Assembly (NCBI GenBank): GCA_963668185.1
Contig: OY764162.1
Span: 530,800 to 594,799, forward strand
Direction of reading: 5' to 3'
DNA: 64,000 nt
Source: Dehalococcoidia bacterium
GTDB lineage: Bacteria; Chloroflexota; Dehalococcoidia; Lucifugimonadales; G963668185
Shown: positions 1-64,000 of the stretch, in pieces
Numbering within the stretch: the first letter of the stretch is position 1
Layout: each line of letters starts with the position of its first letter
Notes under the pieces: generated by a model
Told to the model about the DNA's origin: nothing
Databases searched by the model: none
The model's input: the letters and a program-made list of their open reading frames with translations, nothing else
Position numbers and translations under genes: made by a program

Positions 1-1
1 C

Positions 2-856
2 GGCCGCCTCACCGAAAACCGGTACCTCATGCACACGACCACGAGCGGCGCCGCAGCCGTCTTCGCCCACCTGGAGCGTTGGCTCCAGACCGAATGGCCC
101 GAACTCAAAGTGTATCTGACCTCTTCCACCGATCACTGGGCCACCATCTCGCTGAACGGTCCCAGGAGCCGCGATGTCGCCGCCGCGACCTGCACCGGCA
201 TCGACTTCTCCAACGATGCCTTCCCGTTCATGTCGGTTCGTGAGGGCGCATGCCTCGGCGTGCCCGCGCGCGTGTTCCGCATCGCGTTCGCCGGCGAACT
301 CTCGTACGAAATCAACGTCAACGCCAACTACGCCAGGGCGGTGTGGGAAGCCGCCGTGGAGGCCGGAGAGCAGTTCGGCATCACCCCGTACGGTACGGAG
401 GCCATGCACGTGCTCAGGGCCGAGAAGGGATTCATTATCGTCGGGCAGGACACGGACGGCTCCATGACTCCGCAGGACATGGGCCTGGACAGGCTCGTGT
501 CCAAGCGCAAGGACTTCATAGGCCGCCGGTCGCTCTCCCGCTCAGAGATGGTGCGGACGGACCGCAAGCAGTTCGTCGGCCTCTTGACGGAAGACCCGGC
601 CCATGTGCTGCCGGAAGGCGGGCAGGTCATTGAAGACGCCGACACGTCCAGCCTCCCCGTGCCGATGATAGGTCACGTAACGTCCAGCTACTGGAGCGCG
701 GTGCTTGGACGTTCGATCGCGCTCGGCGTCGTAAGGGGAGGACACCAACGGGAAGGGGAGACCGTGTACGTATCGACAGGGCCGGGAGACGCAGTGCCGG
801 CGAAGATATCCAGTCCAGTCTTCTACGACCCTAACGCGGAGCGCCAGAATGCTTAG
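2..856 (+). CDS. soxA: Sarcosine oxidase alpha subunit, C-terminal part (5' end off-window)
   Basis: The frame is open from the window edge. The translation (FRIAFAGELSYEINV, GITPYGTEAMHVLRAEKGFIIVGQDTDG, KDFIGRRSL) matches the GcvT-like folate-binding C-terminal domain of heterotetrameric SoxA. It overlaps the next gene by 8 nt, as in soxA-soxG operons. Confidence 0.85.
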   Translation, partial: GRLTENRYLMHTTTSGAAAVFAHLERWLQTEWPELKVYLTSSTDHWATISLNGPRSRDVAAATCTGIDFSNDAFPFMSVREGACLGVPARVFRIAFAGELSYEINVNANYARAVWEAAVEAGEQFGITPYGTEAMHVLRAEKGFIIVGQDTDGSMTPQDMGLDRLVSKRKDFIGRRSLSRSEMVRTDRKQFVGLLTEDPAHVLPEGGQVIEDADTSSLPVPMIGHVTSSYWSAVLGRSIALGVVRGGHQREGETVYVSTGPGDAVPAKISSPVFYDPNAERQNA

Positions 857-1451
857 TGACAGTCCACGGTTGGAGTCTCCGCTCACAGGCTACCGCTTCG
901 GCGAGACTGTCGATCAGGCTGAAGCGGGTCTTCGGCTCGACGAACGCCCGTATCTGGGGCACGTCAACTTGCGTGGGAACAACAGCGACGCCCTGTTCGC
1001 CGCGAGCATCCGCTCGGCGCTTGGCTTCGACGTGCCGGCTACGGCCAACACATTCGTCTCTCAGGATGGCAGGACTGCGGTCTGGCTGGGGCCCGACGAG
1101 TGGCTGATACTCACTGAGCCTGGCGACGAGGCCGCGCTGATCGAAAGGCTTCGCCGGGCGCTGACTGGCATTCACTCCTCGGTGACCGACGTCACGGGCG
1201 GCCAGACGGTACTCAGACTGTCCGGCCCGCACGTCCGCGACGTTCTGGCCAGCGGATGCACGCTGGACCTGCATCCACGCTCATTCGGCCCGGCCCAATG
1301 CGCGCAGACCAACATCGCGCACGCCGCGGCGACGCTGCTCCAGATCGATGATTCACCGACGTACGACGTAATAGTTCGCAGAAGCTTCGCAGGCTATCTG
1401 GCGCTCTGGATCGAGGACGCGGCGTCGGAGTACGGCCTTTCCGTCGCCTAG
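849..1451 (+). CDS. soxG: Sarcosine oxidase gamma subunit
   Basis: A 200-aa ORF lies directly after and overlaps soxA. Its size, position and sequence (LRLDERPYLGHVNLRG...VWLGPDEWLIL...TDVTGGQTVLRLSGP) fit the SoxG family. Confidence 0.8.
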   Translation: MLSDSPRLESPLTGYRFGETVDQAEAGLRLDERPYLGHVNLRGNNSDALFAASIRSALGFDVPATANTFVSQDGRTAVWLGPDEWLILTEPGDEAALIERLRRALTGIHSSVTDVTGGQTVLRLSGPHVRDVLASGCTLDLHPRSFGPAQCAQTNIAHAAATLLQIDDSPTYDVIVRRSFAGYLALWIEDAASEYGLSVA

Positions 1452-1500
1452 GAGCCGGGAAGAACGCATTGCTTACTCCGGCTGAAGACGCCAACGCGGC

Positions 1501-2421
1501 ATGAGCATGGTCGAGCATCCTGCGGGCCGCAATCTAACCGGCTACGGCAGAGACTACCCGAGGATCGAGTGGCCGGACGGCGCTCGCATCGCCGTGTCTG
1601 TCACCGTCCAGTTCCAGGAAGGCGCGGAGAGAACGCCGCTTGAGGGCGACCCCGACCCGGAGCCGGCGACCGAGGGCATATTCGGGGAGCCAGGCCGGAG
1701 AGACTACTTCGTAGAGTCGTTCTGGGAGTACGGGTCGAGGAGGGGGATCTGGCGCATTCTGGATACCCTGGACAGGTACGGGGTGAAGGCGACGTTCTTC
1801 TGTTGCGGCATGGCGCTGGAACGCAACCCCCAAGCGGCCGCCGAGATAGCGGCGCGGGGCCATGAGGCCGCGGGCCACGGCCACAGGTACATCGAGCTTC
1901 ACGATCTAACGGAACAGGAAGAGGCCGAGCAGATCCGCCAATGTGTCGAAGCCGTTCAGGCGGCGGCAGGTGAGCGTCCGGTAGGGTGGCTCTCCCGCGC
2001 TCCGAGCGAGCAAACGCTGCGTCTCCTGCTGGACGAGGGCGGCTTCATCTACCACTCAGACGCCTATGGCGATGACATCCCTTACTTCGACCTTGCCGCC
2101 GGCCGGAAGCTGCTGGCGGTGCCGTACACGCTTGAGGTGACCGACGCCAAGTTCTGGACGCTGCCCACCTTCGCGGGATTCACCCAGCCGGACCACTTCT
2201 TCAACGTCATGAAAGGGACGTTCGACCGCCTGTACGCCGAGGGCGCGGAGCATCCGCAGATGATGTCGGTGGGTCTGCATCCGCGCATCAGTGGAAGACC
2301 GTCGCGCGCCCGCCAACTCGGCAAGTTCTTGGAGTATGCGCGCGGTTTCGAGGGCGTGTGGTTCGCGCGGCGCGCGGACATCGCTCGTTGGTGGCTCCGG
2401 CGCTACCCGGAGCTTGGGTAG
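1501..2421 (+). CDS. PuuE-type allantoinase-like polysaccharide deacetylase family protein
   Basis: The translation carries YGRDYPRIEWPDGARIAVSV, EYGSRRGIWRILD, TFFCCGMALERNP and GHEAAGHGHRY. This is the typical PuuE / polysaccharide deacetylase signature. Confidence 0.75.
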   Translation: MSMVEHPAGRNLTGYGRDYPRIEWPDGARIAVSVTVQFQEGAERTPLEGDPDPEPATEGIFGEPGRRDYFVESFWEYGSRRGIWRILDTLDRYGVKATFFCCGMALERNPQAAAEIAARGHEAAGHGHRYIELHDLTEQEEAEQIRQCVEAVQAAAGERPVGWLSRAPSEQTLRLLLDEGGFIYHSDAYGDDIPYFDLAAGRKLLAVPYTLEVTDAKFWTLPTFAGFTQPDHFFNVMKGTFDRLYAEGAEHPQMMSVGLHPRISGRPSRARQLGKFLEYARGFEGVWFARRADIARWWLRRYPELG

Positions 2422-2435
2422 GGGAGGATGCCTGC

Positions 2436-3347
2436 ATGTACGTCGTAAAGAGAGACTTCGTCGGGTACGGTCAGGACTATCCGAAAATCGAGTGGCCCAA
2501 TGGCGCACGCATCGCGGTGTCGCTCGTGGTCAACTTCGAGGAAGGCTCCGAAAAGACCCCGCTGAACGGAGACGAGTACCCTGAGGCATCGGGCGACGGC
2601 TTCACGGTAAGGGGCAGACGCAGGGACGTCCGCAATGAGTCCGCGTTCGACTACGGCACGAGGCGCGGCTTCTGGCGGCTGATGGGCATCTTCGACAAGC
2701 AGGAAGTCAAGATCACGGTGTTCGGCTGCGCCATGGCGCTGGAGATGAACCGCGACGCCGCGCAGACCATCGTCGATGCGGGCCACGAGATCATCAGCCA
2801 CGGCTACCGCTGGATACCGCACTACGAGCTATCCCGCGAGGAGGAGCGGGAGCACATCCGTCGCGCGGCGGACGTGATCGAGGACATCACAGGATCGACA
2901 TGTCTGGGCTGGTTCTCCAGAAACCCCAGCGACTCGACGCGTGAACTGCTGGTAGAGCACGGTGGCTTCCTGTACGAGTGCGACTCGATGGCGGACGACC
3001 TGCCATACTTCATAGACGTGCTCGGCAAGCGGGTGCTCGTGATTCCGTACAGCCTGGAACTGAACGATGGCCGCTTTGGCCGCGCCCCCGGCTACTCGGA
3101 GCCGCGCGACTTCTTCCTGCGCCTCAAGGAAGCCTTCGACTGTCTGTACGAGGAAGGGGAGACCCACCCGAAGATGATGTCCGTCGGCCTGCACCTTCGC
3201 ACCGTCGGCCGTCCGGCACGCGCCACGCCCGTCGAGGAGTTCATCGAGTACGCGAAGAGCCATCCCGACGTCTGGTTCGCGCGCCGCATCGACATCTCCC
3301 GCTGGTGGCTCGACAATTACTCGCACCTGCCAACACAGCCGGGCTGA
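2436..3347 (+). CDS. PuuE-type allantoinase-like polysaccharide deacetylase family protein (tandem paralog)
   Basis: The ORF track starts at 2358. I chose ATG 2436 because GGGGAGGA lies 8 nt upstream and the N-terminus then aligns with the upstream paralog (YGQDYPKIEWPNGARIAVSL, DYGTRRGFWRLM, GHEIISHGYRW). Confidence 0.75.
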   Translation: MYVVKRDFVGYGQDYPKIEWPNGARIAVSLVVNFEEGSEKTPLNGDEYPEASGDGFTVRGRRRDVRNESAFDYGTRRGFWRLMGIFDKQEVKITVFGCAMALEMNRDAAQTIVDAGHEIISHGYRWIPHYELSREEEREHIRRAADVIEDITGSTCLGWFSRNPSDSTRELLVEHGGFLYECDSMADDLPYFIDVLGKRVLVIPYSLELNDGRFGRAPGYSEPRDFFLRLKEAFDCLYEEGETHPKMMSVGLHLRTVGRPARATPVEEFIEYAKSHPDVWFARRIDISRWWLDNYSHLPTQPG

Positions 3348-3353
3348 CGGCGA

Positions 3354-4301
3354 TCAGCCGACCTCGCGCTCATCTAGCAGTTGCTTTAGCTGGCGGATGT
3401 GTTCGCGGCCGATGCCGCAGCATCCGCCGACGATCTGGGCACCTTGCCCCAGCCATTCGTCGGTGGCGTCGACGAACTCCTCCGGGGAGATGCGGTTCTC
3501 GAACTGCCACTCCGGCATCTTGAAGTCGCCCCTGTGCGGGTACACGCCCACGGGCCCTTCCCAGGCATCGCGCAGGATGTCCAGCGCCGCGCCCGTATGA
3601 TCGACTTCCGAATGGAACACTAATGCTGCTCCACATCCGAGCGATTTCACGTCTTCGATGGAGTCTGCAAACGTTGGGTCGTCCGCGGGATCGCTTTCGC
3701 CGCGCCGCGGATCCGTGGCGTGCAGCGGATGGCCGAGCAGGACGCGGCCGTCTTCGACGATTCGCGTGCTGAAGGCGACCCACGTCGGCAGGCCGGTGGC
3801 AAGCGCCTCCTCGCAGGCGATCACCCGGGGCTCTCTACGGTTGCCGATCATTTCCACGAGCAGCATGTCCACGCCGCCCTCGGCAAGGTACCCGGACTGG
3901 GCTTTGAAGCTCTCCCTGACTTGGTCAGGATCTCCCTGCGAGTTGGGGCCGAGAGCGCCGGCTATGACCACCGGACGGTCCGCCGATGCCTCGTCACGGG
4001 CCTCCACGGCCAGCCGTGCCGCAGTCAGGTTCCATTCACGAGCCTTTTCGCCCAGCCCCTCGTTCCAGATCTTGAGCGGCACGGTGTCGAACGTGTTGGT
4101 GGTTATGACGTCCGCGCCTATGTCTATGTAGTCCTTGTGGAGTTGGCGAATCACGTCCGGGCTGTTCTCGACGGTGCGGCCACACCAGAAGCCGCCGCCC
4201 ATCGGCGCGCCCATCTCCTGTAGTTCCGAGCCGATCGCGCCGTCGAGCAGTACGGTCCCGCCCTTATTGAGCCGGTCTTCGATCTCCGAATAGACGTTCA
4301 T
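3354..4301 (-). CDS. Homocysteine S-methyltransferase family protein (paralog A)
   Basis: Motifs present: LLDGAIGSEL near the N-terminus, ITTNTF, and GGCCGIG near the C-terminus (the Zn-binding CC pair of the Pfam S-methyl_trans fold). Confidence 0.8.
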   Translation of the reverse strand: MNVYSEIEDRLNKGGTVLLDGAIGSELQEMGAPMGGGFWCGRTVENSPDVIRQLHKDYIDIGADVITTNTFDTVPLKIWNEGLGEKAREWNLTAARLAVEARDEASADRPVVIAGALGPNSQGDPDQVRESFKAQSGYLAEGGVDMLLVEMIGNRREPRVIACEEALATGLPTWVAFSTRIVEDGRVLLGHPLHATDPRRGESDPADDPTFADSIEDVKSLGCGAALVFHSEVDHTGAALDILRDAWEGPVGVYPHRGDFKMPEWQFENRISPEEFVDATDEWLGQGAQIVGGCCGIGREHIRQLKQLLDEREVG

Positions 4302-4332
4302 TGTTGCCTCCGTTTCCCTGTCTGTAGCCGGG

Positions 4333-5277
4333 CTATGCCACGCGGGCGGGCAACCCCTCGCGGATGGCTCGAACGTGGTCCGGCCCGATGCCGCAGCAGC
4401 CGCCGACGATCTGGGCTCCCGATGCTACCCACTTGCTTGCTTCGGCGAGGTACGTTTCAGGAGTGACCTGGTCCACGAAGACCCAGTGAGGCGGCTCCCA
4501 GCGTCCCGCGTTGGCGTAGGCTCCCACCGGGCCGTTGTGCGCCTCTCGCATTGCCGTAACTCCAGGGCCAATCGCTCCCAGGGCGGAGTGCATGATCAGC
4601 AGGGCGGAGAGGCCGGCGTCCTGCAGTTTGGAGACTGCTTCGGCCAACGGCTCATGTAGCGTGGCGCGCGGACTGTGCTGCTGGCTCTCCTCAATGCCGT
4701 GCATTACGTCGCCGCTGTTGCGGTCGAGGGCGCAGCTCAGCGAGAACCAGACTGGCAGACCATGCTCCGAGGCAGCCTCGATGGCCATCAGCGCCTGGTC
4801 CACGGTCGCGCTGGGCATCTCCACGATGATGAAGTCCACGCCGTTCTCGGCCAGCACGCCTGAGACCTCGACGAAGTTGGCTCTCAACAACTCCCGGTCG
4901 GCCTCTCCCCAGTTGCCGAAGTTGGAGATCGAGCCCGCCACATAGACCGGACGATCGGTTGCCCGGTTGTCGCGCGCCTGGACCGCGACCCGGGCCGCCG
5001 CCGCGTTCCAGTCTCGCACGTGGTCGCCGTGGCCGGCCTTCTCCAGCGCCAGACGGCCGCAAGTGAAGGAATACGTAGTGATGATGTCCGCGCCAATGTC
5101 GATGTACGTCTCGTGGGCTTTCTGGACCAGCTCGGGATGGCTTCCGAGCGCCGGAGCGCACCAGACGTGGTCGTCCACGGGCGCTCCGAGGAGCTCCAGT
5201 TCGGTGCCCATCGCGCCGTCGAGAATCAGGACATCGCCGGCTTCCAGGCGGGAGTGGAGTTCAGAGTAGGCGGTCAT
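4333..5277 (-). CDS. Homocysteine S-methyltransferase family protein (paralog B)
   Basis: Motifs present: ILDGAMGTEL, ITTYSF and GGCCGIGPDH. It has the same length and architecture as its two neighbours. Confidence 0.8.
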   Translation of the reverse strand: MTAYSELHSRLEAGDVLILDGAMGTELELLGAPVDDHVWCAPALGSHPELVQKAHETYIDIGADIITTYSFTCGRLALEKAGHGDHVRDWNAAAARVAVQARDNRATDRPVYVAGSISNFGNWGEADRELLRANFVEVSGVLAENGVDFIIVEMPSATVDQALMAIEAASEHGLPVWFSLSCALDRNSGDVMHGIEESQQHSPRATLHEPLAEAVSKLQDAGLSALLIMHSALGAIGPGVTAMREAHNGPVGAYANAGRWEPPHWVFVDQVTPETYLAEASKWVASGAQIVGGCCGIGPDHVRAIREGLPARVA

Positions 5278-5295
5278 ATCGACTCCTTGAGGGCG

Positions 5296-6243
5296 TCATG
5301 CGGCCTTTTGTTCAGGAACGCGGCCCCGCAGGGCTTCGATGTGGTCCGGGCCCAAGCCGCAGCAGCCGCCAACTATCTGCGCGCCCATGTCAACCCAACT
5401 CATCGCCTCATTAGCGAACTCGTCCGGCGAGACCTGGTCGACGAACGTCCAGTTGGGCCTCTGCCAGTAGCCGGCGTTAGGGTAGGCTCCGACCGTGCCA
5501 CTGTAGTTGTCTTTGCATGCTTGCAGTGCGGGGCCAGTCGCCTTCAGGTCCGAGTGCATGACAAGCAGCGCGGAGCCGCCGGCGGCCATGATCTTGCGAG
5601 CGGCTGCGTCCAGCGGCCCGAAGCCCATGGAGTTCTCGCTGTGCTCCTGGCTTTCCTCGATGCCCATCATGACCTCGCCGCTGTCTCGATCGACTACGGA
5701 GCTCAGGCCAACCCACACGGGCAGCCCGGAATCGGCGGTAGCCTCAACGCCAGGCAGGGCCTCATCTACCTTAGCAGCGAGCATCTCCAGAAGGATCACA
5801 TCTACTCCGTTGTCCTCAAGAATGCCTGCAAGCTCGCCGTAATTCTGTCTGAGCCGGTCTGCGCCGGGATCGCCCCAGTTGCCGAAGTTGGAGACCGCGC
5901 CCGCTACATAGACGGGTCGCGAGCCCGCGTACTTGTCGCGCGCCTCGATTGCGAGCCGCGCGGCCAGCGTGTTCCACTCATGCACCTTGTCGCCAAGCCC
6001 GGCGCGCTCCAGCGCGTGACGCGCCGATGCGTACGTGTTCGTCGTGATGATGTCTGCGCCCGCCTCAATGTAGTTGCGGTGCACCTGCCGTACGAGCTCC
6101 GGGTGGCTGCCAAGCGCCTCGGCGCACCAGATGTCGTAGTGCATCGGCGCTCCGAGGCGCTCCAACTCGCTGCCCATAGCGCCGTCCAGCACGAGCACTT
6201 CGCCGGCGTCCAAGCGGGATTGTAGTTCGGCTGACTTGGTCAC
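5296..6243 (-). CDS. Homocysteine S-methyltransferase family protein (paralog C)
   Basis: Motifs present: VLDGAMGSEL, ITTNTY and GGCCGLGPDH. It is the third tandem copy on the same strand. Confidence 0.8.
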   Translation of the reverse strand: MTKSAELQSRLDAGEVLVLDGAMGSELERLGAPMHYDIWCAEALGSHPELVRQVHRNYIEAGADIITTNTYASARHALERAGLGDKVHEWNTLAARLAIEARDKYAGSRPVYVAGAVSNFGNWGDPGADRLRQNYGELAGILEDNGVDVILLEMLAAKVDEALPGVEATADSGLPVWVGLSSVVDRDSGEVMMGIEESQEHSENSMGFGPLDAAARKIMAAGGSALLVMHSDLKATGPALQACKDNYSGTVGAYPNAGYWQRPNWTFVDQVSPDEFANEAMSWVDMGAQIVGGCCGLGPDHIEALRGRVPEQKAA

Positions 6244-6274
6244 TTGTAGCCCCTTACTTCGTTATCAACGCAAC

Positions 6275-7738
6275 CTATGTCCATGGCGAGAGGGAATCGT
6301 CGCGGTGCATGTGAGTCATTCGGTCGAACAGGATTTCGTTCACATGGCCGTCTTCGTTCTGGCGTAGCACGATCCTAGGCGGCTCTTCCTCACCCGTGTC
6401 CAGTATGAAGTACGTTGGATCGTCCTCGAAGTACTGGACCATTCTCACGCCGTTCCGCCAGGAGCCGCGACGGGAGCGCAGTTCCAGGTCGTCGCCGCGC
6501 CTCGCGATCTGAACACGGCCGACGCCGCGCGTAATCCTGAAGTTCGTCAGGTGTCCAGGCGCGGGCCCATAGACCCCGGGCGCCGCTTCCAGAATCTCTG
6601 AACTGGTCGACTTGCCGCCGAGGTCCAGCGGCCCAGCGTCCAGGACTGCGCGCAAGATCGACCCTTCGACGTTGCTGAAGCCGTCGTAGGCCATGTTGAG
6701 GTGAGTGAGGACCGCGAGGTCTTCCTCCGGGACGATCGTTAGGTGGGTATTCCAGCCACCCGCGATTCCGCCGCCGTGACCGTACGTTGACCTGCCGAAC
6801 CGAGGCTGGCGCATGAAGCACAGGCCAATGTCGGCGAGGCGCGAATCCGGACTCCACTGGGGCGCAATCATGCTCTCGAAGGTCTCCGGCTTCACTATGC
6901 CAGAGGACTTGTTGAGCAGGGCGGCGGCGTACTTGGCCATGTCGTGCACCGTGGACTGGACAGCACCGGCGGCCCAGGGGCCGACGTACAGCCACTTGCC
7001 GCGAATGTTGATGCCGTCGACCGTCTCCTCGGCCTGGACATCGTTCCCTAGGAGATCTGCCGCGTCGAGCGCGTCATGGTCGGGCGCTCGGTGGTAGCCG
7101 GTGGTGAGGTCCGGATGCTGCTGGTCCAAGCAATCGGTGTTCGTCATTCCGAGAGGCTCGAAGATGCGCCGGCGCAGCACTTCTTCGATCGGCTCTCCCT
7201 CGATGCGGGCGACTATCTCTCCCAGGAGGCCGTAGGCGTGGTTCGAGTATGCCCACTTCGTGCCCGGCTCTACCTCGACCAGGATGCCGTCCGGGTACGA
7301 ACCGGGGAACGTGAAGCCGCCCGGCGTGTCGGACCAAAGCGCGGTCGTGTAGGGGTCCTGGAAATCGGACATCGTGGGCGCCTCGCCTATGCCTCCGGTG
7401 TGGGTGAGCATGTGCCACACCGTCAGGCTTTCGCCGTGGCCGTGGAGAGGAACGTCTGGCAGGAGCGAGGCGACGCGCGCCTCCAGCGAGAGGCGGCCTT
7501 CGTCTTCCAGCGCCATGACGCAGAGAGCCGTCATCGTCTTGGAAATCGATCCGATACGCTGACGCAGGGAAGGGTCCTGTGGCTGGCTCGACTCGATGTC
7601 GGCGTATCCGAAGCCCTCGGCCCAGACGAGGTCCCGGCCGGATACCACGCCGACCGAAATGCCGGGAAGGCGGTGCTCCTCGATGGCGCGAACAACTGCG
7701 GCGCGGACGCGCTCGATGTCAGCAGCGGTGAATGTCAT
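6275..7738 (-). CDS. Serine hydrolase, class C beta-lactamase / D-aminopeptidase-like family
   Basis: An SxxK nucleophile motif (GSISKTMT) sits in the expected N-terminal context (GFGYAD...RIGSISK). The 487-aa length includes a C-terminal extension. Confidence 0.8.
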   Translation of the reverse strand: MTFTAADIERVRAAVVRAIEEHRLPGISVGVVSGRDLVWAEGFGYADIESSQPQDPSLRQRIGSISKTMTALCVMALEDEGRLSLEARVASLLPDVPLHGHGESLTVWHMLTHTGGIGEAPTMSDFQDPYTTALWSDTPGGFTFPGSYPDGILVEVEPGTKWAYSNHAYGLLGEIVARIEGEPIEEVLRRRIFEPLGMTNTDCLDQQHPDLTTGYHRAPDHDALDAADLLGNDVQAEETVDGINIRGKWLYVGPWAAGAVQSTVHDMAKYAAALLNKSSGIVKPETFESMIAPQWSPDSRLADIGLCFMRQPRFGRSTYGHGGGIAGGWNTHLTIVPEEDLAVLTHLNMAYDGFSNVEGSILRAVLDAGPLDLGGKSTSSEILEAAPGVYGPAPGHLTNFRITRGVGRVQIARRGDDLELRSRRGSWRNGVRMVQYFEDDPTYFILDTGEEEPPRIVLRQNEDGHVNEILFDRMTHMHRDDSLSPWT

Positions 7739-7891
7739 GCTCTGATGTGCTCCCTTCGGGATTGGCCTAATGTAACCGCAGACGTTCTGGCTTTCAATGC
7801 TGCGTGCAATGCGGGAATCCCTTCCGAGTATGGCTTTTCACGTTGGCAGCGCAAAGTTAGGATTGGGCTACCACCAGGAGGCGGCAAAGGC

Positions 7892-9496
7892 ATGGCGTTT
7901 GACATATTGATTCGGGGCGGTACGGTAGTGGACGGTTCCGGCGGCGACTCGCTTGCGGCGGACGTCGGTGTATCCGGCGGCAGGATCGCCGCGGTGGCGA
8001 ACTTGGAGGGGGTGGAGGCCGCGTCGGAGATCGACGCGGCGGGCCTTGTGGTGGCGCCGGGCTTCATCGACATGCACTCGCACTCCGACCTGTCGCTGCT
8101 CGACTCGCCGGGAGGGGAGAGCAAGGCTTATCAGGGCGTGACTACCGAGGTCACGGGCAATTGCAGCTTCTCGCCGTTTCCGGCTGGAGAGGGCGGGCCA
8201 AACGCGCTGCGCGACCAGTTCGGAGAGATTCTCATCTCCGAAAGGGAATGGACCTGGAGGACGCTGGACGACTGGGCGTCGGACTTGGAGTCGGACGGCG
8301 TCAGCCTGAACGTCGCGCCGCAGGTGGGACACTCCGCGCTGCGCGTCGCGGCGGGAGCTACCGCAGACGGCCTGTTGCCCGCCGACAGGATGGATGTGAT
8401 GAAGCGGCTGCTGGCCGAGTCGCTGGAGCAGGGCGCCTTCGCGATCTCTACAGGGCTGTCATTCGCGCCCTCGGCTTATGCGTCGACGGACGAACTGGTG
8501 GAGCTTTGCGGGGTGCTGCGCGGTTTCGACGGTGCCTTCTACGCGACGCACGCCCGCACGGGGGCCGGCAAGCACATCTCGATGATCGAGGAGGCGGTGG
8601 AGATCGGGGAGAGGGCGGGCGCGCCGGTGCAGTTCTCGCACATCTCGATCACAGACGGACGCTACTACGGCGAGGGGCCGAAGATGCTCCGGCTGCTCAA
8701 CGAAGCCAGGGAGCGCGGCCTAGACATCACCTACGACGTGTACCCGTACACGGCGGCGGGATCGACGCTGAACGAAATCATCCCGCTCTGGGTGCAGGAG
8801 GGCGGGCATGACGCGTACATGGCGAGGCTGCGTGACCCCGGCATGAGGGCGCGGGTGGTATCCGACCTGAAACGCGCGGCGGGCGGTCTCAGGCCGCTGT
8901 GGGATACGTGGCAGGTGGCGTACGTGGAGGGCGGCAGGAATAGGGGGCTGATCGGCCTGAACATGGAGGAGATCGCGGAAGGCTGGGGCGTGGAGCCTGA
9001 GGAGGCGGTGGTCAGGCTGAACCTGGAAGAGGAGGGCGTGGTGGCGATGGTCATCCACAACAGGGCGGAGAGTGACGTACGGTACTTCATGACGCAGCCG
9101 CTCGCGATGTTCGGATCGGACGGACGGGCGATCTCGCCGGACGGTCTGTACGCCGACGCGAAGCCGCATCCGAGGTTCTACGGCACGTATCCCAGGGTGC
9201 TGGGCCGGTACGTCCGTGAGCAGGAGGCGATGACGCTCCCGACGGCGGTGCACAAGATGACCGGCTTCCCGGCGCAGCGCCTCGGACTGCGGGACAGGGG
9301 GCTTGTCCGAGAGGGGATGGCGGCGGACCTCGTCGTGTTCGACCCGGAGACGGTGATGGACAGGGCCACGTTCGAGGAGCCGCACCAGTACCCCGTGGGA
9401 ATCCCGCACGTGCTGGTGAACGGCGTGCCGATAGTCGCGGACGGGCTGCACACCGGCGCGATGCCTGGCCGCGTGCTGCGGCGGGGCGAGTCGTAG
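7892..9496 (+). CDS. D-aminoacylase (N-acyl-D-amino-acid deacylase) family amidohydrolase
   Basis: The ORF track extends to 7076, antisense to the neighbouring gene. The real start is ATG 7892 (MAFDILIRGGTVVDGSG...GFIDMHSHSD), the canonical D-aminoacylase N-terminus and metal motif. Confidence 0.8.
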   Translation: MAFDILIRGGTVVDGSGGDSLAADVGVSGGRIAAVANLEGVEAASEIDAAGLVVAPGFIDMHSHSDLSLLDSPGGESKAYQGVTTEVTGNCSFSPFPAGEGGPNALRDQFGEILISEREWTWRTLDDWASDLESDGVSLNVAPQVGHSALRVAAGATADGLLPADRMDVMKRLLAESLEQGAFAISTGLSFAPSAYASTDELVELCGVLRGFDGAFYATHARTGAGKHISMIEEAVEIGERAGAPVQFSHISITDGRYYGEGPKMLRLLNEARERGLDITYDVYPYTAAGSTLNEIIPLWVQEGGHDAYMARLRDPGMRARVVSDLKRAAGGLRPLWDTWQVAYVEGGRNRGLIGLNMEEIAEGWGVEPEEAVVRLNLEEEGVVAMVIHNRAESDVRYFMTQPLAMFGSDGRAISPDGLYADAKPHPRFYGTYPRVLGRYVREQEAMTLPTAVHKMTGFPAQRLGLRDRGLVREGMAADLVVFDPETVMDRATFEEPHQYPVGIPHVLVNGVPIVADGLHTGAMPGRVLRRGES

Positions 9497-9617
9497 GGCG
9501 GGCGGCTTTGCGGCAAGTGTCCGCCAAGTCGGCCTATGCCGGCCACTTCTTAGCGTAATTGACACGGCGAAGCCGGCGCTTTCGCAGTCGGCGAAGGGGC
9601 GTTACGATGGTGAGGCA

Positions 9618-10838
9618 TTGGCCTCTAACGGGGCCGACTTCGCCAATCGTGGCGTTCATGGAGATCTGTTGACAGCGATCAAGCGAGAGGTTTCGAGGGC
9701 TGCGAAGCCGAAGACATACTTGGACTCCGTGCGGGAGGTGCTGCCGCGGGTGGCGGCGTTCGCTGATGAGGCGAGCCGGGATCGGGAGATACCGGCTGCG
9801 CTGGCTAACGAGCTGAAGGACCGGGGGCTGTTCCGGCTGTTGCTGCCCCGATCGGTCGGCGGTGCGGAGATGGACCACCCGGACTTTCTCGACGTCGTCG
9901 AGGCGTTCGCTGAGGTGGACGGCAGCGTTGCGTGGTGCATCAACCAGAACAACGTGTACTCGACCAGGGCGTCTGTCATGCCGCCGGAGCTTGCCCAGGA
10001 GATCTGGGGTGACCGGCGGGCCGTGGTCACGAACGGCCCGCCGCAGTGGACTGAAGTCGAGCGGGAAGGCGACGGGTACCGGCTGTCGGGACGCTGGAAC
10101 TTCAGCAGCGGCGTACCTCATGCGACGTGGCTGGCCGCGCTTACGACCCTGCGGGACGCAGATGCCGAAGATAACGGCGAACTGCCCCGGACGATGATCC
10201 TGCCGAAATCCGAGGCGGATCTCGTCGACAATTGGCAGGTGAACGGGCTTCGGGGCACCGGCAGCCTTGGATTCGAGGTCCGGGACGCGCACGTGCCGTT
10301 CGGACGTACGTTTTGTGCCGACGGCGCGCCGCGCGAGCCAGGGCCGCTGTACGCGATGCCGATGGTGCTCATGTTCGCGTCCGGCTTTTCGACGGTGGCG
10401 CTTGGGGCCGCGAGGGCGAGCCTCGACGCGCTGATCGAGATGGCCGGCGGCAAGACGATACAGGGCAGGGGCCTTCTGCGGGACGACCCCGCCACGTGGC
10501 GGCAGGTCGGGCAGGCGGAGGCCACGTGGCGGTCGGCGCGCGCGTTCCTGCGGCAGAGCGCGTCGGAGGCGTGGCGCGGCGCATGCGAGGACGGCGCGCC
10601 GTCGCTCGACCAGCGCATCAGGCTGCGGCTGGCGGCCACGCACGGCATACGCATGGCGGCGCAGGTGGTGGATACGGTGTACAACCTGTTCGGCTCGCAG
10701 GCGATCTTCGAGCGCAACCCGGTGCAGCGCAGGTTCCAGGACGTGCACGTGATCTCGCAGCAGATCCAGGGCCGGATGGACCACTACGACGTTGCGGGGC
10801 AACACTTCCTGGGCCTGGAGGCGGAGGGGAGTTTCTAA
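9618..10838 (+). CDS. Acyl-CoA dehydrogenase-fold flavin-dependent monooxygenase (SfnB/DszC/HpaH-like)
   Basis: The protein is about 400 aa with LFRLLLPRSVGGAE and WCINQNN, and the C-terminal helical domain typical of ACAD-type two-component oxygenases. Position 9618 is a TTG, so the exact start is uncertain. Confidence 0.65.
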   Translation: MASNGADFANRGVHGDLLTAIKREVSRAAKPKTYLDSVREVLPRVAAFADEASRDREIPAALANELKDRGLFRLLLPRSVGGAEMDHPDFLDVVEAFAEVDGSVAWCINQNNVYSTRASVMPPELAQEIWGDRRAVVTNGPPQWTEVEREGDGYRLSGRWNFSSGVPHATWLAALTTLRDADAEDNGELPRTMILPKSEADLVDNWQVNGLRGTGSLGFEVRDAHVPFGRTFCADGAPREPGPLYAMPMVLMFASGFSTVALGAARASLDALIEMAGGKTIQGRGLLRDDPATWRQVGQAEATWRSARAFLRQSASEAWRGACEDGAPSLDQRIRLRLAATHGIRMAAQVVDTVYNLFGSQAIFERNPVQRRFQDVHVISQQIQGRMDHYDVAGQHFLGLEAEGSF

Positions 10839-10872
10839 GGGTGTGTCTGAAAGGGGGCTGGTCATCCTGAGT

Positions 10873-10897
10873 GGTTCGACAAGCTCACCACGAACGA
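10873..10897 (+). repeat. 25-nt dispersed repeat GGTTCGACAAGCTCACCACGAACGA (copy 1)
   Basis: An identical 25-mer occurs as the reverse complement at 57031..57055. This copy lies about 90 nt upstream of the vapB-like start. Confidence 0.8.
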
Positions 10898-10985
10898 GTT
10901 CAGCAGTTTTTCTGCAGACGTTTGAGAGCTTCCCGTATTTGCACTATGCTTGTGTCAGGCAGCCTTATCGAGGAAAGGACAGATA

Positions 10986-11291
10986 ATGATGGAAGTCAAG
11001 AAGAAAAGGCTCACTCTGGACATAGATCCTGGCTTTCAGCGCCGGCTGAAGGCTGTCGCCGAACTCAAGGGCGTCAGTATGCGACGGTACTGCCTGTCCG
11101 CCATCGATAGGGAGTTGACGAAGGACGAAGCAAATGGCGCGTCCGCCCAACGTCCCGTCCGCTCCGACGCGGAGCGGTTCGCGGAACTTCGAGAAAAACA
11201 CTTCGGAGGAAGAACGCTGCCTGGAAGCTCGGTTGACCTGATAAGGGAGGCCCGCGAGATCAGGGACGCCGAAATGGACAACTGGGCATGA
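10986..11291 (+). CDS. Ribbon-helix-helix type antitoxin (VapB/ParD-like)
   Basis: ATG 10986 is preceded by AGGAAAGGA. The small protein (KKKRLTLDIDPGFQRRLKAVAELKGVSMRRYCLSAI) overlaps the downstream PIN-domain gene by 4 nt (ATGA). Confidence 0.6.
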   Translation: MMEVKKKRLTLDIDPGFQRRLKAVAELKGVSMRRYCLSAIDRELTKDEANGASAQRPVRSDAERFAELREKHFGGRTLPGSSVDLIREAREIRDAEMDNWA

Positions 11292-11731
11292 ACGGAGTGG
11301 TTGTCGTGGACGCGAGCCTGGCGTTCAAGTGGTTGGTAGAAGAAGCGGACTCTGACAAAGCCCATGCAATCCTCTTGTCCTGGGAAGATCGAGGCGTGAG
11401 ACCGGCAGCCCCTCGCCTCATGCCGTTCGAGATAGCCAATGCTCTACACCGGCGGGTGGCGATGGGTGAATTGACTTTGGAAACGGCCGCCGACCTCATG
11501 GAGAACATGCTGTCGTCACAACTGGAGTTGCACGAGACGCCGAATCTTCATCGCAGGGCCTTCGAGCTTGCAAGTCAACTCCGCCAGAGAGCAGTCTATG
11601 ACGCGCACTACCTTGCCTTAGCCGAGTCCTTCGACTGCGAGATGTGGACCGCGGACGAGAGATTCTTCCGGGCGGCGAGGCGCGTCGCTGACAACGTGCG
11701 CTGGATCGGCCAGTTCGCCACGGCGGAATAG
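11288..11731 (+). CDS. vapC: PIN-domain ribonuclease toxin VapC
   Basis: VVVDASLAFKW at the N-terminus supplies the first acidic residue, and YDAHYLALAE and WTADERF supply later PIN motifs. The 147-aa length fits. Confidence 0.85.
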   Translation: MNGVVVVDASLAFKWLVEEADSDKAHAILLSWEDRGVRPAAPRLMPFEIANALHRRVAMGELTLETAADLMENMLSSQLELHETPNLHRRAFELASQLRQRAVYDAHYLALAESFDCEMWTADERFFRAARRVADNVRWIGQFATAE

Positions 11732-11748
11732 AGACCGCGAGTGTAATC

Positions 11749-12776
11749 ATGTCCTTCAAGCTCGCCTGCGCCGCAGCAGCCTCCGCGTGTGTGCTGTTGT
11801 GGTTTGTCGGGTGCTCGGTTGAGGTTGAGCGGACGGCGGCCTGCGCTGAGGAGGGGCAGGTGCTTGACATTGGCTTCTATGCTTTCTTCGCGCCGGTCAG
11901 CTACAGCGCCGACGAGGATACGAGTTCCGAAGGATTCAACACTCACGTGGGCTATGAGGCCGACCTGCTGACCGCGCTCGAAGCGATGGACGGCGCCGGC
12001 CTGTCCTTCTCACGCAAGCCGATCGCGGTCTGGGACGACATCTGGCTGCAGTCCGCCACGTCGGAGTACGACGTCGTTGGCGGCGGCATCACGGTCCTCG
12101 ACGCGCGTACGAGGAACGCGGCCGGCGAGAAGGTGGTCGCGTTCACGTCGGGGCACATCGCGTTTCGCCAGTCCCTGCTGGTTCGCGCCGAAGACGCGGA
12201 GCGTCTCGCAAGCCACGACAGGCTGACCAGCGACGTGCGCGTGGGTGCGCTGGCCTACACGACGGGAGAGGCGCGGATGCTGGTGCTGACTGGGCTGACG
12301 GACGCAGACGGCGCGCTGGCCGCTGGAACGCGCGTCGAAACGCGGCAGGGCGAAGTGGTCGCCGACGGCAGCCCTGAGTACTTCATCACCGCCGCGGGCG
12401 AGTCTCCGGCCTCGAAGGAAGGCTCCGCATTCACCCGCCGTCCGAGTCGATGCCCCAGGTGGTCTATCTTGGCGACGATGCCGGTGAGACGGAGTTGCTC
12501 GCCGCGCTCGCCGATGGCACGGTGGACGCGTTGGCCAGGGGCGAGATCGGCAACCGGGACGCCGCCCGCGAGTACGGAGACGGCTTCGTAGTTACGGCGC
12601 TGGACGCTGAGGCCGAGTACGGCGGGTTCAGCCTCGCCGTCGGGGACGCCGACCTGCGGACCTGCCTCGACGAGAAGATCGACCACCTTACCGACGGCGG
12701 GCGCATCGGCTACGCGGAGTGGAGCGAAGACCCCTCGGTGTTCATGCGCCGGGCGGACGCCTTACCTGGGCCTTGA
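11749..12776 (+). pseudogene. Family-3 solute-binding lipoprotein, apparent frameshift
   Basis: A lipobox-like N-terminus (LLWFVGCS) is followed by an SBP_bac_3-like body in frame 1 up to about 12410. The plausible continuation (MPQVVYLGDDAGETELLAALADGTVDALARGEIGN...) is in another frame (ORF 12450..12776), and the frame-1 tail is Arg/Pro/Ser junk. Confidence 0.55.
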
Positions 12777-13640
12777 GCGCGGGCCTTGCGGCTCGGGCTG
12801 GAAGGGGCCGTCGCGGGCCTCCAGGAATGCGCGCAGGCCACCGGCCTGATGAGCCACGTTGAGCATCTTGCGGTGCTCCCCGTGAGACGAATGGGCGATG
12901 GATGAGAGCGCCGCGTTCACTTCCATCGCCGCCGTGAGGCCCATCGCTGAGAGGCCTCGCCACGTGACGGCCTTGTTGACGCGGACCGACGGCTCGGGCA
13001 CCAGGGCGATGCGCTCGGCCAGGCGGAACGCCTCCTCCTCCAGGCTGTCGCGGGGGACGACCCTGTTCACTATGCCCAACTTCTCGGCGTGCTGCGCGTC
13101 CATGTGGTCGCCGGTGAGCGCCCACTCGTGCGCGTGCTTCCAGTTGGTGAGGGCGGCCAGAAGGAAGGTGGTGTTCGAGACGTGCCGCACCTCCGGCTGG
13201 CCGAACACCGCGTCGTCAGAGGCGATCGTGATGTCGCAGGCGAGGCTGTACCAGAAGCCGCCGCCCATGCAGTAGCCGTGCACCATCGCGATGACCGGGA
13301 CACCAAGCTTCCAGATGTGCGTCAGGTCGTCCGTGTGGCTGGCGTCCCTCTCCCACCAGTAGCGCAGGTACTCCTCCATTTCATACGACTCTGGGTCCAT
13401 CGCCGAGGGGCCGTCTTCTTCCGAGCCGCCTTCCCGCTTCATATCGTAGCCGGCGCAGAATGAGCGGCCCGCTCCCGCCAGGATCACGGCACGGACTTCC
13501 GGATCTCCGTCCGCCTCGTCGAGGGCGGCGCTGATTTCCCTGACCATCTGCTCGCTCAGGGCGTTCAGCACGTCGGGCCGGTTCATGGTGATCTTGACCA
13601 CCGGCCCATGCTGCTCGTAGAGAATGCACTCGTATGTCAT
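12762..13640 (-). CDS. Enoyl-CoA hydratase/isomerase (crotonase) family protein
   Basis: KITMNRPDVLNALS and VRAVILAGAGRSFCAGYD form the crotonase oxyanion-hole signature. Confidence 0.85.
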   Translation of the reverse strand: MTYECILYEQHGPVVKITMNRPDVLNALSEQMVREISAALDEADGDPEVRAVILAGAGRSFCAGYDMKREGGSEEDGPSAMDPESYEMEEYLRYWWERDASHTDDLTHIWKLGVPVIAMVHGYCMGGGFWYSLACDITIASDDAVFGQPEVRHVSNTTFLLAALTNWKHAHEWALTGDHMDAQHAEKLGIVNRVVPRDSLEEEAFRLAERIALVPEPSVRVNKAVTWRGLSAMGLTAAMEVNAALSSIAHSSHGEHRKMLNVAHQAGGLRAFLEARDGPFQPEPQGPRSRPR

Positions 13641-13800
13641 TTGTTCCTCCGGTCCTTAGTATTGCGCTGTCGCCAGGCCAGGCGGGCGAACGACTACATG
13701 ATAAGGGAAACGCGGCGCGGCGTTCGGTGTGAGAGTCGCGGCAGTGATAGAATCGGGCCAGTTTGGCGGACAGCCGCACAAGAGAAGGAGACCCCCAAGT

Positions 13801-15084
13801 ATGAAGTTCGGGATATTCTACGAGCACCAGCTTCCGCGCCCATGGGCAGAGGACAGCGAGCACAGATTGCTGCACGAGGCGCTGGAGCAGGTGGAGCTGG
13901 CCGACCGGCTGGGAATCGACTACGCCTGGGAGGTGGAGCACCACTTCCTGGAGGAGTACTCGCACTCCTCGGCGCCGGAGGTCTTCCTGGCTGCCTGCAG
14001 CCAGCGCACGAAGTCTATCCGGCTTGGGCACGGGATCGTGCTTATGCCTCCCACCTACAACCATCCAGCCCGCGTGGCCGAGCGCGTTTCCACGCTGGAC
14101 ATCGTCAGCAACGGGCGTGTGGACTGGGGAACGGGAGAGTCGAGCTCCCGCAGCGAGCTCGAAGGGTTCGGCGTGGACCCCGACCAGAAGCGCGATATGT
14201 GGACCGAGACCGTGCGGGAAGCCGCCAAGATGATGTGCACCAGCCCCTATCCGGGCTACGAAGGCGAGTTCTTCTCGATGCCGCACCGGGACGTGGTGCC
14301 GAAGCCGGTGCAGAAGCCGCACCCGCCGATCTGGGTTGCGTGCTCGAACCGGGAGACGATCCGGCTGGCCGGCAGGCTCGGCATAGGCGCGCTGACGTTC
14401 GCGTTCATCGACGAGGAGGAGGCGCGGTACTGGGTCAACGACTACTACACGGCGTTCAAGAACGAGTGCGAGCCGATCGGGCAGGCCGTGAACCCGAACG
14501 TCGCCATCGTCACGGGGTTCATGGCCCACGAGGACAGCGACACAGCGGTCAGCCGAGGCATCGACGGGTTCCAGTTCTTTGGGTACGGGCTGAGCCACTT
14601 CTACATGCACGGGACGCATGTGCCGGGCGGCTTCGACCTCTGGCAGGACTACCTCGAAAACGGCCCCAAGAACCGGGAGCCGGTGGGGTGCATCGGAAAC
14701 CCGGCGCAGATACGGGAAACGATCTCCAAGTTCGAGGACGCGGGCGTTGACCAGGTGGTGTTCATCCAGCAGGGCGGCAAGAACCTGCACGAGCACATCT
14801 GCGAGTCGCTGGAGATGTTCTCGGATCGGATTATGCCGGAGTTCAAGGACCGGGAGCAGAAGAAGGCCGTGGCGAAGGCGGCTGAGCTTGAGCCGTACGT
14901 GGAGGCGGCGCTGGAGCGGAAGCCGCCGATCCGCAAGCTGGAGTACATTCCGCCCCTGGACGCGTATCCGGTTATGCGGGACAAGCTCGGCCTCGAAGCG
15001 CCGCAGCGCACGGGGCCAAGCATCCTCGATTCGCTCATCGGGGAGGAGAAGGCCGACGCTTCGGAGGAGACCGCGGCGTCGTAA
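13801..15084 (+). CDS. LLM-class (luciferase-like) flavin-dependent monooxygenase
   Basis: I chose ATG 13801 (RBS AGAAGGAGA) over the track start 13729. MKFGIFYEHQLPRPW...LGIDYAWEVEHHF...RLGHGIV is a typical LLM N-terminus. Confidence 0.8.
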   Translation: MKFGIFYEHQLPRPWAEDSEHRLLHEALEQVELADRLGIDYAWEVEHHFLEEYSHSSAPEVFLAACSQRTKSIRLGHGIVLMPPTYNHPARVAERVSTLDIVSNGRVDWGTGESSSRSELEGFGVDPDQKRDMWTETVREAAKMMCTSPYPGYEGEFFSMPHRDVVPKPVQKPHPPIWVACSNRETIRLAGRLGIGALTFAFIDEEEARYWVNDYYTAFKNECEPIGQAVNPNVAIVTGFMAHEDSDTAVSRGIDGFQFFGYGLSHFYMHGTHVPGGFDLWQDYLENGPKNREPVGCIGNPAQIRETISKFEDAGVDQVVFIQQGGKNLHEHICESLEMFSDRIMPEFKDREQKKAVAKAAELEPYVEAALERKPPIRKLEYIPPLDAYPVMRDKLGLEAPQRTGPSILDSLIGEEKADASEETAAS

Positions 15085-15096
15085 GGGGATTATCAA

Positions 15097-16287
15097 TTGA
15101 CGTATGACCTGCTGGTGATCGGGGGCGGGATTGCGGGCGCATCGCTGGCCAAGGTCATGGCGGATGAGGGCGCAAGGGTCCTCGTGGTCGAACGCGAGGC
15201 GCAGTTCAAAGACCGCGTTCGCGGGGAGGGCATTCACCCCTGGGGCGTGGCGGAACTCAAGCGGCTTGGGCTGTACGACCTCGTCATGGGCACGTGCGGC
15301 CAGGAACTCCAGTACTGGACGAACTACTACAACGGCAGGGGACGGCCTAGAGACTTCCTGACTACGTCTCCTCACGCCTGCGGGGAGATCACGGTGCATC
15401 ACCCCGAGCTGCAAGAGACGCTGCTCCGGGCCGCGGCCCAGGCGGGCGCGGAGGTGAGACGCGGGGCGCTGGCGCTGTCGGTCACGCCCGGCGAGACGCC
15501 GACCGCCGAGGTACGCTGGCAGGGCGGCGTGGAGACGATCGGCGCGCGCATGATCGCGCTGGCCGACGGCAGGTCGTCGAGCGGGCGCAGGTGGGCGGGC
15601 TTCGACGTGCGGCACGACCCGCCGAGAACGGCGCTGGCGGGCGTGCTGATGTCGGGCCTCAAGTGCGAGCCGGGATCAGTGCACGAGTTTGGCGACCCCG
15701 CGAACGGCCATGGGTTCCTGGTGTTTCCGCTGCCCGAAGACCGGTACAGGGTGTACTACGCGTTCAGGCAGAACGAGCGTCCGAGAGTGCTGAGCGGAGA
15801 CCGGCGATTCCCGGAGTTCGCGCAGTCCACACTCGACGTGGGAGCGCCGCCCGAGTGGTACGAGGAGGCGGAGAAGATCGGGCCGCTGGCGATGTTCGAC
15901 ACGTCGGACACGTGGGTGGACCATCCTCACAGGGACAACGTCGTGCTGATCGGGGACGCGGCGTCCTCGAACGACCCGACGTGGGGGAACGGCCAGTCGC
16001 TGGTGTTCCGCGGCGTGCGCGTGCTGCGGGATGCGCTGCTGGGCACGAACAACTGGACGGAGGCAGGCGACGCCTACGCCGAAGAACACACGCGCTATTA
16101 CGGCTCTATACACCGCATCACAAACTGGCTGGTGGACATGTACCTGGAGACCGGGCCTGAGGCGGACGCCTGGCGCACAAGGGCGCTCTCAAGGCCGCGC
16201 GAGGAGCGGTTCAGGCCGGACCACATGGGCCAGGGCCCGGAAGCGCCAAGCGACGAGGACGCCCGGCGGCGGTTCTTTGGGGAGTAA
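15097..16287 (+). CDS. FAD-dependent monooxygenase (UbiH/PHBH-type)
   Basis: A TTG start lies after AAGGGGA. A DLLVIGGGIAGASLA Rossmann motif and a later GDAA motif (LIGDAASSNDP) are present. Confidence 0.8.
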   Translation: MTYDLLVIGGGIAGASLAKVMADEGARVLVVEREAQFKDRVRGEGIHPWGVAELKRLGLYDLVMGTCGQELQYWTNYYNGRGRPRDFLTTSPHACGEITVHHPELQETLLRAAAQAGAEVRRGALALSVTPGETPTAEVRWQGGVETIGARMIALADGRSSSGRRWAGFDVRHDPPRTALAGVLMSGLKCEPGSVHEFGDPANGHGFLVFPLPEDRYRVYYAFRQNERPRVLSGDRRFPEFAQSTLDVGAPPEWYEEAEKIGPLAMFDTSDTWVDHPHRDNVVLIGDAASSNDPTWGNGQSLVFRGVRVLRDALLGTNNWTEAGDAYAEEHTRYYGSIHRITNWLVDMYLETGPEADAWRTRALSRPREERFRPDHMGQGPEAPSDEDARRRFFGE

Positions 16288-16298
16288 GGGACGGTCGC

Positions 16299-17075
16299 CT
16301 AGCCCGTATCCACCGGCAGGCCGCGCTCGGTCCAGTCGCGGTATGAGCCGTCGTAGAGGCGGCCGGTGCGGCCGGCGCGGGTGAGCGCCAGCCACGCGAG
16401 GCTGGCGCGAGCGCCTGACCGGCAGTAGGAGACGACAGGCTCGTCCGGGCCGATGCCGAGGTCTTGCAGGCGCGCGTTCACATCCGCTTCGGGCGCGAGG
16501 AGGTTGCCGTCTGAGCCGGGAAGCTCGCGCCAGTCGAGGTGTACGGCGTCCGGGATGTGGCCGGGGACCTCGTCGGCCTCGGACGTGCCTTCGTATTCTT
16601 CCGGCGATCTGACGTCGAGCCGCCTCCACGCGGCGTTCGCCTGCACGTCTTCCGCGACTGCGCGGACTTCCGGGCGGGGCGCGAGTTCGAAGACTGCGGG
16701 CTCCGGGCGGTGCTGCCGGTAGAAGACGGGCCGGCCTTCCTCCACCCAGCACTCGTAGAACACAGACATCACGCGAACGTCGCTCGCCCCAAGGTAGGTG
16801 AGCGCCCACGAGACCATCGCCACCTTCTGGCCGTCCGGTGAGTCGTACAGGACCAGCGTCTTGTCGCTGCTTATGCCCGCCGTGCCGAGCTTAGCCGCCA
16901 GGTCTGCCTCCGAGCGCAGTGCGCCCGCGTCGTCGAACAGTTCCGACATGGGGAAACTGACGGCGCCCTGAGGGTGGCCGGCGAGGTGCTTCATCCGGGT
17001 GCGCGGATCGACGAGGAGCACGGACGGGTCCGCCAGATGCCGCGAGACCCAGTCCGTGCTTACGAACGTTACCAA
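16299..17075 (-). CDS. Rhodanese-domain sulfurtransferase (thiosulfate/3-mercaptopyruvate type)
   Basis: The 258-aa protein has two rhodanese modules and the catalytic loop YCRSGARAS (CRxGxR). Confidence 0.8.
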   Translation of the reverse strand: MVTFVSTDWVSRHLADPSVLLVDPRTRMKHLAGHPQGAVSFPMSELFDDAGALRSEADLAAKLGTAGISSDKTLVLYDSPDGQKVAMVSWALTYLGASDVRVMSVFYECWVEEGRPVFYRQHRPEPAVFELAPRPEVRAVAEDVQANAAWRRLDVRSPEEYEGTSEADEVPGHIPDAVHLDWRELPGSDGNLLAPEADVNARLQDLGIGPDEPVVSYCRSGARASLAWLALTRAGRTGRLYDGSYRDWTERGLPVDTG

Positions 17076-17112
17076 TTGCGGGCTTCGAACTGCCGCTGTT
17101 GCGGCGCTTTGG

Positions 17113-17643
17113 CTAGAGGGCTTCGATTTCGGTAGTCAGGTTGGTGTTCCTGACGACCGTCTGCGTCACCGGCGAGCCGTCAACCGCGAGCCTCCAGATC
17201 TCCTGGATCGTCTCCTCGTCGGCATCGGCGCGGACGTACGCCTTTGCGCTGATCTCGCCGTAAGCGGAGCTGCCGCTGTCGCTCACGCCCGCCCAGACCG
17301 CGATGTTCTCGAAGTTGCCCTCTACGGCGACCTCAAGGTCCTGGACCCTGATGCCGCGCTTGGTCGCGTTCAGGATGAACCCCACGGACATGCAGGAGCC
17401 CACGGCGGCCAGAATCTGCTCGTGCGCGCTGGCCGCGACGTCCGTGGCGTCCAGGTCCGCCGGCTCGTCCATCTCGACGGTGTGGGTGCGCATGTGCGCC
17501 CTCACGCGGAAGCCGTCCTGCCACTGGATGCGGGCGCGCCACGGGCCGCTGACGGCCGCGAGCACGTCCGGGTTGCGGAACGACTCGGTGATCTCCTTGA
17601 TCTTGTCCGGATGAAGTCCGTTCAGTGTGTCTTCTTCTGTCAC
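17113..17643 (-). CDS. OsmC/Ohr family protein
   Basis: The length is about 176 aa, and AAVGSCMSVGF contains the conserved OsmC cysteine context. Confidence 0.7.
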   Translation of the reverse strand: MTEEDTLNGLHPDKIKEITESFRNPDVLAAVSGPWRARIQWQDGFRVRAHMRTHTVEMDEPADLDATDVAASAHEQILAAVGSCMSVGFILNATKRGIRVQDLEVAVEGNFENIAVWAGVSDSGSSAYGEISAKAYVRADADEETIQEIWRLAVDGSPVTQTVVRNTNLTTEIEAL

Positions 17644-17703
17644 AGCTTTGTCTCCTTCCTGATTCTCAGGCCTGATTGGCGGCTGAATTGCCGGTTGCTC
17701 TCG

Positions 17704-18867
17704 CTATGCGTACTCTTTGCGCAGGACCTCCGCGGCCTCCGCGATCGCCTTCATCTTGAGGAATGACGTCTCGGAGTCGTTGACGGCCCGCTCCGCGAAC
17801 GTCCCGAACCCGCAGTCCGGGTTCAGGTAGATCTTTTCCGGCTCGAAGTACTGCAAGGCGTCCTTGACCCGGCCAACGATGTACTCGGTGGACTCGATTT
17901 CCTCGGTGCGCGGGTTCACGACGCCGAGGCCGATCTCCATCTCGCTGGGGTACTCCTTGAAGACCTCCAGCGAGCCGGCCCTCGGAGTCGCGTACTCCAG
18001 CACCAACTGATCGATGTTCATCTCCATGAGGTGTGGCAGCATTGGGCCGTAGTTGCCCTCCAGCAGCACCTCCTCCTTGCGGCTCCAGTTGCCACGGCAG
18101 ACGTGCACGCCGATGTTCATGTCGTCCGCGTCTTCGACGACCTCGTTCATCAGGCGGACGGCGAAGTCCAACTCCACGGTGGGGTCCCGGCGCGCGCTGA
18201 GCGCGGCGCACATGAACGTGTCCGAGCTCTCCTCGCCGTACACGACTTGGGAGAGAATCGGCTCGTCCAACTGGATGTACTTGATGCCCGCCGCCTTCAG
18301 GGCCGCGATCTCGTCCTTCAGTATCTTCACCACGTCTACGGCAAGCTCTTCCTGGCTGGCGTAGGCCTTCTCTGTGAGGCCGTCGAACCAGCAGGAGCGC
18401 GTCATCTGGTACGGGCCGGGCAGCGGCACCTTGATGGGCCTGTCCGTGAACTTCTTCACGGCCTCCACTTCGTCCAGCGAGAGGCCGTCCCTCGCGCCGA
18501 GCTTTCCGAGAGCGATGGGGCTCTTGATTGCGAACGCCGGAACGTCCTGCGCGCGCAGTATCTCCTCGAAGCTGGCACGATCCTTCACGTAGTCCATGAG
18601 TTCGGACACCTTCATGAGGCTCAGCCCGTCCAGCTTCTCGACGATGAAGGAGTAGAAGTTGTCCCGCCGCTGCTCGCCGTCCGAGAGGATATCTACGCCG
18701 GCGTCTTCCTGATACCTGATGACCTGCTCGACCGCCTCGTCCGCGATGCGCTCGAACTCTTCCCGTTCGATCTTCCCGTCCTGCTGGCGTAGCAGGGCGT
18801 CCCGCAACTCCCTCGTGCGGGGCCAACTGCCCACGACAGTAACTGGAAACAGTACCTGCTCGCTCAT
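17704..18867 (-). CDS. Cobalamin-independent methionine synthase (MetE C-terminal domain)-like Zn methyltransferase
   Basis: TVVGSWPR at the N-terminus, plus Zn ligand motifs GVHVCRGN (HxC) and NPDCGFG. I chose ATG 18867 (GGGAGAG upstream) over the track start 19035; the start remains uncertain. Confidence 0.75.
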   Translation of the reverse strand: MSEQVLFPVTVVGSWPRTRELRDALLRQQDGKIEREEFERIADEAVEQVIRYQEDAGVDILSDGEQRRDNFYSFIVEKLDGLSLMKVSELMDYVKDRASFEEILRAQDVPAFAIKSPIALGKLGARDGLSLDEVEAVKKFTDRPIKVPLPGPYQMTRSCWFDGLTEKAYASQEELAVDVVKILKDEIAALKAAGIKYIQLDEPILSQVVYGEESSDTFMCAALSARRDPTVELDFAVRLMNEVVEDADDMNIGVHVCRGNWSRKEEVLLEGNYGPMLPHLMEMNIDQLVLEYATPRAGSLEVFKEYPSEMEIGLGVVNPRTEEIESTEYIVGRVKDALQYFEPEKIYLNPDCGFGTFAERAVNDSETSFLKMKAIAEAAEVLRKEYA

Positions 18868-19043
18868 TTCTTCATACTCTCCCATTCGGGCCGTAATGTC
18901 CGGCATTCTGCGCCTAGGCGTCCCGCGAAACCTGCCCTGCCAGGCGGTCAAGCGCCAATAACGCTCCGGCGGTGCGTATAGTGTGAACGCATAGGCTTGG
19001 GTCGTCAACTCTTGCAACTGCGGCGCATTTGGCAACTTCGTCC

Positions 19044-20176
19044 CTGAACTCGTTCAGATAGATGTGAGACAGGGGGAGTTGTAAGGGAAAGAGAAAGGGA
19101 CCATCCTTTGGGTGAGACAAACCAAGGAGGTCCCTGTATGCGGGTAGTAGGTCTACCCAAGCCATTCTACCAGCTTGCCAAGGCTACACTGACAGACCTG
19201 CCTGCCGAAGCGCAGGAGCGATTGCGCATGGTGAACTGCTGGCAGGCGCTGAGACGGCGGGGACTGTCCGGCTCCGAAGCGGCTGAAGCATTGGGCATGG
19301 CCCGCTCGACGCTGTACAGGTGGGACAGGGCGCTGAGGGAAGAGGGACCGGCCGGCCTGTGTGCCAAGAGCCGTCGTCCTCACAGGGTACGCGGTCCTAC
19401 GTGGAGCGTGGAGTTGGCCGAGGCGGTGATGGAGATGAGGGAGCGGTATCCATGCTGGGGCAAGGACAAGTTGGTGGTGATGCTGAGGCGAGAGGGCTGG
19501 CAGGTGTCCACTTCGATGGTGGGCCGCATCCTGGCCAGTCTGAAGGTTCGCGGCGTACTCAAGGAACCTCCGCGACAGGGTGTAGCGGCGCGTAAGCGCG
19601 CCCGTGCCCGTCCCTATGCGGTGCGCAAGCCCAGGGAGTACCAGGCCGTCAATCCGGGCGACATAGTGCAGGTGGACACGCTGGATGTCCGCCCCCTTCC
19701 GGGTATGGTGCTCAAGCACTTCACTGCGAGGGATGTGGTGTCGCGGTGGGACGTGATCGAGGTACACACGCGAGCCACGTCGACGTTGGCGGCGCGGTTC
19801 CTGGACTCAATGCGTCGGCGCTTTCCGTTTCCGATCAAGGCGGTGCAGGTCGATGGGGGTTCTGAGTTCATGGCTGAGTTCGAGGCAGCGTGCCGGGACT
19901 ACGGGATCAGACTGTTTGTGTTGCCGCCGCGATCCCCGAAGCTCAATGGCCACGTAGAGAGGGCGCAGCGTACCCACACTGAGGAGTTCTACGAACTGTA
20001 TGACGGCGACCTCGAGATGGCGCCACTCAACAGAGCGCTTCTGGAATGGGAGCGCCTATACGACACTGTCCGCCCACACCACTCACTGGACGGGCGCACT
20101 CCGGCCGAGTATCTTCAGCATCACCACCCGGACATGGTCTCGCCAAAACTGTCCCATATGTACTGAACGAGTACAG
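19044..20176 (+). mobile_element. IS481-family insertion sequence (about 1.13 kb)
   Basis: A single DDE (rve) transposase ORF is flanked by imperfect terminal inverted repeats. These are 19044-19072 CTGAACTCGTTCAGATAGATGTGAGACAG and the reverse complement of 20149-20176, CTGTACTCGTTCAGTACATATGGGACAG (24 of 28 matches with one gap). The right repeat contains the transposase stop codon. Confidence 0.7.
19138..20166 (+). CDS. IS481-family transposase (HTH + integrase core DDE domain)
   Basis: ATG 19138 follows AAGGAGG. The translation has an N-terminal HTH (ARSTLYRW) and a DDE core (VQVDTLDV, DGGSEF, NGHVERAQRT). Confidence 0.85.
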   Translation: MRVVGLPKPFYQLAKATLTDLPAEAQERLRMVNCWQALRRRGLSGSEAAEALGMARSTLYRWDRALREEGPAGLCAKSRRPHRVRGPTWSVELAEAVMEMRERYPCWGKDKLVVMLRREGWQVSTSMVGRILASLKVRGVLKEPPRQGVAARKRARARPYAVRKPREYQAVNPGDIVQVDTLDVRPLPGMVLKHFTARDVVSRWDVIEVHTRATSTLAARFLDSMRRRFPFPIKAVQVDGGSEFMAEFEAACRDYGIRLFVLPPRSPKLNGHVERAQRTHTEEFYELYDGDLEMAPLNRALLEWERLYDTVRPHHSLDGRTPAEYLQHHHPDMVSPKLSHMY

Positions 20177-20302
20177 TCCCTTCCCCTTCGCGCGGACGGG
20201 CGTTAGGATTGCCGCGCGCGTCAGGACAACGCCCTCGGAAGGCCCATCTAATCGCAGGACGCGGCACGTATAAGTTCACGACAAGCTATCTAAGCTTCAA
20301 AG

Positions 20303-21136
20303 GTGATGTTCACATTGAGATCAGGAAGACAGTTGCGAAGGTTGCGCCCCTACACCGGCCTCGGCGTCTTGAGGGCCGCCTTGCTCGCCGCGTTTGCGGC
20401 AGCCGTTGCGGTCGCCGCGGCGTCTTGCGGAGGTGGCGGGCCGGAGTCGGCGCCAGCACAGATGCCGACCGCAACCGAGGAGGCGGAGGCGCTGCCGACG
20501 CCCGAACCTACGCCGCCGGCGTTCGTTGGCGACCTTGAGGCTATCTGGGCGGAGGACTTCGAGCGGTACCCTGACGGCGAATTCCCGCGAGAGGGACACT
20601 GGCAGCGCTGGAAGAGCGGGGGAGTGCATCAGATAACCTCGCGGCACAGCGTGGGCGGCGCCAAGTCATACCAATTGGGAAAGTTCGCCCAGACCGCGAA
20701 GACCGTTCCGCAGGGAATGTCTCAAGTGACGTACACAGCCAAGTTCATGGTCCCCTCGGTCGACGAGTCCAGCCCTACGCTTGCCGTCATGATCGGTCTT
20801 GGGTGGAAGATGCGCGACGGCAATGTCCCGCACGCCAGCGCCTGCGGGGTCTGGGCCGGCGGGCAGCTTACGTGCGGCGGGCAGTTCCTGGGCCTGGCTG
20901 AGGCAGGAAAGTGGTACGAGATTCACGCCGTCGCCGATCTTGGGGCCGGGAGCGCGCGGTACTGGCTCGATGGCACGGAGTACGGCGAGTTTCCGCTCGA
21001 GACCTCATTCGGCATACCTATCGACAACGTTTCCCACCTGCTCGTGCTGACGGGGCCGCGCGAGATCGAGGCGTACGTCGACGATGTGGCGGTGTTCAGG
21101 GGCGATGTCGGCCCGCTGAGCGCCTCTCAGCCTTGA
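20303..21136 (+). CDS. Hypothetical lipoprotein
   Basis: A signal peptide with lipobox (VAAASCGGG) is followed by a Pro/Thr/Glu linker and a beta-rich body. I recognise no family. Confidence 0.5.
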   Translation: MMFTLRSGRQLRRLRPYTGLGVLRAALLAAFAAAVAVAAASCGGGGPESAPAQMPTATEEAEALPTPEPTPPAFVGDLEAIWAEDFERYPDGEFPREGHWQRWKSGGVHQITSRHSVGGAKSYQLGKFAQTAKTVPQGMSQVTYTAKFMVPSVDESSPTLAVMIGLGWKMRDGNVPHASACGVWAGGQLTCGGQFLGLAEAGKWYEIHAVADLGAGSARYWLDGTEYGEFPLETSFGIPIDNVSHLLVLTGPREIEAYVDDVAVFRGDVGPLSASQP

Positions 21137-21163
21137 GCCGCGGACCGGCAGAGCGAGCCTGGC

Positions 21164-21832
21164 ATGATCCACCGTGACTTTCGCTGCGATCTGTTCGTGT
21201 TCCGGCACGGTGAGTCGCAGTCCAACGTCGAGCTCGGGTGGATGGGCGCGACTGACCGGGACTCGCCGCTGACGGAGGCCGGCGTGCGGCAGTCGAAGAC
21301 CCTGGGCCGGTGGCTGGGAGCGGAAGGCGTGCGCTTCGATCGCATGTACAGCTCGACGTTTCCTCGCACGGTGCGCACGGCCAAGCTGGTGCTGGAGGCG
21401 ATGGGGCAGGCGGGCCTGCCGGTGACGCCTGTTGAGGCGCTCGTCGAAAGGGAGACGCCGTCGTGGAGGGGGATGGGCAGCGAGGAGGCGCTGACCGACG
21501 AGGCGCTGGCCTACATGCACACGAAAGGCGCCGACTTCGTGCCGGTGGGAGGAGAGTCTCACCGGATGGCGCGAAGACGAATATCGGCGTGGCTGGAGGA
21601 CGAGCTTATCTACAACGAAGAACTGACCGGCGAACCCGTGGAGTTGACGATCGGCGTATCGACTCACGGGGACACGATCAACAGCTTGCTTCACTACGTG
21701 CTGGGGATGGACGAGCGCTTTCTCTCGCACTGCGAGCCGGCGAACTGCTCGGTTACGAGACTGGCGTTCGACAGCGGCGGATGGGCCGTGCTGTCGGTCA
21801 ACGACGCCGGCCACCTGTCGACGGGCGTCTGA
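21164..21832 (+). CDS. Histidine phosphatase (phosphoglycerate mutase) family protein
   Basis: An RHG catalytic motif (VFRHGESQSN) lies near the N-terminus, and a later H in STHGDTI. Confidence 0.8.
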   Translation: MIHRDFRCDLFVFRHGESQSNVELGWMGATDRDSPLTEAGVRQSKTLGRWLGAEGVRFDRMYSSTFPRTVRTAKLVLEAMGQAGLPVTPVEALVERETPSWRGMGSEEALTDEALAYMHTKGADFVPVGGESHRMARRRISAWLEDELIYNEELTGEPVELTIGVSTHGDTINSLLHYVLGMDERFLSHCEPANCSVTRLAFDSGGWAVLSVNDAGHLSTGV

Positions 21833-21850
21833 GGGTGCGCCCTCATCGCG

Positions 21851-22777
21851 CTAGCGTCCTTCGCGGGCGCGGCGGATGGCGCTGGACACGAATTCGACGT
21901 AGTCGGTTTCCGCCCGGTCGTCTGTGGCGCTTTGGTCGCCCATCTCGCGGGACGCCGGGATCCAAAGCGCCGGGTCGGGCAGGGGACGGGTTGCGCATGC
22001 CACCTCCCAGAAGCCGAGGTTGCGCACCGGGCCGGACGAGGCCTCGTAGTATTGCAGGAAGGGCTCGGCGGCCTCTCTGATGCCTCTCAGGTGCATGTTC
22101 ATGCGGAAGTAGCCGACGTCGAGGGCAGGGTCGCCGTATGCCGCCGCGTCCCAGTCGAGCACTGCCGACACGCGGCCATCGAGCCACAGGACGTTGCCGG
22201 GCCAGTAGTCCATGTGAAGCAGCACGGGCGGGCCGGTGCGGATTTCGGGCCGCATTTCCTCGACCACGTTGTACATGGTCTCGGTGAGGGGGTGCCCGGC
22301 CTTGATTCCTGGCCAGTCGCCGCCTAGAAAGTACAGTCCCATGCCCCAGCCGTCGTAGATGCGGCGGCGCTCCTCGGCATCCGGGCGTACGTCGTGGACG
22401 CGCAGCAGGAGGCGGGCGAGGTCTTCGGCCCACTTGCGCGGGTCTTCGGGCGCCGCTATCTGCTTGCCTTCGACGAAGGTCGTGACGATGCCCGGCACAC
22501 CGAGAAGGCTGCCGGTTTCATCGAGCAGTACGGGCTCAGGCGCGGGAATGCCGTGCTTGCTGGCGATCCGCAGGCCGTGGTACTCGGCGATCGCGCGCTC
22601 GGGGTCCGGGTCGTCCGTCAGGCGTTTGACGACGAACTTGACGGCGTGACCCCGGGGAGACTGGGCGCCGAGTACGTGGACGGCGTTGGTGAAGGCGGCC
22701 CTCGCATTCGTGACGGAGACCAGTTTGGGACGAGGGGCGATCTCTTCCAGGATCCTGCGGGCCAGTTCGGAATCCAA
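21851..22777 (-). CDS. Aminoglycoside/choline-kinase-like phosphotransferase (APH family)
   Basis: LLHMDYWPGNVLW (HxDxxxxN catalytic loop) and VLDWDAAAYGDP (DxD) are present. Confidence 0.8.
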   Translation of the reverse strand: MDSELARRILEEIAPRPKLVSVTNARAAFTNAVHVLGAQSPRGHAVKFVVKRLTDDPDPERAIAEYHGLRIASKHGIPAPEPVLLDETGSLLGVPGIVTTFVEGKQIAAPEDPRKWAEDLARLLLRVHDVRPDAEERRRIYDGWGMGLYFLGGDWPGIKAGHPLTETMYNVVEEMRPEIRTGPPVLLHMDYWPGNVLWLDGRVSAVLDWDAAAYGDPALDVGYFRMNMHLRGIREAAEPFLQYYEASSGPVRNLGFWEVACATRPLPDPALWIPASREMGDQSATDDRAETDYVEFVSSAIRRAREGR

Positions 22778-22854
22778 TCTTATGTTCGCTGCCGGATAGG
22801 CCGACGGCGGCCGGTCCTGGTCGAGGGGCGAGTCTATGTTCAGCAGATCGCGGC

Positions 22855-23616
22855 CTATGTCTTTGGGAAAGGGTCCGTTATCTCGGCGGAGTAGTCCCTG
22901 GAGCGATTCGGCATCACGACGATGTCCGAAACCATGCTGCTATGCGGCGCAGAGACCGCGAGCACGATAGCGTCGGCCACGTCTTCGGAGGTCAGCATGG
23001 TCGCGCGCGCCTCATCGGACGGAACAACGGGCCTGTTTGCCATGATGGGCGTGTCAACCTCTCCCGGCGATACGGCGCAGGCGCGAACGCCGGTGTTTGC
23101 CAGTTCCTGGACAAGGTACTCAGTATAGTTCAGGATGCCTGCCTTAGCCGGGCCGTAGATTGGCCCGGAGAGCAGGCTCGCCCGCTTGCCGGCCACCGAG
23201 GCGACGTTCACGATGCTTCCGGAACCGGCTTCGACCATCGTTGGCAGGACCGCCTGAGTGAGGAACAGCGGGCCAATCAGGTTGACGCGGATGACGGCGT
23301 CGGCCTCTTCGGGCGTGAGCGTGAGCGTTGTCCTGTTGCGGCTGCTGAAGCCGGCGTTGTTGATTAGCACGTCGATTCTGCCGTGCTCTTCCAGGGTGGA
23401 GTCCACGATGCGCCGGATATCGTCCAGGTTCGTTACGTCCGCCGCAATCACGCTGGCAGCGCCGCCCGCGGCCTCGATGCGGTCACGCACGGCCTCCAGC
23501 TTCGACTCTGTGCGCCCGACGAGTACCGTAACCGCGCCCATTCCGGCGAGCTTGCCCGCTGTCGCCTCGCCGATGCCGCTTCCGGCTCCGGTCACTATGC
23601 AGACTTGTCCCTTCAA
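22855..23616 (-). CDS. Short-chain dehydrogenase/reductase (SDR)
   Basis: TGAGSGIGEA cofactor motif, NNAG, and the YGPAK catalytic YxxxK. Confidence 0.85.
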   Translation of the reverse strand: MKGQVCIVTGAGSGIGEATAGKLAGMGAVTVLVGRTESKLEAVRDRIEAAGGAASVIAADVTNLDDIRRIVDSTLEEHGRIDVLINNAGFSSRNRTTLTLTPEEADAVIRVNLIGPLFLTQAVLPTMVEAGSGSIVNVASVAGKRASLLSGPIYGPAKAGILNYTEYLVQELANTGVRACAVSPGEVDTPIMANRPVVPSDEARATMLTSEDVADAIVLAVSAPHSSMVSDIVVMPNRSRDYSAEITDPFPKT

Positions 23617-23667
23617 TGCGCGCCTCCTGTTAGTACTTTCAACTCGGTTATGTTGTGGGGTAACGCT

Positions 23668-25227
23668 TCAGTTGCCCTGCTTGATGAAATCGGCGACGCG
23701 CTCTCCCATTGCCATGACGTTGGCGTTCAGGTTCGCGCGGACGCAGTCGGGCATGATCGATGCGTCGACGACCCTCAGCCCCTCCATGCCGTGCACCTTG
23801 CCGTACTGGTCCACGACGGCCATCGGATCTGTCGATGGCCCCATCTTGCACGTGCCGGCTATGTGGTGCGCCGTCAGCGCCTCGCGCTTCAGCCACGCGT
23901 CCAGGGCATCGTCGGTGGCCAGGTCATCGTCGGTGGGGAGCATGCGGCTGTCGACTATGCCTTCGAAGGCGGAGTGGTTGAAAATCTCCTCCGCGAGCCT
24001 GATTCCCTCCCGGCATCGTTGGAGGTCGAACGGATCGTCCAGCAGGTTGTAGTCGAGGTGCGGCTGCTGGCGGGGATCTGTAGAGACCAGCCTGAGTTCG
24101 CCGACGCTCAACGCGAGGTTCAAGCAGAGGCAGATACCGACGCCAACCGGCCATTTCTCGTCCATGCCGCGCCCCGGCCACTCGGAGACGTAGTTGTTCA
24201 TGTACATGATCATGTCGTTGCGGAAGGGCGAGCCATTGGCGGTGTACCGTAGGGACACGGCCCCCGCGGGCGTGCGGCCGCCGTCGAGCGGGAAGTCGGG
24301 CTTCGTGCGCCAGCCGGCGTGCAGGTCCGGATGGTCGCGCAGGTTCTGGCCGACGCCCGGCAGGTCCTGGACGACCGGGATGCCGAGCGCGGCGAGCTGG
24401 TCCGCCGGGCCGATGCCGGACAGGCCGAGTATCTGCGGCGAGTTGACGGCGCCCGCGGCAACGATGACCTCGTGCGCATTGAGCGTGTAGAACTCGCCCT
24501 GGCTCACCGCGAGAACGCCCGTGGCGCGGTTGCCGTCGAACAGGATGCCGTGCACGAGGCAGTTGGGCCTGATGGTGAGTCCCAGCCGGTGACGGGCGAG
24601 GGGCAGGTACGACATCGCAGTACTGACTCGCTGGCGGTCAACGATGTTGAAGGTGAGCGGGCCGACTCCGGTCGAGTTCGGGTCGTTATGGTCCGGGCAG
24701 TCGAGGAAGCCGAGGTCACGGCAGGCCTGGTAGAAGGCGTGCTGCTGGTCGCCCCACACTTCGGGCGGGTACCGGCCCACGCTTACCGGGCCGTCGCCGC
24801 CGTGGAACTCTTTGGAGGAGTAGTCCCGGTCCGATTCGGACCTGTTGAAGTAGGGGAGCATGAGTTCGAACGCCCACTGGTCGTTGCCCCACTCGGCCCA
24901 ACGGTCGTAGTCTTCAGGCAGGCCGCGTAGGTACTGCGCCCCGTTTACCGCGCTGGAGCCGCCGGTGACCTTGCCCCGCGGCACGGCCATCGGGGGCGCC
25001 TCGTCCGTCGCGCGGGCGACGTAGTTCCAGAGGTGCTCGCTCTCCCAGATCTCGAAGCCGCCGTCTCCGCCGTACGCGTACCTCACCTCCTGGGGCAGCG
25101 TGTCGATCTCAGGGAAGTCCGAGCCTGCCTCCAGCAGCAAGACGGATCGGCCCGGGTCCTCGGACAGGCGGGTCGCCAGGACGCCGCCTGCGGAACCCGC
25201 GCCGACGATTATGTGGTCGTATATCAT
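23668..25227 (-). CDS. GMC family oxidoreductase (choline dehydrogenase-like)
   Basis: YDHIIVGAGSAGGVLATRLSED...LLLEAG N-terminal FAD motif, 519 aa, and a C-terminal GMC signature region (HIAGTCKMG). Confidence 0.85.
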   Translation of the reverse strand: MIYDHIIVGAGSAGGVLATRLSEDPGRSVLLLEAGSDFPEIDTLPQEVRYAYGGDGGFEIWESEHLWNYVARATDEAPPMAVPRGKVTGGSSAVNGAQYLRGLPEDYDRWAEWGNDQWAFELMLPYFNRSESDRDYSSKEFHGGDGPVSVGRYPPEVWGDQQHAFYQACRDLGFLDCPDHNDPNSTGVGPLTFNIVDRQRVSTAMSYLPLARHRLGLTIRPNCLVHGILFDGNRATGVLAVSQGEFYTLNAHEVIVAAGAVNSPQILGLSGIGPADQLAALGIPVVQDLPGVGQNLRDHPDLHAGWRTKPDFPLDGGRTPAGAVSLRYTANGSPFRNDMIMYMNNYVSEWPGRGMDEKWPVGVGICLCLNLALSVGELRLVSTDPRQQPHLDYNLLDDPFDLQRCREGIRLAEEIFNHSAFEGIVDSRMLPTDDDLATDDALDAWLKREALTAHHIAGTCKMGPSTDPMAVVDQYGKVHGMEGLRVVDASIMPDCVRANLNANVMAMGERVADFIKQGN

Positions 25228-25281
25228 GCGTAACCGTCCTCCGGTGCTTGTGCCCCACGAACGCTTCGGCTGAGCCGGCTG

Positions 25282-26847
25282 CTAGTGGTGTTGCTCCACC
25301 AGCACGCGGCGAAGGATCTTGCCTGAGGGGTTCTTGGGTATCGCGTCCACGAACTGCACCTCGCGGACGTGCTTGAAGGTGGCGACTCTGCCGGCCACGA
25401 AGGACATTATGTCTTCGTCGCTGGTCTCCGCCCCGGGCTTCACCACGACGAACGCCTTCGGCACCTCGCCCGCTTCCTCGTCGGGCTTGGGCACCACGGC
25501 GGCGTCGGCAACGGCTGGGTGCTCCAGCAGAAGGCCCTCCAGTTCGGCGGGCGGCACCTGGAAGCCCTTGTACTTGATGAGTTCCTTCTTTCGGTCCAGC
25601 ACGAACACGTAGCCGTCCTCGTCCATGCGGACGATGTCGCCGGTGTGGAGCCAGCCGTCCTCTGTGATCGTCTCGGCGGTGGCTTCGGGGTTGTTGAAGT
25701 AGCCCTTCATCACCTGCGGGCCTCTCACCAGCAACTCGCCGATCTCGTTCGGCCCAAGCTCGACCGTGCCAGTCTCCACGTCCACGACCTTCTCTTCCAT
25801 GTCAGGGCCGGCCGGGCCTATCGAGCCGGGCCTCATCAAGTGAGGCTCCACATAGTCTGAGTTGCAGTAGGGCGAGGTCTCGGTCAGGCCGTAGCCCTGG
25901 AGCACGGGAAAGCCCAGGATGCTCGATACGCGCTGCTGGAGTTCGGCGGAAAGGGGGGCCGCGCCGGAGAAACCGTAGCGGATCGATGACAGATCGTAGT
26001 CCTTTGCGGCAGGGTACTGCGTGAGGCCCAGCATTACCGGGGGCACGGTGTAGAGGATCGTGACGCGGTGCTCCGAAAGGAGCGTCAGAAACTCCTCCAT
26101 GTCGAAACGGCCCATCATGACCTGCGCGGCCCCAACGGCGAGGGAGGCGTTCATCAGGATGTTCATGCCGTAGATGTGGAACAGCGGAAGGTGAACGAGG
26201 ATGACGTCCCGGTCGGTAGGCGTGGACGCCTCCTTGCGCTTGACCATCTGCTGCACGTTGGAGGTCAGGTTGAAGTGGGTCAGCATCACGCCCTTGGTGA
26301 GGCCCGTCGTGCCGCTGGAGTAGGGAAGGGCGGCAAGATCGTTCTCCGGGTCTATGTCCACTTCCGGCGGCGTGGGCGAAGCGCCGTTCACCAGGCCCCA
26401 GAAGGTGTCCGGGCCTTCGTCGCCGCCGCCGATGATGATGGTACGGGACAGCCTCGGAACGTTTGGGCGCGCCTTCTCCAGCGTCCCCAGCAGGGCCTCG
26501 TGGACTATCAGGATCTCGGCTCCCGAGTCGTTTAGCTGGTGCGCGATCTCGCGCTCCCGATAGCCGGAGTTCAGCGTGGATACGACCGCCCCGGCCTTGA
26601 CGATGCCGTAGAACGCGATCACGAACTCGGCGCAGTTCGGCGCAAGGATACCGACCCTGTCGCCCTTGGAGGCCCCGATCGAGGCCAGGCCGGACGCCAG
26701 CCTGTCGCTGTACTCGTCCAGCTGGTTGAACGAGAACGTCCGCTCGCCGTCGATCACGGCAACCTTGTCTCCGAACTTCGCGGCGGTGTCGCTGAGCAGA
26801 GTCTGTAGTGAAATCTTTTCCAAAGGCGCTACGGATGGTCGGCGCAC
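25282..26847 (-). CDS. AMP-dependent acyl-CoA synthetase/ligase
   Basis: AMP-binding motif YSSGTTGLTKGV, plus GWLHTGD and the C-terminal PKNPSGKILRR. Confidence 0.85.
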   Translation of the reverse strand: MRRPSVAPLEKISLQTLLSDTAAKFGDKVAVIDGERTFSFNQLDEYSDRLASGLASIGASKGDRVGILAPNCAEFVIAFYGIVKAGAVVSTLNSGYREREIAHQLNDSGAEILIVHEALLGTLEKARPNVPRLSRTIIIGGGDEGPDTFWGLVNGASPTPPEVDIDPENDLAALPYSSGTTGLTKGVMLTHFNLTSNVQQMVKRKEASTPTDRDVILVHLPLFHIYGMNILMNASLAVGAAQVMMGRFDMEEFLTLLSEHRVTILYTVPPVMLGLTQYPAAKDYDLSSIRYGFSGAAPLSAELQQRVSSILGFPVLQGYGLTETSPYCNSDYVEPHLMRPGSIGPAGPDMEEKVVDVETGTVELGPNEIGELLVRGPQVMKGYFNNPEATAETITEDGWLHTGDIVRMDEDGYVFVLDRKKELIKYKGFQVPPAELEGLLLEHPAVADAAVVPKPDEEAGEVPKAFVVVKPGAETSDEDIMSFVAGRVATFKHVREVQFVDAIPKNPSGKILRRVLVEQHH

Positions 26848-26874
26848 TTGGTGGACCTCCTTGGTGGTATGCGG

Positions 26875-28551
26875 CTACCCGGCCGGTATGACCGGCAGCG
26901 TAATGTGCGACGGGTACGCGCGCGAGTGGTGCACGGTCTGGTTTGCCGTGCGCATCTCCGCGTCCATGCCGAACGCGTTGCCCGTGTTCAGGTTGCGGTC
27001 GAAGTGCGGGAAGTTGGAGGAGGAGATCTCCAGCCGCACCATGTGGCCCTTCCTGAAGACGTTCGAGGTGGGCGTCAACTCGATCTCGTACTCGTACGCG
27101 CGATTGGGCTCCAGCAGGGTCGGGGCCGTCATGCTCTCCCGGTACCGCGCCCTGCGGATGCCGTCGCACAGGTTCATCGCGTAGCCGCTCGGCGAGACGT
27201 CGACCAGCTTGGCCGTCCAGTCCGTGTCCCGGCAGTCCGTGGTCGCGTACAGCGTCACGATGATCGGCCCGGTCACCTCCATGTCCTCTTCCATCGGCGC
27301 GCTCGTGTAGCAGAGCACGTCGTTACGCATCTCGATAGGGCGCTGGTCGTACGGCCCCCACGGGACGATGTCCGGCGAGCAGCAGGTGTTGCCGCCGAGC
27401 GTTGGCACGGGGAACATGGGGTCGTACGCGAAGCGGTCGTCCGGCTCGTCGCCGGGCGCGTCCGTCGAAAGTGCGCCGTCTCCGCGCACGGTGTTGGCGT
27501 TGCCGCCGGAGTGCAGGTGCCAGCGCTGCCAGTTGGTCCGGGCGAGCGGCCACTCGGACTCGTCCCGCCACTGGTTGACGCCCATGACGAACAGCTTGAT
27601 GGGCGGATCGTCCAGCACACCGTTCTCCCTGCCCCTCAGCCAGTAATCGAACCACTTCATCTCGTACAGTTCCAGGTCGTACATGGAGCCTGCGCCGAAG
27701 TCGACGTCGCCGGTCTTGCGCGACGCGCTGAGGCCGTGCGGCCACGCGCCCACGATGAGGCGGCTCTGCTTGGTGGCGGGCGCGCCCTCGCTGTTGATTA
27801 GGCCGGTGTAGTTGCGGAACGTCTGGTTGCTGAACACGTCGTACCAGCCGCCCATGACCAGGGCGGGAACTTGGAAGTTATCGAACCGCCGTTCCACGTT
27901 CGTCTGGTCCCAGTACTCGTCGTCGGTGGGGTGCCGCACCCAGTCCTTCCAGAAGTCGATCTCGTACCCGGAGATCTCGTCCATGTCGATCAGGGGAAGT
28001 ATGCGGAACGCCTCGGTCCAGTTCTCGTATGAGATCGTCTGCCGCGTGCGCCCGCTGGTGCTCATGCCCCAGGTGATGAGCAAGTGCAGGTTGAAGGCGC
28101 CGCCGTAGTAGAGGGCGTGGTAGAAGTCGCACTGGATCACGCGCGGCGCGATGCACGTCAGGTACTCGCTTGCGTACTGCGCGCTCTGCCACTGGACGTG
28201 GCCGAGGTAAGACGAGCCGGACATGCCGATCTTGCCGTCGCTCCACTCCTGCCTGCCGATCCACTCCTGCGTGTCGTAGCCGTCCTTGCCTTCGTTGACC
28301 AGCGCGTACCACCTGCCGTCCGAGTCCCACCGGCCGCGGACGTCCTGCGCCACGCACGCGTAGCCGTTCGAGGCGAGGCGTCTCGCCTTCTCGACGGTGC
28401 GTTCCTGCGTGTTGTCGTAGGGCGTCCTGATCAGGACCGTGGGGAACGTCCCGTATGTGTCCGGCAGGTAGATGTCTGAGGACAGATTGACTCCGTCCCG
28501 CATCGGGGTCTTGACGTCGGTCAGTGTCTTCACCCGGTAGTTGTTCGCCAT
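26875..28551 (-). CDS. CocE/NonD family hydrolase (S15 X-Pro dipeptidyl-peptidase fold)
   Basis: MRDGVNLSSDIYLP and RTPY at the N-terminus, GMSGSSYLG nucleophile elbow, 558 aa with a C-terminal beta-sandwich. Confidence 0.8.
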   Translation of the reverse strand: MANNYRVKTLTDVKTPMRDGVNLSSDIYLPDTYGTFPTVLIRTPYDNTQERTVEKARRLASNGYACVAQDVRGRWDSDGRWYALVNEGKDGYDTQEWIGRQEWSDGKIGMSGSSYLGHVQWQSAQYASEYLTCIAPRVIQCDFYHALYYGGAFNLHLLITWGMSTSGRTRQTISYENWTEAFRILPLIDMDEISGYEIDFWKDWVRHPTDDEYWDQTNVERRFDNFQVPALVMGGWYDVFSNQTFRNYTGLINSEGAPATKQSRLIVGAWPHGLSASRKTGDVDFGAGSMYDLELYEMKWFDYWLRGRENGVLDDPPIKLFVMGVNQWRDESEWPLARTNWQRWHLHSGGNANTVRGDGALSTDAPGDEPDDRFAYDPMFPVPTLGGNTCCSPDIVPWGPYDQRPIEMRNDVLCYTSAPMEEDMEVTGPIIVTLYATTDCRDTDWTAKLVDVSPSGYAMNLCDGIRRARYRESMTAPTLLEPNRAYEYEIELTPTSNVFRKGHMVRLEISSSNFPHFDRNLNTGNAFGMDAEMRTANQTVHHSRAYPSHITLPVIPAG

Positions 28552-28631
28552 TACGGAAACTCCTCTATTGTGTTAGGCAGTCCGTTCTGTGGTCTTAGGC
28601 ATGCATGACGCGCGGCCGGCGGCCCGCTCCG

Positions 28632-29396
28632 CTAGGACGCCCTCTCCTCGGCGCTGTCCTGCGGCACGAAGCCGAGCGCGTCGCGCGAAGGGCCCAGGTC
28701 GCGGTAACCCCACCTGTTGTTCGACGTCGCGAAGTAGACGCCGTACTTGAGGTCCGGCGGCGCCTCGATGCACCTGTGCAGCATATCCGTGATGTCCCGG
28801 TGGCTCAGGTACACAGACATGGCCCGGGGCCCCTCCGGGCGGTTCGCGGGCGTAACGAGGCCGATGCGCACGCAGATGACGGAAAGGCCGTGGTCGTCCG
28901 AGAACACGCGGCCGACCGCCTCGCCCCAGACCTTGGCGGCGCCGTAGAGTGACTGCGGACGCACCTGCTCGCCCGTGACGAGCGGGATCTCTTCCGGCAC
29001 GTCCTCGTACCGGCCCTCCGAGATCGCCTTGTACGGCTCCACGAGGTCGAAGCCGCGTATGGCGTTGCCGCTGCTCGCGAAGACGACGCGGCCCACGCCG
29101 GCCCTCCGCGCGGCCTCGTACACGTTGTACACGCCGACCAGGTTCGCCGAAAGCTGGCTTTCCCAGTCGTTCGCGTCCAGGCTGGCGGCCAGGTGTACGA
29201 CCACGTCGATGCCCCGGAACGCCGGCTGTATGGCGTCCAGGTCGGCGATGTCCGCCTCGTGGACCTCGACGCCCTCGACGGGCCGCCGGTTCAGCGCACT
29301 GAGCCGGTAGCCGCCCGCCCCCTCGAGGTGGTCCCTGAGAAGGCCGCCAATGAGGCCGCTCATGCCGGTTATGAGAACTCGCTTCATGGTGTTCAA
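28632..29396 (-). CDS. NAD(P)-dependent epimerase/dehydratase family oxidoreductase
   Basis: VLITGMSGLIGG Rossmann motif and YGAAK catalytic YxxxK. Confidence 0.8.
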   Translation of the reverse strand: MNTMKRVLITGMSGLIGGLLRDHLEGAGGYRLSALNRRPVEGVEVHEADIADLDAIQPAFRGIDVVVHLAASLDANDWESQLSANLVGVYNVYEAARRAGVGRVVFASSGNAIRGFDLVEPYKAISEGRYEDVPEEIPLVTGEQVRPQSLYGAAKVWGEAVGRVFSDDHGLSVICVRIGLVTPANRPEGPRAMSVYLSHRDITDMLHRCIEAPPDLKYGVYFATSNNRWGYRDLGPSRDALGFVPQDSAEERAS

Positions 29397-29487
29397 CCTC
29401 TCATCGCGTCGCTTACCCGCACGAAGGAACCCGTCTTGCGCAACCTACGGCTGGTCATGATCGAGCCAAGCCGCCGAGGCTGCGCGG

Positions 29488-30777
29488 TCAACGTCCCGAA
29501 GGGTCGAGCAGAACGTCGTCATCGGTCCGCTGATGGTCTTCGATGCCCCTCAATAGTAGCAGAGAGAACACTATGCACACAGCGAGGCTTACCACTGAGG
29601 CGACCTGCCCCATGCCGAGCGTGACGGCGATGTACCCCCACATGAACGGCCCAACGATGCCGGACAGCCTGCCGGTGGTGTTGGACAGGCCCATGAGCTG
29701 GCCGAGATGCGAGGGTGGGGAGAGGCGGATCATGAAGGGCCGGTCCGTCGCCCACACGCCCGCCACAAGAACGCCGCTCAGCACCCCAACGGCCCACCAG
29801 AAGCTCGAAGGCAGGCCCAGGACCGGGATCGCGGCGGAACTGCTGATCGCGACGATCCAGCCGACCAGCGCCACAGCCATCGTCTTCTTCGGGCCGAACC
29901 TGTCCACAAGGTAGCCCCACGCGGGCCCGCTTGGGATGGCGGCGACGATTCCGAAGACCAGTATCAGTTGCGTCGCGGTAACCGAGAGGCCCACCGTGTC
30001 GGTGGCGTAGAGCACCGCGAACAGAGACGCCGTGTTGACGCCCCAGCTGTACCAGAACCGCGCGAGTAGAAAGCGGGGGAAGTCTTGAAACCTGCCGATG
30101 CCCTTGAGCGTGCCCAGCAGCACGATGAGAGCGTCGCGCGCGCGTGTGGACGCGGCCTCTATCGGACGGCGGGACTCGCGCAGGAACAGGAAGAGGGGCA
30201 GCGACACCACGGCCATCAGCCCGGCGAGCAACTGGAAGCCGAACTCGTAGCCCCGGTCCTCCACCAACGTGAGGCCCAGCAGTATGACGAGAATGCCTCC
30301 GCAGTACCCCAGGCCGATGGCGATGCCGCTGATCCGCCCCTGCGACTCCTCGGAGGCCACGTTGGGCAGCAGCGCGCCGTAGAAGATGTCAACCGCGTTG
30401 GCGGCGATCATCCCGGCCGCGAACAGCATGAGGGCGACGGCCAGGCTGCTGGTGAAGCCGAGCAGCAACGTGGCGCCGACGCATACCACGGTCCCGGCCA
30501 GGACGAACGGTATGCGCCGCTGCGACTGGTCGGAGAGCGCGCCCGCCGTAGGCGCGATAAACAGCATCAGCGCCATCGCAACGGCGATCGTATTGCCGAT
30601 GGACGCGTCGTCACCGCCTAGGTCGTCCCGTGCCCACAGTGGGAAGAACAGCCCGGACACGCCGAGATGGAACACCGTGGTGACAATGTCGAACGTAATC
30701 CACGACAGGACGGCCAACCTGCCCGGCTTAGGCTTGGACGACTCGGCAGGCTTCACGGGCTGGGCGCCGGCAGCCAA
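29488..30777 (-). CDS. MFS-type transporter (UMF1/Atg22-like)
   Basis: The 429-aa protein has about 12 hydrophobic segments, and the DQSQRR loop after TM2 is typical of MFS. Its start is 7 nt downstream of the Rieske gene stop. Confidence 0.7.
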   Translation of the reverse strand: MAAGAQPVKPAESSKPKPGRLAVLSWITFDIVTTVFHLGVSGLFFPLWARDDLGGDDASIGNTIAVAMALMLFIAPTAGALSDQSQRRIPFVLAGTVVCVGATLLLGFTSSLAVALMLFAAGMIAANAVDIFYGALLPNVASEESQGRISGIAIGLGYCGGILVILLGLTLVEDRGYEFGFQLLAGLMAVVSLPLFLFLRESRRPIEAASTRARDALIVLLGTLKGIGRFQDFPRFLLARFWYSWGVNTASLFAVLYATDTVGLSVTATQLILVFGIVAAIPSGPAWGYLVDRFGPKKTMAVALVGWIVAISSSAAIPVLGLPSSFWWAVGVLSGVLVAGVWATDRPFMIRLSPPSHLGQLMGLSNTTGRLSGIVGPFMWGYIAVTLGMGQVASVVSLAVCIVFSLLLLRGIEDHQRTDDDVLLDPSGR

Positions 30778-30783
30778 CGGATA

Positions 30784-31953
30784 CTAGTTCTCGGGCTCTC
30801 CCAGCTCCCTCAGCACCCACTGGTTGAAGCTGAACGGGCCGCGTTCCTGCGGCACGAACACCGAGTACTCGTGCCGGTTCGAGAACAGCCCCGCCTGCTG
30901 CCACTCGCAGTTGCGCGCGTCCTGCCTGTTGGTGATGTCCCATAGCTCGTACGCCTGCTTAGCGTCGAAGTCGTCCATCGCCAGCGTCTCCGGCTCGAAG
31001 AACCACTCGTAGGTCATCTGGACGCTCGTGGGGCCGGTGGGCAGCATCCGGTGCGTGTGAATGAAGTCCGGGTGCGTGTTGATGAACAGGTTCGGCCTGA
31101 CGATGCCGCCTGTATAGGGATCCGCGCGCTCCTCCTCCGTGGTGTCCCGGAACATCGGCCTGCCGCCGGTCGTGCCGTCCATCGTGAACGTGACGGCGCC
31201 CTCGGTCAGTTTGAGCACCATCGTCAGGCTCTCGCCGCCGGACTCCTGCCACTCCACCAGGTCCTCGCCCTCGTTCAGGCCGCGCCCGTAGAGCGGCACC
31301 ACCGAGCACAGCTCCGGATGCACCTGCGGGCAGTGGAAGCACTCCGCGAAGTTCTCGAACAGCAGCTTCCAGTTGGCCTCGACGTCGATCACCTCGCGGT
31401 GGCCGAGCCGCAGCCTGTCCACGCCGAAGTTGCGATGCCTTTCCGGGATGCCTCCCAGGGCCTTCTCCAGCGGTTCTGCGTCACGGCCGGCGAGGTTGAT
31501 GAACACGAAGCCGCCCCACTCGCCGATCGCGACCTCGTACAGCGAGTAGTCGGCCATGTCGAAGTCCGCCGACTCAAGCTGGTGCGGCGTCGCGATCAGG
31601 TCACCCTTCAGCGAGTACGTCCAAGCGTGGTACGGGCAGACGATCGAGCCGCCCTCGAACCTTCCCTTGTCGGCTGTGCAGAGGATCGAGCCGCGATGCC
31701 GGCACGTGTTGTGAAACGCCCTCAACTCACCCCGCAGGTCGCGCGTTACGACCACGTTCTGCTCCCCGACGGTGTAAACGCGGTAATCGCGCGGGGTGGG
31801 GATGTCCTCGGCGCGGCAGATCATGAGCCAGCGCTTGTACCAGATCGCCTCCAACTCCCGCTTGTAGTGGTCAGGGTCGAAGTAGTAGTAGCTGGGTATG
31901 CTCCTCTCGATCTTCTCGTTGACGTAGGGACGCGCTACCTTGGAAGTAGCCAT
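30784..31953 (-). CDS. Rieske [2Fe-2S] non-heme-iron oxygenase, alpha subunit (GbcA/CntA/Stc2-like)
   Basis: Rieske motif CRHRGSILC...CPYHAWTY, and a catalytic-domain motif ANWKLLFENFAECFHCPQVH (HxxxxH). I chose ATG 31953 (AAGGAGA upstream) over the track start 32028. Confidence 0.8.
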   Translation of the reverse strand: MATSKVARPYVNEKIERSIPSYYYFDPDHYKRELEAIWYKRWLMICRAEDIPTPRDYRVYTVGEQNVVVTRDLRGELRAFHNTCRHRGSILCTADKGRFEGGSIVCPYHAWTYSLKGDLIATPHQLESADFDMADYSLYEVAIGEWGGFVFINLAGRDAEPLEKALGGIPERHRNFGVDRLRLGHREVIDVEANWKLLFENFAECFHCPQVHPELCSVVPLYGRGLNEGEDLVEWQESGGESLTMVLKLTEGAVTFTMDGTTGGRPMFRDTTEEERADPYTGGIVRPNLFINTHPDFIHTHRMLPTGPTSVQMTYEWFFEPETLAMDDFDAKQAYELWDITNRQDARNCEWQQAGLFSNRHEYSVFVPQERGPFSFNQWVLRELGEPEN

Positions 31954-32100
31954 GCCATCTCCTTTCGATGTCCAGTGTACGGACGCGCTTTGACGCTTTC
32001 CTGCGCCTCCGAATGGTAAACCGTACACCGGAACGCCTTCAACCTGCCGACGACTATTCTGTATTCTTGTCTCGTCGCAGACCGCTTATGCAGGGCGCTA

Positions 32101-32850
32101 ATGGAGTTGTCCACATTGTTTCGCTGGAGACGGGATCAGACCGAGGACGAACGCCTGGCGCGCGTCGAGGAGCGGACGGAACTGCCCATGCTCCTGCTCT
32201 CCTTCTGCATGGTCCCTCTGCTGCTTGGGCCGATGTTGTGGGAGATGTCGCCCACCGAGGAGACGGTGTACTTCGCGCTGGATAAGGTGGTCTGGGCCAT
32301 CTTCGTGGTCGAGATCGCCTTCAAGTTCGCGATTGCGCGGGACAGGATCGGCTTCGTGCTTGGGCACTGGCTCGAAATCATTGTAGTCATCGTCCCGCCG
32401 TTCCGGCCCCTGCGCCTTCTAAGGCTGGCCCTGTTCGGGTCGAGGGCCATCCGGCACTCGAGACGACTCGCGAACATCGACTACCTGGGCGTGTACGCGG
32501 TAGGGCTGACCCTCATCGGGTCGACGATAGTAGCCGCGGTGGAGATCGGCGCGGAAGGAGCGCACATACTTCACTACCACGACGCGCTCTGGTGGGCGCT
32601 CGTCACCGTCACCACGGTGGGATACGGCGACGTTACGCCGGTCACGGTGGCCGGAAGGGTTGTCGCCGCCTTTCTGATCGTTGGCGGCGTCGGCCTGTTC
32701 GGCGCGGTGACCGCCAACCTGGCGTCCTCGTTCATCCGCTCCAGCGCGCGCCGGCCCAGGGCCGAGTCGGAGGCCGTCGAGGCCCTCGTTGCGGAGATCC
32801 GTGAGTTGCGGGAGGAGGTCGCCCGGCTCAGAGCGGATCGCGAAGGGTAG
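32101..32850 (+). CDS. Voltage-sensor-like K+ channel
   Basis: Selectivity filter TTVGYGD; an S4-like segment with Arg at every third position (RPLRLLRLALFGSRAIRHSRR); a C-terminal coiled-coil-like tail. Confidence 0.85.
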   Translation: MELSTLFRWRRDQTEDERLARVEERTELPMLLLSFCMVPLLLGPMLWEMSPTEETVYFALDKVVWAIFVVEIAFKFAIARDRIGFVLGHWLEIIVVIVPPFRPLRLLRLALFGSRAIRHSRRLANIDYLGVYAVGLTLIGSTIVAAVEIGAEGAHILHYHDALWWALVTVTTVGYGDVTPVTVAGRVVAAFLIVGGVGLFGAVTANLASSFIRSSARRPRAESEAVEALVAEIRELREEVARLRADREG

Positions 32851-32863
32851 GGCCAACGCTGCC

Positions 32864-33030
32864 TTCGTTTGCGCTAATAAGCTCAACTGCTATTATCGTT
32901 TTCTCTTTAACCGCTAATAGTGTGCTCCGTTGTTTTCGTTTGCGCTAATATAGTCTGCTCTTGTTTTCGTAATATGAGTTAAGCGATAATTAGCTTCCGG
33001 GCAACTTTCGGAAATGCTAATAATCGAAAA
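32864..33030 (+). promoter_or_regulatory. AT-rich region (about 40% GC) with five iterations of a TTTCG...GC(T/G)ATAAT-like motif upstream of fic
   Basis: A 16-nt exact direct repeat TTCGTTTGCGCTAATA occurs at 32864-32879 and 32935-32950. GCTAATA-like cores lie at about 32873, 32913, 32944, 32984 and 33016, spaced 31-40 nt. Confidence 0.4.
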
Positions 33031-33038
33031 GTGGCTGC

Positions 33039-34214
33039 ATGACATCCGCAACCTATCGAAAGCGCCGCTCCCATGGCAGGACGGTGAATTGCGTGGGCGG
33101 CTATCAGGCCTACGTGCCGGACGCGCTCCCGCCGCCCATCGCATGGGACGAAGAACTGATCCTCGGCCTTTCGTCTGCCGATAGGGCCATGGGCGTTCTT
33201 GCGGGCGAAGGGAGGCGGTTGCCCAATCCGCGCCTGCTGATCAGGCCGTTCGCCCGCAAGGAGGCCGTTCTGTCCAGCCGCATAGAGGGAACTCAAACTA
33301 CGCTTGGGGAGTTGATGGCCGCCGAGGCCCAGGGATCCATCGACCGAAGCGCGGCCGACGTGCAAGAGGTGGGCAACTATGCCGCTGCCCTGGAGTACAG
33401 CTTGGAGCGCCTTGAGACGCTGCCGTTATCCCTGCGCCTGGTGCGCGAGATCCACGAGCGCCTCATGCGTGGAGCCCGGGGAGAGGCGGCCGCGCCCGGG
33501 GAGTTCAGGCGCAGCCAGAATTGGATCGGGCCGCCCGGGTGCAGCCTGAACGATGCGACCTACGTTCCGCCGCCGCCGCCGGAGTTGATGGGCTGCCTCG
33601 GCGCCTGGGAGCGGTATCTCTACGACGATGCTCTCCCGCCCCTCGCTCACGCGGCGCTCATCCACGCGCAGTTCGAGGCCATCCACCCGTTTCTCGACGG
33701 CAACGGCCGGGTCGGACGCCTGCTCATCACGCTGCTGTTCATCGCGCGGGAGCTCGTACCGTCGCCGTTGCTCTATCTGAGCGCGTATTTTGAAGCCTCG
33801 CGGGATGAGTACTACGCACGGCTTCTCGGCGTAACGCAGAGGGGGGAGTGGGAAGAGTGGCTGCTCTACTTCCTCAACGGGGTTGCCCTTCAGGCAGAGG
33901 ACGCGGCGGACCGGATTCGGCGCATGGACGACCTGATCGCGGGTTGGAAGCTGAGACTCTCGGGAAGCCGCTCCCGGCTCCCCGAGAGAGTAATCGATCT
34001 CTTCGCTGAGAATCCCTTCCGGACCGTCGGCGGCGTAGCCGCAACGCTCGGCGTGGCTTTCACGACGGCGCAGCGGGCGATAGACCGCCTTGAGGATGCG
34101 GGCGTCATCCGGCGCGTCGGGGACGCCAGGCGCAATCGGCTCTACCGGGCCGATGCCGTTCTCCAGGTGCTGGAGGCGAGCGCCTCGCCCTCCCCTCCAA
34201 CCCGTTCGCCCTGA
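33039..34214 (+). CDS. Fic family protein (Fic_N + Fic + C-terminal wHTH-like)
   Basis: Canonical Fic motif HPFLDGNGRVGR. An N-terminal inhibitory-helix-like motif SSRIEG ((S/T)xxxE(G/N)) is also present. Confidence 0.9.
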   Translation: MTSATYRKRRSHGRTVNCVGGYQAYVPDALPPPIAWDEELILGLSSADRAMGVLAGEGRRLPNPRLLIRPFARKEAVLSSRIEGTQTTLGELMAAEAQGSIDRSAADVQEVGNYAAALEYSLERLETLPLSLRLVREIHERLMRGARGEAAAPGEFRRSQNWIGPPGCSLNDATYVPPPPPELMGCLGAWERYLYDDALPPLAHAALIHAQFEAIHPFLDGNGRVGRLLITLLFIARELVPSPLLYLSAYFEASRDEYYARLLGVTQRGEWEEWLLYFLNGVALQAEDAADRIRRMDDLIAGWKLRLSGSRSRLPERVIDLFAENPFRTVGGVAATLGVAFTTAQRAIDRLEDAGVIRRVGDARRNRLYRADAVLQVLEASASPSPPTRSP

Positions 34215-34271
34215 GCCTGTCGAAGGGCAGCCCCGAACGAAACTCCGTTCGCCCTGAGCCTGTCGAAGGGC
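34202..34271 (+). repeat. Two tandem copies (43-bp period) of the 27-mer CCGTTCGCCCTGAGCCTGTCGAAGGGC
   Basis: Exact copies lie at 34202-34228 and 34245-34271. The fic stop codon (34212-34214) lies inside copy 1. The pair fills the 65-bp gap between convergent genes. Confidence 0.8.
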
Positions 34272-34279
34272 CTCGCCCC

Positions 34280-35818
34280 TCAACTCTCCACGATCGGCTG
34301 CGCCACGATCCACAGGCTCGTCGCCGTGTACAGCAGCATGAGCAGCAACATCGGGTACTGGCTGCGCATCGCGCCCGCGTGCGTCGCGAACCTGCGCAGC
34401 GCCGTCACGTGCGCCAGGTACACCGCGATCACGTGCCCCAGCACGATCGACACAATCGACAGGAACCACTCGAACTTCGTCGTAAGCAACGGATAGATCG
34501 TGTAGTCTGCGAGGCCGATCAGGTCCCATCCCCAACCGAACGGGTCCGACGCCAGCGGCAGTATCGTCTGGCCCTGGATGAGCAGCAGCACCAGGAAGTG
34601 CGCCACGTGGTAGGCCAGCGCGATCGGTATCAGCGAGTACAGGAACAGCTTGCAGACTTCCAGCGTCCCGATCGTCTCTCCGGACAGCCGGCCCATTGCC
34701 CAGCAAAAGCAGTAGTACATGCCGAAGAACGCTATCGGGAACATCAGCAGCCCGAACGTCCCCACCGCCTCAGGCGCGGCGTCCCCCAGGAACTCCAGCC
34801 GCGGCTGCGCGATGCTCCGGAACTCGTTCCACGGCCCCGTGGCCGCAAAGCCGTCGTATGTGACCGTCGAGAGCAGCAGGACGACGAACGCCATTTCCCC
34901 CAGGCTGATCGCGCCGTTGCGGGCAAGGCCGACGGCGAACGGCCTGAGGTTGATCTGGCGGCGGGCCGGCGGCGCTAGCTCGTAGCACTCGTGGCAGTTG
35001 ACGCAGTCGTCGGGCGTGTCGATGCAATCGCCGTCGCACGTCCCGCACGGCTCCAGGTCCAGCGTGCGCAGCTCGGTCGGCGCGAACCGCGCAAAGTAGC
35101 CGAACAGCCTCGTGAACGCCTCGCCCCGGCGCAGCCACTCGTGGCGTCCGAACAGCAGCATCCCGCCCCACGTTATCAGCGAGTACGCGATTATCATCGT
35201 TGCCAGCGCCCGCGGCTCGCCCGCCCTCGCGAAGTTGTTCTCTACCCACGCGAACAGCCAGAACAGGACCAGCGCCGGCCAGACGTCCAGCCACGGCGGG
35301 CACCGGAACATGGGAGAGCCGCCGATGCCCAGCAGCCTTTCGGCCCACCTGAACGTGATGTTCCACGGGTTGACCGCCTTCCAGACGTCTCCGAAGAACG
35401 CCGACGCGAACACCATGCCCGTCCACCAGACGATCCACACGAACGTCGGCGTGAAGTTCGAAAAGACCAGGTTCTCGCCGAACAGCGACGTGGCCAGCAC
35501 GAGACCGAAGACGCCTATCGACAGCGCCTGGACGACCGCGGACGTCGCCCCGCTCACGAGTAACGGCCCGAGAACGCGCATCGAGAGCAGGTCAGCGCGC
35601 CAGTACCTGGCCCCCGTCAACCTCCTCTCCTGTACGAAGACGCCGATCATCACGAACGACACCGCCACGGCGGCCGCGGAGCCAATCAGGAAGTAGTTCA
35701 GCGGGACGGGAAGCGCGTACCGCCCTCCGATGCCGTGCGCGAACGCCGGAACGGCGGCCCACGCCAGCGCGCCCGCGAGCAGGAGCGCCGCCGCCGGCCT
35801 GGCGAGGCTGCGAATCAA
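34280..35818 (-). CDS. Polytopic membrane protein with Cys-rich loop (uncharacterised)
   Basis: The proposed TTG start at 35818 overlaps the upstream stop (TTGA). It gives a signal peptide MIRSLARPAAALLLAGALAWAAVPAFA followed by HG. There are more than 10 hydrophobic segments and a loop EPCGTCDGDCIDTPDDCVNCHEC (about 34981-35055). The track ORF extends to 36007 through an Arg-rich, non-protein-like region. Confidence 0.6.
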   Translation of the reverse strand: MIRSLARPAAALLLAGALAWAAVPAFAHGIGGRYALPVPLNYFLIGSAAAVAVSFVMIGVFVQERRLTGARYWRADLLSMRVLGPLLVSGATSAVVQALSIGVFGLVLATSLFGENLVFSNFTPTFVWIVWWTGMVFASAFFGDVWKAVNPWNITFRWAERLLGIGGSPMFRCPPWLDVWPALVLFWLFAWVENNFARAGEPRALATMIIAYSLITWGGMLLFGRHEWLRRGEAFTRLFGYFARFAPTELRTLDLEPCGTCDGDCIDTPDDCVNCHECYELAPPARRQINLRPFAVGLARNGAISLGEMAFVVLLLSTVTYDGFAATGPWNEFRSIAQPRLEFLGDAAPEAVGTFGLLMFPIAFFGMYYCFCWAMGRLSGETIGTLEVCKLFLYSLIPIALAYHVAHFLVLLLIQGQTILPLASDPFGWGWDLIGLADYTIYPLLTTKFEWFLSIVSIVLGHVIAVYLAHVTALRRFATHAGAMRSQYPMLLLMLLYTATSLWIVAQPIVES

Positions 35819-36399
35819 CGCCCCGACCGCGCCTGCGCCCGCCGCGCCGCGAAGTACCTGCGCATGCTGAGGCCGACGATCGTCAGGAGCGCGAGCGCGA
35901 GGCCGAGGGTCAGCAGGCCGGGCCACGGGCTGGTCCTGGCGACGTCGAGCACGAACTCGGCGGTCGCCTCCCCGGGCGGAGCGTCCACCTCCACCACGAA
36001 CGTCCACGCCCCTTCGCGGTCCACCTCCACGTCCAGGTCATAGTCTTTCGGTGTGTCGGGGAGCGTGAAAGCGGGCAGGGGCCCGATCTCCGCGTCGGAG
36101 GACCCCGGCCCGCGGCCGGAGACCGTGACGCCGGCCCCCGTGATGGCTTCGTCAGAGCCCGCCTCCGCGAGTCTTACCGTGAGGTGAAGCGGGCCAACCC
36201 TCGGATCGGGCGGAGCGGTGCCCAGCGAGACCTCGTAGGGGCCGGCCGTGCTGCTGACGTACTTCGTGACGCGCCCGTTTCCCTCGGCCTCGCCCGCCCA
36301 GCCCCCGCTCGAAGCGACGAACGCGAATGCCGAGAGCGCCAGCGCCCAAACCGCGATGAGCGATGCGACGGTCATCCAACCCGCCCGCTCGCGTACCAT
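35815..36399 (-). CDS. Membrane-anchored Ig-like (YtkA/FixH-like) domain protein
   Basis: I chose ATG 36399 (MVRERAGWMTVASLIAVWALALSAFAFV signal/anchor). The beta-rich body (YEVSLGTAPPDPRVGPLHLTVRL...GAGVTVSG) is followed by a C-terminal TM (WPGLLTLGLALALLTIVGL). The family call is tentative. Confidence 0.5.
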   Translation of the reverse strand: MVRERAGWMTVASLIAVWALALSAFAFVASSGGWAGEAEGNGRVTKYVSSTAGPYEVSLGTAPPDPRVGPLHLTVRLAEAGSDEAITGAGVTVSGRGPGSSDAEIGPLPAFTLPDTPKDYDLDVEVDREGAWTFVVEVDAPPGEATAEFVLDVARTSPWPGLLTLGLALALLTIVGLSMRRYFAARRAQARSGR

Positions 36400-36495
36400 A
36401 AGAACTGTTCGCACCTCCCGATAGCCGCGCCGCGCTCCCGTGCATGCTCCCCCCATTCTACATCCGCCGCACCGAGCAAGACCCGCGCCCCCAAC

Positions 36496-36642
36496 CCGTT
36501 CGCCCTGATCCCGTCGAAGGGCCTTACGCAAGACACCGCACGAGACCTCCGGCGTAGGGGCCGCTCGCGAGCGGCCCATGCCTCGCGCTCCCAATGCCGC
36601 TCGCCCTCACCAACCCCGTTCGCCCTGATCCCGTCGAAGGGC
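36496..36642 (+). repeat. Two copies (120-bp period) of the 27-mer variant CCGTTCGCCCTGATCCCGTCGAAGGGC
   Basis: Copies lie at 36496-36522 and 36616-36642, in the same orientation as the 34.2-kb copies. Confidence 0.8.
36558..36577. repeat. Perfect 20-bp palindrome GGGCCGCTCGCGAGCGGCCC
   Basis: The first half is the exact reverse complement of the second. It lies between the two 27-mer copies in the divergent intergenic region. Confidence 0.8.
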
Positions 36643-36646
36643 CGCG

Positions 36647-36676
36647 TTGACCCGCCCCTCGCTCGTGCCATACGAT
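36647..36676 (+). promoter_or_regulatory. Putative sigma70-type promoter of lipoprotein paralog 1
   Basis: TTGACC (36647-36652), an 18-nt spacer, then TACGAT (36671-36676). The same arrangement is conserved at 63854-63882 ahead of paralog 3. Confidence 0.4.
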
Positions 36677-36728
36677 ACAGGCATCCGGCGTAGCGACTTC
36701 CCTTTCTCACAAGCATCGGAGGCAAGCG

Positions 36729-38420
36729 ATGCGCTACACGCGACACATCCTGTTGGCGTTCCTCGGGCCGGCTATCGCGTCCTGCGCGCTGCTGATCGTT
36801 GTCGCCGCATGCGGCACGAATGGCGACGGCGCGGCGGTCCGGGACTCGGTTGTCACTCCTCCAACAACCGGAGGACAGACGGTGACGGAGGTGGCGCCGG
36901 TAGCGCCGGTAGTTCTCTTTCACGGTGATACCGTGGTCGAGCAGAAGATCCTGGACAGCGACGTGATCGTCAGGGCGACGATGGCCTCTTCCACTTCGGA
37001 GGTCTTCCACAATACCGTCGATTACAGGGCGAAGCTGAAGTTCAGGCTCAACGTCAGCGAGTACCTGAAGGGCAGCGGCCCGACCAGCATCGTAGCAGTG
37101 TGGGTTGACGGGACCGGGTACGATACTCGTGCGAAGGCCGAGGCCAGAAAGGCGCGCATTCTCGCCTCGCGCGACACCCAATGGGACAACCGGGAGGCGG
37201 TCTTCTTTCTGCGGAATGGAGCGGCTGACTGGGAAGCGTCCGAGTATGCCCTGGGGCTGGGGCATGAGTTTAAGCTGGGGCATGAGTATGGCGACGATCT
37301 CTACAGCCTGCACAGCGAGAGGAACAGGAGGTGGCTGCCCGCCGCGGCGAGCGCGGCGGGCGCATCGAGCGTTGACGCCCGGGAGTACCTGCTCGACGTG
37401 CCGCATACGGGAGGGGCCGTCGGGGCGAGCTCCGGTACAACCGCGCCTACCATCAGCCTTGGCAACTTGAAGAAGCGTATCAAAGAAGTCACGGCGGAGT
37501 ACAACGGCGGAGACGGGTCGGAGGCCTACAAGGAGTGCGTCAAAGGAAAATATGCATTCGAGCGCATGGTCCGCCACTCTCAGCTGGAGGGTGACGACTA
37601 CCTCAGCAACGACTATTACCATCACTTGAAACACGCGCTTGCGTCCGGTCAGCCCGCCAACTCCGTGCTGCATCAGAGGGAGAACCACGGCATCTATCCT
37701 GATCAAAAGGCGAGGACGTGGCTGGAGGGCGGGGACGCCGCGCTGTTCAGCGTCGTGCAGGGGACATCGACTCCTGTTGACTATGACGAAGACGGAGTGC
37801 TCACTGCCGGGGCGGATGGAATCTATTTCACCGAGACATTCAGGACGGTTCGTCCGCTGCCTGCGGGCGTGTACAGGTCAAATCGCAAGGAAGTGTGGGC
37901 CCCTTACTTTGCATGTAACTACGCCATGAGCCTCAAATGGACGGTCACCGTGACGGCTCCAGCGGGCACGGTGCACGAGGCGTTCTTCGACCCGGCGTCC
38001 ACGTTCCTGGGCGTCGGCGCGAGCGGCGGCGCGGGCGTGATCTCCCCGGCGTCCTTCAACGTCGGCGGCGTGACCACCACGATCACGCGGATAGTAGTGT
38101 CGTTCGGCAGCATGGTCACCATGCAGATATCGCCGTCGGTCTCGCTGTCCGGCAAGCACATGGAGTTCATCAAGGTGGACGGCACCGTGGCGGCAAGGCT
38201 GTCGTTCGATAAAGGGGACCTCAAGGGCGGCATCGGCATCGGCGGGGCCGGCACCGACACGGGCACCAGCACGGCGGAGGCGGCAGTGTCGGCGGCGGCG
38301 CACGCGGAGATAGCGGCGGCTCTCGCCGAAGCGCAGGCCACGGGAAGCAAGATGTACTTCTGGTTCGTGTCCAGTTCGCCGTGGAAGGCGGGGGACAAGC
38401 TGATGCTGCGCATACGGTAG
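36729..38420 (+). CDS. Uncharacterised lipoprotein, paralog 1
   Basis: RBS GGAGGC. Signal peptide plus lipobox (LLIVVAACGT). The 563-aa protein is homologous to the next gene along its whole length, and the last ~160 aa are nearly identical. Confidence 0.7.
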   Translation: MRYTRHILLAFLGPAIASCALLIVVAACGTNGDGAAVRDSVVTPPTTGGQTVTEVAPVAPVVLFHGDTVVEQKILDSDVIVRATMASSTSEVFHNTVDYRAKLKFRLNVSEYLKGSGPTSIVAVWVDGTGYDTRAKAEARKARILASRDTQWDNREAVFFLRNGAADWEASEYALGLGHEFKLGHEYGDDLYSLHSERNRRWLPAAASAAGASSVDAREYLLDVPHTGGAVGASSGTTAPTISLGNLKKRIKEVTAEYNGGDGSEAYKECVKGKYAFERMVRHSQLEGDDYLSNDYYHHLKHALASGQPANSVLHQRENHGIYPDQKARTWLEGGDAALFSVVQGTSTPVDYDEDGVLTAGADGIYFTETFRTVRPLPAGVYRSNRKEVWAPYFACNYAMSLKWTVTVTAPAGTVHEAFFDPASTFLGVGASGGAGVISPASFNVGGVTTTITRIVVSFGSMVTMQISPSVSLSGKHMEFIKVDGTVAARLSFDKGDLKGGIGIGGAGTDTGTSTAEAAVSAAAHAEIAAALAEAQATGSKMYFWFVSSSPWKAGDKLMLRIR

Positions 38421-38647
38421 GCGCGCCCGCACTGCCATGCCGCGCGCCCCTCAAGCTGTCATTCCGAGTCCCCCGAGGAATCTTGGACTTCCCGCATGTC
38501 GCCAACCCTAATCCCCGGCAAGCCGCGCATTCGGCCAAGGCAGGACGCTTTGGGCAACGGTGCGTCTTGGATTCCCTTCAAGGGACTCAGGGCAGGCTCT
38601 CTCTCGCTTCGCTCGATCGGAATGACAGGGGACGCGAGACAACAGCA

Positions 38648-40390
38648 ATGAAACGTCGCGGTTACATCGCGGGATTACTGCATGCCAGTCTGCTGTTGGT
38701 CGCGTGCTGCGCGCTGTTAGTGGCCGCCGCCTCATGCGGCACAGCCGTTGATGTCCCTATAGTCCCCACACCCACGACTGAGGTCGGACACAGTGCAGCT
38801 TCAGACAACACGCCGACTCCCACGGCTACGGCTGAGGTTGGGGACGACGGTGCAGTTGCCAGCGATGCGATTGTTCCTACGCCAACTCCCGAGGTTCAAG
38901 TCCAGGCTCATAGGCCGGCCTCGTTCGTAGTCTTTGACGTACCTGCCTCACTCGAGGAACAGATTTACTATTCGGACGTGATCGTGCGCGCAACGCTGAA
39001 GTCCGCGACTTCAACGACGGAGACGGTCGACAGCGGCGCTTCAGCAACGTATCGGCCGGTACACGAGCTCAGGTTCATCATCCACGAGTATCTGAAGGGC
39101 AGCGGGCCGTCTGAGGCGGTGGTAGTTGCTGCGCGTGGAGATGAGTACGCGACAGTCGCAGAAGCGCACAAGAAGGCAGATTGGGCCATGACCCATCGAA
39201 ACACCACATGGGACAGCCGCCAGGGAGTGCTATTCATGGTGAAGCTTCCCAGTTCCTATAACCCTGCCAGCGCAGCGAGTGCGGCGACTACGACAGCGTT
39301 CGGACTACTCAGAGGCTCTATGGGCGAATCCTTACCGTGGTGGGGTCATACTGTCGATACACTCAGCCGTGGGTGGTTGCCAGCGGGGGATGCTACGGGA
39401 GGCGTAAGCTCGGACGGCGGCGCGTCTGGCGCGGCCAGCGTGTCGTTCATAGAGGACGGGTCAAAGTCGCCTTACCCCACGGTCACTCTGGGTCAACTTC
39501 GTACCAAGATATCGGAGATGGTAGCTACTCTGAAGGCAGGAGAGGGGATCGATGGGTACGACGAGTGCATCCGCCGCAAGATTTATCGTGAGCGGCTGAA
39601 TCGCGCAAGACCATGGACACCGCTCCAAGATACGGTGTCCATGCCCTCAGGTTCAGCGACAGGAACGGAGGTCTTCAGGGATCGGAAAAGCGCTGGGGAG
39701 CCGAAGTACATTCGATACTATGTGACCGGCCCGGACAAGGACTACTTCCAATCACCTAACATTGATGATGACTCAGATCCGTCTAACGGGTACTTCCGCA
39801 CACTTTCCAACACTCGTCCCCTGCCTGCCGGTTCGTACGCCATCAAAAGACACCAGTGGCATTACAGTTACTTTCCTTGCAACTACAAGGCTGGTGACTC
39901 CAACTACGATGAATGGACGGTGACTGTCACCGCCCCGCCCGGCACGGTGCACGAGGCGTTCTTCGACCCGGCGTCCACGTTCCTGGGCGTCGGCGCGAGC
40001 GGCGGCGCGGGCGTGATCTCCCCGGCGTCGTTCAACGTCGGCGGCGCGACCACCACGATCACGCGGATAATAGTGTCGTTCGGCAGCATGGTCTCCATGC
40101 AGATATCGCCGTCCGTGTCGCTGTCCGGCAAGCACGTCGAGTTCATCAAGGTGGACGGCACAGTGGCGGCAAGGCTGTCGTTCGACGCGGGGGACCTCAA
40201 GGGCGGCATCGGCATCGGCGGGGCCGGCTCCGACACCGGTACCAGCACGGCGGCGGTGTCGGAGGAGGCGCAAGCTGAGATAGCGGCGGCGATGTCAGAG
40301 GCGCAGGCCACGGGAAGCAAGATGTACTTCTGGTTCGTGTCCAGCGCCCCGTGGCAGGCCGGGGATAAGCTGATGCTGCGGATACGGTAG
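38648..40390 (+). CDS. Uncharacterised lipoprotein, paralog 2
   Basis: I chose ATG 38648 (MKRRGYIAGLLHASLLLVACCALLVAAASCGT, lipobox) over the track start 38381. It shares islands SDVIVRAT, EYLKGSGP and RPLPAG with paralog 1 and has a near-identical C-terminal module. Confidence 0.7.
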   Translation: MKRRGYIAGLLHASLLLVACCALLVAAASCGTAVDVPIVPTPTTEVGHSAASDNTPTPTATAEVGDDGAVASDAIVPTPTPEVQVQAHRPASFVVFDVPASLEEQIYYSDVIVRATLKSATSTTETVDSGASATYRPVHELRFIIHEYLKGSGPSEAVVVAARGDEYATVAEAHKKADWAMTHRNTTWDSRQGVLFMVKLPSSYNPASAASAATTTAFGLLRGSMGESLPWWGHTVDTLSRGWLPAGDATGGVSSDGGASGAASVSFIEDGSKSPYPTVTLGQLRTKISEMVATLKAGEGIDGYDECIRRKIYRERLNRARPWTPLQDTVSMPSGSATGTEVFRDRKSAGEPKYIRYYVTGPDKDYFQSPNIDDDSDPSNGYFRTLSNTRPLPAGSYAIKRHQWHYSYFPCNYKAGDSNYDEWTVTVTAPPGTVHEAFFDPASTFLGVGASGGAGVISPASFNVGGATTTITRIIVSFGSMVSMQISPSVSLSGKHVEFIKVDGTVAARLSFDAGDLKGGIGIGGAGSDTGTSTAAVSEEAQAEIAAAMSEAQATGSKMYFWFVSSAPWQAGDKLMLRIR

Positions 40391-40412
40391 GCCCCACCCG
40401 GGCCACCCCTTG

Positions 40413-40432
40413 ATTCCGGCCTTCGCCGGAAT
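40413..40432 (+). terminator. Hairpin ATTCCGGC-CTTC-GCCGGAAT downstream of lipoprotein paralog 2
   Basis: An 8-bp perfect stem with a 4-nt loop lies 23 nt after the stop codon. There is no U-tract, so the terminator role is tentative. Confidence 0.3.
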
Positions 40433-40470
40433 GACGATGGGGATAGGAGATTGCGGGAAGAGGTTGGAGC

Positions 40471-40494
40471 AAGCTGATGCTGCGGATACGGTAG
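40471..40494 (+). repeat. Orphan 24-nt copy of the lipoprotein gene 3' end (AAGCTGATGCTGCGGATACGGTAG)
   Basis: It is identical to 40367-40390, the last 7 codons plus stop of paralog 2, and lies 80 nt downstream of that stop. Confidence 0.85.
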
Positions 40495-40516
40495 GGGTTT
40501 GCGGACGGTTCCCGCC

Positions 40517-40545
40517 TTGACACTGCCTGCCTTCGGTGCTAATTT
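40517..40545 (+). promoter_or_regulatory. Putative sigma70-type promoter of Rieske oxygenase paralog 2
   Basis: TTGACA (40517-40522), a 17-nt spacer, then TAATTT (40540-40545), about 60 nt upstream of ATG 40605. Confidence 0.45.
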
Positions 40546-40604
40546 CGCCGCAATACAGCTTGGCGGCGGGGCTTTCCTGCCCGGAAGCGCTTCAGGAGGG
40601 CGAA

Positions 40605-41810
40605 ATGCAGGCACAGGTCAGGCGAAGGCGAAGGCTTCAGAACATCGAGCAGGGCATCCCGGCGCATTACATGTACAACCCGGAGCACTACAAGCGGGAA
40701 CTGGACGTGTTCTGGTACGGCATGTGGGTGAACGTGGGCCGCGAGGAGGAGATCCCCAACCCGCGCGACTACTTCGTGAAGCCCATCGGCGAGCAGAACC
40801 TGGTCGTCACGCGGGACCTCAAGGGCAGCGTGCGGGCGTTCCACAACACCTGCCGGCACCGCGGATCGATACTCTGCACGGAGGACAAGGGCCGCTTCGA
40901 GGGCGGCAGCATCGTCTGCCCGTACCACGCGTGGACGTACTCGCTGGAAGGCGACCTCATAGCCACGCCGCACCAGTTGGAGTCGTCCGACTTCAGCATG
41001 AAGGACTACTCGCTGTACGACGTCGCCGTCGGCACGTGGGGCGGCTACATCTTCGTAAACATGGCCGGGAAGGACGCGGAGCCGCTGGAGCAGGCTCTCG
41101 GCAACATCCCGAGCAGGTTCGCCAACTACCGCATGGACGACCTGCGCATCGGCAAGCGCATCGTGCTGGACATCGAGGCGAACTGGAAGCTGCTGTTCGA
41201 GAACTTCGCGGAGTGCTTCCACTGCCCGACGGTGCACCCGGAGCTGTGCACGATCGTGGAGGCGTACTGGGAGGGCGGGGCGTTCCAGTGGAGGACGGAC
41301 GAAAACGGCATCCCCATCAGGGAGATCAGGCCGACGTACAAGGACGGCGCGGTGACCCTGACGATGGACGGCTCGTCGATGATCCCTCCGTTCAAGCACC
41401 TGGAGGATGAGGAGAAGGCGCGCCTGTACACGACGGGCGTCGTCCGGCCCAACTTCTTCATGAACGTGCACCCGGACTACGTCAACACCCACCAGATGCT
41501 GCCCACAGGCCCGGAGAGCGTGCGCATGATCTACGACTGGCTGTTCGAGCCGGAGGCCATGGAGCAGGAGGACTTCGACCTCGACTTCATGGTCGAACTC
41601 TGGGACCTGACGAACCGCCAGGACGCACGCAACTGCGAGTGGCAGCAGGCGGGCCTGCATTCCCGGCACTTCGAAAAGGGCAACTTCGTGCCACAGGAGG
41701 GCGGCCCGTACAACTTCAACCAGTGGGTGCTGCACTGCCTCGGCGAGCTCGAAGGCGAGTTGGAGTACGACTTCAGCAGCGGCATGGGCATGGCAATGGA
41801 CGCAGACTAG
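40605..41810 (+). CDS. Rieske [2Fe-2S] non-heme-iron oxygenase, alpha subunit (paralog 2)
   Basis: ATG 40605 follows AGGAGGG. CRHRGSILC...CPYHAWTY and ANWKLLFENFAECFHCPTVH are present. By eye it is about 60% identical to the 30784..31953 product. Confidence 0.8.
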   Translation: MQAQVRRRRRLQNIEQGIPAHYMYNPEHYKRELDVFWYGMWVNVGREEEIPNPRDYFVKPIGEQNLVVTRDLKGSVRAFHNTCRHRGSILCTEDKGRFEGGSIVCPYHAWTYSLEGDLIATPHQLESSDFSMKDYSLYDVAVGTWGGYIFVNMAGKDAEPLEQALGNIPSRFANYRMDDLRIGKRIVLDIEANWKLLFENFAECFHCPTVHPELCTIVEAYWEGGAFQWRTDENGIPIREIRPTYKDGAVTLTMDGSSMIPPFKHLEDEEKARLYTTGVVRPNFFMNVHPDYVNTHQMLPTGPESVRMIYDWLFEPEAMEQEDFDLDFMVELWDLTNRQDARNCEWQQAGLHSRHFEKGNFVPQEGGPYNFNQWVLHCLGELEGELEYDFSSGMGMAMDAD

Positions 41811-41834
41811 CGGATAGCCGCCGGGCGGTGTAAT

Positions 41835-41925
41835 CCGTTCGCCCTGGCCCCTTCCCCAGTCTGCTGGGGAAGGTTGGGATGGGGCTCTCCGGCGTGATCC
41901 GTTCGCCCCGAGCCTGTCGAAGGGC
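41835..41925 (+). repeat. Composite intergenic repeat: truncated 27-mer, 10-bp-stem hairpin, 27-mer
   Basis: CCGTTCGCCCTG (41835-41846); hairpin CCTTCCCCAG-TCTG-CTGGGGAAGG (41850-41873); CCGTTCGCCCCGAGCCTGTCGAAGGGC (41899-41925). The same architecture occurs at 63738-63847. Confidence 0.7.
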
Positions 41926-41980
41926 CACAGCAGCCGGGCGCGCCTCTGCTGATATACTTCCGCACGAGGCGCACCTTCGC

Positions 41981-43345
41981 ATGATCTATACATTCGGCCC
42001 GTCAGTCCGGCTACGCATATGGGTTGCGCTCATCGTCCTCGCCGGGCTGTGGCTCGGCTTCCTCGCCTTCGGCCCCTCCACGTCGGCGCAGGGAGCGTTC
42101 GTGTCCCTGGCCGACATGAGCAGCCCGATAGACTCGGTCTCGGCCGGCTACCTGTCGCGCGCAATCGAGAGGGCGGACGATGACGGCGCGGAGGCGCTGA
42201 TAGTCCGCGTGGACACTCCCGGCGGAGAGTTCGGCGCGATGATGGAGATGGTCGAGGCGATCTCCGAGTCGCACGTGCCCGTCGTGTCCTACGTCTCGCC
42301 GCAGGGCGCAGTCGCGGCCTCGGCCGGCACGTTCATCGTCGCGGCGGCGCACGTCGCGGTGATGGCCCCCGGCACGTCGATAGGCGCGGCCAGCCCAATC
42401 GACGCCACCGGCGAAGACCTGCCCGACACCGCCGAACGCAAGGCGACGGAGCTTGCGGCGGCAAGCCTCCGCAGCATCGCCGAGGACCGTGGCAGAAACG
42501 TCGATGCGCTGGAGGACACCGTCCTCAACGCCAGGTCGTACTCCGCCTCCGAAGCGCGCGACATGAACGTGATCGACCTGATCGCGGAGGACGTGGGAGA
42601 GCTTCTCGAACTGCTGGAGGGACGCTCGGTCGAGACGACCGCGGGAGTCGCGACGCTTCGGACCGAAGGCCTGGGCGTGATCGAGATCGAGCGCACGCTT
42701 CTGGAGAGGTTCCTGGGCCTCATCGCCGATCCGAACATCGTTTTCATACTGTTCGCCATCGGCGGCATCGGGCTGGTGGCGGAGCTGTTCAACCCCGGCA
42801 CGATCGTTCCCGGCACCGTGGGCGTGATATGCCTCGTGCTCACGTTCGTCGCGATCGGGAGCCTTCCGGTGAACTGGCTGGGCGTCGGCCTGCTGGTGGC
42901 GGCGATGATCCTCTTCTACGGAGAGCTCCAGGTGTCCGGGCTGGGAATCCTCAGCGTCCTGGGGGCGATCGCGTTCGTGGCGGGCGGCATCCTGCTGTTC
43001 GGGGACCCGACGACGCCGGACCTGGCCGGTTACGAGGTCCGCGTCAGCCCGTGGGTGCTCGGCATCGTCAGCGCGCTTGTGCTGGCCAACGTGGCCCTCC
43101 TGATCAAGTTCGCGGTGAGCGCCAGGAAAGCCCCGAAGTACTCGTCCCCCCACCAGCACGTCATCGGAGCGATGGGCGTTGCCGCGACCGACCTCACGCC
43201 CCAGGGCACGGTGCAGGTGGCGGGGGAGCCGTGGAGCGCGGTATCGGCGTCCGGCGAGCCGATCAGGGCAGGGGAGCAGGTGATCGTGCTGGACGTCGAA
43301 GGACTGACCGTAAGAGTGGAGCGGGCGCCGGAGGAGCTGGCGTGA
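41981..43345 (+). CDS. NfeD-family membrane-bound serine protease (ClpP class)
   Basis: I chose ATG 41981 (a signal/TM N-terminus). A ClpP-like domain (ALIVRVDTPGG) is followed by several TM segments and a C-terminal NfeD OB-like domain (GTVQVAGEPWSAVS). It is paired with a downstream SPFH gene. Confidence 0.8.
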   Translation: MIYTFGPSVRLRIWVALIVLAGLWLGFLAFGPSTSAQGAFVSLADMSSPIDSVSAGYLSRAIERADDDGAEALIVRVDTPGGEFGAMMEMVEAISESHVPVVSYVSPQGAVAASAGTFIVAAAHVAVMAPGTSIGAASPIDATGEDLPDTAERKATELAAASLRSIAEDRGRNVDALEDTVLNARSYSASEARDMNVIDLIAEDVGELLELLEGRSVETTAGVATLRTEGLGVIEIERTLLERFLGLIADPNIVFILFAIGGIGLVAELFNPGTIVPGTVGVICLVLTFVAIGSLPVNWLGVGLLVAAMILFYGELQVSGLGILSVLGAIAFVAGGILLFGDPTTPDLAGYEVRVSPWVLGIVSALVLANVALLIKFAVSARKAPKYSSPHQHVIGAMGVAATDLTPQGTVQVAGEPWSAVSASGEPIRAGEQVIVLDVEGLTVRVERAPEELA

Positions 43346-43471
43346 CGGATCGAGTAGCGAGCCGTTCTCTAAACTCAACCTCGCCGGGCGCATTTCGTGT
43401 AAGGTTGTGGGAAAGCAGCACAAGGGAAGCCGTGCTCGCCTCCCCTGACGAAGCCAAAAGGAGTTAGCCGA

Positions 43472-44332
43472 ATGATCCCTTATTTCCGCATCGTTTCCCA
43501 GTACGAGCGGCTGGCCGTGTTCTGGCTGGGCCGGTACCACGGCATGAAGCAGCCCGGCCTGCAGGTGCTGCTCTGGCCGTTTCACTCCACGAACACGATC
43601 GACCTTCGCGAGGATGTAATCGACATACCCCGCCAGACCAACATCACGAGGGACAACGCTCCGATCGACATCGATTTCCTCGTGTACCTCCGGGTTATGG
43701 AGGGGGATGCCCAGAAGTCCGTGCTGGAGGTGGTGAACTACCGCTCAGCCGTGGTCGGAATCGCGACGACCACGCTGCGCGCGGTAATCGGCGACCTGAG
43801 CCTGGACGACGTGCTCTCCCAGCGAGAGCGCATCAACGAGGCGCTGCGGCTGAAGCTGGACGAGGTCACGGAGCGCTGGGGCATCAAGGTGACGCAGGTG
43901 GAGATCCGCGAGATCGAGCCGCCGCGGGACATCCAGGAGGCCATGAACCGGCAGATGTCCGCGGAGCGCGTCCGGCGCGCCGCCGTCACCGAGGCGGAGG
44001 GTACGCGCCAGGCGGCAATCACGGTCGCCGAGGGTCAGAAGCAGTCGGAGATCCTGAGGGCCGAGGGCGAGCGCCAGTCGGAGATTCTGAAGGCGGAAGG
44101 CGACCAGCAGGCGGCGATACTGCGCGCCGACGGCTTCAGCAACGCGCTGGACAAGATCTACGGCGTGGCGCAGAACATCGACGCAAACACGCTGAGCCTC
44201 CAGTACTTCGACACGCTCAAGGAACTGGGATCGAGCCAGTCCACGAAGTTCATCTTCCCGATGGAGTTCACGAACCTGTTGCAGCCCTTCTTGAGCAAGA
44301 TGGGCTCGAACGGCGGGGAAGGCGATTCGTAG
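43472..44332 (+). CDS. SPFH/Band 7 (stomatin-like) protein
   Basis: IVSQYERLAVFWLGRY, VEIREIEPP, and the Ala/Glu-rich coiled-coil repeats typical of slipins. RBS AAAGGAG. Confidence 0.85.
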   Translation: MIPYFRIVSQYERLAVFWLGRYHGMKQPGLQVLLWPFHSTNTIDLREDVIDIPRQTNITRDNAPIDIDFLVYLRVMEGDAQKSVLEVVNYRSAVVGIATTTLRAVIGDLSLDDVLSQRERINEALRLKLDEVTERWGIKVTQVEIREIEPPRDIQEAMNRQMSAERVRRAAVTEAEGTRQAAITVAEGQKQSEILRAEGERQSEILKAEGDQQAAILRADGFSNALDKIYGVAQNIDANTLSLQYFDTLKELGSSQSTKFIFPMEFTNLLQPFLSKMGSNGGEGDS

Positions 44333-44387
44333 CCAGGCAGTGCAGGGTAGCGACGATAGACTGCCCTTGTGATTCCGAGGTGACTGA

Positions 44388-44654
44388 ATGAAGAGTGCGC
44401 CAAAGACAACTGAGCTTAAGTTGACCGCCGTCCTGTACGAGCCGTCGGAATCCACCGAACCGGACAAGTACATGGCCGAGGTTCCGGCGCTCCCGGGCTG
44501 CCGCGCGTGGGGAGACACGCCGGAAGAGACGCTCGCCATACTTCAGGATGTCGCGCAGGCGTTCGTGGATTCCTACGTGGAGTGTGGGGACAAGCTTCCA
44601 GAATCGGATTCCGAGAACTCTGTCGACTCCAAAGAGCTTGTGGTTGCTGTGTGA
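44388..44654 (+). CDS. hicB: HicB-like antitoxin (N-terminal domain only)
   Basis: YMAEVPALPGCRAWGDTPEETLAILQDV is the HicB/UPF0150 core. The gene overlaps hicA by 4 nt (GTGA). Confidence 0.7.
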   Translation: MKSAPKTTELKLTAVLYEPSESTEPDKYMAEVPALPGCRAWGDTPEETLAILQDVAQAFVDSYVECGDKLPESDSENSVDSKELVVAV

Positions 44655-44860
44655 CCTATAGAGAGCTAACTCGTAGGCTGCGCCGTTGTGGTTGCAGACT
44701 TCTTCGGAGAGCCAGGGGCAGTCACAACATCTGGATAAATGAGGCCACAGGCAAGAGGACCACGATTCCAGACCACGGCTCCCGGGATCTACGGCCAGGG
44801 ACCATCAGCGCAATCCTGAGAGATTTGGGCGTTTCGAGAGACCAACTCATGGGAAGCTGA
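44651..44860 (+). CDS. hicA: HicA mRNA interferase toxin
   Basis: GTG 44651. The translation YRELTRRLRRCGCRLLRRARGSHNIWINEATGKRTTIPDHGSRDLRPGTISAILRDLG matches the HicA (YcfA) pattern. Confidence 0.85.
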   Translation: MTYRELTRRLRRCGCRLLRRARGSHNIWINEATGKRTTIPDHGSRDLRPGTISAILRDLGVSRDQLMGS

Positions 44861-44908
44861 CGATGCTCGGAGCGGCGCGGATTATCTCGGCCGGGGCAAC
44901 GGTTCCCG

Positions 44909-46825
44909 CTACAGGTACTCTTTGATGCGGCGGGCGGTCTTCATCGTCAGGCCGGGGACGGCGGCGATGTCCTCCAGGGGCGCGTCCTGGATCGCCTTCA
45001 CGGAGCCGAACCGGCGCAGCAGCATCCGCCGGCGCTTGGGGCCGATGCCGGGCACGAGATCCAGCGATGACTGCACGGTCCGCTTGGAGCGCCGCTCCCG
45101 GTGGAAGGTTATCGCGAACCTGTGCGCCTCGTCCCTCACGCGCTGCATCAGAAACAGGCCCTGCGACGTGCGCGGCAGAACGACCGGCTCCGGCATGTTG
45201 GGGACGAATATCTCCTCGTTCTCCTTGGCGATGCTGGCAAGCGGTATGTAGTCGATGCCGAGGTCCAGCATGACCTGCACCGCCGTACCCAGGTGGCCTT
45301 TGCCGCCGTCGATCAGCACGAGGTCCGGAACGCGTCGCCATGCCTGGGTGGTCGCGGGTTCGTCGCCCTGGGCGTCCGGCTCTCTGCCCTCCGCGGCGAG
45401 GCGCTTGAATCTGCGGGTCAGCATCTCGGCCATCATCGCGTAGTCATCGACGCCTTCGACGCTCTTGATCTTGAACCGGCGGTAGTTCGAGTTGCTCGAC
45501 TTGCCGTCCTGGAACACGACCATCGAGCCCACGGGGTTGCTGCCCTGTATATTGGAGATGTCGTAGCACTCTATCCGGCGCGGCAACCTTGGAAGTCCCA
45601 GCGCCTCCTGCACCTCCTCCATTGCCGAGTCCGGGTTGGCGCCCTCCGCCTGCTTGATCTTGAGCTGCTCGACGCCCTCGGCGGCGTTCTGCGCCACCAT
45701 CTCCAGGAGCTTGCGCTTTTCGCCCCGTTGCGGGACCCGTATCTCCACGCGCCCGCCGCGCTTCTCGCGCAGCCAGTCCACGATTGAGTCCTGGCCCTCG
45801 ATGGCGTGCTGCACTAGGATCAGCCTCGGGACGTACGGGTTGGCGTCGTAGAACTGTTTGACGAAGGCCGTAACCGCCTTCGCCGGATCGTCGTCATCGG
45901 TCCCGGACATGATGAAATGGTCGCGTCCGATGAGCTTCCCCTGCCGTATGAAGAACACTTCCACCCACGTCTCGCCATACGCCGGGGACAGGGCGATGAC
46001 GTCGGTCGTCTCCGAGGTGAGGTGAAACACCTTCTGGCCTTCCAGCACCTTTTCGACGGCCTGGAGCTGGTCGCGAAGCGCCGCGGCGCGCTCGAAGTTG
46101 AGGTCGTCGGCTGCGGCACGCATGTTCCTGTTGAGCCCTCGAACGACCTGGCTGGTCCTGCCCTCTAGGAACAGGACCACCTGCTCGATGATCTCCCGGT
46201 ACTCCTCTTTGCCGATCTCGCCGGTGCAGGGCGCGAGGCACCGCTTGATGTGGTACTCCAGGCACGGCCTTGGATCCGTGCCGGTGATCGCCTTGGTGCA
46301 CGACCGGTAGGGGAACAGGCGCTTGAGCAGGGCGAGCGTGCGCCGCACGCTGCTGGCGCTTGCGAACGGCCCGAAGTACCTGGAGCCGTCCTGGTTGATC
46401 CGCCTCGTGAAATAGACCTGCGGAAAGTCTTCCGTCACGTCAATCTTGATGTACGGGTAGGTCTTGTCGTCCTTGAGGCGGGCGTTGAACGGAGGCTGGT
46501 GCCGCTTGATGAGCGTGTTCTCGAGAATGAGCGCCTCCGACTCCGTGTCCGTGACGACGAACTCGAAGTCGGCCACACGCTCGACCATCCGGCGGATCTT
46601 CGGCTCGAGACCCAGTGGGTTCTGAAAGTAGGAGCGCAGCCGGTTGCGGAGGCTGGCGGCCTTCCCGACGTACAGGACGGCGTCGTCCTTGCCGCGCATC
46701 GTGTACACGCCCGGCCTGGAGGGCGCGGCCTTCAGGCGCTCGGAGAAGTCGGCGCGGCCCCTGGGCGCGGCGCGCTTCTTGCGCCCCTTTGGCGTCGGTT
46801 TGCTACTCGGGGCGGACGTCGTCAC
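44909..46825 (-). CDS. uvrC: Excinuclease ABC subunit C
   Basis: GIY-YIG N-terminus (PGVYTMRGKDDAVLYVGKA...LRNRLRSYF), UvrBC domain, and C-terminal (HhH)2. 638 aa. Confidence 0.95.
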   Translation of the reverse strand: MTTSAPSSKPTPKGRKKRAAPRGRADFSERLKAAPSRPGVYTMRGKDDAVLYVGKAASLRNRLRSYFQNPLGLEPKIRRMVERVADFEFVVTDTESEALILENTLIKRHQPPFNARLKDDKTYPYIKIDVTEDFPQVYFTRRINQDGSRYFGPFASASSVRRTLALLKRLFPYRSCTKAITGTDPRPCLEYHIKRCLAPCTGEIGKEEYREIIEQVVLFLEGRTSQVVRGLNRNMRAAADDLNFERAAALRDQLQAVEKVLEGQKVFHLTSETTDVIALSPAYGETWVEVFFIRQGKLIGRDHFIMSGTDDDDPAKAVTAFVKQFYDANPYVPRLILVQHAIEGQDSIVDWLREKRGGRVEIRVPQRGEKRKLLEMVAQNAAEGVEQLKIKQAEGANPDSAMEEVQEALGLPRLPRRIECYDISNIQGSNPVGSMVVFQDGKSSNSNYRRFKIKSVEGVDDYAMMAEMLTRRFKRLAAEGREPDAQGDEPATTQAWRRVPDLVLIDGGKGHLGTAVQVMLDLGIDYIPLASIAKENEEIFVPNMPEPVVLPRTSQGLFLMQRVRDEAHRFAITFHRERRSKRTVQSSLDLVPGIGPKRRRMLLRRFGSVKAIQDAPLEDIAAVPGLTMKTARRIKEYL

Positions 46826-47184
46826 CGTAGAACAAACGACAGAACGACCAGCACGGACACCAGGAGCGTGATCAGAACGCCGATCCGCCTCAACTCCGAG
46901 CCGAGGTGCCTGTAGGCCGGCTCCGGCTGAGCGGCGGCGCGGCGCGAGCTTCGTCGCCTCGCCGGCGCCTGGGGCTCCGCCGGCTGCGCGACCGCGGCGG
47001 CCGGCGCGCGGGCGGGTCGGGGAGCCGGGGTCGATACCTGCACCTGCGCCGCCTCCGCGCTTTCCGTGGGGGCGACAGCGGCCGAGGCCTGCGGAGGGGC
47101 TGGGCGCTCCCTGCTCTTAGTGCGCCTCTTCCTGCGGTTCAGCCTGGCCTGCCTGGATGCGGCCCTTCGGGACTTGCTGGGCAT
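46822..47184 (-). CDS. Hypothetical small basic protein with C-terminal TM anchor
   Basis: It fills the xer-uvrC gap on the same strand and overlaps uvrC by 4 nt. A Lys/Arg-rich N-terminus and an Ala/Pro-rich linker precede a single C-terminal hydrophobic helix (IGVLITLLVSVLVVLSFVL). It could still be a GC-driven artefact. Confidence 0.4.
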   Translation of the reverse strand: MPSKSRRAASRQARLNRRKRRTKSRERPAPPQASAAVAPTESAEAAQVQVSTPAPRPARAPAAAVAQPAEPQAPARRRSSRRAAAQPEPAYRHLGSELRRIGVLITLLVSVLVVLSFVLR

Positions 47185-47265
47185 TTCAACACCTGCCTTC
47201 TGCGTGGCCGAAGCCGTCGGGCGCCAAGAGCGCGGTCTGCGTTGTCGTGGCCCCGCGGCCTTCGG

Positions 47266-48162
47266 TCAGGCTCGAGGATGCGCCCGGTCGTACTCGTTCC
47301 TGACGTGTTCCGTGGTGAGGTGAGTATAGACCTGCGTAGTCGTAATGCTAGCATGACCCAGCAGTTCTTGAACATGGCGCAGCGGCGCCCCGCCGTGCAA
47401 CAGGTGTGTGGCGAAGCTGTGCCGCAGCGTGTGAGGCGTCAGGGCGCCGTTGATGCCTGCCTGCTGCGCGTGCTTCTTGAGGATCAGCCAGAACCCCTGC
47501 CTTGTGAGGCGCTTTCCCTTGCGGTTCAGGAACACCGCCTGCTCGTCCTCCGCGCCGTTCAGCTCCGGCCTTGCCGCCTCCATGTACTCGCTGAGCACGT
47601 CTATTGCCGCGCCGTGGAGAGGGACGAGGCGCTCCTTCGCTCCCTTGCCGAACACCCTCACGAAGCCCTGTTCGAGGTCCAGATCCTCTTTGTCGAGCTG
47701 CACCAACTCGCTGACTCTCATGCCCGTCGCGTACATGAGCTCCACCATCGCGTGGTCGCGCCTCGAGTCCACGGAATCACCGTCCGACACTTCGTCCAGC
47801 AGCCGGTCCACGTCTTCCATGTCAATCGTCTTGGGCAGAGCGCGTCCCGTTCGCGGAGCGGCCAGGTTCTCCGTTGGGTTCTTCTCGACCACTCCGTCTT
47901 CCAGGAAGAAGGCGAACATCGACTTCGAGGCGGCGAGCTTGCGCGCCTTCGTGGCGTCGGAGTAGCCGAGTTCGTGCAGCTTCATCGCATAGTCCATCAG
48001 GCGCCGTTCGTCGACATCCCTCCACGCCGCGCCGTTCCCGTCTTCCTCGAGGTACTCGGTAAGCTGGCGGAGATCGTTTCTGTACGCGGCGAGAGTGTGC
48101 GTGGAGACGCCGCGCTCCACGGCCATGAAGTCCAGGAAACTTTCCACGTGCGTCCAAAGCAT
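47266..48162 (-). CDS. Tyrosine recombinase, XerC/XerD family
   Basis: N-terminal SAM-like domain (FLDFMAVERGVSTHTLAAYRNDL) and catalytic motifs ...R..., HTLRHSFATHLL and LLGHASITTTQVYTH. Confidence 0.9.
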   Translation of the reverse strand: MLWTHVESFLDFMAVERGVSTHTLAAYRNDLRQLTEYLEEDGNGAAWRDVDERRLMDYAMKLHELGYSDATKARKLAASKSMFAFFLEDGVVEKNPTENLAAPRTGRALPKTIDMEDVDRLLDEVSDGDSVDSRRDHAMVELMYATGMRVSELVQLDKEDLDLEQGFVRVFGKGAKERLVPLHGAAIDVLSEYMEAARPELNGAEDEQAVFLNRKGKRLTRQGFWLILKKHAQQAGINGALTPHTLRHSFATHLLHGGAPLRHVQELLGHASITTTQVYTHLTTEHVRNEYDRAHPRA

Positions 48163-48366
48163 TCAGGGCACCTCGTTCATTGATGCAGTAGAGGATCCAG
48201 CTTAGTTGGGGCATACCGCGCCATGATTGGCGGATTCAGTCCTCTTTCCGTCGCGTTTCGAGCCTGTCGAGGCCCGGTCCGAATGGGCGATTGAACTCAC
48301 GCGCCACCGGCCCGGCGCGTTATACTGCTGAGGAGTACCGTTTCATACGTTTGCCGGAAGTGACGA

Positions 48367-49296
48367 ATGATCGAAATCGACGTTAGCCCGAACCTGTTTT
48401 CGGGCGCTGTGATTCTCAGTTGGCACGGCGTGTTCGCCTTCGCGGCCGTGGCGACCGCCGTGTTTCTCGTGGGGCGTTGGGCCAGGCTGGTGAGGGTTGA
48501 ACCCGACGCCGTTTACTCGATTGCCGTCTGGGCGGTTTCAGGAGGAGTCATCGGCGCGCGATTCTTCCACGTTGTGGACAGGTGGGACCTGTACAGCAAC
48601 ACGCCATGGGAAGCCCTGGCATTCTGGCAACCCGGCATCGCCGTCTGGGGCGGGGTGCTCGGGGGGTTTGCCGGAGGCGTCATTGCGGCAGTGGTACTCG
48701 AGTGGCTGCGCAAGCGGCGCTGGGCAAAGGAGCAGGCCGATCTGCCGGAGGACCGGCGCGCGCCGTACGAGCCTGCTTACCCGATCGGCAAAATCGCGGA
48801 CATTACGGCGCCGGCCATGCTGTTCGTCCTGGCGGTGGGCAGGCTGGGGGACATCGTCAACGGCGAGCACTGCTCCAGGGGCACCGACTTCTTCCTGGGC
48901 TTCGTCTGGACGGCCCCCGATACGATTGCCAGAAACTGCGCCAGCGGATTCGGGACGGCGGCGCAGCCGTCAATCGCGTATGAGATGCTGCTGTCGTTCG
49001 GCGCATTATGGATCGTGTGGAAGCTGAGGGCGCGGCTGCGGCCCGACGGTATGCTGTTCGCGCTGTTCCTGGGGCTGTACTCCCTCATCCGCTTCGTAAC
49101 GATGTACCTCAGGGAAGAGAAGATCTGGGTCGCAGGCATGTCGGAGGCCCAGTTGGTTGCCCTGGGCGTCTTGGTGATCGTCGGAGTCCTTCTGCTGGTC
49201 AGGGCGCGCTTCACGGAGCGGCTGGAGTTGGAGCCGTTGCCTGCCGTTGAGCGCGGCTCGCGGGCGCAGCGCCGCCGCAGACGCCGGGGAGCGTAG
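48367..49296 (+). CDS. lgt: Prolipoprotein diacylglyceryl transferase
   Basis: A multi-TM protein with the Lgt signature GRLGDIVNGEH and a basic C-terminal tail. Confidence 0.8.
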   Translation: MIEIDVSPNLFSGAVILSWHGVFAFAAVATAVFLVGRWARLVRVEPDAVYSIAVWAVSGGVIGARFFHVVDRWDLYSNTPWEALAFWQPGIAVWGGVLGGFAGGVIAAVVLEWLRKRRWAKEQADLPEDRRAPYEPAYPIGKIADITAPAMLFVLAVGRLGDIVNGEHCSRGTDFFLGFVWTAPDTIARNCASGFGTAAQPSIAYEMLLSFGALWIVWKLRARLRPDGMLFALFLGLYSLIRFVTMYLREEKIWVAGMSEAQLVALGVLVIVGVLLLVRARFTERLELEPLPAVERGSRAQRRRRRRGA

Positions 49297-49343
49297 CCGC
49301 AGCGGTCCCCCATCCTGGCCCTTCGAGGGACTCAGGACAGGCT

Positions 49344-49365
49344 CTTCTCCAGCAAACTGGGGAAG
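49344..49365. terminator. Hairpin CTTCTCCAG-CAAA-CTGGGGAAG between convergent lgt and recJ
   Basis: A 9-bp stem with one G.U pair. It belongs to the same CCCCAG-N4-CTGGGGAAGG hairpin family seen at 41850 and 63776, all at gene 3' ends. Confidence 0.35.
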
Positions 49366-49397
49366 GGACAATAGAAATGCCGCCTGAAGGCAGTGGA

Positions 49398-51122
49398 CTA
49401 CTCTTTCTGACCGCTGGGCGCGAAGTCCTGCACGGTTAGCTGGACTCTCCTGCGTCCACGCCACTCGTCAATCGTCGGCGAGTACACGACGTCGATCCGC
49501 CCGTATGCCTCCTGAAGCCGATCTCCCATCCTGAACGCGATCGCGTCTAGTAGCGCGCCGCCCTCGAACAGCGCCAGCTTCAGATGGCGACCGTCTTTTC
49601 CGACGCGCCTCGCCTCCGCCACGCTGACGCCCCTAGCGACGAAGACGGGCCTGGGATTGTCCTGGCCGAACGGCGACAGAGACTCTACGAACTGCACGGC
49701 GCTCTCAGAGGCGGCGGAGAGCGGCAGCTCGCAGTCGATTTCCAGCGTGGGCGTCAACGTCGAAGGGTCTATCCTGGCGGCGGCATAGTCATGCAGTCTC
49801 CGCTCGATCTCAGGGAGATCTGAGGTCCTGGCGGTGAACCCGGCCGCAAGCGCGTGACCTCCATGCCGTATCAGCAGGTCCTCGCACAACCGCAGCGCCC
49901 CCACTATGTTCACCTCCGGGATGCTTCGGGCGCTCGCCCGGCTGACCTCTGGCCCTTGTGACATGACTATTGCCGGCCGCACGTGCTCGTCGCTGAGTTG
50001 CCCGGCCATCGGGCCCAGGATGCCGGGGTGCCAGTCCGGGTGACCCACGACGATGATCGGCGGGACTCCGCCCGGGAAGCGCGTCTGCTCCTCAGCGAGC
50101 GACATCGCTTCGTCCGTCAGGGACCTCCGTTGCTGGTTCAGATGCTCCAGTTCGGCGGCAAGCTGTTGCGCCTCGGCTGGGCTGGTTGTCGTCAAGAGAT
50201 CGAGGCTGGTCTTGGGCGTTCCTATCCTGCCTGCGGCGTTCAGTCTCGGAATGAGCGAGAAGGCCAGGTCAACCTCATCCAGCGTCCCCCGCGATACCCT
50301 TGCCGACTCCATCAGCGCCCTCAGGCCGGTGTTCCCGGTCCGGTTCAATTGCCTGAGGCCCCGTGACACGAAGTAGCGGTTCTCTCCCTCCATCGGCCCC
50401 ACGTCGGCCACCGTTCCGAGCGCTACCAGCTCCAGCAGGTGCTCGGGGCGACGAAGGCCCCGGCTCTCGAACATCGCGGCGACCAGCTTGTATGCCATGC
50501 CGGCCCCGGTCAGGTCTTTGAAGGGGTACTTCGATCCCGGCATCCCTGCGTGTACGACGGCGCAGGCGGCGGGAAGCAGGGCCTCGGGCGAATGGTGGTC
50601 GGTGACTATGGTGTCGATGCCGAGCTGCGAGGCGAGACCTACCTCGTCCAGGTCGGTTACGCCGCAGTCCACGGTGACGCAGACCGTCGCGCCCGCGTCG
50701 GCTAGCTCTCGTACCGCGTCCGCATTCAGGCCGTGGCCTTCGGCCTCTCGGTCCGGCAGGTAGGGGATCGTGCGTCCGCCCAACTCCTGCAGGCCGAGCA
50801 CAAGGACCGCCGTGCCGCTGATGCCGTCCACGTCGAAGTCGCCGTAAACGCCGATCGTTTCGCCCGCGCGAATGGCCGCCTCCAGCCGTCGCACGGCTTG
50901 GGCCATGCCTGGAATCAGTCCAGGGTCATGCTCCAAGTGTGGGCCGACTTCTAGGAATGCCCGGGCCTCCTCAGGCGTGCGGACGCCCCGGTTGTACAGA
51001 AGGCGCGCATGGAGCGAGGGCAGGTCCAGCCGGTCGGCGAGCCCAGCCGGCGGGGGAGGGGCAATGCGCCATGTCTTCGAGGGCCTGGTCGAGGAAGGGT
51101 AGGGCGTGCCGGCCGAGGTCAA
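49398..51122 (-). CDS. recJ: Single-stranded-DNA-specific exonuclease RecJ
   Basis: DHH motifs (GDFDVDGISG, VTVDCG, VTDHH) and a DHHA1 region. The track start 51170 (TTG) would overlap fabF by 47 nt. I prefer TTG 51122, 2 nt after the fabF stop with AAGGA upstream, but the start is uncertain. Confidence 0.85.
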   Translation of the reverse strand: MTSAGTPYPSSTRPSKTWRIAPPPPAGLADRLDLPSLHARLLYNRGVRTPEEARAFLEVGPHLEHDPGLIPGMAQAVRRLEAAIRAGETIGVYGDFDVDGISGTAVLVLGLQELGGRTIPYLPDREAEGHGLNADAVRELADAGATVCVTVDCGVTDLDEVGLASQLGIDTIVTDHHSPEALLPAACAVVHAGMPGSKYPFKDLTGAGMAYKLVAAMFESRGLRRPEHLLELVALGTVADVGPMEGENRYFVSRGLRQLNRTGNTGLRALMESARVSRGTLDEVDLAFSLIPRLNAAGRIGTPKTSLDLLTTTSPAEAQQLAAELEHLNQQRRSLTDEAMSLAEEQTRFPGGVPPIIVVGHPDWHPGILGPMAGQLSDEHVRPAIVMSQGPEVSRASARSIPEVNIVGALRLCEDLLIRHGGHALAAGFTARTSDLPEIERRLHDYAAARIDPSTLTPTLEIDCELPLSAASESAVQFVESLSPFGQDNPRPVFVARGVSVAEARRVGKDGRHLKLALFEGGALLDAIAFRMGDRLQEAYGRIDVVYSPTIDEWRGRRRVQLTVQDFAPSGQKE

Positions 51123-51123
51123 G

Positions 51124-52362
51124 TCAGTCCTTGAACTCTTGGAAGACCAGCGACGCGTTGTGGCCGCCAAAGCCGAACGAGTTGCTCATCACCGTGCTTA
51201 CCTTGCCGCGCCGCGCCGTGTGCGGCACGTAGTCGAGGTCGCACGCCGGGTCCGGGGTCTCCAGGTTGATGGTCGGCGGCATGACGTCGTCCGCTATGGA
51301 AAGCACGCTCACCGCCGCCTCGATCGCTCCGCTCGCGCCGAGCAGGTGCCCGGTCATCGACTTCGTGGACGAGATCGGTATCCTGTAAGCCTCCTCTTCG
51401 AAGACCGACTTGATGGCCATGGTCTCGTACTCGTCGTTCAGAGGCGTGGATGTCCCGTGAGCGTTGATGTAGTCGACTTCGTCCGGGTTTATCCCGGCGT
51501 CTTTGAGCGCCAGCTTCATTGCTCGCGCGCCGCCTTCGCCCTCCGGCGCGGGTTGGGTGACGTGGTGGGCGTCGGCTGTGGAGCCGTAGCCGACCATCTC
51601 GGCGATCGGCGTCGCGCCCCGTCTCTCGGCGTGCTCCAGCGACTCCAGCACCAGGACAGCCGCGCCTTCGCCCATCACGAACCCGTCGCGCTCCGCGTCG
51701 AACGGACGGGAGGCGCGCTGAGGATCGTCGTTTCGCTTCGAAAGCGCGCGGCACGCGTTGAATCCGGCCACGCCAATGGGGCAAATCGCCGCTTCGGACC
51801 CTCCGGTGACGGCGGCGTCCACGTCGCCCCGGCGTATGTACTGGAACGCCACGCCTATGGAGTCAGCGCCGCTGGAGCAGGCCGAGACGGTGGAGAAGTT
51901 CGGCCCCTTCGCGCCAAGCGCCATCGAGACCTGGCCGGACGCCATGTCCGGCAGCATCATCGGCACGAAGAACGGGCTGATCCGGTTGGGGCCGGACTTC
52001 TGCAGAACGCCCAGTTGGTCGGACAGCGTAATAAGCCCTCCGATGCCGCTTGCGACCATTGAGGACACCCTGTGCGAGTTCGTCCCGTTGATGCTCAGCC
52101 CCGCGTGCGCCTGCGCCTCGAGCGCCGCCGCGACGGCCAACTGCACGAACCGGTCCATCCGCCTGGCTTCCTTGCGGCCCAGAAGCGACTCCGGTTCGAA
52201 GCCTTTGACTTCTGCCGCGATAGTCGTCGCGTACCCGTCCGTATCGAATGACGTGATCTGGTCCACGCCGGACCTGCCTTCCACCAGCCCATCCCAGGTG
52301 GACTCCCGGTCCAGCCCAAGCGGGCTGACGACGCCGACACCGGTTACGACTACACGGTTCAT
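51124..52362 (-). CDS. fabF: Beta-ketoacyl-ACP synthase II
   Basis: MNRVVVTGVGVVSPLG; active-site context SACSSGA; HGTSTPLND; SFGFGGHNA. Confidence 0.9.
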   Translation of the reverse strand: MNRVVVTGVGVVSPLGLDRESTWDGLVEGRSGVDQITSFDTDGYATTIAAEVKGFEPESLLGRKEARRMDRFVQLAVAAALEAQAHAGLSINGTNSHRVSSMVASGIGGLITLSDQLGVLQKSGPNRISPFFVPMMLPDMASGQVSMALGAKGPNFSTVSACSSGADSIGVAFQYIRRGDVDAAVTGGSEAAICPIGVAGFNACRALSKRNDDPQRASRPFDAERDGFVMGEGAAVLVLESLEHAERRGATPIAEMVGYGSTADAHHVTQPAPEGEGGARAMKLALKDAGINPDEVDYINAHGTSTPLNDEYETMAIKSVFEEEAYRIPISSTKSMTGHLLGASGAIEAAVSVLSIADDVMPPTINLETPDPACDLDYVPHTARRGKVSTVMSNSFGFGGHNASLVFQEFKD

Positions 52363-52517
52363 GTGCGTTGGACTCCAGGCTCCTTTACCGCCGAAAGGGA
52401 CGATTATGAAACAGCCCGCCGAATCTCATCATCGACCGGCCGCCCCTTCAGGCGGCGTCAAGGATACCACAAGGCTGTTCAGCCGCCGCAGTTCCTCATC
52501 CTGCTAGAATCCTGTCC

Positions 52518-53879
52518 ATGATTGGCGTACCAAACGCAGCTATTGCGAGCGACGGGCCTCGCGTGGTCATCGAGACGCACGGCTGCAAGCTCAACCAAGC
52601 CGACTCAACGCAAATCGCCTGGGAGTTCGTGGAGTCAGGATTCCGAGTCGTAAGCACGGATGACCCCGCCGACGTGTACGTGGTGAACACGTGCACGGTG
52701 ACCCACGTGGCGGACCGCAAGGCGCGGCAGGCCCTGCGCGCCGCCCGCCGCAGGAACCCCGACGCCGTCGTGGTGGCCGCGGGCTGCTATGTCGAGCGCG
52801 CGCCGGAAGTGCTCGACGGCCTGGATGAAGTGGACATGGTTGTCGGCAACACCGACAAGCCTGATCTGGTGCGCCGCGTCCTGGAGTGGCGGGGCGATTC
52901 GCCGGTCCCGTGCGCCGTGGGCGCCGAGCCGGATGGCTACAATCCCCGCGTACTTCGCACACGCGGCATGGTCAAAATCCAGCACGGCTGCGACCAGGTT
53001 TGCGCATACTGCATCGTCCCCAGGGTGCGGGGCAGGGAGCGGAGCGTACCGCCTCCCGAGGTGGTGGCCCAGGTTCGCCGCTACCTAGATCTTGGCTACA
53101 AAGAGATCGTGCTGACGGGCACGCAGCTTGGCAGCTACGGCTTCGACCTCGAAGGCGAAACCCTCGCCGGCCTGATCGAGCGCGTGCTGACCCACACGGC
53201 GGTGCCGCGCCTCCGCGTTTCGTCGCTCCAGCCGCAGGAGATAGACGTGCGGCTGCTGGACCTATGGCCCGATGCGCGGCTGTGCCCTCACTTCCACATG
53301 CCGCTCCAGAGCGCCGCTCCCGCCGTGCTCAAGCGAATGCGGCGCAGGTACACGCCCGAACGATATGCCGAGGCGGTGGAAGACATTCGCACCCGTGTTC
53401 GAGGCAGCTCAGTTACGGCGGACGTGATAGCGGGCTTTCCCGGGGAGACCAAGGAAGACTTCGAAGCCACGTATCGCTTCTGCGAGCGTATGGGATTCGC
53501 GTCCATGCACGTGTTCCCGTATTCGACCCGTCCCGGTACGAGCGCCGCGCACTTCAAGGACCACGTCGAGCCCCGGGTCAAGGCCGAGCGAGTCGCGAGG
53601 CTGCTCTGGCTGGCTGAGACTTCGTCGGCTAGATTCAGGCGCGGCCAACTTGGCCGCACAAGGCCGGTTCTGTGGGAAAGCAGGCGCGAGGGCAACGCCG
53701 GCGGCAGCGAGTACCTCGGCCTGACCGACAACTACGTCCGCGTGATTGCCGCCTCCGATCGTGACCTCACAAACACTATCGCCGACGCTAGGCTTCTGCG
53801 GCTTGAAGGCGATCTCGTACGCGCGCGATGCGCTGCGCTGCCAGCCGCGTCGCTCGAAACTGCCGAAGCCTCCGACTAG
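52518..53879 (+). CDS. mtaB: Radical SAM methylthiotransferase, MiaB-like (MtaB type)
   Basis: UPF0004 N-domain (IETHGCKLNQ...VNTCTVT), radical-SAM CxxxCxxC (GCDQVCAYCIVP), and a C-terminal TRAM-like region. Confidence 0.75.
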   Translation: MIGVPNAAIASDGPRVVIETHGCKLNQADSTQIAWEFVESGFRVVSTDDPADVYVVNTCTVTHVADRKARQALRAARRRNPDAVVVAAGCYVERAPEVLDGLDEVDMVVGNTDKPDLVRRVLEWRGDSPVPCAVGAEPDGYNPRVLRTRGMVKIQHGCDQVCAYCIVPRVRGRERSVPPPEVVAQVRRYLDLGYKEIVLTGTQLGSYGFDLEGETLAGLIERVLTHTAVPRLRVSSLQPQEIDVRLLDLWPDARLCPHFHMPLQSAAPAVLKRMRRRYTPERYAEAVEDIRTRVRGSSVTADVIAGFPGETKEDFEATYRFCERMGFASMHVFPYSTRPGTSAAHFKDHVEPRVKAERVARLLWLAETSSARFRRGQLGRTRPVLWESRREGNAGGSEYLGLTDNYVRVIAASDRDLTNTIADARLLRLEGDLVRARCAALPAASLETAEASD

Positions 53880-54712
53880 AGCGCGACTGGAAGCAGCTTA
53901 GCCCTTCCGTTCGTCTGCTCCAGGTAGCCCGCGTGGCAATCCAGCCCGTGCCCGAACACCAGTAGCCAGCCGTAATCGATCGCAGTCCTGATCAAGTCCC
54001 GTTTCTTCACCAGCGTGTCATTCGGGTCCTGGTCGGTCGCCGCAATGTACGTCAGATCCAGGTGGTGCGGCGTCGGAATGAGGTCGCCCGCGTAGGCGAT
54101 CCGCTCCGCGCTGGACTCGATGTACACCATCTGGTTGCCACGCATGTGGCCGCCCGCGACCCGCACCACGATGCCGGGCGCGATCTCTGTCTCGCCGTCC
54201 AGCAGCGTGATCATGCCCTTCTCTTCCAGCGGCAAGAAGTCGTCCTCGTGCAGCGCGTCCAGCTCACGTTCGTTGGGGTTGTTCGCCGCTTCCCAGCACT
54301 CGCGTTGCACCATATACTCGGCCTTGGGGAAGACCGGCACCGCCGTCCCCATCCTGTCCAGCTTGGTGCAGCCGCCCGCATGATCGAAGTGCAGGTGCGT
54401 CAGAACAACCTTGTCAATGTCTCTGGCCGTCAGGTTGATCGCCTTCAGATTCTTGAGGAGCTTGTTACCCTTGAGCAGGAACTTATCCTTGAGCTTGTCA
54501 GCCCGTTTGGATCCCGCGCCCGCGTCGATGAGAATGTTCGACGTCGGAGTCCTGATGACAAGGCAGTTCATCGAGAGCCGCACCCTGTTCCTGCGGTCCG
54601 GCTTTGAAAATTGCTCCCATTCTGCCTTTGGTATCTGTCCGAATACTGCCCCTCCGTCCATCATGTAAGTGCCGTCGCTCACAACGTCAACGGAAATGTT
54701 TCCAACTTTCAT
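53876..54712 (-). CDS. MBL-fold metallo-hydrolase
   Basis: HxHxDH motif (THLHFDHAGG). I chose ATG 54712 over the track start 54772. Its stop overlaps the mtaB stop within a CTAG. Confidence 0.75.
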   Translation of the reverse strand: MKVGNISVDVVSDGTYMMDGGAVFGQIPKAEWEQFSKPDRRNRVRLSMNCLVIRTPTSNILIDAGAGSKRADKLKDKFLLKGNKLLKNLKAINLTARDIDKVVLTHLHFDHAGGCTKLDRMGTAVPVFPKAEYMVQRECWEAANNPNERELDALHEDDFLPLEEKGMITLLDGETEIAPGIVVRVAGGHMRGNQMVYIESSAERIAYAGDLIPTPHHLDLTYIAATDQDPNDTLVKKRDLIRTAIDYGWLLVFGHGLDCHAGYLEQTNGRAKLLPVAL

Positions 54713-55010
54713 ACAAAAGACCCTTCGAAAAGAGGTATCGCCAGTGGTCGGACTCTGCACGCGAGAGTCCAAGGTGGCTGGGGGGCAAGGTGCCGGTGAA
54801 ATCCCGGACCTGTCAGGGAGAACCGTCTTCTGCGCCCCGCAGCATAGACACTAATTCGCGTTTGCGAAATGACGCAAGGCGTTCTTGTGCCCCTTTTGGC
54901 TGAGTCTTAGACTTGTCCAAGCCCTGGACGGCGTTATCCGGCAGCCATGGGCAACTGCCGGACTATGTTGACAGCCCGGTGTGCAGGCAGTACGGGGTAG
55001 GGGAGGTTGC

Positions 55011-56297
55011 CTACCTTCCCAGCCGCTCGACTGCGTCGTCGAACGCCGCGAGCGTTGCCTTCACGTCCTTGTCGTCGTGTGCCGTCGAAAGATAGAACTT
55101 CGAGCCGCCTTTGTAGATGCCGTTCTCGCGCAGCAGCCCGTTGAACTCGTTCTTCTTGTCGTCGTCCGCCCTCATGGTCCCGCGGTGGTCAACGATGTCC
55201 TCCTGGGTGAAGTACACGTCGAACATGACGTTTTCGCCGATCACCTTTGCCGGGATCTCAGCCACGTCCAGCCGCTCCTGCAGGCCTTCCCGCAGCGTCC
55301 TTCCCACCGCCTCCTTGCGTTCGTAAGTCCCCTCGCGCTTCAGTATGTTCAGCGTTGCGAGACCGGCCGCAGACGCGATCGGGTTGCCGTTGAGCGTGCC
55401 CGCCTGGGGCAGGGACTTTCCGCTGGGCATGCCGGCCTGGTCGAAGTGGGCCATGATCTCGTCGCGGCCTGCCACCGCCGTCAGCGGGTGCCCGCCGCCG
55501 ACCGCCTTGCCGAGCGTGCAGAGGTCCGGCGTGACGCCGTAATACTCCTGCGCGCCGCCGTAGCCCAGTCTGAACCCCGTAACGACCTCGTCGAAGATCA
55601 GTGGAATCTCGTACTGGTTCGTAATCTCGCGAAGTCCCGCCAGGAAGCCGGTCACGGGCAGGATCAGCCTCTGCATCGGCTCCACGATCACTCCGCCGAT
55701 CTCGTCGTGGTACTGCTCGACGATTGCGGCGGTCGTCTCGAGGTCGTTGAACGGCGCGACCAGCACCTCGTCCTCCACAGACTTCGGGATGCCGGCCGAG
55801 TTGGGCTCAGCCTGCGGATAGTCCAGTTGCTCGGTCGGGAAGATGCTCATCATGGCATGGTCGTTCATGCCGTGGTATGCGCCGTCGAACTTGAGGATCT
55901 TATCGCGGCCCCGGAACGCCCTGGCCGCGCGCATCGCGAACATCGTGGCCTCCGTGCCGGTGCAGCAGAACCGCACCTTGTCCGCGCACGCGACGGCGTT
56001 GACAACCTCCTCCGCGAGCAGCACCGTCTCCTCGGTAGCGCCGAAGAAGGTGCTGCCGGTCTCGAGCTGGTTGCGCACCGCCTCGACCACTTCCGGGTGC
56101 GCGTGCCCAACGATCATCGGGCCGGAGCCGAGCAGATAGTCGATGTACTCGTTGCCGCTGGCGTCCCAGATATGGCTGCCACGGCCGCCGCCGACTATGA
56201 ATCCTCTTGACCCGTGGCCGGTCGACCCGCCGGGAAAGTAAGCGTCGGCCTTCCTGACCAGTTCCTGTTCGTGGTCGGACACGTATCGTTCTGCCAT
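55011..56297 (-). CDS. Class III aminotransferase (glutamate-1-semialdehyde aminomutase-like paralog)
   Basis: YIDYLLGSGPMIVGHAHPEVVEAV and the overall HemL-like layout are present. The HemL N-terminal GGVNSPVRAF motif is replaced by GGSTGHGSRGF, so I do not call it hemL. Confidence 0.8.
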   Translation of the reverse strand: MAERYVSDHEQELVRKADAYFPGGSTGHGSRGFIVGGGRGSHIWDASGNEYIDYLLGSGPMIVGHAHPEVVEAVRNQLETGSTFFGATEETVLLAEEVVNAVACADKVRFCCTGTEATMFAMRAARAFRGRDKILKFDGAYHGMNDHAMMSIFPTEQLDYPQAEPNSAGIPKSVEDEVLVAPFNDLETTAAIVEQYHDEIGGVIVEPMQRLILPVTGFLAGLREITNQYEIPLIFDEVVTGFRLGYGGAQEYYGVTPDLCTLGKAVGGGHPLTAVAGRDEIMAHFDQAGMPSGKSLPQAGTLNGNPIASAAGLATLNILKREGTYERKEAVGRTLREGLQERLDVAEIPAKVIGENVMFDVYFTQEDIVDHRGTMRADDDKKNEFNGLLRENGIYKGGSKFYLSTAHDDKDVKATLAAFDDAVERLGR

Positions 56298-56363
56298 CTC
56301 GTTCTCCCTTATGGTGTGTGGTGCTGAGTGCGATTATACAGTGGAGGGCCGCGCCGAACGCGC

Positions 56364-56642
56364 CTATCTCTTCTCTGCCAATCGCCCCGACAGGTATTTG
56401 TGGATCACGCTGGAAAGCAGGGTCTGGTACGGGATGCCTTCCTCCCTTGCGCGTGAGTGGGCGAGCGAAAAGTCCCTCTCGGTCATCCGCAGGTTCACGC
56501 GGCGGGTCTTGTTGAACGTGTTCCTGGCCGCCTGCCGCGCGGCCTGCATTTCGCCTTCGGCGTTGGCGATGGACACGAGCCGGCCGCGCTCGAACGCTTC
56601 TAGTATCTCCTGTTCTTCTTCGGTCATGCTGTCTTTCATCAT
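56364..56642 (-). CDS. brnA: BrnA-type (CopG/RHH) antitoxin
   Basis: EEEQEILEAFERG...VNLRMTERDFSLAHSRAREEGIPYQTLLSSVIHKYLSG is the typical BrnA layout. It overlaps the upstream toxin gene by 4 nt. Confidence 0.75.
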   Translation of the reverse strand: MMKDSMTEEEQEILEAFERGRLVSIANAEGEMQAARQAARNTFNKTRRVNLRMTERDFSLAHSRAREEGIPYQTLLSSVIHKYLSGRLAEKR

Positions 56643-56971
56643 TGTTGCTTCCTCCGGTAGCTCTTCGTAGCCTTGCTGCTCGGTATTATTGTTTTTAGAA
56701 AGCGTGTGCCGTCTGCCTCTAGGATAAATGGGACTAGATAGACGTAGTTTCCCATGTCCACTACGTAGATTAACTGCCCCGGGTAGCGCTCCTGGTTAGG
56801 ATGTTCTAAGACGTCTAGCAGCCCGCCTTGCTCAATGGCGGAGACCATGAGTTCAAAAGACACGCCTCTGGTACTGCGGAGAAGCTGGTCCTTGTCCGTA
56901 CTCCAGTCGTAACCCTCGCCCCGAATGTTATCATAGTACAATGTACACCCACTATAACACAATGTATGCAC
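56639..56971 (-). CDS. brnT: BrnT-like (DUF497) ribonuclease toxin
   Basis: YDWSTDKDQLLRSTRGVSFELMVSAI...ERYPGQLIYVV...RFLKTIIPSSKATKSY follows the BrnT pattern (W..K...N..HG.SFE ... R.IS.R.A...E...Y). The start is ambiguous (GTG 56971, TTG 56962 or TTG 56941). GC is only about 45-50%. Confidence 0.6.
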   Translation of the reverse strand: MHTLCYSGCTLYYDNIRGEGYDWSTDKDQLLRSTRGVSFELMVSAIEQGGLLDVLEHPNQERYPGQLIYVVDMGNYVYLVPFILEADGTRFLKTIIPSSKATKSYRRKQQ

Positions 56972-57030
56972 TTTGTCATCAAGGACACCGTTTGTTGACT
57001 CGTCAAGCGAGCATTGCCAGCGGTTCCGTT

Positions 57031-57055
57031 TCGTTCGTGGTGAGCTTGTCGAACC
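57031..57055 (-). repeat. 25-nt dispersed repeat GGTTCGACAAGCTCACCACGAACGA (copy 2, reverse orientation)
   Basis: It is the exact reverse complement of 10873..10897 and lies about 60 nt upstream of the brnT start on the brnTA coding strand. Confidence 0.8.
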
Positions 57056-57205
57056 ATGAGCGGGCTGCTGGCCGCTATTCTAGGTCATCGCCTGTAACGA
57101 AACGGAACCCTGACAGCCGAGGCCCTCTGTGGGGTGCCAGCTAGCTTTGCTTCCTTTACGGGTGCAGGGCCATGCCCTGCCTGTGCTAAAATCAGACCGT
57201 CTCGC

Positions 57206-57283
57206 GGTGAGTGTGGCCAAGAGGTTTAAGGCGCCAGGTTGTGGCCCTGGAGATCGAGGGTTCGAATCCCTTCACTCACCCCA
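57206..57283 (+). tRNA. tRNA-His (anticodon GTG)
   Basis: Hand-folded cloverleaf. Acceptor GTGAGTG/CACTCAC; an encoded G-1 opposite C73; anticodon stem CCAGG/CCTGG with loop TTGTGGC; T arm GAGGG-TTCGAAT-CCCTT; encoded CCA. Confidence 0.85.
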
Positions 57284-57378
57284 CCCCTCACGTATCTACA
57301 GGACTCCGTCTTGTCGCTGTTGCCGGTCCGGCCTGCCGCCCACGCGGCTATCATGCCATAATTGAAGGTGCTCAGCGT

Positions 57379-57454
57379 GCGCCTGTAGCTCAACGGACAG
57401 AGCATCGGTCTTCGGAACCGAGGGTTGCGGGTTCGAATCCTGCCAGGCGCGCCA
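57379..57454 (+). tRNA. tRNA-Arg (anticodon TCG)
   Basis: Hand-folded cloverleaf. Acceptor GCGCCTG/CAGGCGC; D arm GCTC-AACGGACA-GAGC; anticodon stem TCGGT/ACCGA with loop CTTCGGA; T arm GCGGG-TTCGAAT-CCTGC; encoded CCA. 76 nt. Confidence 0.9.
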
Positions 57455-57527
57455 CCCACGCCGGGAACTTTTATGCGTCTGCCGTCGTCTCTATCACAGT
57501 AACGCTTCAAATCCTTGAGGTACTGAC

Positions 57528-60500
57528 GTGATCCAAAAGAACGTGCTGACCCTGCTGACCCGAAGTGGGATTCTTGCTTTCATTCTCATCGGCCTTCTGG
57601 CTGGCGCGGTGTCGTGCGGCGACGAGCCCCAAGCCCCTGAAGACGGGGCCCCCACGATCAAGACCATCTCCGTGTCTCCGACGCCAACGCCCGGAGCGAG
57701 CGTAGATGTCGGCGCCGAAGTGCCGGAGGAGCCGGCAACCGCAACGCCGCAGCCCGCAGACCCGTCAGTCGCAACACCGCAGCCTGAGACGTACCCGCCC
57801 GCCGACGGCTACGTAGCCGCCGTTCCGAGCACGCTCCGCTCCGGGTACCCGGAGAAGGTGTCCGTGTCCCTCTTCCACGGCGTGAACCCCGCTCGCGGCC
57901 GGATCGATCTGAGGCTGCTTAACGGTGCCGGCGGGGATACCGTCGCGACGGGGTCTGGGGAGGTCGCGGGCAGCGGCGCGGTCGAGTTGCGGGTTCCTGA
58001 CGTTCCTGAAGGCATCTACACAATCGAAGTCTCAGTCGAGGGCATTCCCGCACCGGAACGCGCCCAGGTCGCCGTGGAGAAGGGCGCGTTCGTGCTCCTG
58101 GAGACCGACAAGCCCATATACAAGCCGGGCCAGACCGTGCGCATTCGCCTCATGACGCTAGACCTTGATCTGAAGCCCTGGCCCTCCGACGTGACCGTGG
58201 AGGTGCAGGACGCGAAGGGCATCAAGGTGTTCAAGCAGGCCGCAACCACCGACGAGTACGGCATGGCCACCGTGGACCTCCCCTTGTCTTCCGAGCCCAA
58301 CACCGGCGTGTGGAAGGTCGTCGCCCTCATGGATGATCGGCGCGCGCAGGTCGATGTCCGCGTGGAGCCGTACGTGCTTCCCAAGTTCGAAGTCGCCGTT
58401 GAGACGACGAAAAGCTGGGTGCTGGCGGACGAGAAGGTCGAAGGAACGGTGAGCGCCGAGTACACGTTCGGCAAGCCGGTCGTCGGCGAGGTGGAAATAG
58501 TAGCCTCGCGGTACGTCGGCCAGTGGGAAGAGTACGCCCGCTATTCGGCCGGACTCGATGCCGAGACCGCCTTCGAGCTTCCTCCCGTGCGGTACGCCTC
58601 CGGCGTCCCCGCCGCGCAGGGGCAGGGCAACGTGAGCCTGGAAGTCACGGTCAGGGAGAAGGGCACAGGCTACGAAGAGACTATAACGAAGCTGCTGACG
58701 GTCGCGTCCGGCCCAACCAACCTGAGCCTCGTCCCTGAGAGCGCGGTCTTCAAGCCAACGCTGCCCCTTCAGGTTCTCGTGATTGCCGAGTCCCCGGACG
58801 GCGCCCCCGTTGACCGCGACGTTAGGGTTGAGGTGGTGTACATCGACGAGGACTTCGAGGAGTTTGGCCGTGAGACGGCCACGGTCTCAACGACCGGCGG
58901 CGCGGGCACGTTCGAGGTGACGGCGCCTCGAAACGCCGTCGCGATGACGCTGGAGGCCAGCGCGGACGGCGCTTACGACGGGATGCTGCTCCAGGCAGGA
59001 CGCTCGATATCCGGCGACTTCATCCACGTGCGGCAGATCACCGAGGGCGAAATCGGCGTGGGCGACCCCATCCGCTTCCGCATCTACTCCACTGCGGGGC
59101 CGGGCAACGTGTACTACGAAGTGCTGTCTCGCGGCTCCGTGCTCTTCTCAGACTTCACGGCCACGCAGTACATCGATCTTACCGCCACGCAGTTGATGGC
59201 GCCGGCCTCCAGGCTGCTCGTGTACCGGATACTGCCGAACAACGAGATCGCCGCGGACCAGTTGCCGTTCTCGGTGTCTGCCGACTACCCGCATAGCGTC
59301 GAGGCGGCGTTCAGCGAGACCGAGGTCAGGCCGGGCGAGAGCCTGGACCTGAACGTCTCCACCCAGGGTGAGGCGAGGGTGGGCCTCGCCGCCGTCGACA
59401 GGTCAGTCTTCGTGCTCGCGGGCAACAGGCTCAACCTACAGCAGGTGATGGACGAGCTCGAACGCTTGTACATGGAACCCCAGGTGGAACTGCACGAAGC
59501 CTGGTTCCCGGACACGATCACCACCAAGGGCGCGCAGGAAACGTTCGAGGACGCGGGCGTGGTGGTGCTCACCAACATGACCGTGCCCTCCGGCGAGCAG
59601 TTGCAGAACGAACTCATGTGGGAAGCTGCCATCGCCGAAGCGGCTGTGATGGATGATAGCGTTGAGGTGGAAGAAGCGTTTCCCGCCGAATCTGGGCAGC
59701 CGCCCTCTGATACGTCGTCGGATGCCGGCCTCGCCGAAGTCCAGCGTGTACGGCAGTTCTTCCCGGAGACCTGGCTCTGGACCGACCTGTCCACGGACGA
59801 GTCCGGAGAGGCCACACTGCCCGTGGAAGCGCCGGACTCCATAACGACGTGGATGCTCCGCGCCGTCGCCATATCGAAAGAGCACGGCCTCGGCGTCGAC
59901 GAGTCGCGCCTCACTGTGTTCCAGCCGTTCTTCGTCCAGCCGAACCTCCCGTACTCCGTCATACGGGGCGAGGAAACTCCGGTGAAGCTCGCCCTCTACA
60001 ACTATCTGGACGAGCAGCAGGAGATTTTCGTCACCATCGGCGAAGAGGACTGGTTCGAGCTTCTGGACGACGACGCGAAATCTGTCACCGTGGCTCCGAA
60101 CGATGTTGCCGGCCTGCAGTTCAAGATTCGTCCGACCCTGCTCGGCAATGAGCCTCTGACCGTGACCGCCAGGAGCGCCGAGGCCGCCGACGCCGTGTCG
60201 AAGCGGCTGCTCGTGCTGCCGGAGGGTGTGAGCAGGGAGACGGTCGTCAACCTCGTCCTGTCCGGCACCGGCAGCGTCGAGCTTGCCTCGTCCGTGCCGC
60301 TGGGCGCGGTCGAAGGATCGGGCCGCCGGTACGTTGCGGTCACCGGCAGCTATCTGACCCAATCCATCGAGGGACTGGAGAACCTGCTCCAGATGTCGTT
60401 CGGCTGCGGAGAGCAGAACATGATCCTCTTCGCGCCCAACGTGTTCGTGGCCAAGTACCTGCGCGACACCGGCCAACTCAAGCCGGAGATCATGGCGAGG

Positions 60501-61847
60501 GCCGAGCACCTGATGACCACCGGCTACCAGCGACAGCTGACCTACATGCGAAACGACGGCAGCTTCTCGGCGTTCGGACAGTCGGACCCCGAGGGCAGCC
60601 TGTGGCTGACCGCCTTCGTGCTCAAGACCTTCTCGCAGGCCCGCAGCCTGCTCTACATAGACGAGGCTGTGCTGGACGGAGCCGCGCGCTGGATCCTCGA
60701 CCACCAGCGCCCGGACGGCAGCTTCGAGCCTGTTGGCTTCCTGCACCACCAGGAGCTGCTTGGCGGCCTGCGCGGCAACACCGCCCTCACCGCGTTCGTC
60801 GCTGTCGCCCTCATGGAGGCGGGCGGCGGGGGCGCGGCCAACGCCGCGGTCAGCTACCTGGAAGTCCAACTCGATTCCATTGAAGACCCGTACGCGATGG
60901 CGCTCACCGCTTACGCGCTCGAACTGGCGGACAGCGCGTCCGCAGACAAGGCGCACGACAAGCTCATGAGCATGGCCACGGCGGACGAAGACGGCCTGTC
61001 CTGGCAGGACGGCGCCGCAATCCCCGAGCCGTACGGGATAGGCGTCGGCCCTGGCAGCGCGTCGGTGGAGACCACAGGGTACGCCACGCTCGCCCTGCTG
61101 GAGCGCGGCGACGCGTTCAACGCCGGGCGCGCCGCCAAATGGCTGACCACCCGGCGCAACTCCCACGGCGGCTTCGACTCCACGCAGGACACCGTCGTCG
61201 CGCTCCAGGCGCTAGCCGCCTTCTCCACCCACGCCGCGCAGGACGTGGACGTGGCTGTGCGGCTGGAGTCCGGCGACTGGTCCCAGACCGTCAGCGTCAC
61301 GCCCGGGAACGCCGACGTACTGCAACTCGTCCAGGTCCCGGGCAACGCGCCGGTCACCGCGCGCCACGAGGGCAGGGGCGAGGTTGTGCTCCAGTACGTG
61401 GTCAGGTTCAACCTGCCGGAGCCGGAACGGACCGCGCCGGACATCTTCGATATAGACGTGACTTACGACACGAGCGAGGTCGAGGTTGACGACCTGATCA
61501 CCGTCTCCGTGGACGTCCTGTTCGACCCGCCCCAAGATATCATGGCCGGCATGGTCGTGCTGGACGTGTCCGTGCCCACCGGCTTCGACCCGGTCCGCGA
61601 AACCATCGCCGCGCTGGTCGAGTCGAACGAGAACGTGAAGCGCTACGAAGTGGCCGGCCGCAAGATCATCCTCTACATCGAAGACATGTCGCCCGGCGAA
61701 TCGGTCTCGTTCGAGTTCCAGGCCAGGGCCAGGTACCCCGTCGAGGCAAAGGGCGTCGCCTCCCGCGCCTACTCCTACTACCGCCCAGAATGGCAGGGCG
61801 AAACCCTGAGCGCCGGCATGGTAATCGCGGAGGGCGGGAACGACTAG
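57528..61847 (+). CDS. Alpha-2-macroglobulin family lipoprotein with thioester
   Basis: 1439 aa with a lipobox (LLAGAVSCG). FFPETWLW (59757-59780) follows an acidic, Ser-rich bait-like segment. The thioester motif GCGEQNM has its CGEQ codons at 60405-60416. The helical TED region contains LWLTAFVLK. Confidence 0.9.
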   Translation: MIQKNVLTLLTRSGILAFILIGLLAGAVSCGDEPQAPEDGAPTIKTISVSPTPTPGASVDVGAEVPEEPATATPQPADPSVATPQPETYPPADGYVAAVPSTLRSGYPEKVSVSLFHGVNPARGRIDLRLLNGAGGDTVATGSGEVAGSGAVELRVPDVPEGIYTIEVSVEGIPAPERAQVAVEKGAFVLLETDKPIYKPGQTVRIRLMTLDLDLKPWPSDVTVEVQDAKGIKVFKQAATTDEYGMATVDLPLSSEPNTGVWKVVALMDDRRAQVDVRVEPYVLPKFEVAVETTKSWVLADEKVEGTVSAEYTFGKPVVGEVEIVASRYVGQWEEYARYSAGLDAETAFELPPVRYASGVPAAQGQGNVSLEVTVREKGTGYEETITKLLTVASGPTNLSLVPESAVFKPTLPLQVLVIAESPDGAPVDRDVRVEVVYIDEDFEEFGRETATVSTTGGAGTFEVTAPRNAVAMTLEASADGAYDGMLLQAGRSISGDFIHVRQITEGEIGVGDPIRFRIYSTAGPGNVYYEVLSRGSVLFSDFTATQYIDLTATQLMAPASRLLVYRILPNNEIAADQLPFSVSADYPHSVEAAFSETEVRPGESLDLNVSTQGEARVGLAAVDRSVFVLAGNRLNLQQVMDELERLYMEPQVELHEAWFPDTITTKGAQETFEDAGVVVLTNMTVPSGEQLQNELMWEAAIAEAAVMDDSVEVEEAFPAESGQPPSDTSSDAGLAEVQRVRQFFPETWLWTDLSTDESGEATLPVEAPDSITTWMLRAVAISKEHGLGVDESRLTVFQPFFVQPNLPYSVIRGEETPVKLALYNYLDEQQEIFVTIGEEDWFELLDDDAKSVTVAPNDVAGLQFKIRPTLLGNEPLTVTARSAEAADAVSKRLLVLPEGVSRETVVNLVLSGTGSVELASSVPLGAVEGSGRRYVAVTGSYLTQSIEGLENLLQMSFGCGEQNMILFAPNVFVAKYLRDTGQLKPEIMARAEHLMTTGYQRQLTYMRNDGSFSAFGQSDPEGSLWLTAFVLKTFSQARSLLYIDEAVLDGAARWILDHQRPDGSFEPVGFLHHQELLGGLRGNTALTAFVAVALMEAGGGGAANAAVSYLEVQLDSIEDPYAMALTAYALELADSASADKAHDKLMSMATADEDGLSWQDGAAIPEPYGIGVGPGSASVETTGYATLALLERGDAFNAGRAAKWLTTRRNSHGGFDSTQDTVVALQALAAFSTHAAQDVDVAVRLESGDWSQTVSVTPGNADVLQLVQVPGNAPVTARHEGRGEVVLQYVVRFNLPEPERTAPDIFDIDVTYDTSEVEVDDLITVSVDVLFDPPQDIMAGMVVLDVSVPTGFDPVRETIAALVESNENVKRYEVAGRKIILYIEDMSPGESVSFEFQARARYPVEAKGVASRAYSYYRPEWQGETLSAGMVIAEGGND

Positions 61848-61908
61848 CCAGGGCCGCAAGACAGTCTCGCGCAGGCGGGAATCTAGCAGCAATGACGCCG
61901 AGCAGCGC

Positions 61909-62208
61909 CTATATCACGCCGGGCGCGGCGAACCGCTTCACCTTCAGGGTGGCCGCACGCTCCCGAGCTTGCCACAGGTCGTAAGCCGTCTGCATCCCAA
62001 GCCAGGTCTCCGGCGAGGAACCGAACGCCATTGACAGGCGAAAGGCCATGTCCACAGACACTCCTGCCTTGCAGTTAACGAGATCCGACAGGGCCTGCCG
62101 TGTTACGCCGAGACCCTGGGCCGCCTCGGTTACGGTAAGGTCGAGCGGCTCCAGGCAAAGACGTTTCACAATTCCACCGGGATGAACAGGGTTGTGCATA
62201 GTAATCAT
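61909..62208 (-). CDS. higA: HigA-family antitoxin (HTH_XRE)
   Basis: NPVHPGGIVKRLCLEPLDLTVTEAAQGLGVTRQALSDLVNCKAGVSVDMAFRLSMAFGSSPETWLGMQTAYDLW is the canonical HigA pattern. Confidence 0.85.
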   Translation of the reverse strand: MITMHNPVHPGGIVKRLCLEPLDLTVTEAAQGLGVTRQALSDLVNCKAGVSVDMAFRLSMAFGSSPETWLGMQTAYDLWQARERAATLKVKRFAAPGVI

Positions 62209-62232
62209 TCTTTTGTACTTGAGCTATGACGG

Positions 62233-62532
62233 TTAGTGGTAGTCTAGATAATCGACATCACAGGCGCGACCGTCTTCAAACCTGAACGTAACTCTCCAAT
62301 TGCCCGAGACTGAGACCGAATAGCGATCTGCGGGCCTGCCTCTCAGTTTGTGAAAATCCAACCCCGGCACGTTCATATCGGAGGGCTTAGAGCTTTGATC
62401 CAGCATTGTGAGTATATCCCGCAATCTGACAACATGCCTCGGATCTACGCGAGACGTGTCTTCCTTCTCATACAGTCGTTTTAGACCCCTGTGCCTGAAC
62501 GTGATGCCGGTTTCTGGTTCCTGGTTTGACAT
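62233..62532 (-). CDS. higB: HigB-type toxin (plasmid maintenance system killer, RelE/ParE superfamily)
   Basis: FRHRGLKRLYEKEDTSRVDPRHVVRLRDILTMLD...GNWRVTFRFEDGRACDVDYLDYH is the canonical HigB pattern. RBS GGAGG. The toxin lies upstream of the antitoxin, as in hig loci. Confidence 0.9.
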   Translation of the reverse strand: MSNQEPETGITFRHRGLKRLYEKEDTSRVDPRHVVRLRDILTMLDQSSKPSDMNVPGLDFHKLRGRPADRYSVSVSGNWRVTFRFEDGRACDVDYLDYH

Positions 62533-62795
62533 TTTGCCTCCGCGCTATTTTCTATACCGTCTTTGAAATTTGTCGTCATCGTCCTATCCTCCATCTACGG
62601 TACTTATACGTCTCTTTCACCTCTGTCACCATAACATAGTGTGTCGCCTGTCACTTGTCAATAGACGGGGTGCTCAAGTCAGATGTTCCCGCAATCTGCC
62701 CGGCCCGCATGTTAGCCTTGGGGGAGCAGGCCGGTTTACCCAAACGCACCCTGTACAAGGCCCAGAATGGCATAGCGCAGGAAAAGGAGGCATAG

Positions 62796-63659
62796 ATGCT
62801 CGCAGACCTCGTCGAAGTCACGACGCCCGAGGGCATCCCGTTAGCTGGAGCATACTTCGCACCCGACCCGGAGGCCCAATCCCACCCCATAGACGCGCTG
62901 CTGTACTTCCACGGAGACTCCGGCCACTTCTACAGCAGCCTGTACCTCTGGCTTGGCCAGCGCATGTCGGAGAAGGGCATCGCCTTCCTCACGGGCAATC
63001 GCCGCGGCCACGACCACGTTGCCAATGGCGTGAGGGGAGGGCCGCTTGCCGGCTACGCCTTCGAGTCGGTCAACGACTCGCGCGCCGACTTCGGGGCATG
63101 GCTCGAGCTGCTGCGGGAGCGTGGGCATCGACGCATAGCCATCGGCGGCCACAGCGGCGGTGCCGTGCGCGCCACGTACGCGCAGGCGATGGAGCAGTTC
63201 GACAATGTTGTCGCGGTCATCCCCGTGTCGCCGGGCGAGTACAACCATGAGGGAGTCGCCGCGCTGCACGGGGAGGACTTCTCCAGGCCGTTCCGGGAGT
63301 CGGAGCGGAACCTCGCCGAGGGCCGTCCCGACGTGCTGCTTCGTCCCGGCGTCCCTTGGGGTTCTACGTGGAGCGCCCGCGCCTATGTGGACTGTTTCAA
63401 TCAGGACAATCGCTACAGCGTGACCGTGCACGCTGCGAACACCGGCTGCCCCACGCACTTCATATTTGGCGGCATGGAGTGTGACGTCGGCGGGCCGGAG
63501 GAGCTCCCCGTCTGCGGCGCGGCCCGCCGCAGCCTTGCGGCGGCCGGCCACTCGCACGTGCAGATCACCGAGATCCCCGGCGCCAACCACGGCTACGCGG
63601 GCCGCGAGCAGCAACTCTTCGAGACCATGTACTCGTGGCTGGCATTCATTCAGAGTTGA
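62796..63659 (+). CDS. Alpha/beta hydrolase fold protein
   Basis: RBS AAAGGAGG. Nucleophile elbow GGHSGGA, a YFHGDSG oxyanion-like region, and a C-terminal His context (GANHGY). Confidence 0.7.
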   Translation: MLADLVEVTTPEGIPLAGAYFAPDPEAQSHPIDALLYFHGDSGHFYSSLYLWLGQRMSEKGIAFLTGNRRGHDHVANGVRGGPLAGYAFESVNDSRADFGAWLELLRERGHRRIAIGGHSGGAVRATYAQAMEQFDNVVAVIPVSPGEYNHEGVAALHGEDFSRPFRESERNLAEGRPDVLLRPGVPWGSTWSARAYVDCFNQDNRYSVTVHAANTGCPTHFIFGGMECDVGGPEELPVCGAARRSLAAAGHSHVQITEIPGANHGYAGREQQLFETMYSWLAFIQS

Positions 63660-63737
63660 TGTAATCCGGGAGTTGTCTCTCAAACGGTCGTTCTGAGCCA
63701 CTCGAGAGCCTGCCCTGCCCCATCCTGAGCACGCCGC

Positions 63738-63847
63738 CCGTTCACCCTGATCCCGTCGAAGGGCCTCCGCTTGTCCCCTCCCCAGCAGACTGGGGAAGGG
63801 ACGGATGGGGTCTCCCCCCTCCGTTCGCCCTGAGCCTGTCGAAGGGC
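63738..63847 (+). repeat. Composite intergenic repeat: 27-mer, hairpin, 27-mer
   Basis: CCGTTCACCCTGATCCCGTCGAAGGGC (63738-63764); hairpin CCCTCCCCAG-CAGA-CTGGGGAAGGG (63776-63800); CCGTTCGCCCTGAGCCTGTCGAAGGGC (63821-63847, exact). Confidence 0.75.
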
Positions 63848-63853
63848 CCCGCG

Positions 63854-63882
63854 TTGACCAGCCCCCGCCCGTGCCATACGAT
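63854..63882 (+). promoter_or_regulatory. Putative sigma70-type promoter of lipoprotein paralog 3
   Basis: TTGACC (63854-63859), a 17-nt spacer, then TACGAT (63877-63882). It is homologous to 36647-36676. Confidence 0.4.
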
Positions 63883-63933
63883 GCAGGCATCCGGCGTAGC
63901 GACTTCATTTAGCGCAGGCATCGGAGGCAGGCG

Positions 63934-64000
63934 ATGCGCTACTCGCGGCACATCGTGTTGGCTTTCCTCGGGGCGATAGTCCTGGCGAGCTTCCTTGCGC
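63934..64000 (+). CDS. Uncharacterised lipoprotein family, paralog 3 (3' end off-window)
   Basis: ATG 63934 follows GGAGGC. MRYSRHIVLAFLGAIVLASFLA parallels MRYTRHILLAFLGPAIASCALL of paralog 1, and about 110 nt of upstream sequence is conserved. Confidence 0.55.
   Translation, partial: MRYSRHIVLAFLGAIVLASFLA

Follow-up and report, generated by a model that had tools for sequence, protein, structure and literature searches.

A coupled pair of membrane-protein genes in Dehalococcoidia, probably linked to copper, with a large protein related to polyferredoxins

The gene pair and its flanking repeats

In the window, i.e. the whole 64-kb stretch of Dehalococcoidia DNA analyzed here, two overlapping minus-strand genes encode a small tethered protein and a large polytopic one, and copies of the same short repeat lie on both sides. 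What do these two proteins do together, and where do they come from? The features on which the first part of the answer is built are the following.

35815..36399, minus strand: small gene, an open reading frame of 194 aa from ATG 36399
34280..35818, minus strand: large gene, an open reading frame of 512 aa with a TTG start
35815..35818, minus strand: TTGA overlap, with the TTG start of the large gene over the TGA stop of the small gene
34202..34270, minus strand: two copies of a dispersed 26-nt repeat, downstream of the operon, CCCTTCGACAGGCTCAGGGCGAACGG
36496..36641, minus strand: two copies of the same dispersed repeat, upstream of the operon, CCCTTCGACGGGATCAGGGCGAACGG

Both reading frames of the preliminary description were thus found, and the TTGA overlap is a predicted translational coupling of the two genes. 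An identical overlap is present in L003, one of the closest relatives of this locus, and in L004, another of them, the start codon of the large gene is an ATG lying 3 nt further on. For the large protein, the public gene call (P0426) gives the start already proposed, with 100% identity across the same 512 aa. The call for the small protein (P0121), also 100% identical, takes the second ATG, at 36375, as its start, and is 186 aa long. The small gene lies immediately upstream of the large one in several relatives. Among 83 loci, each from a different species carrying the large gene, the pair is found together in 71, always on the same strand, as would be expected of the two-gene module first described, and in 13 loci it forms a minimal unit. 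In the window, its immediate neighbours encode a Fic protein, a K+ channel, a Rieske oxygenase and two unannotated paralogues.

The repeats had been taken to bracket the operon like a cassette. Pairs of the same repeat do lie on both flanks, with a 26-nt core in four exact copies (34202-34227, 34245-34270, 36496-36521 and 36616-36641) and none in shuffled sequence. A repeat-bounded cassette or mobile unit is nevertheless ruled out, because the copies are dispersed (three more in the window, at 41899, 63738 and 63821, and others scattered at unrelated places in 11 loci of SAR202 relatives), because they occur inside homologous genes (inserted in-frame in L065 and L060), and because no copy lies within 6 kb of this module in L003 and L004. 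The downstream repeat region folds into hairpins (z -2.7), and folding of the upstream repeats is no better than that of shuffled sequence. No Rfam family matches the repeats, and no terminator- or promoter-like sites that would account for them were found.

Architecture and ancestry of the two proteins

From its N-terminus, the small protein consists of a signal peptide or anchor, then a beta-sandwich (aa 47-154) exposed to the periplasm, a C-terminal transmembrane helix (aa 159-193) and an Arg-rich tail. Its AF2 model (pLDDT 83 overall, ~90 for residues 47-154) shows an N-terminal helix, then the beta-sandwich, then a C-terminal helix, so that the signal or anchor, Ig-like body and C-terminal helix proposed earlier were recovered. 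The label "YtkA/FixH-like" that came with them has no sequence support; only the general Ig-like fold and the membrane anchor agree. The protein matches no Pfam model at E<=1 (CopC, DUF1775/PF07987, YtkA PF13115 and FixH PF05751 included) and no NCBIfam model, a relative matches no YtkA/FixH model at E<=0.1, and comparison with the true YtkA domain of neighbouring CopCD fusions gives an hhalign probability of 0.5%.

With Foldseek, the top PDB match of the modelled fold is the copper protein CrdA (9ll2, E 1.9e-6, TM 0.77 on target), followed by HftA/Tp34 and CopC (5icu, E 4.8e-3, TM 0.60). CrdA also ranks first in a sequence-profile search, weakly (E 0.09, 18% identity). The best structural match of the predicted fold is thus CrdA/CopC-like. 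H. pylori CrdA is a CopC/PcoC-like periplasmic copper protein and bears a Met-rich Cu(I) motif (PMC9182242); the small protein shares its fold, and differs in lacking this motif and in having transmembrane segments at both ends. Neither the His/Asp Cu(II) ligands of CopC nor a Met-rich stretch was found in the mature domain, which has a single His and no Cys. Residues conserved in the family are N/H41-G42, Y55, H72, D127 and W132. The mature N-terminus is predicted to be Asn in the window protein, not the His that stands with Glu and Trp among the conserved ligands of YcnI/DUF1775 proteins, and His is found there in 14 of 73 relatives. This residue covaries with His72: it is Asn in 58 sequences, and the 11 sequences that have Ile for His at 72 are all among those with an N-terminal His, as expected of one shared metal site.

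For the large protein, the relevant features are as follows.

35738..35818, minus strand: predicted Sec signal peptide, aa 1-27 (...AVPAFA), a hydrophobic core followed by A-x-A
35735..35737, minus strand: His28 codon, predicted first mature residue
35240..35458, minus strand: region homologous to the first Fer4_5/CX3CP unit, with N121 (35456-35458) and E193 (35240-35242), from alignment A5
34985..35047, minus strand: six-Cys loop, aa 258-278, predicted cytoplasmic, between TM5 and TM6, CGTCDGDCIDTPDDCVNCHEC
34409..34600, minus strand: TM8, periplasmic loop and TM9, with near-invariant H407, S424-D425-P426-F-G-x-G-W, H462 and H470
34598-34600, 34544-34546, 34433-34435 and 34409-34411, minus strand: codons of H407, D425, H462 and H470, respectively

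The preliminary description placed this protein in no named family. Indeed, it matches no Pfam (E<=1) or NCBIfam model, none of its more than 1783 homologues has a Pfam domain, no similar fold was found in the PDB (best E 0.42, TM about 0.1), and literature searches returned no description of the family. The family is nonetheless large, with 6270 representatives of 50%-identity clusters at E<=1e-3, chiefly from Dehalococcoidia/SAR202. In the AF2 model (pLDDT 81, pTM 0.81), the protein is predicted to have 10 transmembrane helices, with both termini out after cleavage of the signal peptide. Its loop charges obey the positive-inside rule, and the C-out topology fits the C-terminal fusions seen in the family, to extracytoplasmic Cu/Zn-SOD (SodC), YtkA and SBP5-like binding domains.

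The N-terminal His proposed from an AFA↓HG site proved to be the most conserved feature of the family: in an alignment of 271 members, 255 sequences have a complete N-terminus and 250 of these carry H28, in each case preceded by (A/V)-x-(A/G), and the A-x-A↓H site is also found in Sulfitobacter and Ralstonia. It heads a conserved arm, H-G-x-G-x-R-Y-D-L-P-V-P-L, which runs into TM1 and is probably flexible, its pLDDT being below 50. Mycobacterial homologues, however, keep the His and have no signal peptide, so that a true N-terminal His "brace" is not universal and the His need not be N-terminal. In the same alignment, H407 is kept in 261 sequences, D425 in 258, H462 in 261 and H470 in 256, and D322 and E193 likewise reach at least 256 of 271. 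In the charge-based topology, the conserved His, Asp and Glu residues are found either in the membrane's outer half or along a single helix.

That the protein is not an orphan appears from its full-length homology (27-32% identity) to an uncharacterised sister family, annotated "polyferredoxin / 4Fe-4S binding / YHS domain-containing". One sister protein, L083:758-2266, aligns over ~490 aa (BLAST E 5e-55) and matches Fer4_5 above cut-off. Among the sister proteins tested, 10/10 match the NapH/MauN model TIGR02163 (at E ~1e-8, far below the curated cut-off) and 9/10 match Fer4_5; none of 8 members of the window family matches either model. Both families have ~10 transmembrane helices, and N121, E193, the SDPFGxGW loop and H407 are invariant in both. 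The NapH core, which begins with the first CX3CP unit and extends as far as the ferredoxin domain, is represented in the window protein by residues ~143-300, and the Fer4_5 match on the paralogue L083:758-2266 spans the residues aligned to the first-unit region. There, G-D-V-W-K-A-V-N150-P-W stands opposite G-K-x-W-C-x-x-C-P-W. The window protein has no C-X3-C-P motif, with W-K-A-V-N-P-W and L-R-R-G-E-A-F for W-C-x-x-C-P-W and F-C-R-Y-G-C. At the exact position of the His28 arm, the sister family has an HMBD or YHS metal-binding domain. Direct hhalign comparison with E. coli NapH and YccM is not significant, and direct membership in either family was rejected; only the sister-family bridge works. 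Through this bridge, the alignments indicate that the large protein belongs, as a degenerate branch, to the polyferredoxin superfamily of NapH/MauN/CcoG type. We take the Fer4_5 domain to be common to CcoG and the sister family. Homology of the small protein to small proteins encoded upstream of sister-family genes (L083, D. ficus) is suggestive only (hhalign probability 17%).

The same alignments bear on the six-Cys loop, C258xxC261xxxC265...C272xxC275xxC278. It aligns with two ferredoxin-type motifs of the sister family, C-x2-C-x4-C-x9-CP and CxxCxxCxxxCP, and has lost both "CP" cysteines as well as an 18-aa spacer, with A282-P283 for C-P, so that six Cys are left and the two complete [4Fe-4S] motifs (eight Cys) are absent. 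The resemblance to Fe-S motifs noticed at the outset is therefore explained by descent, the loop being the remnant of a two-cluster ferredoxin domain, yet a dispensable one: of 271 members, 150 retain the full set of six Cys and 84 have none, with the loop lost in about a third of the family. A c-type cytochrome, as C272-V-N-C275-H276 might suggest, is ruled out, since Tyr occupies position 276 in 133 sequences, against 16 with His, and the loop is predicted to be cytoplasmic. A weak PDB match to a Geobacter cytochrome c (E 0.003) is due to Cys spacing alone.

Gene neighbourhoods and known systems

A metal-handling or redox role had been no more than suggested at first. Gene neighbourhoods and domain fusions strongly back metal handling, and point specifically to copper. 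In the 83 loci, genes on the same strand as the large gene encode a Cupredoxin_1 lipoprotein (58 loci), a CopC-CopD-YtkA-cytochrome c fusion (29 loci) and AhpC/Redoxin-type thioredoxins, and the operon of a family member often includes a real CopC-CopD fusion. In Sulfitobacter, the divergently transcribed neighbour of the homologue (K3753_RS20360) bears a PCuAC chaperone domain. The Haloferax mediterranei homologue (HFX_RS18050) is preceded by a gene for a P19/PF10634-like protein and followed by one for a heavy-metal P-type ATPase. Three mycobacteria share the order sigC, cupredoxin-like lipoprotein, large-protein homologue, and in two of them this set adjoins copper membrane monooxygenase genes. 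SigC counters copper starvation in M. tuberculosis (PMC7924339), and the part consulted of a review on monooxygenase regulation in M. chubuense NBB4 discusses sigC and does not mention the two mycobacterial genes, MYCCH_RS28725/28730 in that strain (PMC8784404). Some family members adjoin branched-chain amino-acid-type (HAAT) ABC transporters, with no copper gene called nearby; these still have a cupredoxin-like gene directly upstream or a PCuAC neighbour. In the 64-kb window itself, no other copper-related gene was found.

Several known systems resemble the pair in part. Compared to NapH/MauN, the window family has an added signal peptide and His as well as the invariant H470, shows K-A-V-N-P-W and G-E-A-F instead of the C-x-x-C-P motifs, and keeps 6/8 ferredoxin Cys or none. 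In ccoGHIS, as here, a copper-tied polytopic protein of Fer4_5 type (CcoG/FixG) goes with a small single-pass or Ig-like membrane protein (CcoH/FixH), and CcoG with CcoH acts in copper supply to cuproenzymes (PMC7558416). The window differs in that its large protein has no Fer4_5, Fer4_18 or FixG_C match and no intact [4Fe-4S] motif, its small protein has no FixH match, the small gene comes before the large one, and cbb3 oxidase genes are not nearby.

CopC-CopD and YcnI-YcnJ likewise place a periplasmic or tethered beta-sandwich copper binder beside a polytopic membrane protein, and the small protein shares the layout of YcnI, namely signal peptide, beta-sandwich and C-terminal transmembrane helix (PMC8424229). 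Here, however, the predicted N-terminal His is on the polytopic protein, and not only on the soluble partner. In the histidine-brace proteins (CopC, YcnI, LPMO, PmoB), mature residue 1 is a His whose amine and imidazole bind copper, and a predicted A-x-A↓H site is what the large protein has. A CopD-like permease by homology was ruled out, as CopD (PF05425) gives no Pfam match at E<=1 and hhalign against 18 CopC-CopD fusions from the operons gives a probability of 0.4%. EfeO-EfeU and P19-FTR1 are metal permeases paired with periplasmic partners. The likeness to them is an analogy of layout only, with a Cupredoxin_1 or P19-like gene directly upstream of a polytopic protein; EfeU/FTR1 and the large protein have no homology, and the latter has no REXXE motif. 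The kinds of partner seen in the family correspond to those of known metal permeases (CopC-CopD, EfeO-EfeU, P19-FTR1).

A possible copper relay and its alternatives

We consider it probable that the pair is linked to copper, and are much more tentative on the mechanism, a relay or permease being somewhat less likely than not. Our best explanation, offered with corresponding reserve, is a two-protein extracytoplasmic copper-handling module acting as a periplasm-facing relay or permease. The small protein would be exported, tethered by its C-terminal helix, and would present its CopC/CrdA-like beta-sandwich to the periplasmic face. The large protein, a 10-helix descendant of Fe-S membrane proteins of NapH/CcoG type, has lost both CX3CP motifs and a complete ferredoxin domain and gained a predicted cleavable signal peptide, whose removal would make His28 the end of a flexible arm before TM1. 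First, the tethered partner would bind copper, a part that may be played in other genomes by a cupredoxin-like lipoprotein, a CopC domain, PCuAC or a P19-like protein. The partner would then hand the copper to the His28 arm, and the arm would deliver it to a periplasm-facing pocket formed by H407, D425, E193, D322 and N121. Finally, copper might pass down TM9 (H462, then H470) to the cytoplasmic six-Cys knuckle, making the protein a permease or a relay. The data show gene structure, conservation, homology, a predicted topology and the associations in genomes and fusions; cleavage, copper binding, hand-off and direction of movement are what we infer from them. In favour of this reading are the copper-related neighbours and fusions, the set of conserved His, Asp and Glu residues, the HMBD or YHS domain that the sister family has in place of the His arm, and, in the small protein, the CrdA-like fold and the covariation of the N-terminal residue with His72.

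Several observations speak against a copper relay or permease. The ancestry of the large protein is redox and not transport, no solved structure resembles it, its mycobacterial homologues lack a signal peptide, the small protein of the window starts with a predicted Asn and has in its mature domain a single His, no Cys and no Met-rich site, no other copper gene accompanies the pair in the window, and some members sit beside ABC transporters. Moreover, many SAR202 operons already encode CopCD, so that a second importer could be redundant.

Ancestry also underlies the main alternative, which we regard as unlikely, namely that the large protein faces the periplasm as a cupric reductase or redox relay, converting Cu(II) to Cu(I). 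It would have kept the quinol-interacting membrane core of its NapH/CcoG-type ancestors, its substrate would be Cu(II) on the His arm, the CopC domain, the cupredoxin or the small protein, the Cu(I) produced would be used by CopD or cuproenzymes, and a metal cluster feeding in cytoplasmic electrons could persist on the six-Cys remnant of the window subfamily. The homology to a sister family matching NapH/MauN and Fer4_5 argues for this, as do the location of one sampled sister protein in a redox operon (molybdopterin oxidoreductase/ferredoxin), the redox partners brought by SAR202 operons (cytochrome c fused to CopCD, cupredoxin, thioredoxin-like proteins) and the strict conservation of the six Cys in over half of the aligned members. 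CcoG is itself a cupric reductase, with two [4Fe-4S] clusters (PMC7558416). In the window protein, however, neither the two CX3CP motifs nor the two "CP" cysteines that complete the clusters survive, the Cys loop is gone from 84/271 members, no haem or flavin motif is evident and the CxxCH of the window is not conserved, while the SBP5-like fusions and the permease-type set of partners fit transport better.

It is more doubtful still that the module serves another metal (iron, nickel or zinc), or assists more generally in the assembly or chaperoning of extracytoplasmic metalloproteins, its copper neighbours reflecting shared regulation. The cupredoxin partner does match Cupredoxin_1, the family of the N-terminal domain of EfeO, which acts in iron uptake, and that of haloarchaea matches PF10634, the "Fe2+ transport protein" family. 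SBP family 5, to which one fusion domain is similar, includes nickel and metallophore binders, and the nickel permeases HupE/UreJ have an N-terminal His after their signal peptide. Against this, at least six copper-specific types recur across phyla (CopC-CopD, PCuAC, Cu/Zn-SOD, CuMMO genes, the sigC context and the CrdA-like fold), and the loci examined yielded no gene specific for iron, nickel or zinc, such as FTR1, NikABCDE or ZnuABC. Lastly, it is very unlikely that the large protein is a decayed, cofactor-less NapH-like anchor without a metal role, e.g. a substrate-uptake scaffold, next to an unrelated tethered Ig-like protein: the HAAT-type neighbours and SBP-like fusions of some members, and the lack of copper genes called near them or elsewhere in the window, would fit, but the His/Asp/Glu set and the A-x-A↓H site are extremely conserved across more than 6000 sequence clusters, the ABC-adjacent versions retain their cupredoxin-like or PCuAC neighbours, and 13 loci keep the pair as a minimal unit.

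Returning to the copper relay or permease, how copper enters bacteria and is loaded onto extracytoplasmic and membrane cuproenzymes is still poorly understood, and the large-protein family comprises thousands of sequence clusters with neither a Pfam/NCBIfam model nor a structural match. It is near-universal in the SAR202/Dehalococcoidia operons examined, SAR202 being a very abundant deep-ocean lineage, and is also found in haloarchaea, roseobacters and, by copper monooxygenase genes, in hydrocarbon-degrading mycobacteria. As cultured carriers exist, genetics is feasible. A bolder proposal, to which we give a rather low probability, is that the large protein founds a new class of integral-membrane copper proteins, Fe-S-less descendants of the NapH/CcoG type in which the processed His28, H407, D425, H462 and H470 form a membrane-embedded site, in an importer or in a cofactor-light, quinol-linked periplasmic cupric reductase. 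If so, SAR202 would rely on it as the chief partner of CopCD in acquiring copper, mycobacteria would use it to supply their copper monooxygenases, and in the window subfamily the six remaining Cys might be the site of a Cu(I)-thiolate or an unusual three-Cys-ligated cluster rather than [4Fe-4S]. The family is a testable candidate for a new component of copper trafficking, and a clear example of what appears to be an Fe-S redox scaffold repurposed after cluster loss.

The gene pair and its two products

The module is a coupled gene pair of two overlapping open reading frames:

36399..35815, minus strand: small gene, ORF of 194 aa, TGA stop overlapping the TTG start of the large gene
35818..34280, minus strand: large gene, ORF of 512 aa, TTG start

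The TTGA junction is identical in the closest relative (locus L003), and in a second relative (L004) the start is an ATG 3 nt later. A public gene call (P0426) is 100% identical to the large protein across the same 512 residues. The public call for the small protein (P0121, 186 aa) begins at the second in-frame ATG, at 36375; this alternative start leaves the layout of the protein unchanged. Neither protein matched a Pfam-A or NCBIfam model at E≤1, and the sole match in a PDB sequence search was a weak one of Cys pattern. The family profile matched nothing in the PDB.

Homologues of the large protein are numerous: more than 1783 in a 90%-clustered collection, every one unnamed or ‘hypothetical’ and none with a Pfam domain; 6270 representatives at E≤1e-3, of which 1435 reach E≤1e-30, in a profile search of a 50%-clustered library; and at least 584 matches in a scan of one genome per species, the best 80 of which come nearly all from Dehalococcoidia/SAR202 MAGs, apart from isolated hits to Trueperaceae, Rokubacteria and others. 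Conservation was counted on a 271-sequence alignment, with a subset of 255 N-terminally complete members. A His directly follows the signal peptide in 250 of these 255, and the preceding pattern is always (A/V)-x-(A/G). Near-invariant residues, numbered as in the window protein, are H407 (261/271), H462 (261), H470 (256), D425 (258), D322 (263), E193 (257) and N121 (262). The six-Cys loop is intact in 150 of the 271 sequences and Cys-free in 84. The C-V-N-C-H of the window protein was considered as a haem-c site and rejected, because its terminal His position is occupied by Tyr in 133 sequences and by His in only 16.

AlphaFold2 produced a confident all-helical model of the large protein (pLDDT 81, pTM 0.81), with flexibility in the arm (residues 24-37) and in part of the Cys loop; Foldseek found nothing similar among solved structures (best E 0.42, TM about 0.1). 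Loop charges on the model helices obey the positive-inside rule, and the topology predicted on this basis has ten TM helices, with both ends of the mature protein outside and the Cys loop cytoplasmic. Natural C-terminal fusions in the family (Cu/Zn superoxide dismutase, a YtkA domain, an SBP-family-5-like domain) agree with the C-out orientation, since all three modules are extracytoplasmic.

AlphaFold2 modelled the small protein (pLDDT 83) as a beta-sandwich (residues 47-154) preceded by an N-terminal helix and followed by a C-terminal TM helix. Among solved folds it best matches CrdA of H. pylori (E 1.9e-6, TM 0.77), a copper protein that is CopC/PcoC-like (PMC9182242) and is also the top sequence-profile match, though a weak one; the copper-binding proteins HftA/Tp34 and CopC rank lower among the fold matches. 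YcnI is organised in the same way, from signal peptide through beta-sandwich to C-terminal TM helix (PMC8424229). The YtkA/FixH label used in the preliminary description found no support: YtkA, FixH, CopC and DUF1775 models did not match the small protein, and comparing its profile with the real YtkA domain in neighbouring CopCD fusions gave a negative result. Among 73 relatives, the predicted A-x-A cleavage site is followed by Asn-Gly (58) or His-Gly (14), and position 72 is His in 60; the 11 relatives with Ile72 are all among the His-starting sequences. This covariation would fit one metal site formed from the N-terminus and residue 72.

Neighbouring genes and dispersed repeats

Divergent from the module lie two tandem paralogous genes on the plus strand (36729-38420 and 38381-40390; 563 and 669 aa). 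Their products have N-terminal signal or lipoprotein-like sequences, no Pfam match, and C-terminal ~190 aa that are nearly identical (...TVTVTAPxGTVHEAFFDPASTFLGVGASGGAGVISPASFNVGG...KMYFWFVSSxPWxAGDKLMLRIR). Convergent with the module is a Fic/DOC-family gene (33039-34214, plus strand) whose product has a C-terminal winged-helix domain; at its 3' end the gene runs into the first repeat copy (34202-34227).

The core of this 26-nt repeat, CCCTTCGACRGGMTCAGGGCGAACGG, occurs seven times in the window, always on the minus strand, and four copies flank the operon:

34202-34270, minus strand: two copies of the 26-nt repeat core
36496-36641, minus strand: two copies of the 26-nt repeat core
41899-41924, minus strand: one copy of the 26-nt repeat core
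63738-63846, minus strand: two copies of the 26-nt repeat core
L065:6801-6826: repeat copy in another locus
L060:6442-6467: repeat copy in another locus
L047: four repeat copies in another locus

The operon had been likened to a cassette bounded by these repeats. Variants are scattered at unrelated positions in 11 loci of SAR202 relatives, the homologous large gene contains in-frame insertions of the repeat in L060 and, within the Cys loop, in L065, and L003 and L004 have the same module with no repeat around it. The cassette was therefore rejected, and the repeat is a dispersed REP/MITE-like element, not a boundary. No Rfam match, terminator-like site or unusual folding of single copies was found. 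The repeat is dispersed over many Dehalococcoidia genomes; its in-frame copies in two other species fall in cytoplasmic loops and encode ...GPSTGSGRTE... and ...PFAMSLSKG.... These insertions suggest a mobile element of the REP/MITE kind, tolerated by coding loops.

Relationship of the large protein to a Fe-S protein family

That the large protein belongs to no named family held in part: its family is unnamed, uncharacterised and without a model match, but relatives exist, linked through a sister family. In the locus of P0292, an SBP-fused homologue, a 502-aa paralogue is encoded two genes upstream; it is ~30% identical full-length to the SAR202 proteins (E 5e-55), and its Pfam Fer4_5 match exceeds the cut-off. 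The two branches of the superfamily occur together in one operon at L083:222-6208 (GCA_975963795.1, contig CDLTKO010000091.1), in the order 178-aa Ig-like TM-anchored protein starting A|H, 502-aa Fe-S-bearing sister paralogue, 400-aa unannotated exported protein, and 920-aa window-family member fused to an SBP-family-5-like domain.

The sister family is widespread: E≤0.001 was reached by 484 proteins of the scored candidates, and the annotations are ‘polyferredoxin’, ‘4Fe-4S binding protein’ or ‘YHS domain-containing protein’. All 10 tested members match NCBIfam NapH/MauN over model positions about 70-254 of 255, with E about 1e-8 and scores far below the membership cut-off, and 9 of the 10 match Fer4_5; none of eight tested members of the window's family matches either model.

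Motifs of the two families in the joint alignment.
First motif: sister family G-K-x-W-C-x-x-C-P-W; window's family G-N/D-V-W-x-x-x-N-P-W
Second motif: sister family F-C-R-Y-G-C; window's family W-L-R-x-G-E-A-F
Ferredoxin motifs: sister family C-x2-C-x4-C-x9-C-P and C-x2-C-x2-C-x3-C-P; window's family C-x2-C-x3-C ... C-x2-C-x2-C-x3-A-P

Compared with the sister family, the window's family has lost an 18-residue spacer and the two Cys-Pro residues that complete the clusters. The Cys loop is what remains of a ferredoxin domain for two clusters, carried by a scaffold of NapH/CcoG type that is stripped of its redox hallmarks, so that the Fe-S resemblance first noticed was right as to origin. Direct profile comparison of the family with E. 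coli NapH or YccM was not significant, the top alignments landing on the equivalent second-motif region, and the large protein showed no similarity to CopD.

A molybdopterin-oxidoreductase/ferredoxin operon encodes one sampled sister protein, a setting that suits a NapH-like membrane redox subunit. Many others carry a signal peptide and HMBD domain, or an anchor and YHS domain, right before TM1, which is where the conserved His arm stands in the window's family; this shared position argues that the scaffold would repeatedly have acquired a periplasm-exposed metal-binding element there. On Deinococcus ficus plasmid pDFI1 (L086:6069-8350, DFI_RS15940/15945), the gene of a sister ‘4Fe-4S binding protein’ is translationally coupled to that of a 308-aa protein. 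The latter has a C-terminal TM helix and a long low-complexity insert rich in His, and its C-terminal part weakly resembles the window's small protein.

Copper proteins around the module and its possible role

ORFs were called and clustered in 82 related loci and the window (n=83). The small and large genes do co-occur across genomes, a small-protein homologue being present on the large-gene strand in 71/83 loci. The same strand carries a Cupredoxin_1-domain lipoprotein (58/83, usually immediately upstream), a His-rich 138-aa protein (44/83), a CopC-CopD-YtkA-cytochrome c fusion (29/83, immediately upstream) and AhpC/Redoxin-type proteins. Typically the genes run from the His-rich protein through the small protein, cupredoxin, (thioredoxin) and CopCD-cytochrome c to the large protein. 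The minimal small-large form occurs in the window and 12 other loci, and no other operon member was found within the 64-kb window. The conserved 138-aa protein that opens the SAR202 operon in those 44 loci (cluster c5, L001-L082; e.g. L009:1068-1484) is membrane-anchored, has no Pfam match, is absent from the window and bears the His-rich motif DHHFAERQPYHAH...HRHDY..AHAHP.

Copper genes also accompany homologues outside Chloroflexota. On three mycobacterial plasmids, sigC and a cupredoxin-like lipoprotein gene precede the homologue, and in M. dioxanotrophicus and M. chubuense NBB4 this set adjoins copper membrane monooxygenase (hmoCAB-type) genes:

L089:3718-5621, M. dioxanotrophicus (BTO20_RS39795/RS38385): cupredoxin-like lipoprotein gene and large-protein homologue, 4-nt overlap
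L091:4796-6591, M. chubuense NBB4 (MYCCH_RS28730/28725): cupredoxin-like lipoprotein gene and large-protein homologue, 4-nt overlap

SigC counteracts copper starvation in M. tuberculosis (PMC7924339); the passages on sigC in a review of NBB4 monooxygenase regulation do not mention the two genes (PMC8784404). A further cultured mycobacterial carrier is M. vanbaalenii JOB5 (QQA43_RS32180). In Haloferax mediterranei (HFX_RS18050) the order is P19/PF10634-like protein, small protein, homologue and heavy-metal P-type ATPase, and the Sulfitobacter homologue (K3753_RS20360) has a divergent neighbour with a PCuAC copper-chaperone domain. Some SBP-fused members and the Sulfitobacter gene adjoin branched-chain amino-acid-type ABC transporters; in the SBP-fused loci L084 and L085, a cupredoxin-like gene is still directly upstream. 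The Sulfitobacter and Ralstonia homologues retain the signal peptide and A-x-A|H. Those of mycobacteria have no signal peptide, and their retained ‘L/F-A-H-G’ is preceded by just six to nine residues. Judging from these sequences, the conserved His would be essential but not always N-terminal.

The family is recurrently associated with at least six kinds of copper proteins. The preliminary description proved largely correct, and its metal-handling inference was upheld and sharpened to copper. The conserved His/Asp/Glu set of the 10-TM protein probably faces the periplasm, and the small partner is predicted to be an exported, membrane-tethered beta-sandwich. We tentatively prefer a relay or permease, in which copper held by the tethered partner would be handed to the His arm of the large protein, would enter the H407/D425/E193/D322 pocket, and would continue by way of H462 and H470 in the direction of the Cys knuckle in the cytoplasm. 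CopC-CopD, EfeO-EfeU and P19-FTR1 pairs offer an analogy for this mechanism. The main rival, which we hold to be rather unlikely, is a periplasm-facing cupric reductase that would have kept the ancestral chemistry and would supply Cu(I) to CopD or cuproenzymes, much as CcoG does at the cytoplasmic face (PMC7558416). Service to another metal seems improbable, and a metal-independent role more improbable still. The membrane protein family is large, linked to copper and of environmental importance; it has neither annotation nor a structure, and cultured carriers exist.

Follow-up and report, generated by a model that had tools for sequence, protein, structure and literature searches.

The analysed stretch of DNA (64,000 nucleotides of contig OY764162.1 from a Dehalococcoidia bacterium, hereafter referred to as the window) carries on its + strand, to which all positions of genes, module copies and repeats given below refer, two tandem genes that encode members of an uncharacterised Chloroflexota lipoprotein family with a C-terminal ...WxxGDKLMLRIR domain. 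The first of these genes, paralog 1 (P0001; 36729-38420), specifies a 563-aa lipoprotein, the N-terminus of which displays the elements of an SPase II signal peptide, i.e. MRYTRH, ILLAFLGPAIASCALLIV and the lipobox VAAC with Cys28 (encoded at 36810-36812). The second gene, paralog 2 (P0084; 38648-40390), specifies a protein of 580 aa which starts at 38648 (MKRRGY...) and contains the lipobox AASC. The family, which has no Pfam, NCBIfam or PDB relative, numbers more than 1000 proteins in metagenome bins of Chloroflexota, and LRR or fibronectin-type-III domains are fused to some of these. A structure model of P0001 (pLDDT 75.8) produced matches to beta-sandwich and OB-fold (TIMP-like) structures, and considering that these matches are weak and generic no function was assigned to the protein. 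The 227-nt spacer between the two genes contains neither a promoter-like nor a terminator-like site, and paralog 2 is therefore possibly co-transcribed from the promoter predicted upstream of paralog 1.

The region upstream of paralog 1, together with the start of the gene (36616-36770), is homologous to a segment located 27 kb away at locus 3 (63821-63975), the two copies of this module (≈155 bases each) being ≈86-88% identical. In the 113 nt upstream of the ATG, 100 of the 115 aligned columns are identical (87%), and the 128-nt module without its 27-mer retrieves a sole match from the window, namely its partner copy (88% over 125 nt, E = 4e-38). The order of elements is the same in both copies: a 27-nt dispersed repeat, TTGACC-N18/17-TACGAT, a leader of ≈46 nt, GGAGG, ATG and 13 codons. 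Similarity drops sharply past codon 13, and the sequences upstream of the proximal 27-mer are non-homologous between locus 1 and locus 3. A preliminary description of this DNA had reported upstream homology over ≈113 nt, beginning with the 27-mer and including the TTGACC and TACGAT hexamers and the start region, and each of these features was found where it had been placed; sequence comparison also supports its view that copies 1 and 2 share a promoter-like, leader and signal-peptide 5' end.

Both copies contain the -35 region GCGTTGACC, with TTGACC at 36647-36652 (copy 1) and 63854-63859 (copy 2), followed after 18 nt and 17 nt, respectively, by TACGAT (36671-36676 and 63877-63882). Judged by these hexamers and their spacing, both copies conform to the -35/-10 arrangement of a sigma-70-type promoter (TTGACA, TATAAT, 17 +/- 1 nt), each promoter-like site matching at 9 of 12 positions (36647-36676, for which 0.1 sites are expected in shuffled sequence, and 63854-63882). 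The whole window contains 10 sites of this 9/12 quality when both strands are considered (128 kb of scanned strand), two of which are those of copies 1 and 2, and both of these are situated 52 nt (from the -10 end to the ATG) upstream of an ATG that is preceded by GGAGG. Transcription would start near 36683 and 63889, as placed from the position of the -10 hexamer, and the predicted promoters of both copies are expected to fire. The resulting predicted 5' leaders (≈46 nt in copy 1, 36683-36728; 63889-63933 in copy 2) encompass the GGAGG Shine-Dalgarno sequence at 36718-36722, located 6 nt before the ATG, and at 63923-63927, respectively. The window contains exactly two occurrences of a leader 32-mer, CATACGATRCAGGCATCCGGCGTAGCGACTTC, against an expectation of zero. 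Translation starts within GCATCGGAGGCA(A/G)GCGATG, the ATG at 36729 leading into MRYTRHILLAFLG (the codons common to both copies; 36729-36770) and that at 63934 into MRYSRHIVLAFLG.

The left edge of each module copy is formed by a proximal 27-mer (36616-36642 and 63821-63847), the two being identical to each other at 25 of 27 positions. A distal 27-mer is present at both loci: that at locus 1 (36496-36522) brackets, together with the proximal one, a 93-nt hairpin-containing spacer, and that at locus 3 is found at 63738-63764. The TTGACC hexamer begins 4 nt (copy 1) and 6 nt (copy 2) after the repeat, in agreement with the few nucleotides originally noted. This proximity would be expected if the promoter belonged to the dispersed 27-mer, i.e. 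a MITE- or REP-like repeat with an outward-facing promoter. However, that explanation is contradicted within the window, where five of the seven full 27-mers (34202, 34245, 36496, 41899 and 63738) precede unrelated right flanks with no promoter behind them; furthermore, the module without the repeat exists in two copies only, and a 2-nt indel distinguishes the copies at the repeat/module junction. A repeat-borne promoter is thus considered extremely improbable, and the proposed fusion of the expression signals to a dispersed repeat is not a functional one, since five of seven repeats lack a promoter. Intergenic repeats of the REP, BIME and MITE types can create promoters, as exemplified by the Correia elements of Neisseria. 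The arrangement described here is similar in that a short dispersed intergenic repeat directly precedes a promoter and coincides with a rearrangement junction, yet it differs in that the promoter is outside the repeat, while the 27-mer is not palindromic (5-bp stem only) and all eight of its copies are direct repeats in the same orientation on the + strand. The 27-mer would represent an independent dispersed intergenic repeat that delimits the homology on its left side and, in the case of locus 3, also marks the edge of a lineage-specific segment.

The conservation of the leader could alternatively reflect a cis-regulatory RNA (riboswitch, thermosensor or sRNA target) or an operator that is maintained by selection. 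Consistent with this, the leader contains a run of 22 nt that is identical between the copies, and in both of them GUAGCG of the leader can pair with CGCUAC of codons 2-3, as can GCAUCG with CGAUGC around the Shine-Dalgarno sequence and AUG. Nevertheless, a permutation test of the differences between the copies indicated that an identical run of this length, the longest observed, is expected at 87% identity (P = 0.48); for the most tightly clustered differences P = 0.06 was obtained. The test is compatible with evenly scattered differences, and the notion that conserved blocks are a sign of selection was consequently abandoned. Moreover, the leader produced zero matches to Rfam even at E <= 10, and folding of both copies revealed neither a significant nor a common structure, with differing MFE structures and z-scores of -0.2 to -1.1; two sequences offer no covariation power. 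A regulatory leader is accordingly regarded as quite improbable. From its sequence, the module looks like neither a part of a mobile repeat nor a known regulatory RNA.

The two tandem genes are also related at their 3' ends. Nucleotide identity between paralog 1 and paralog 2 is ≈40%, rising to 92-100% over the last ≈500 nt, where a 3' constant block of paralog 1 (37936-38422) corresponds to 39912-40392 of paralog 2 (92-100% in 60-nt windows). This 3' block is common to all eight known paralogs of the source genome, each of which is full-length with its own start and signal peptide. The 5' block has been seen at two loci and is absent from paralog 2. The lack of the cassette upstream of paralog 2 had been correctly noted, but its signal peptide is not, as had been thought, wholly different, given that homology with paralog 1 extends over the hydrophobic region and the lipobox (79% nucleotide identity over 43 nt).

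Comparison with other genomes demonstrated that P0001 is a chimera, consisting of a local-type 5' end, a foreign-type body and the local constant C-terminus. With P0002 and P0006, both from other genomes, its body shares 73% and 62% identity, respectively, as compared to 34-40% with the paralogs of its own genome. For the C-terminus (last ≈159 residues) the relationship is reversed, with 87-93% identity to same-genome paralogs and 50-53% to P0002 and P0006. Similarly, the first 45 aa of P0001 attain scores of 56-91 against same-genome paralogs versus 21-32 against the other-genome proteins with the closest bodies, and family members from other genomes have in nearly all cases a signal peptide of the type MIRxMxLIP..LLACG.

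The explanation that we favour, and consider somewhat more probable than all others combined, is that the module is an ordinary sigma-70-type expression and export module which has been spread by non-allelic recombination in a mosaic lipoprotein family. This explanation draws together direct observations, namely that the two copies are homologous and have the anatomy of promoters, that P0001 is chimeric, that the 3' block is homogenised and that synteny breaks at the repeat. A similar organisation is seen at other loci: three tandem paralogs at L004 have ≈100 nt of upstream sequence, the signal peptide and the 3' third in common, and dispersed paralogs (L002, L005, L006 and L007) have in common the RBS-proximal 12 nt and the signal peptide. 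The module would consist of a predicted promoter, an untranslated leader of ≈46 nt, GGAGG 6 nt before the ATG and a positively charged start of a lipoprotein signal peptide. Paralogs of the multi-copy family would swap ends by non-allelic homologous recombination (gene conversion), which is proposed to be the reason why at least two module copies exist. Gene conversion would also be what keeps the final ≈480 nt almost identical in every one of the eight or more paralogs, and would have grafted "local" 5' and 3' ends onto the "foreign-type" body of paralog 1. Genes downstream of the module would receive from it common signals for transcription, translation initiation and Sec/lipoprotein export, and are therefore proposed to be co-regulated. 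For the 5' module, of which two copies are known, movement by conversion rather than simple duplication is inferred from the parallel with the 3' block and from the chimerism of the protein. The earlier suggestion that recombination places new gene bodies behind one promoter holds insofar as the family has been reshaped by recombination, as evidenced by the P0001 chimera; the "one promoter" part does not, because a complete promoter-like site is present in both copies.

The 87% identity could instead have resulted from a moderately recent duplication. The simplest model is indeed that one gene was copied along with its promoter, the 5' similarity reflecting recency or purifying selection with no exchange between paralogs. 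The differences between the copies, being no more uneven than chance, are in line with such a duplication, and so are the tandem paralogs of L004, which show that in this family the upstream flank can be duplicated along with the gene. On the other hand, similarity is lost abruptly after codon 13, P0001 is chimeric at both ends, and no protein in the database is more than 61% identical to P0001, although the source proteome is represented there. Plain segmental duplication is for these reasons judged unlikely, while retaining an appreciable chance.

At locus 3, the ORF behind copy 2 (MRYSRHIVLAFLGAIVLASFLA...; 63934-64000) extends to the edge of the window, so that 22 codons are visible, covering the n-region and part of the h-region. 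The assumption that copy 2 heads a family member could not be confirmed from these 22 codons: when this N-terminus (22 aa, X-padded) was compared with a database of 5.8 billion sequences, which includes eight family paralogs and 99-aa proteins from the source contig, no protein with three common 5-residue words was retrieved. A frameshift may conceivably have occurred in copy 2 past codon 13: over the 26 nt available, the +2 frame reads ..SPGELPCA, a sequence similar to the ..LPAVVPCA seen in other paralogs. What follows copy 2 may thus be a non-family gene or a relic.

The DNA preceding copy 2 (57160-63717) is collinear with L013 at ≈80% nucleotide identity and then diverges, collinearity with relatives stopping at 63717, 20 nt upstream of the distal 27-mer. 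Six relatives display at the position of locus 3 the gene order hydrolase-DAO-amidase (hydrolase-oxidoreductase-amidase) with no cassette, and the closest relatives of the neighbouring hydrolase (86-92% aa identity; L008-L014) all lack both the cassette and a family gene at that position. By this comparison, copy 2 is contained within a lineage-specific segment, the left edge of which lies at the 27-mer composite. In L005 the hydrolase orthologue has a family gene at a distance of 1.8 kb, and in L007 another adjoins the Fic orthologue; the idea, based on these neighbours, that both loci are ancient was dropped for locus 3 in view of the hydrolase-DAO-amidase order in six closer relatives.

The module without the 27-mer was found in two copies in the window and in none of 14 other loci examined, and a search of two public collections yielded no true match. 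The leader 20-mer CAGGCATCCGGCGTAGCGAC gave one match in each collection, both dismissed as chance: in genome_contigs within an unrelated coding region of L001 (an unannotated frame taken to be a TetR-type regulator gene), and in metagenome_contigs inside an unrelated 554-aa ORF of L003. A location of the leader upstream of many unrelated genes, which the preliminary description had itself named as incompatible with its proposal, was not observed in these searches, no unrelated gene being preceded by it. Its notion of a portable cassette for the family was not borne out at family-wide scale, given that two copies are known and the tandem paralog 2 is without one. Most N-termini of the six remaining source-genome paralogs are of a different type from that of the module.

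Surface-lipoprotein multigene families with a highly conserved promoter/5' UTR/signal-peptide region and variable bodies are represented by vlp, vsa and vsp of Mycoplasma, where switching is brought about by promoter homopolymer tracts or through site-specific inversion involving defined recombinase sites. Unlike these, the Chloroflexota copies have no homopolymer tract, no promoter-flanking inverted repeat and no adjacent recombinase that was noticed. Homopolymer runs in the promoter spacer do not exceed C4 in copy 1 and C5 in copy 2, and features of slipped-strand phase variation (a long homopolymer in the spacer, a tandem repeat in the first codons) are absent from both copies. No inverted repeats were found around the promoter or cassette at either copy, nor was a recombinase noticed beside either copy among the neighbouring genes scanned (Fic, an unannotated ORF without Pfam match, HigBA and hydrolase), so that neither hallmark of an invertible promoter was seen.

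The bab surface-protein genes of Helicobacter pylori (babA/babB/babC) occupy separate loci and have conserved 5' and 3' regions around a divergent middle, gene conversion between them generating chimeras that join the 5' region and regulation of one gene to the body of another (PMC4552749). The Chloroflexota family resembles bab in having paralogous genes at separate loci, conserved ends, a divergent middle and a chimera. It differs in that the 5' CT dinucleotide repeats which give phase variation in bab have no equivalent tract in the module, in that bab proteins are outer-membrane beta-barrel adhesins rather than lipoproteins, and in that exchange is directly observed in bab but deduced from sequence here. 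In Borrelia hermsii, the UHS of vmp genes (≈60 bp) extends from just upstream of the transcription start to the first ≈26 bp of the lipoprotein coding region and acts as the upstream crossover point, a second homology block (DHS) being located downstream (PMC6011951). The module is likewise a conserved block that runs through the start region into lipoprotein codons and is accompanied by downstream homology. Yet the -35/-10 sequences are outside the UHS and inside the module, the downstream homology is extragenic in Borrelia and intragenic (C-terminal domain) in Chloroflexota, and the Borrelia arrangement of one active promoter with about 60 silent promoterless copies is not what is seen here, both copies having a complete promoter-like site.

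These parallels raise the alternative of programmed variation, in which the 5' module (with the 27-mer) and the 3' block act as crossover anchors for an ongoing exchange of bodies, with copy 2 as an expression site or landing pad. Such a system would account for conserved gene ends around a variable middle, for the existence of the P0001 chimera, for the position of copy 2 in a lineage-specific segment bounded by repeats, and for a shared block which, like the Borrelia UHS, spans from upstream of the transcription start to the first codons (PMC6011951). Against it, both copies carry full promoter-like sites and each of the eight known paralogs is a full-length gene that encodes a signal peptide of its own, implying that there are no silent cassettes; neither promoter-flanking inverted repeats nor a recombinase was noted, as indicated above; and the copies differ by 13%, so that any exchange is not recent. 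Programmed variation is thus deemed improbable. A marginally better, though still slim, chance is given to a recombinational surface-variation system in which the 5' module, delimited by the 27-mer, and the 3' block are homology anchors for the movement of variable ligand-binding bodies between loci, copy 2 being an orphan or "empty" expression site. To our knowledge, no bab- or vmp-like strategy has been described in Chloroflexota.

The cassette in itself would be an ordinary duplicated promoter region, its value being that of a marker. Taken together, the cassette, the homogenised 3' block and the chimerism of paralog 1 point to a large unannotated lipoprotein family that evolves by exchange of ends between loci. 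For expression work in these organisms, the module may also serve as a native promoter and leader that is ready to use. Should the exchange still be in progress, the family would qualify as a candidate for surface variation in an uncultured lineage; otherwise, the two copies would constitute a routine case of paralogs with common regulatory DNA.

The promoter, leader and signal-peptide module upstream of paralog 1 (copy 1, 36616-36770) and that at locus 3 (copy 2, 63821-63975) were compared by direct reading and by alignment, which revealed that they are collinear from the 27-mer, a dispersed intergenic repeat located at the left edge of each copy, through codon 13, and that the two loci share no similarity 5' of the 27-mer or past codon 13. 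From 5' to 3', the copies are identical at 25 of 27 bases of the 27-mer (25 of 29 columns if a 2-nt indel at its junction is counted), 10/10 positions of CGCG plus TTGACC, 15 of 18 columns of the promoter spacer (18 nt in copy 1, 17 nt in copy 2), 6/6 of TACGAT, 22/24 of the following 24 nt, 7/12 of a 12-nt linker, 18/19 from the Shine-Dalgarno sequence to the ATG, and 32/39 across codons 2-14, with GGAGG preceding either ATG at 6 nt. Over the upstream 113 nt, 100 of 115 columns (87%) are identical; the preliminary description of the features of both copies is accurate.

The 32-mer of the leader occurs twice in the window where no occurrence is expected, and the 128-nt module without the 27-mer matched solely its partner (blastn, word size 7; 88% over 125 nt, E = 4e-38), the same sensitive search retrieving no partial copies from the rest of the window or from the loci obtained up to that stage. 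Exact scanning for the leader 20-mer returned a single chance match within a coding region among approximately 185,000 species-representative genomes, and likewise a single such match in the JGI metagenomes. Both copies were classed as promoter-like by a consensus scanner, and its re-implemented version identified only ten sites of this kind across the whole window, counting both strands, among them the two in copies 1 and 2. A near-consensus promoter, TTGACA-17-TAATTT, is present at 40509-40545 upstream of a Rieske oxygenase gene, from which it follows that canonical sigma-70-type promoters exist in the source genome.

With regard to a possible function of the leader RNA, no Rfam match was found in the leader, and the minimum-free-energy folds of the two copies are unlike each other and no better than those of shuffled sequences. 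The apparent blocks of conservation fit a random spread of 15 differences across 115 columns; the longest stretch free of differences is 22 nt (P = 0.48), and the densest cluster of differences has P = 0.06. In its layout the module resembles the Helicobacter bab genes, with their conserved 5' regions, and the Borrelia vmp UHS; it does not display the defining properties of expression-site, inversion or slipped-strand systems, nor those of a repeat-borne promoter. What the two loci carry is an ordinary 5' end, made up of a predicted promoter, a leader and a signal-peptide start.

The 27-mer is represented in the window by seven full copies (34202, 34245, 36496, 36616, 41899, 63738 and 63821) and one half copy (41835), distributed over four intergenic regions, usually as direct pairs flanking a hairpin-containing spacer. 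Alignment of all copies limited conservation to approximately 28 nt between unrelated flanks, and no promoter lies behind five of the seven full copies; the promoter is therefore external to the repeat, and the proposed fusion of cassette and repeat is positional rather than functional. The 27-mer is non-palindromic, and the folding of the repeat composites is not significantly better than that of shuffled sequences. All eight copies occupy the + strand, and their opposite-strand translation yields PFDRLRANG-type pseudo-peptides. Distant genomes also contain related copies (L005, 9851-9873, minus strand; L008, 11066-11092). A hairpin module, ggccccttccccagtctgctggggaaggttgggatgggg, is found between 27-mers at 41845-41884 and 63771-63813, as well as in L008 (1388-1427 and 5681-5719), L013 (8696-8747) and L014 (10781-10828); its copies in the different genomes are 97-100% identical, against nucleotide identities of only ~80-84% for the genes of these genomes, and it represents either a mobile repeat or a repeat under strong constraint.

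Relatives of locus 3 were reached through the cluster members of the hydrolase adjoining copy 2. The segment 57160-63717, encompassing two tRNAs, an alpha-2-macroglobulin gene, an antitoxin and the hydrolase, is collinear with L013 at ~80% nucleotide identity, while L014 is collinear with 49770-57456 and the hydrolase gene. Collinearity ceases at 63717, 20 nt ahead of the distal 27-mer, and the genes behind the hydrolase in L009-L014 encode a DAO-family oxidoreductase and then an amidase, neither cassette nor family gene being present at these hydrolase loci; copy 2 therefore resides in a segment that is peculiar to the source lineage and starts at the repeat composite. The region 57528-62532, which has the tRNA genes on one side and the hydrolase on the other, carries the gene for the alpha-2-macroglobulin-type lipoprotein (1439 aa) and a HigB/HigA toxin-antitoxin pair (minus strand); at the matching place in L013 the macroglobulin gene is called together with an HTH antitoxin-like gene, without a toxin gene, and in L014 the block is wholly missing.

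Twenty-two codons of the copy-2 ORF fall inside the window. In the database, no protein has three 5-residue words in common with these residues, and this N-terminus is found in none of the eight family paralogs of the same genome, the database including these paralogs and 99-aa proteins of the same contig. Accordingly, the ORF is probably a short or an interrupted one, or its called start lies elsewhere, and copy 2 may be a relic 5' end.

Paralog 1 (36729-38420) encodes 563 aa with a lipoprotein signal peptide (lipobox VAAC), and the true start of paralog 2 is 38648 (MKRRGY...AASC), the product being identical to database protein P0084. Neither has sequence relatives in Pfam, NCBIfam or PDB. 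The AlphaFold model of paralog 1 (pLDDT 75.8) comprises an OB-like domain, a helical hairpin and beta-sandwich domains, with weak, generic structural matches. More than 1000 members of the family are present in the database, some fused to LRR or fn3 domains, and the few named ones derive from Chloroflexi/Chloroflexota metagenome bins; eight are encoded on the window's own contig (2,779,407 bp).

A 173-nt MITE-like element (38456-38628), whose 12-nt terminal inverted repeats match perfectly (CTGTCATTCCGA / TCGGAATGACAG), takes up the greater part of the spacer that separates paralogs 1 and 2, and no promoter-like or terminator-like site was found in this spacer. At 40391-40495 the last 26 nt of paralog 2 (CAAGCTGATGCTGCGGATACGGTAGG, ..KLMLRIR*) are repeated 78 nt past its stop, the insert between the two copies bearing the hairpin ATTCCGGC/GCCGGAAT; this duplication may be the trace of an insertion or of an aborted recombination. 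Divergently from paralog 1, the minus strand of 34280-36445 carries a 575-aa ORF without Pfam or NCBIfam match and, upstream in another frame, a 97-aa ORF (36152-36445) with a signal-peptide-like start and GGAGG ahead of an internal ATG at 36401; the two ORFs may be separate genes or parts of a single gene with a frameshift.

Paralogs 1 and 2 are ~40% identical at the nucleotide level over most of their length and 92-100% identical over the last ~500 nt, forming a homogenised 3' block (37936-38422 versus 39912-40392; families D1 and D2). Comparison of the eight same-genome paralogs (P0001, which is paralog 1, P0071, P0084, P0086, P0088, P0090, P0091 and P0104) showed 85-96% amino acid identity across the C-terminal ~159 aa (~480 nt) in every pair, whereas seven of the proteins have bodies that are 55-75% identical to one another, and the P0001 body reaches only 34-40% against these seven. 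The closest bodies to P0001 lie in other genomes (P0002, 73%; P0006, 62%), and yet the C-termini of these two proteins are only 50-53% identical to that of P0001. Residues 1-45 of P0001 score 56-91 against its genome-mates and only 21-32 against the closest-body proteins of other genomes, almost all of which have a signal peptide of another, widely conserved type, MIRxMxLIP..LLACG. P0001 therefore consists of a foreign-type body between local-type 5' and 3' ends, which is strong evidence that both ends were exchanged by non-allelic recombination or gene conversion.

The same architecture was observed in another genome (L004), where three tandem paralogs have a conserved upstream region and signal peptide, a variable middle and a conserved 3' third, and, in weaker form, among paralogs dispersed in two further genomes (L002, L005, L006 and L007). 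Approximately 75 nt upstream of two family genes are conserved between different genomes (L002, 3900-4000; L006, 2700-2790); in L002 they form the 3' end of an fn3 gene located upstream, in L006 only a relic of that end (..AQLKAIYLLH..*), and the family gene was therefore copied along with its 5' flank. The family genes P0007 and P0012 of another genome (L006, 2792-3001; L007, 2697-3001), whose real start and signal peptide lie upstream of the called start in another frame, are frameshifted pseudogenes or long-read assembly errors.

The earlier proposal of a portable cassette or of repeat-mediated recombination is partly supported: recombination in the family is borne out by the chimeric P0001, and a functional role of the repeat is not. 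The concerted evolution of the C-termini is a more striking finding than the promoter cassette, and the two loci most probably carry the module because this lipoprotein family swaps its ends by recombination.
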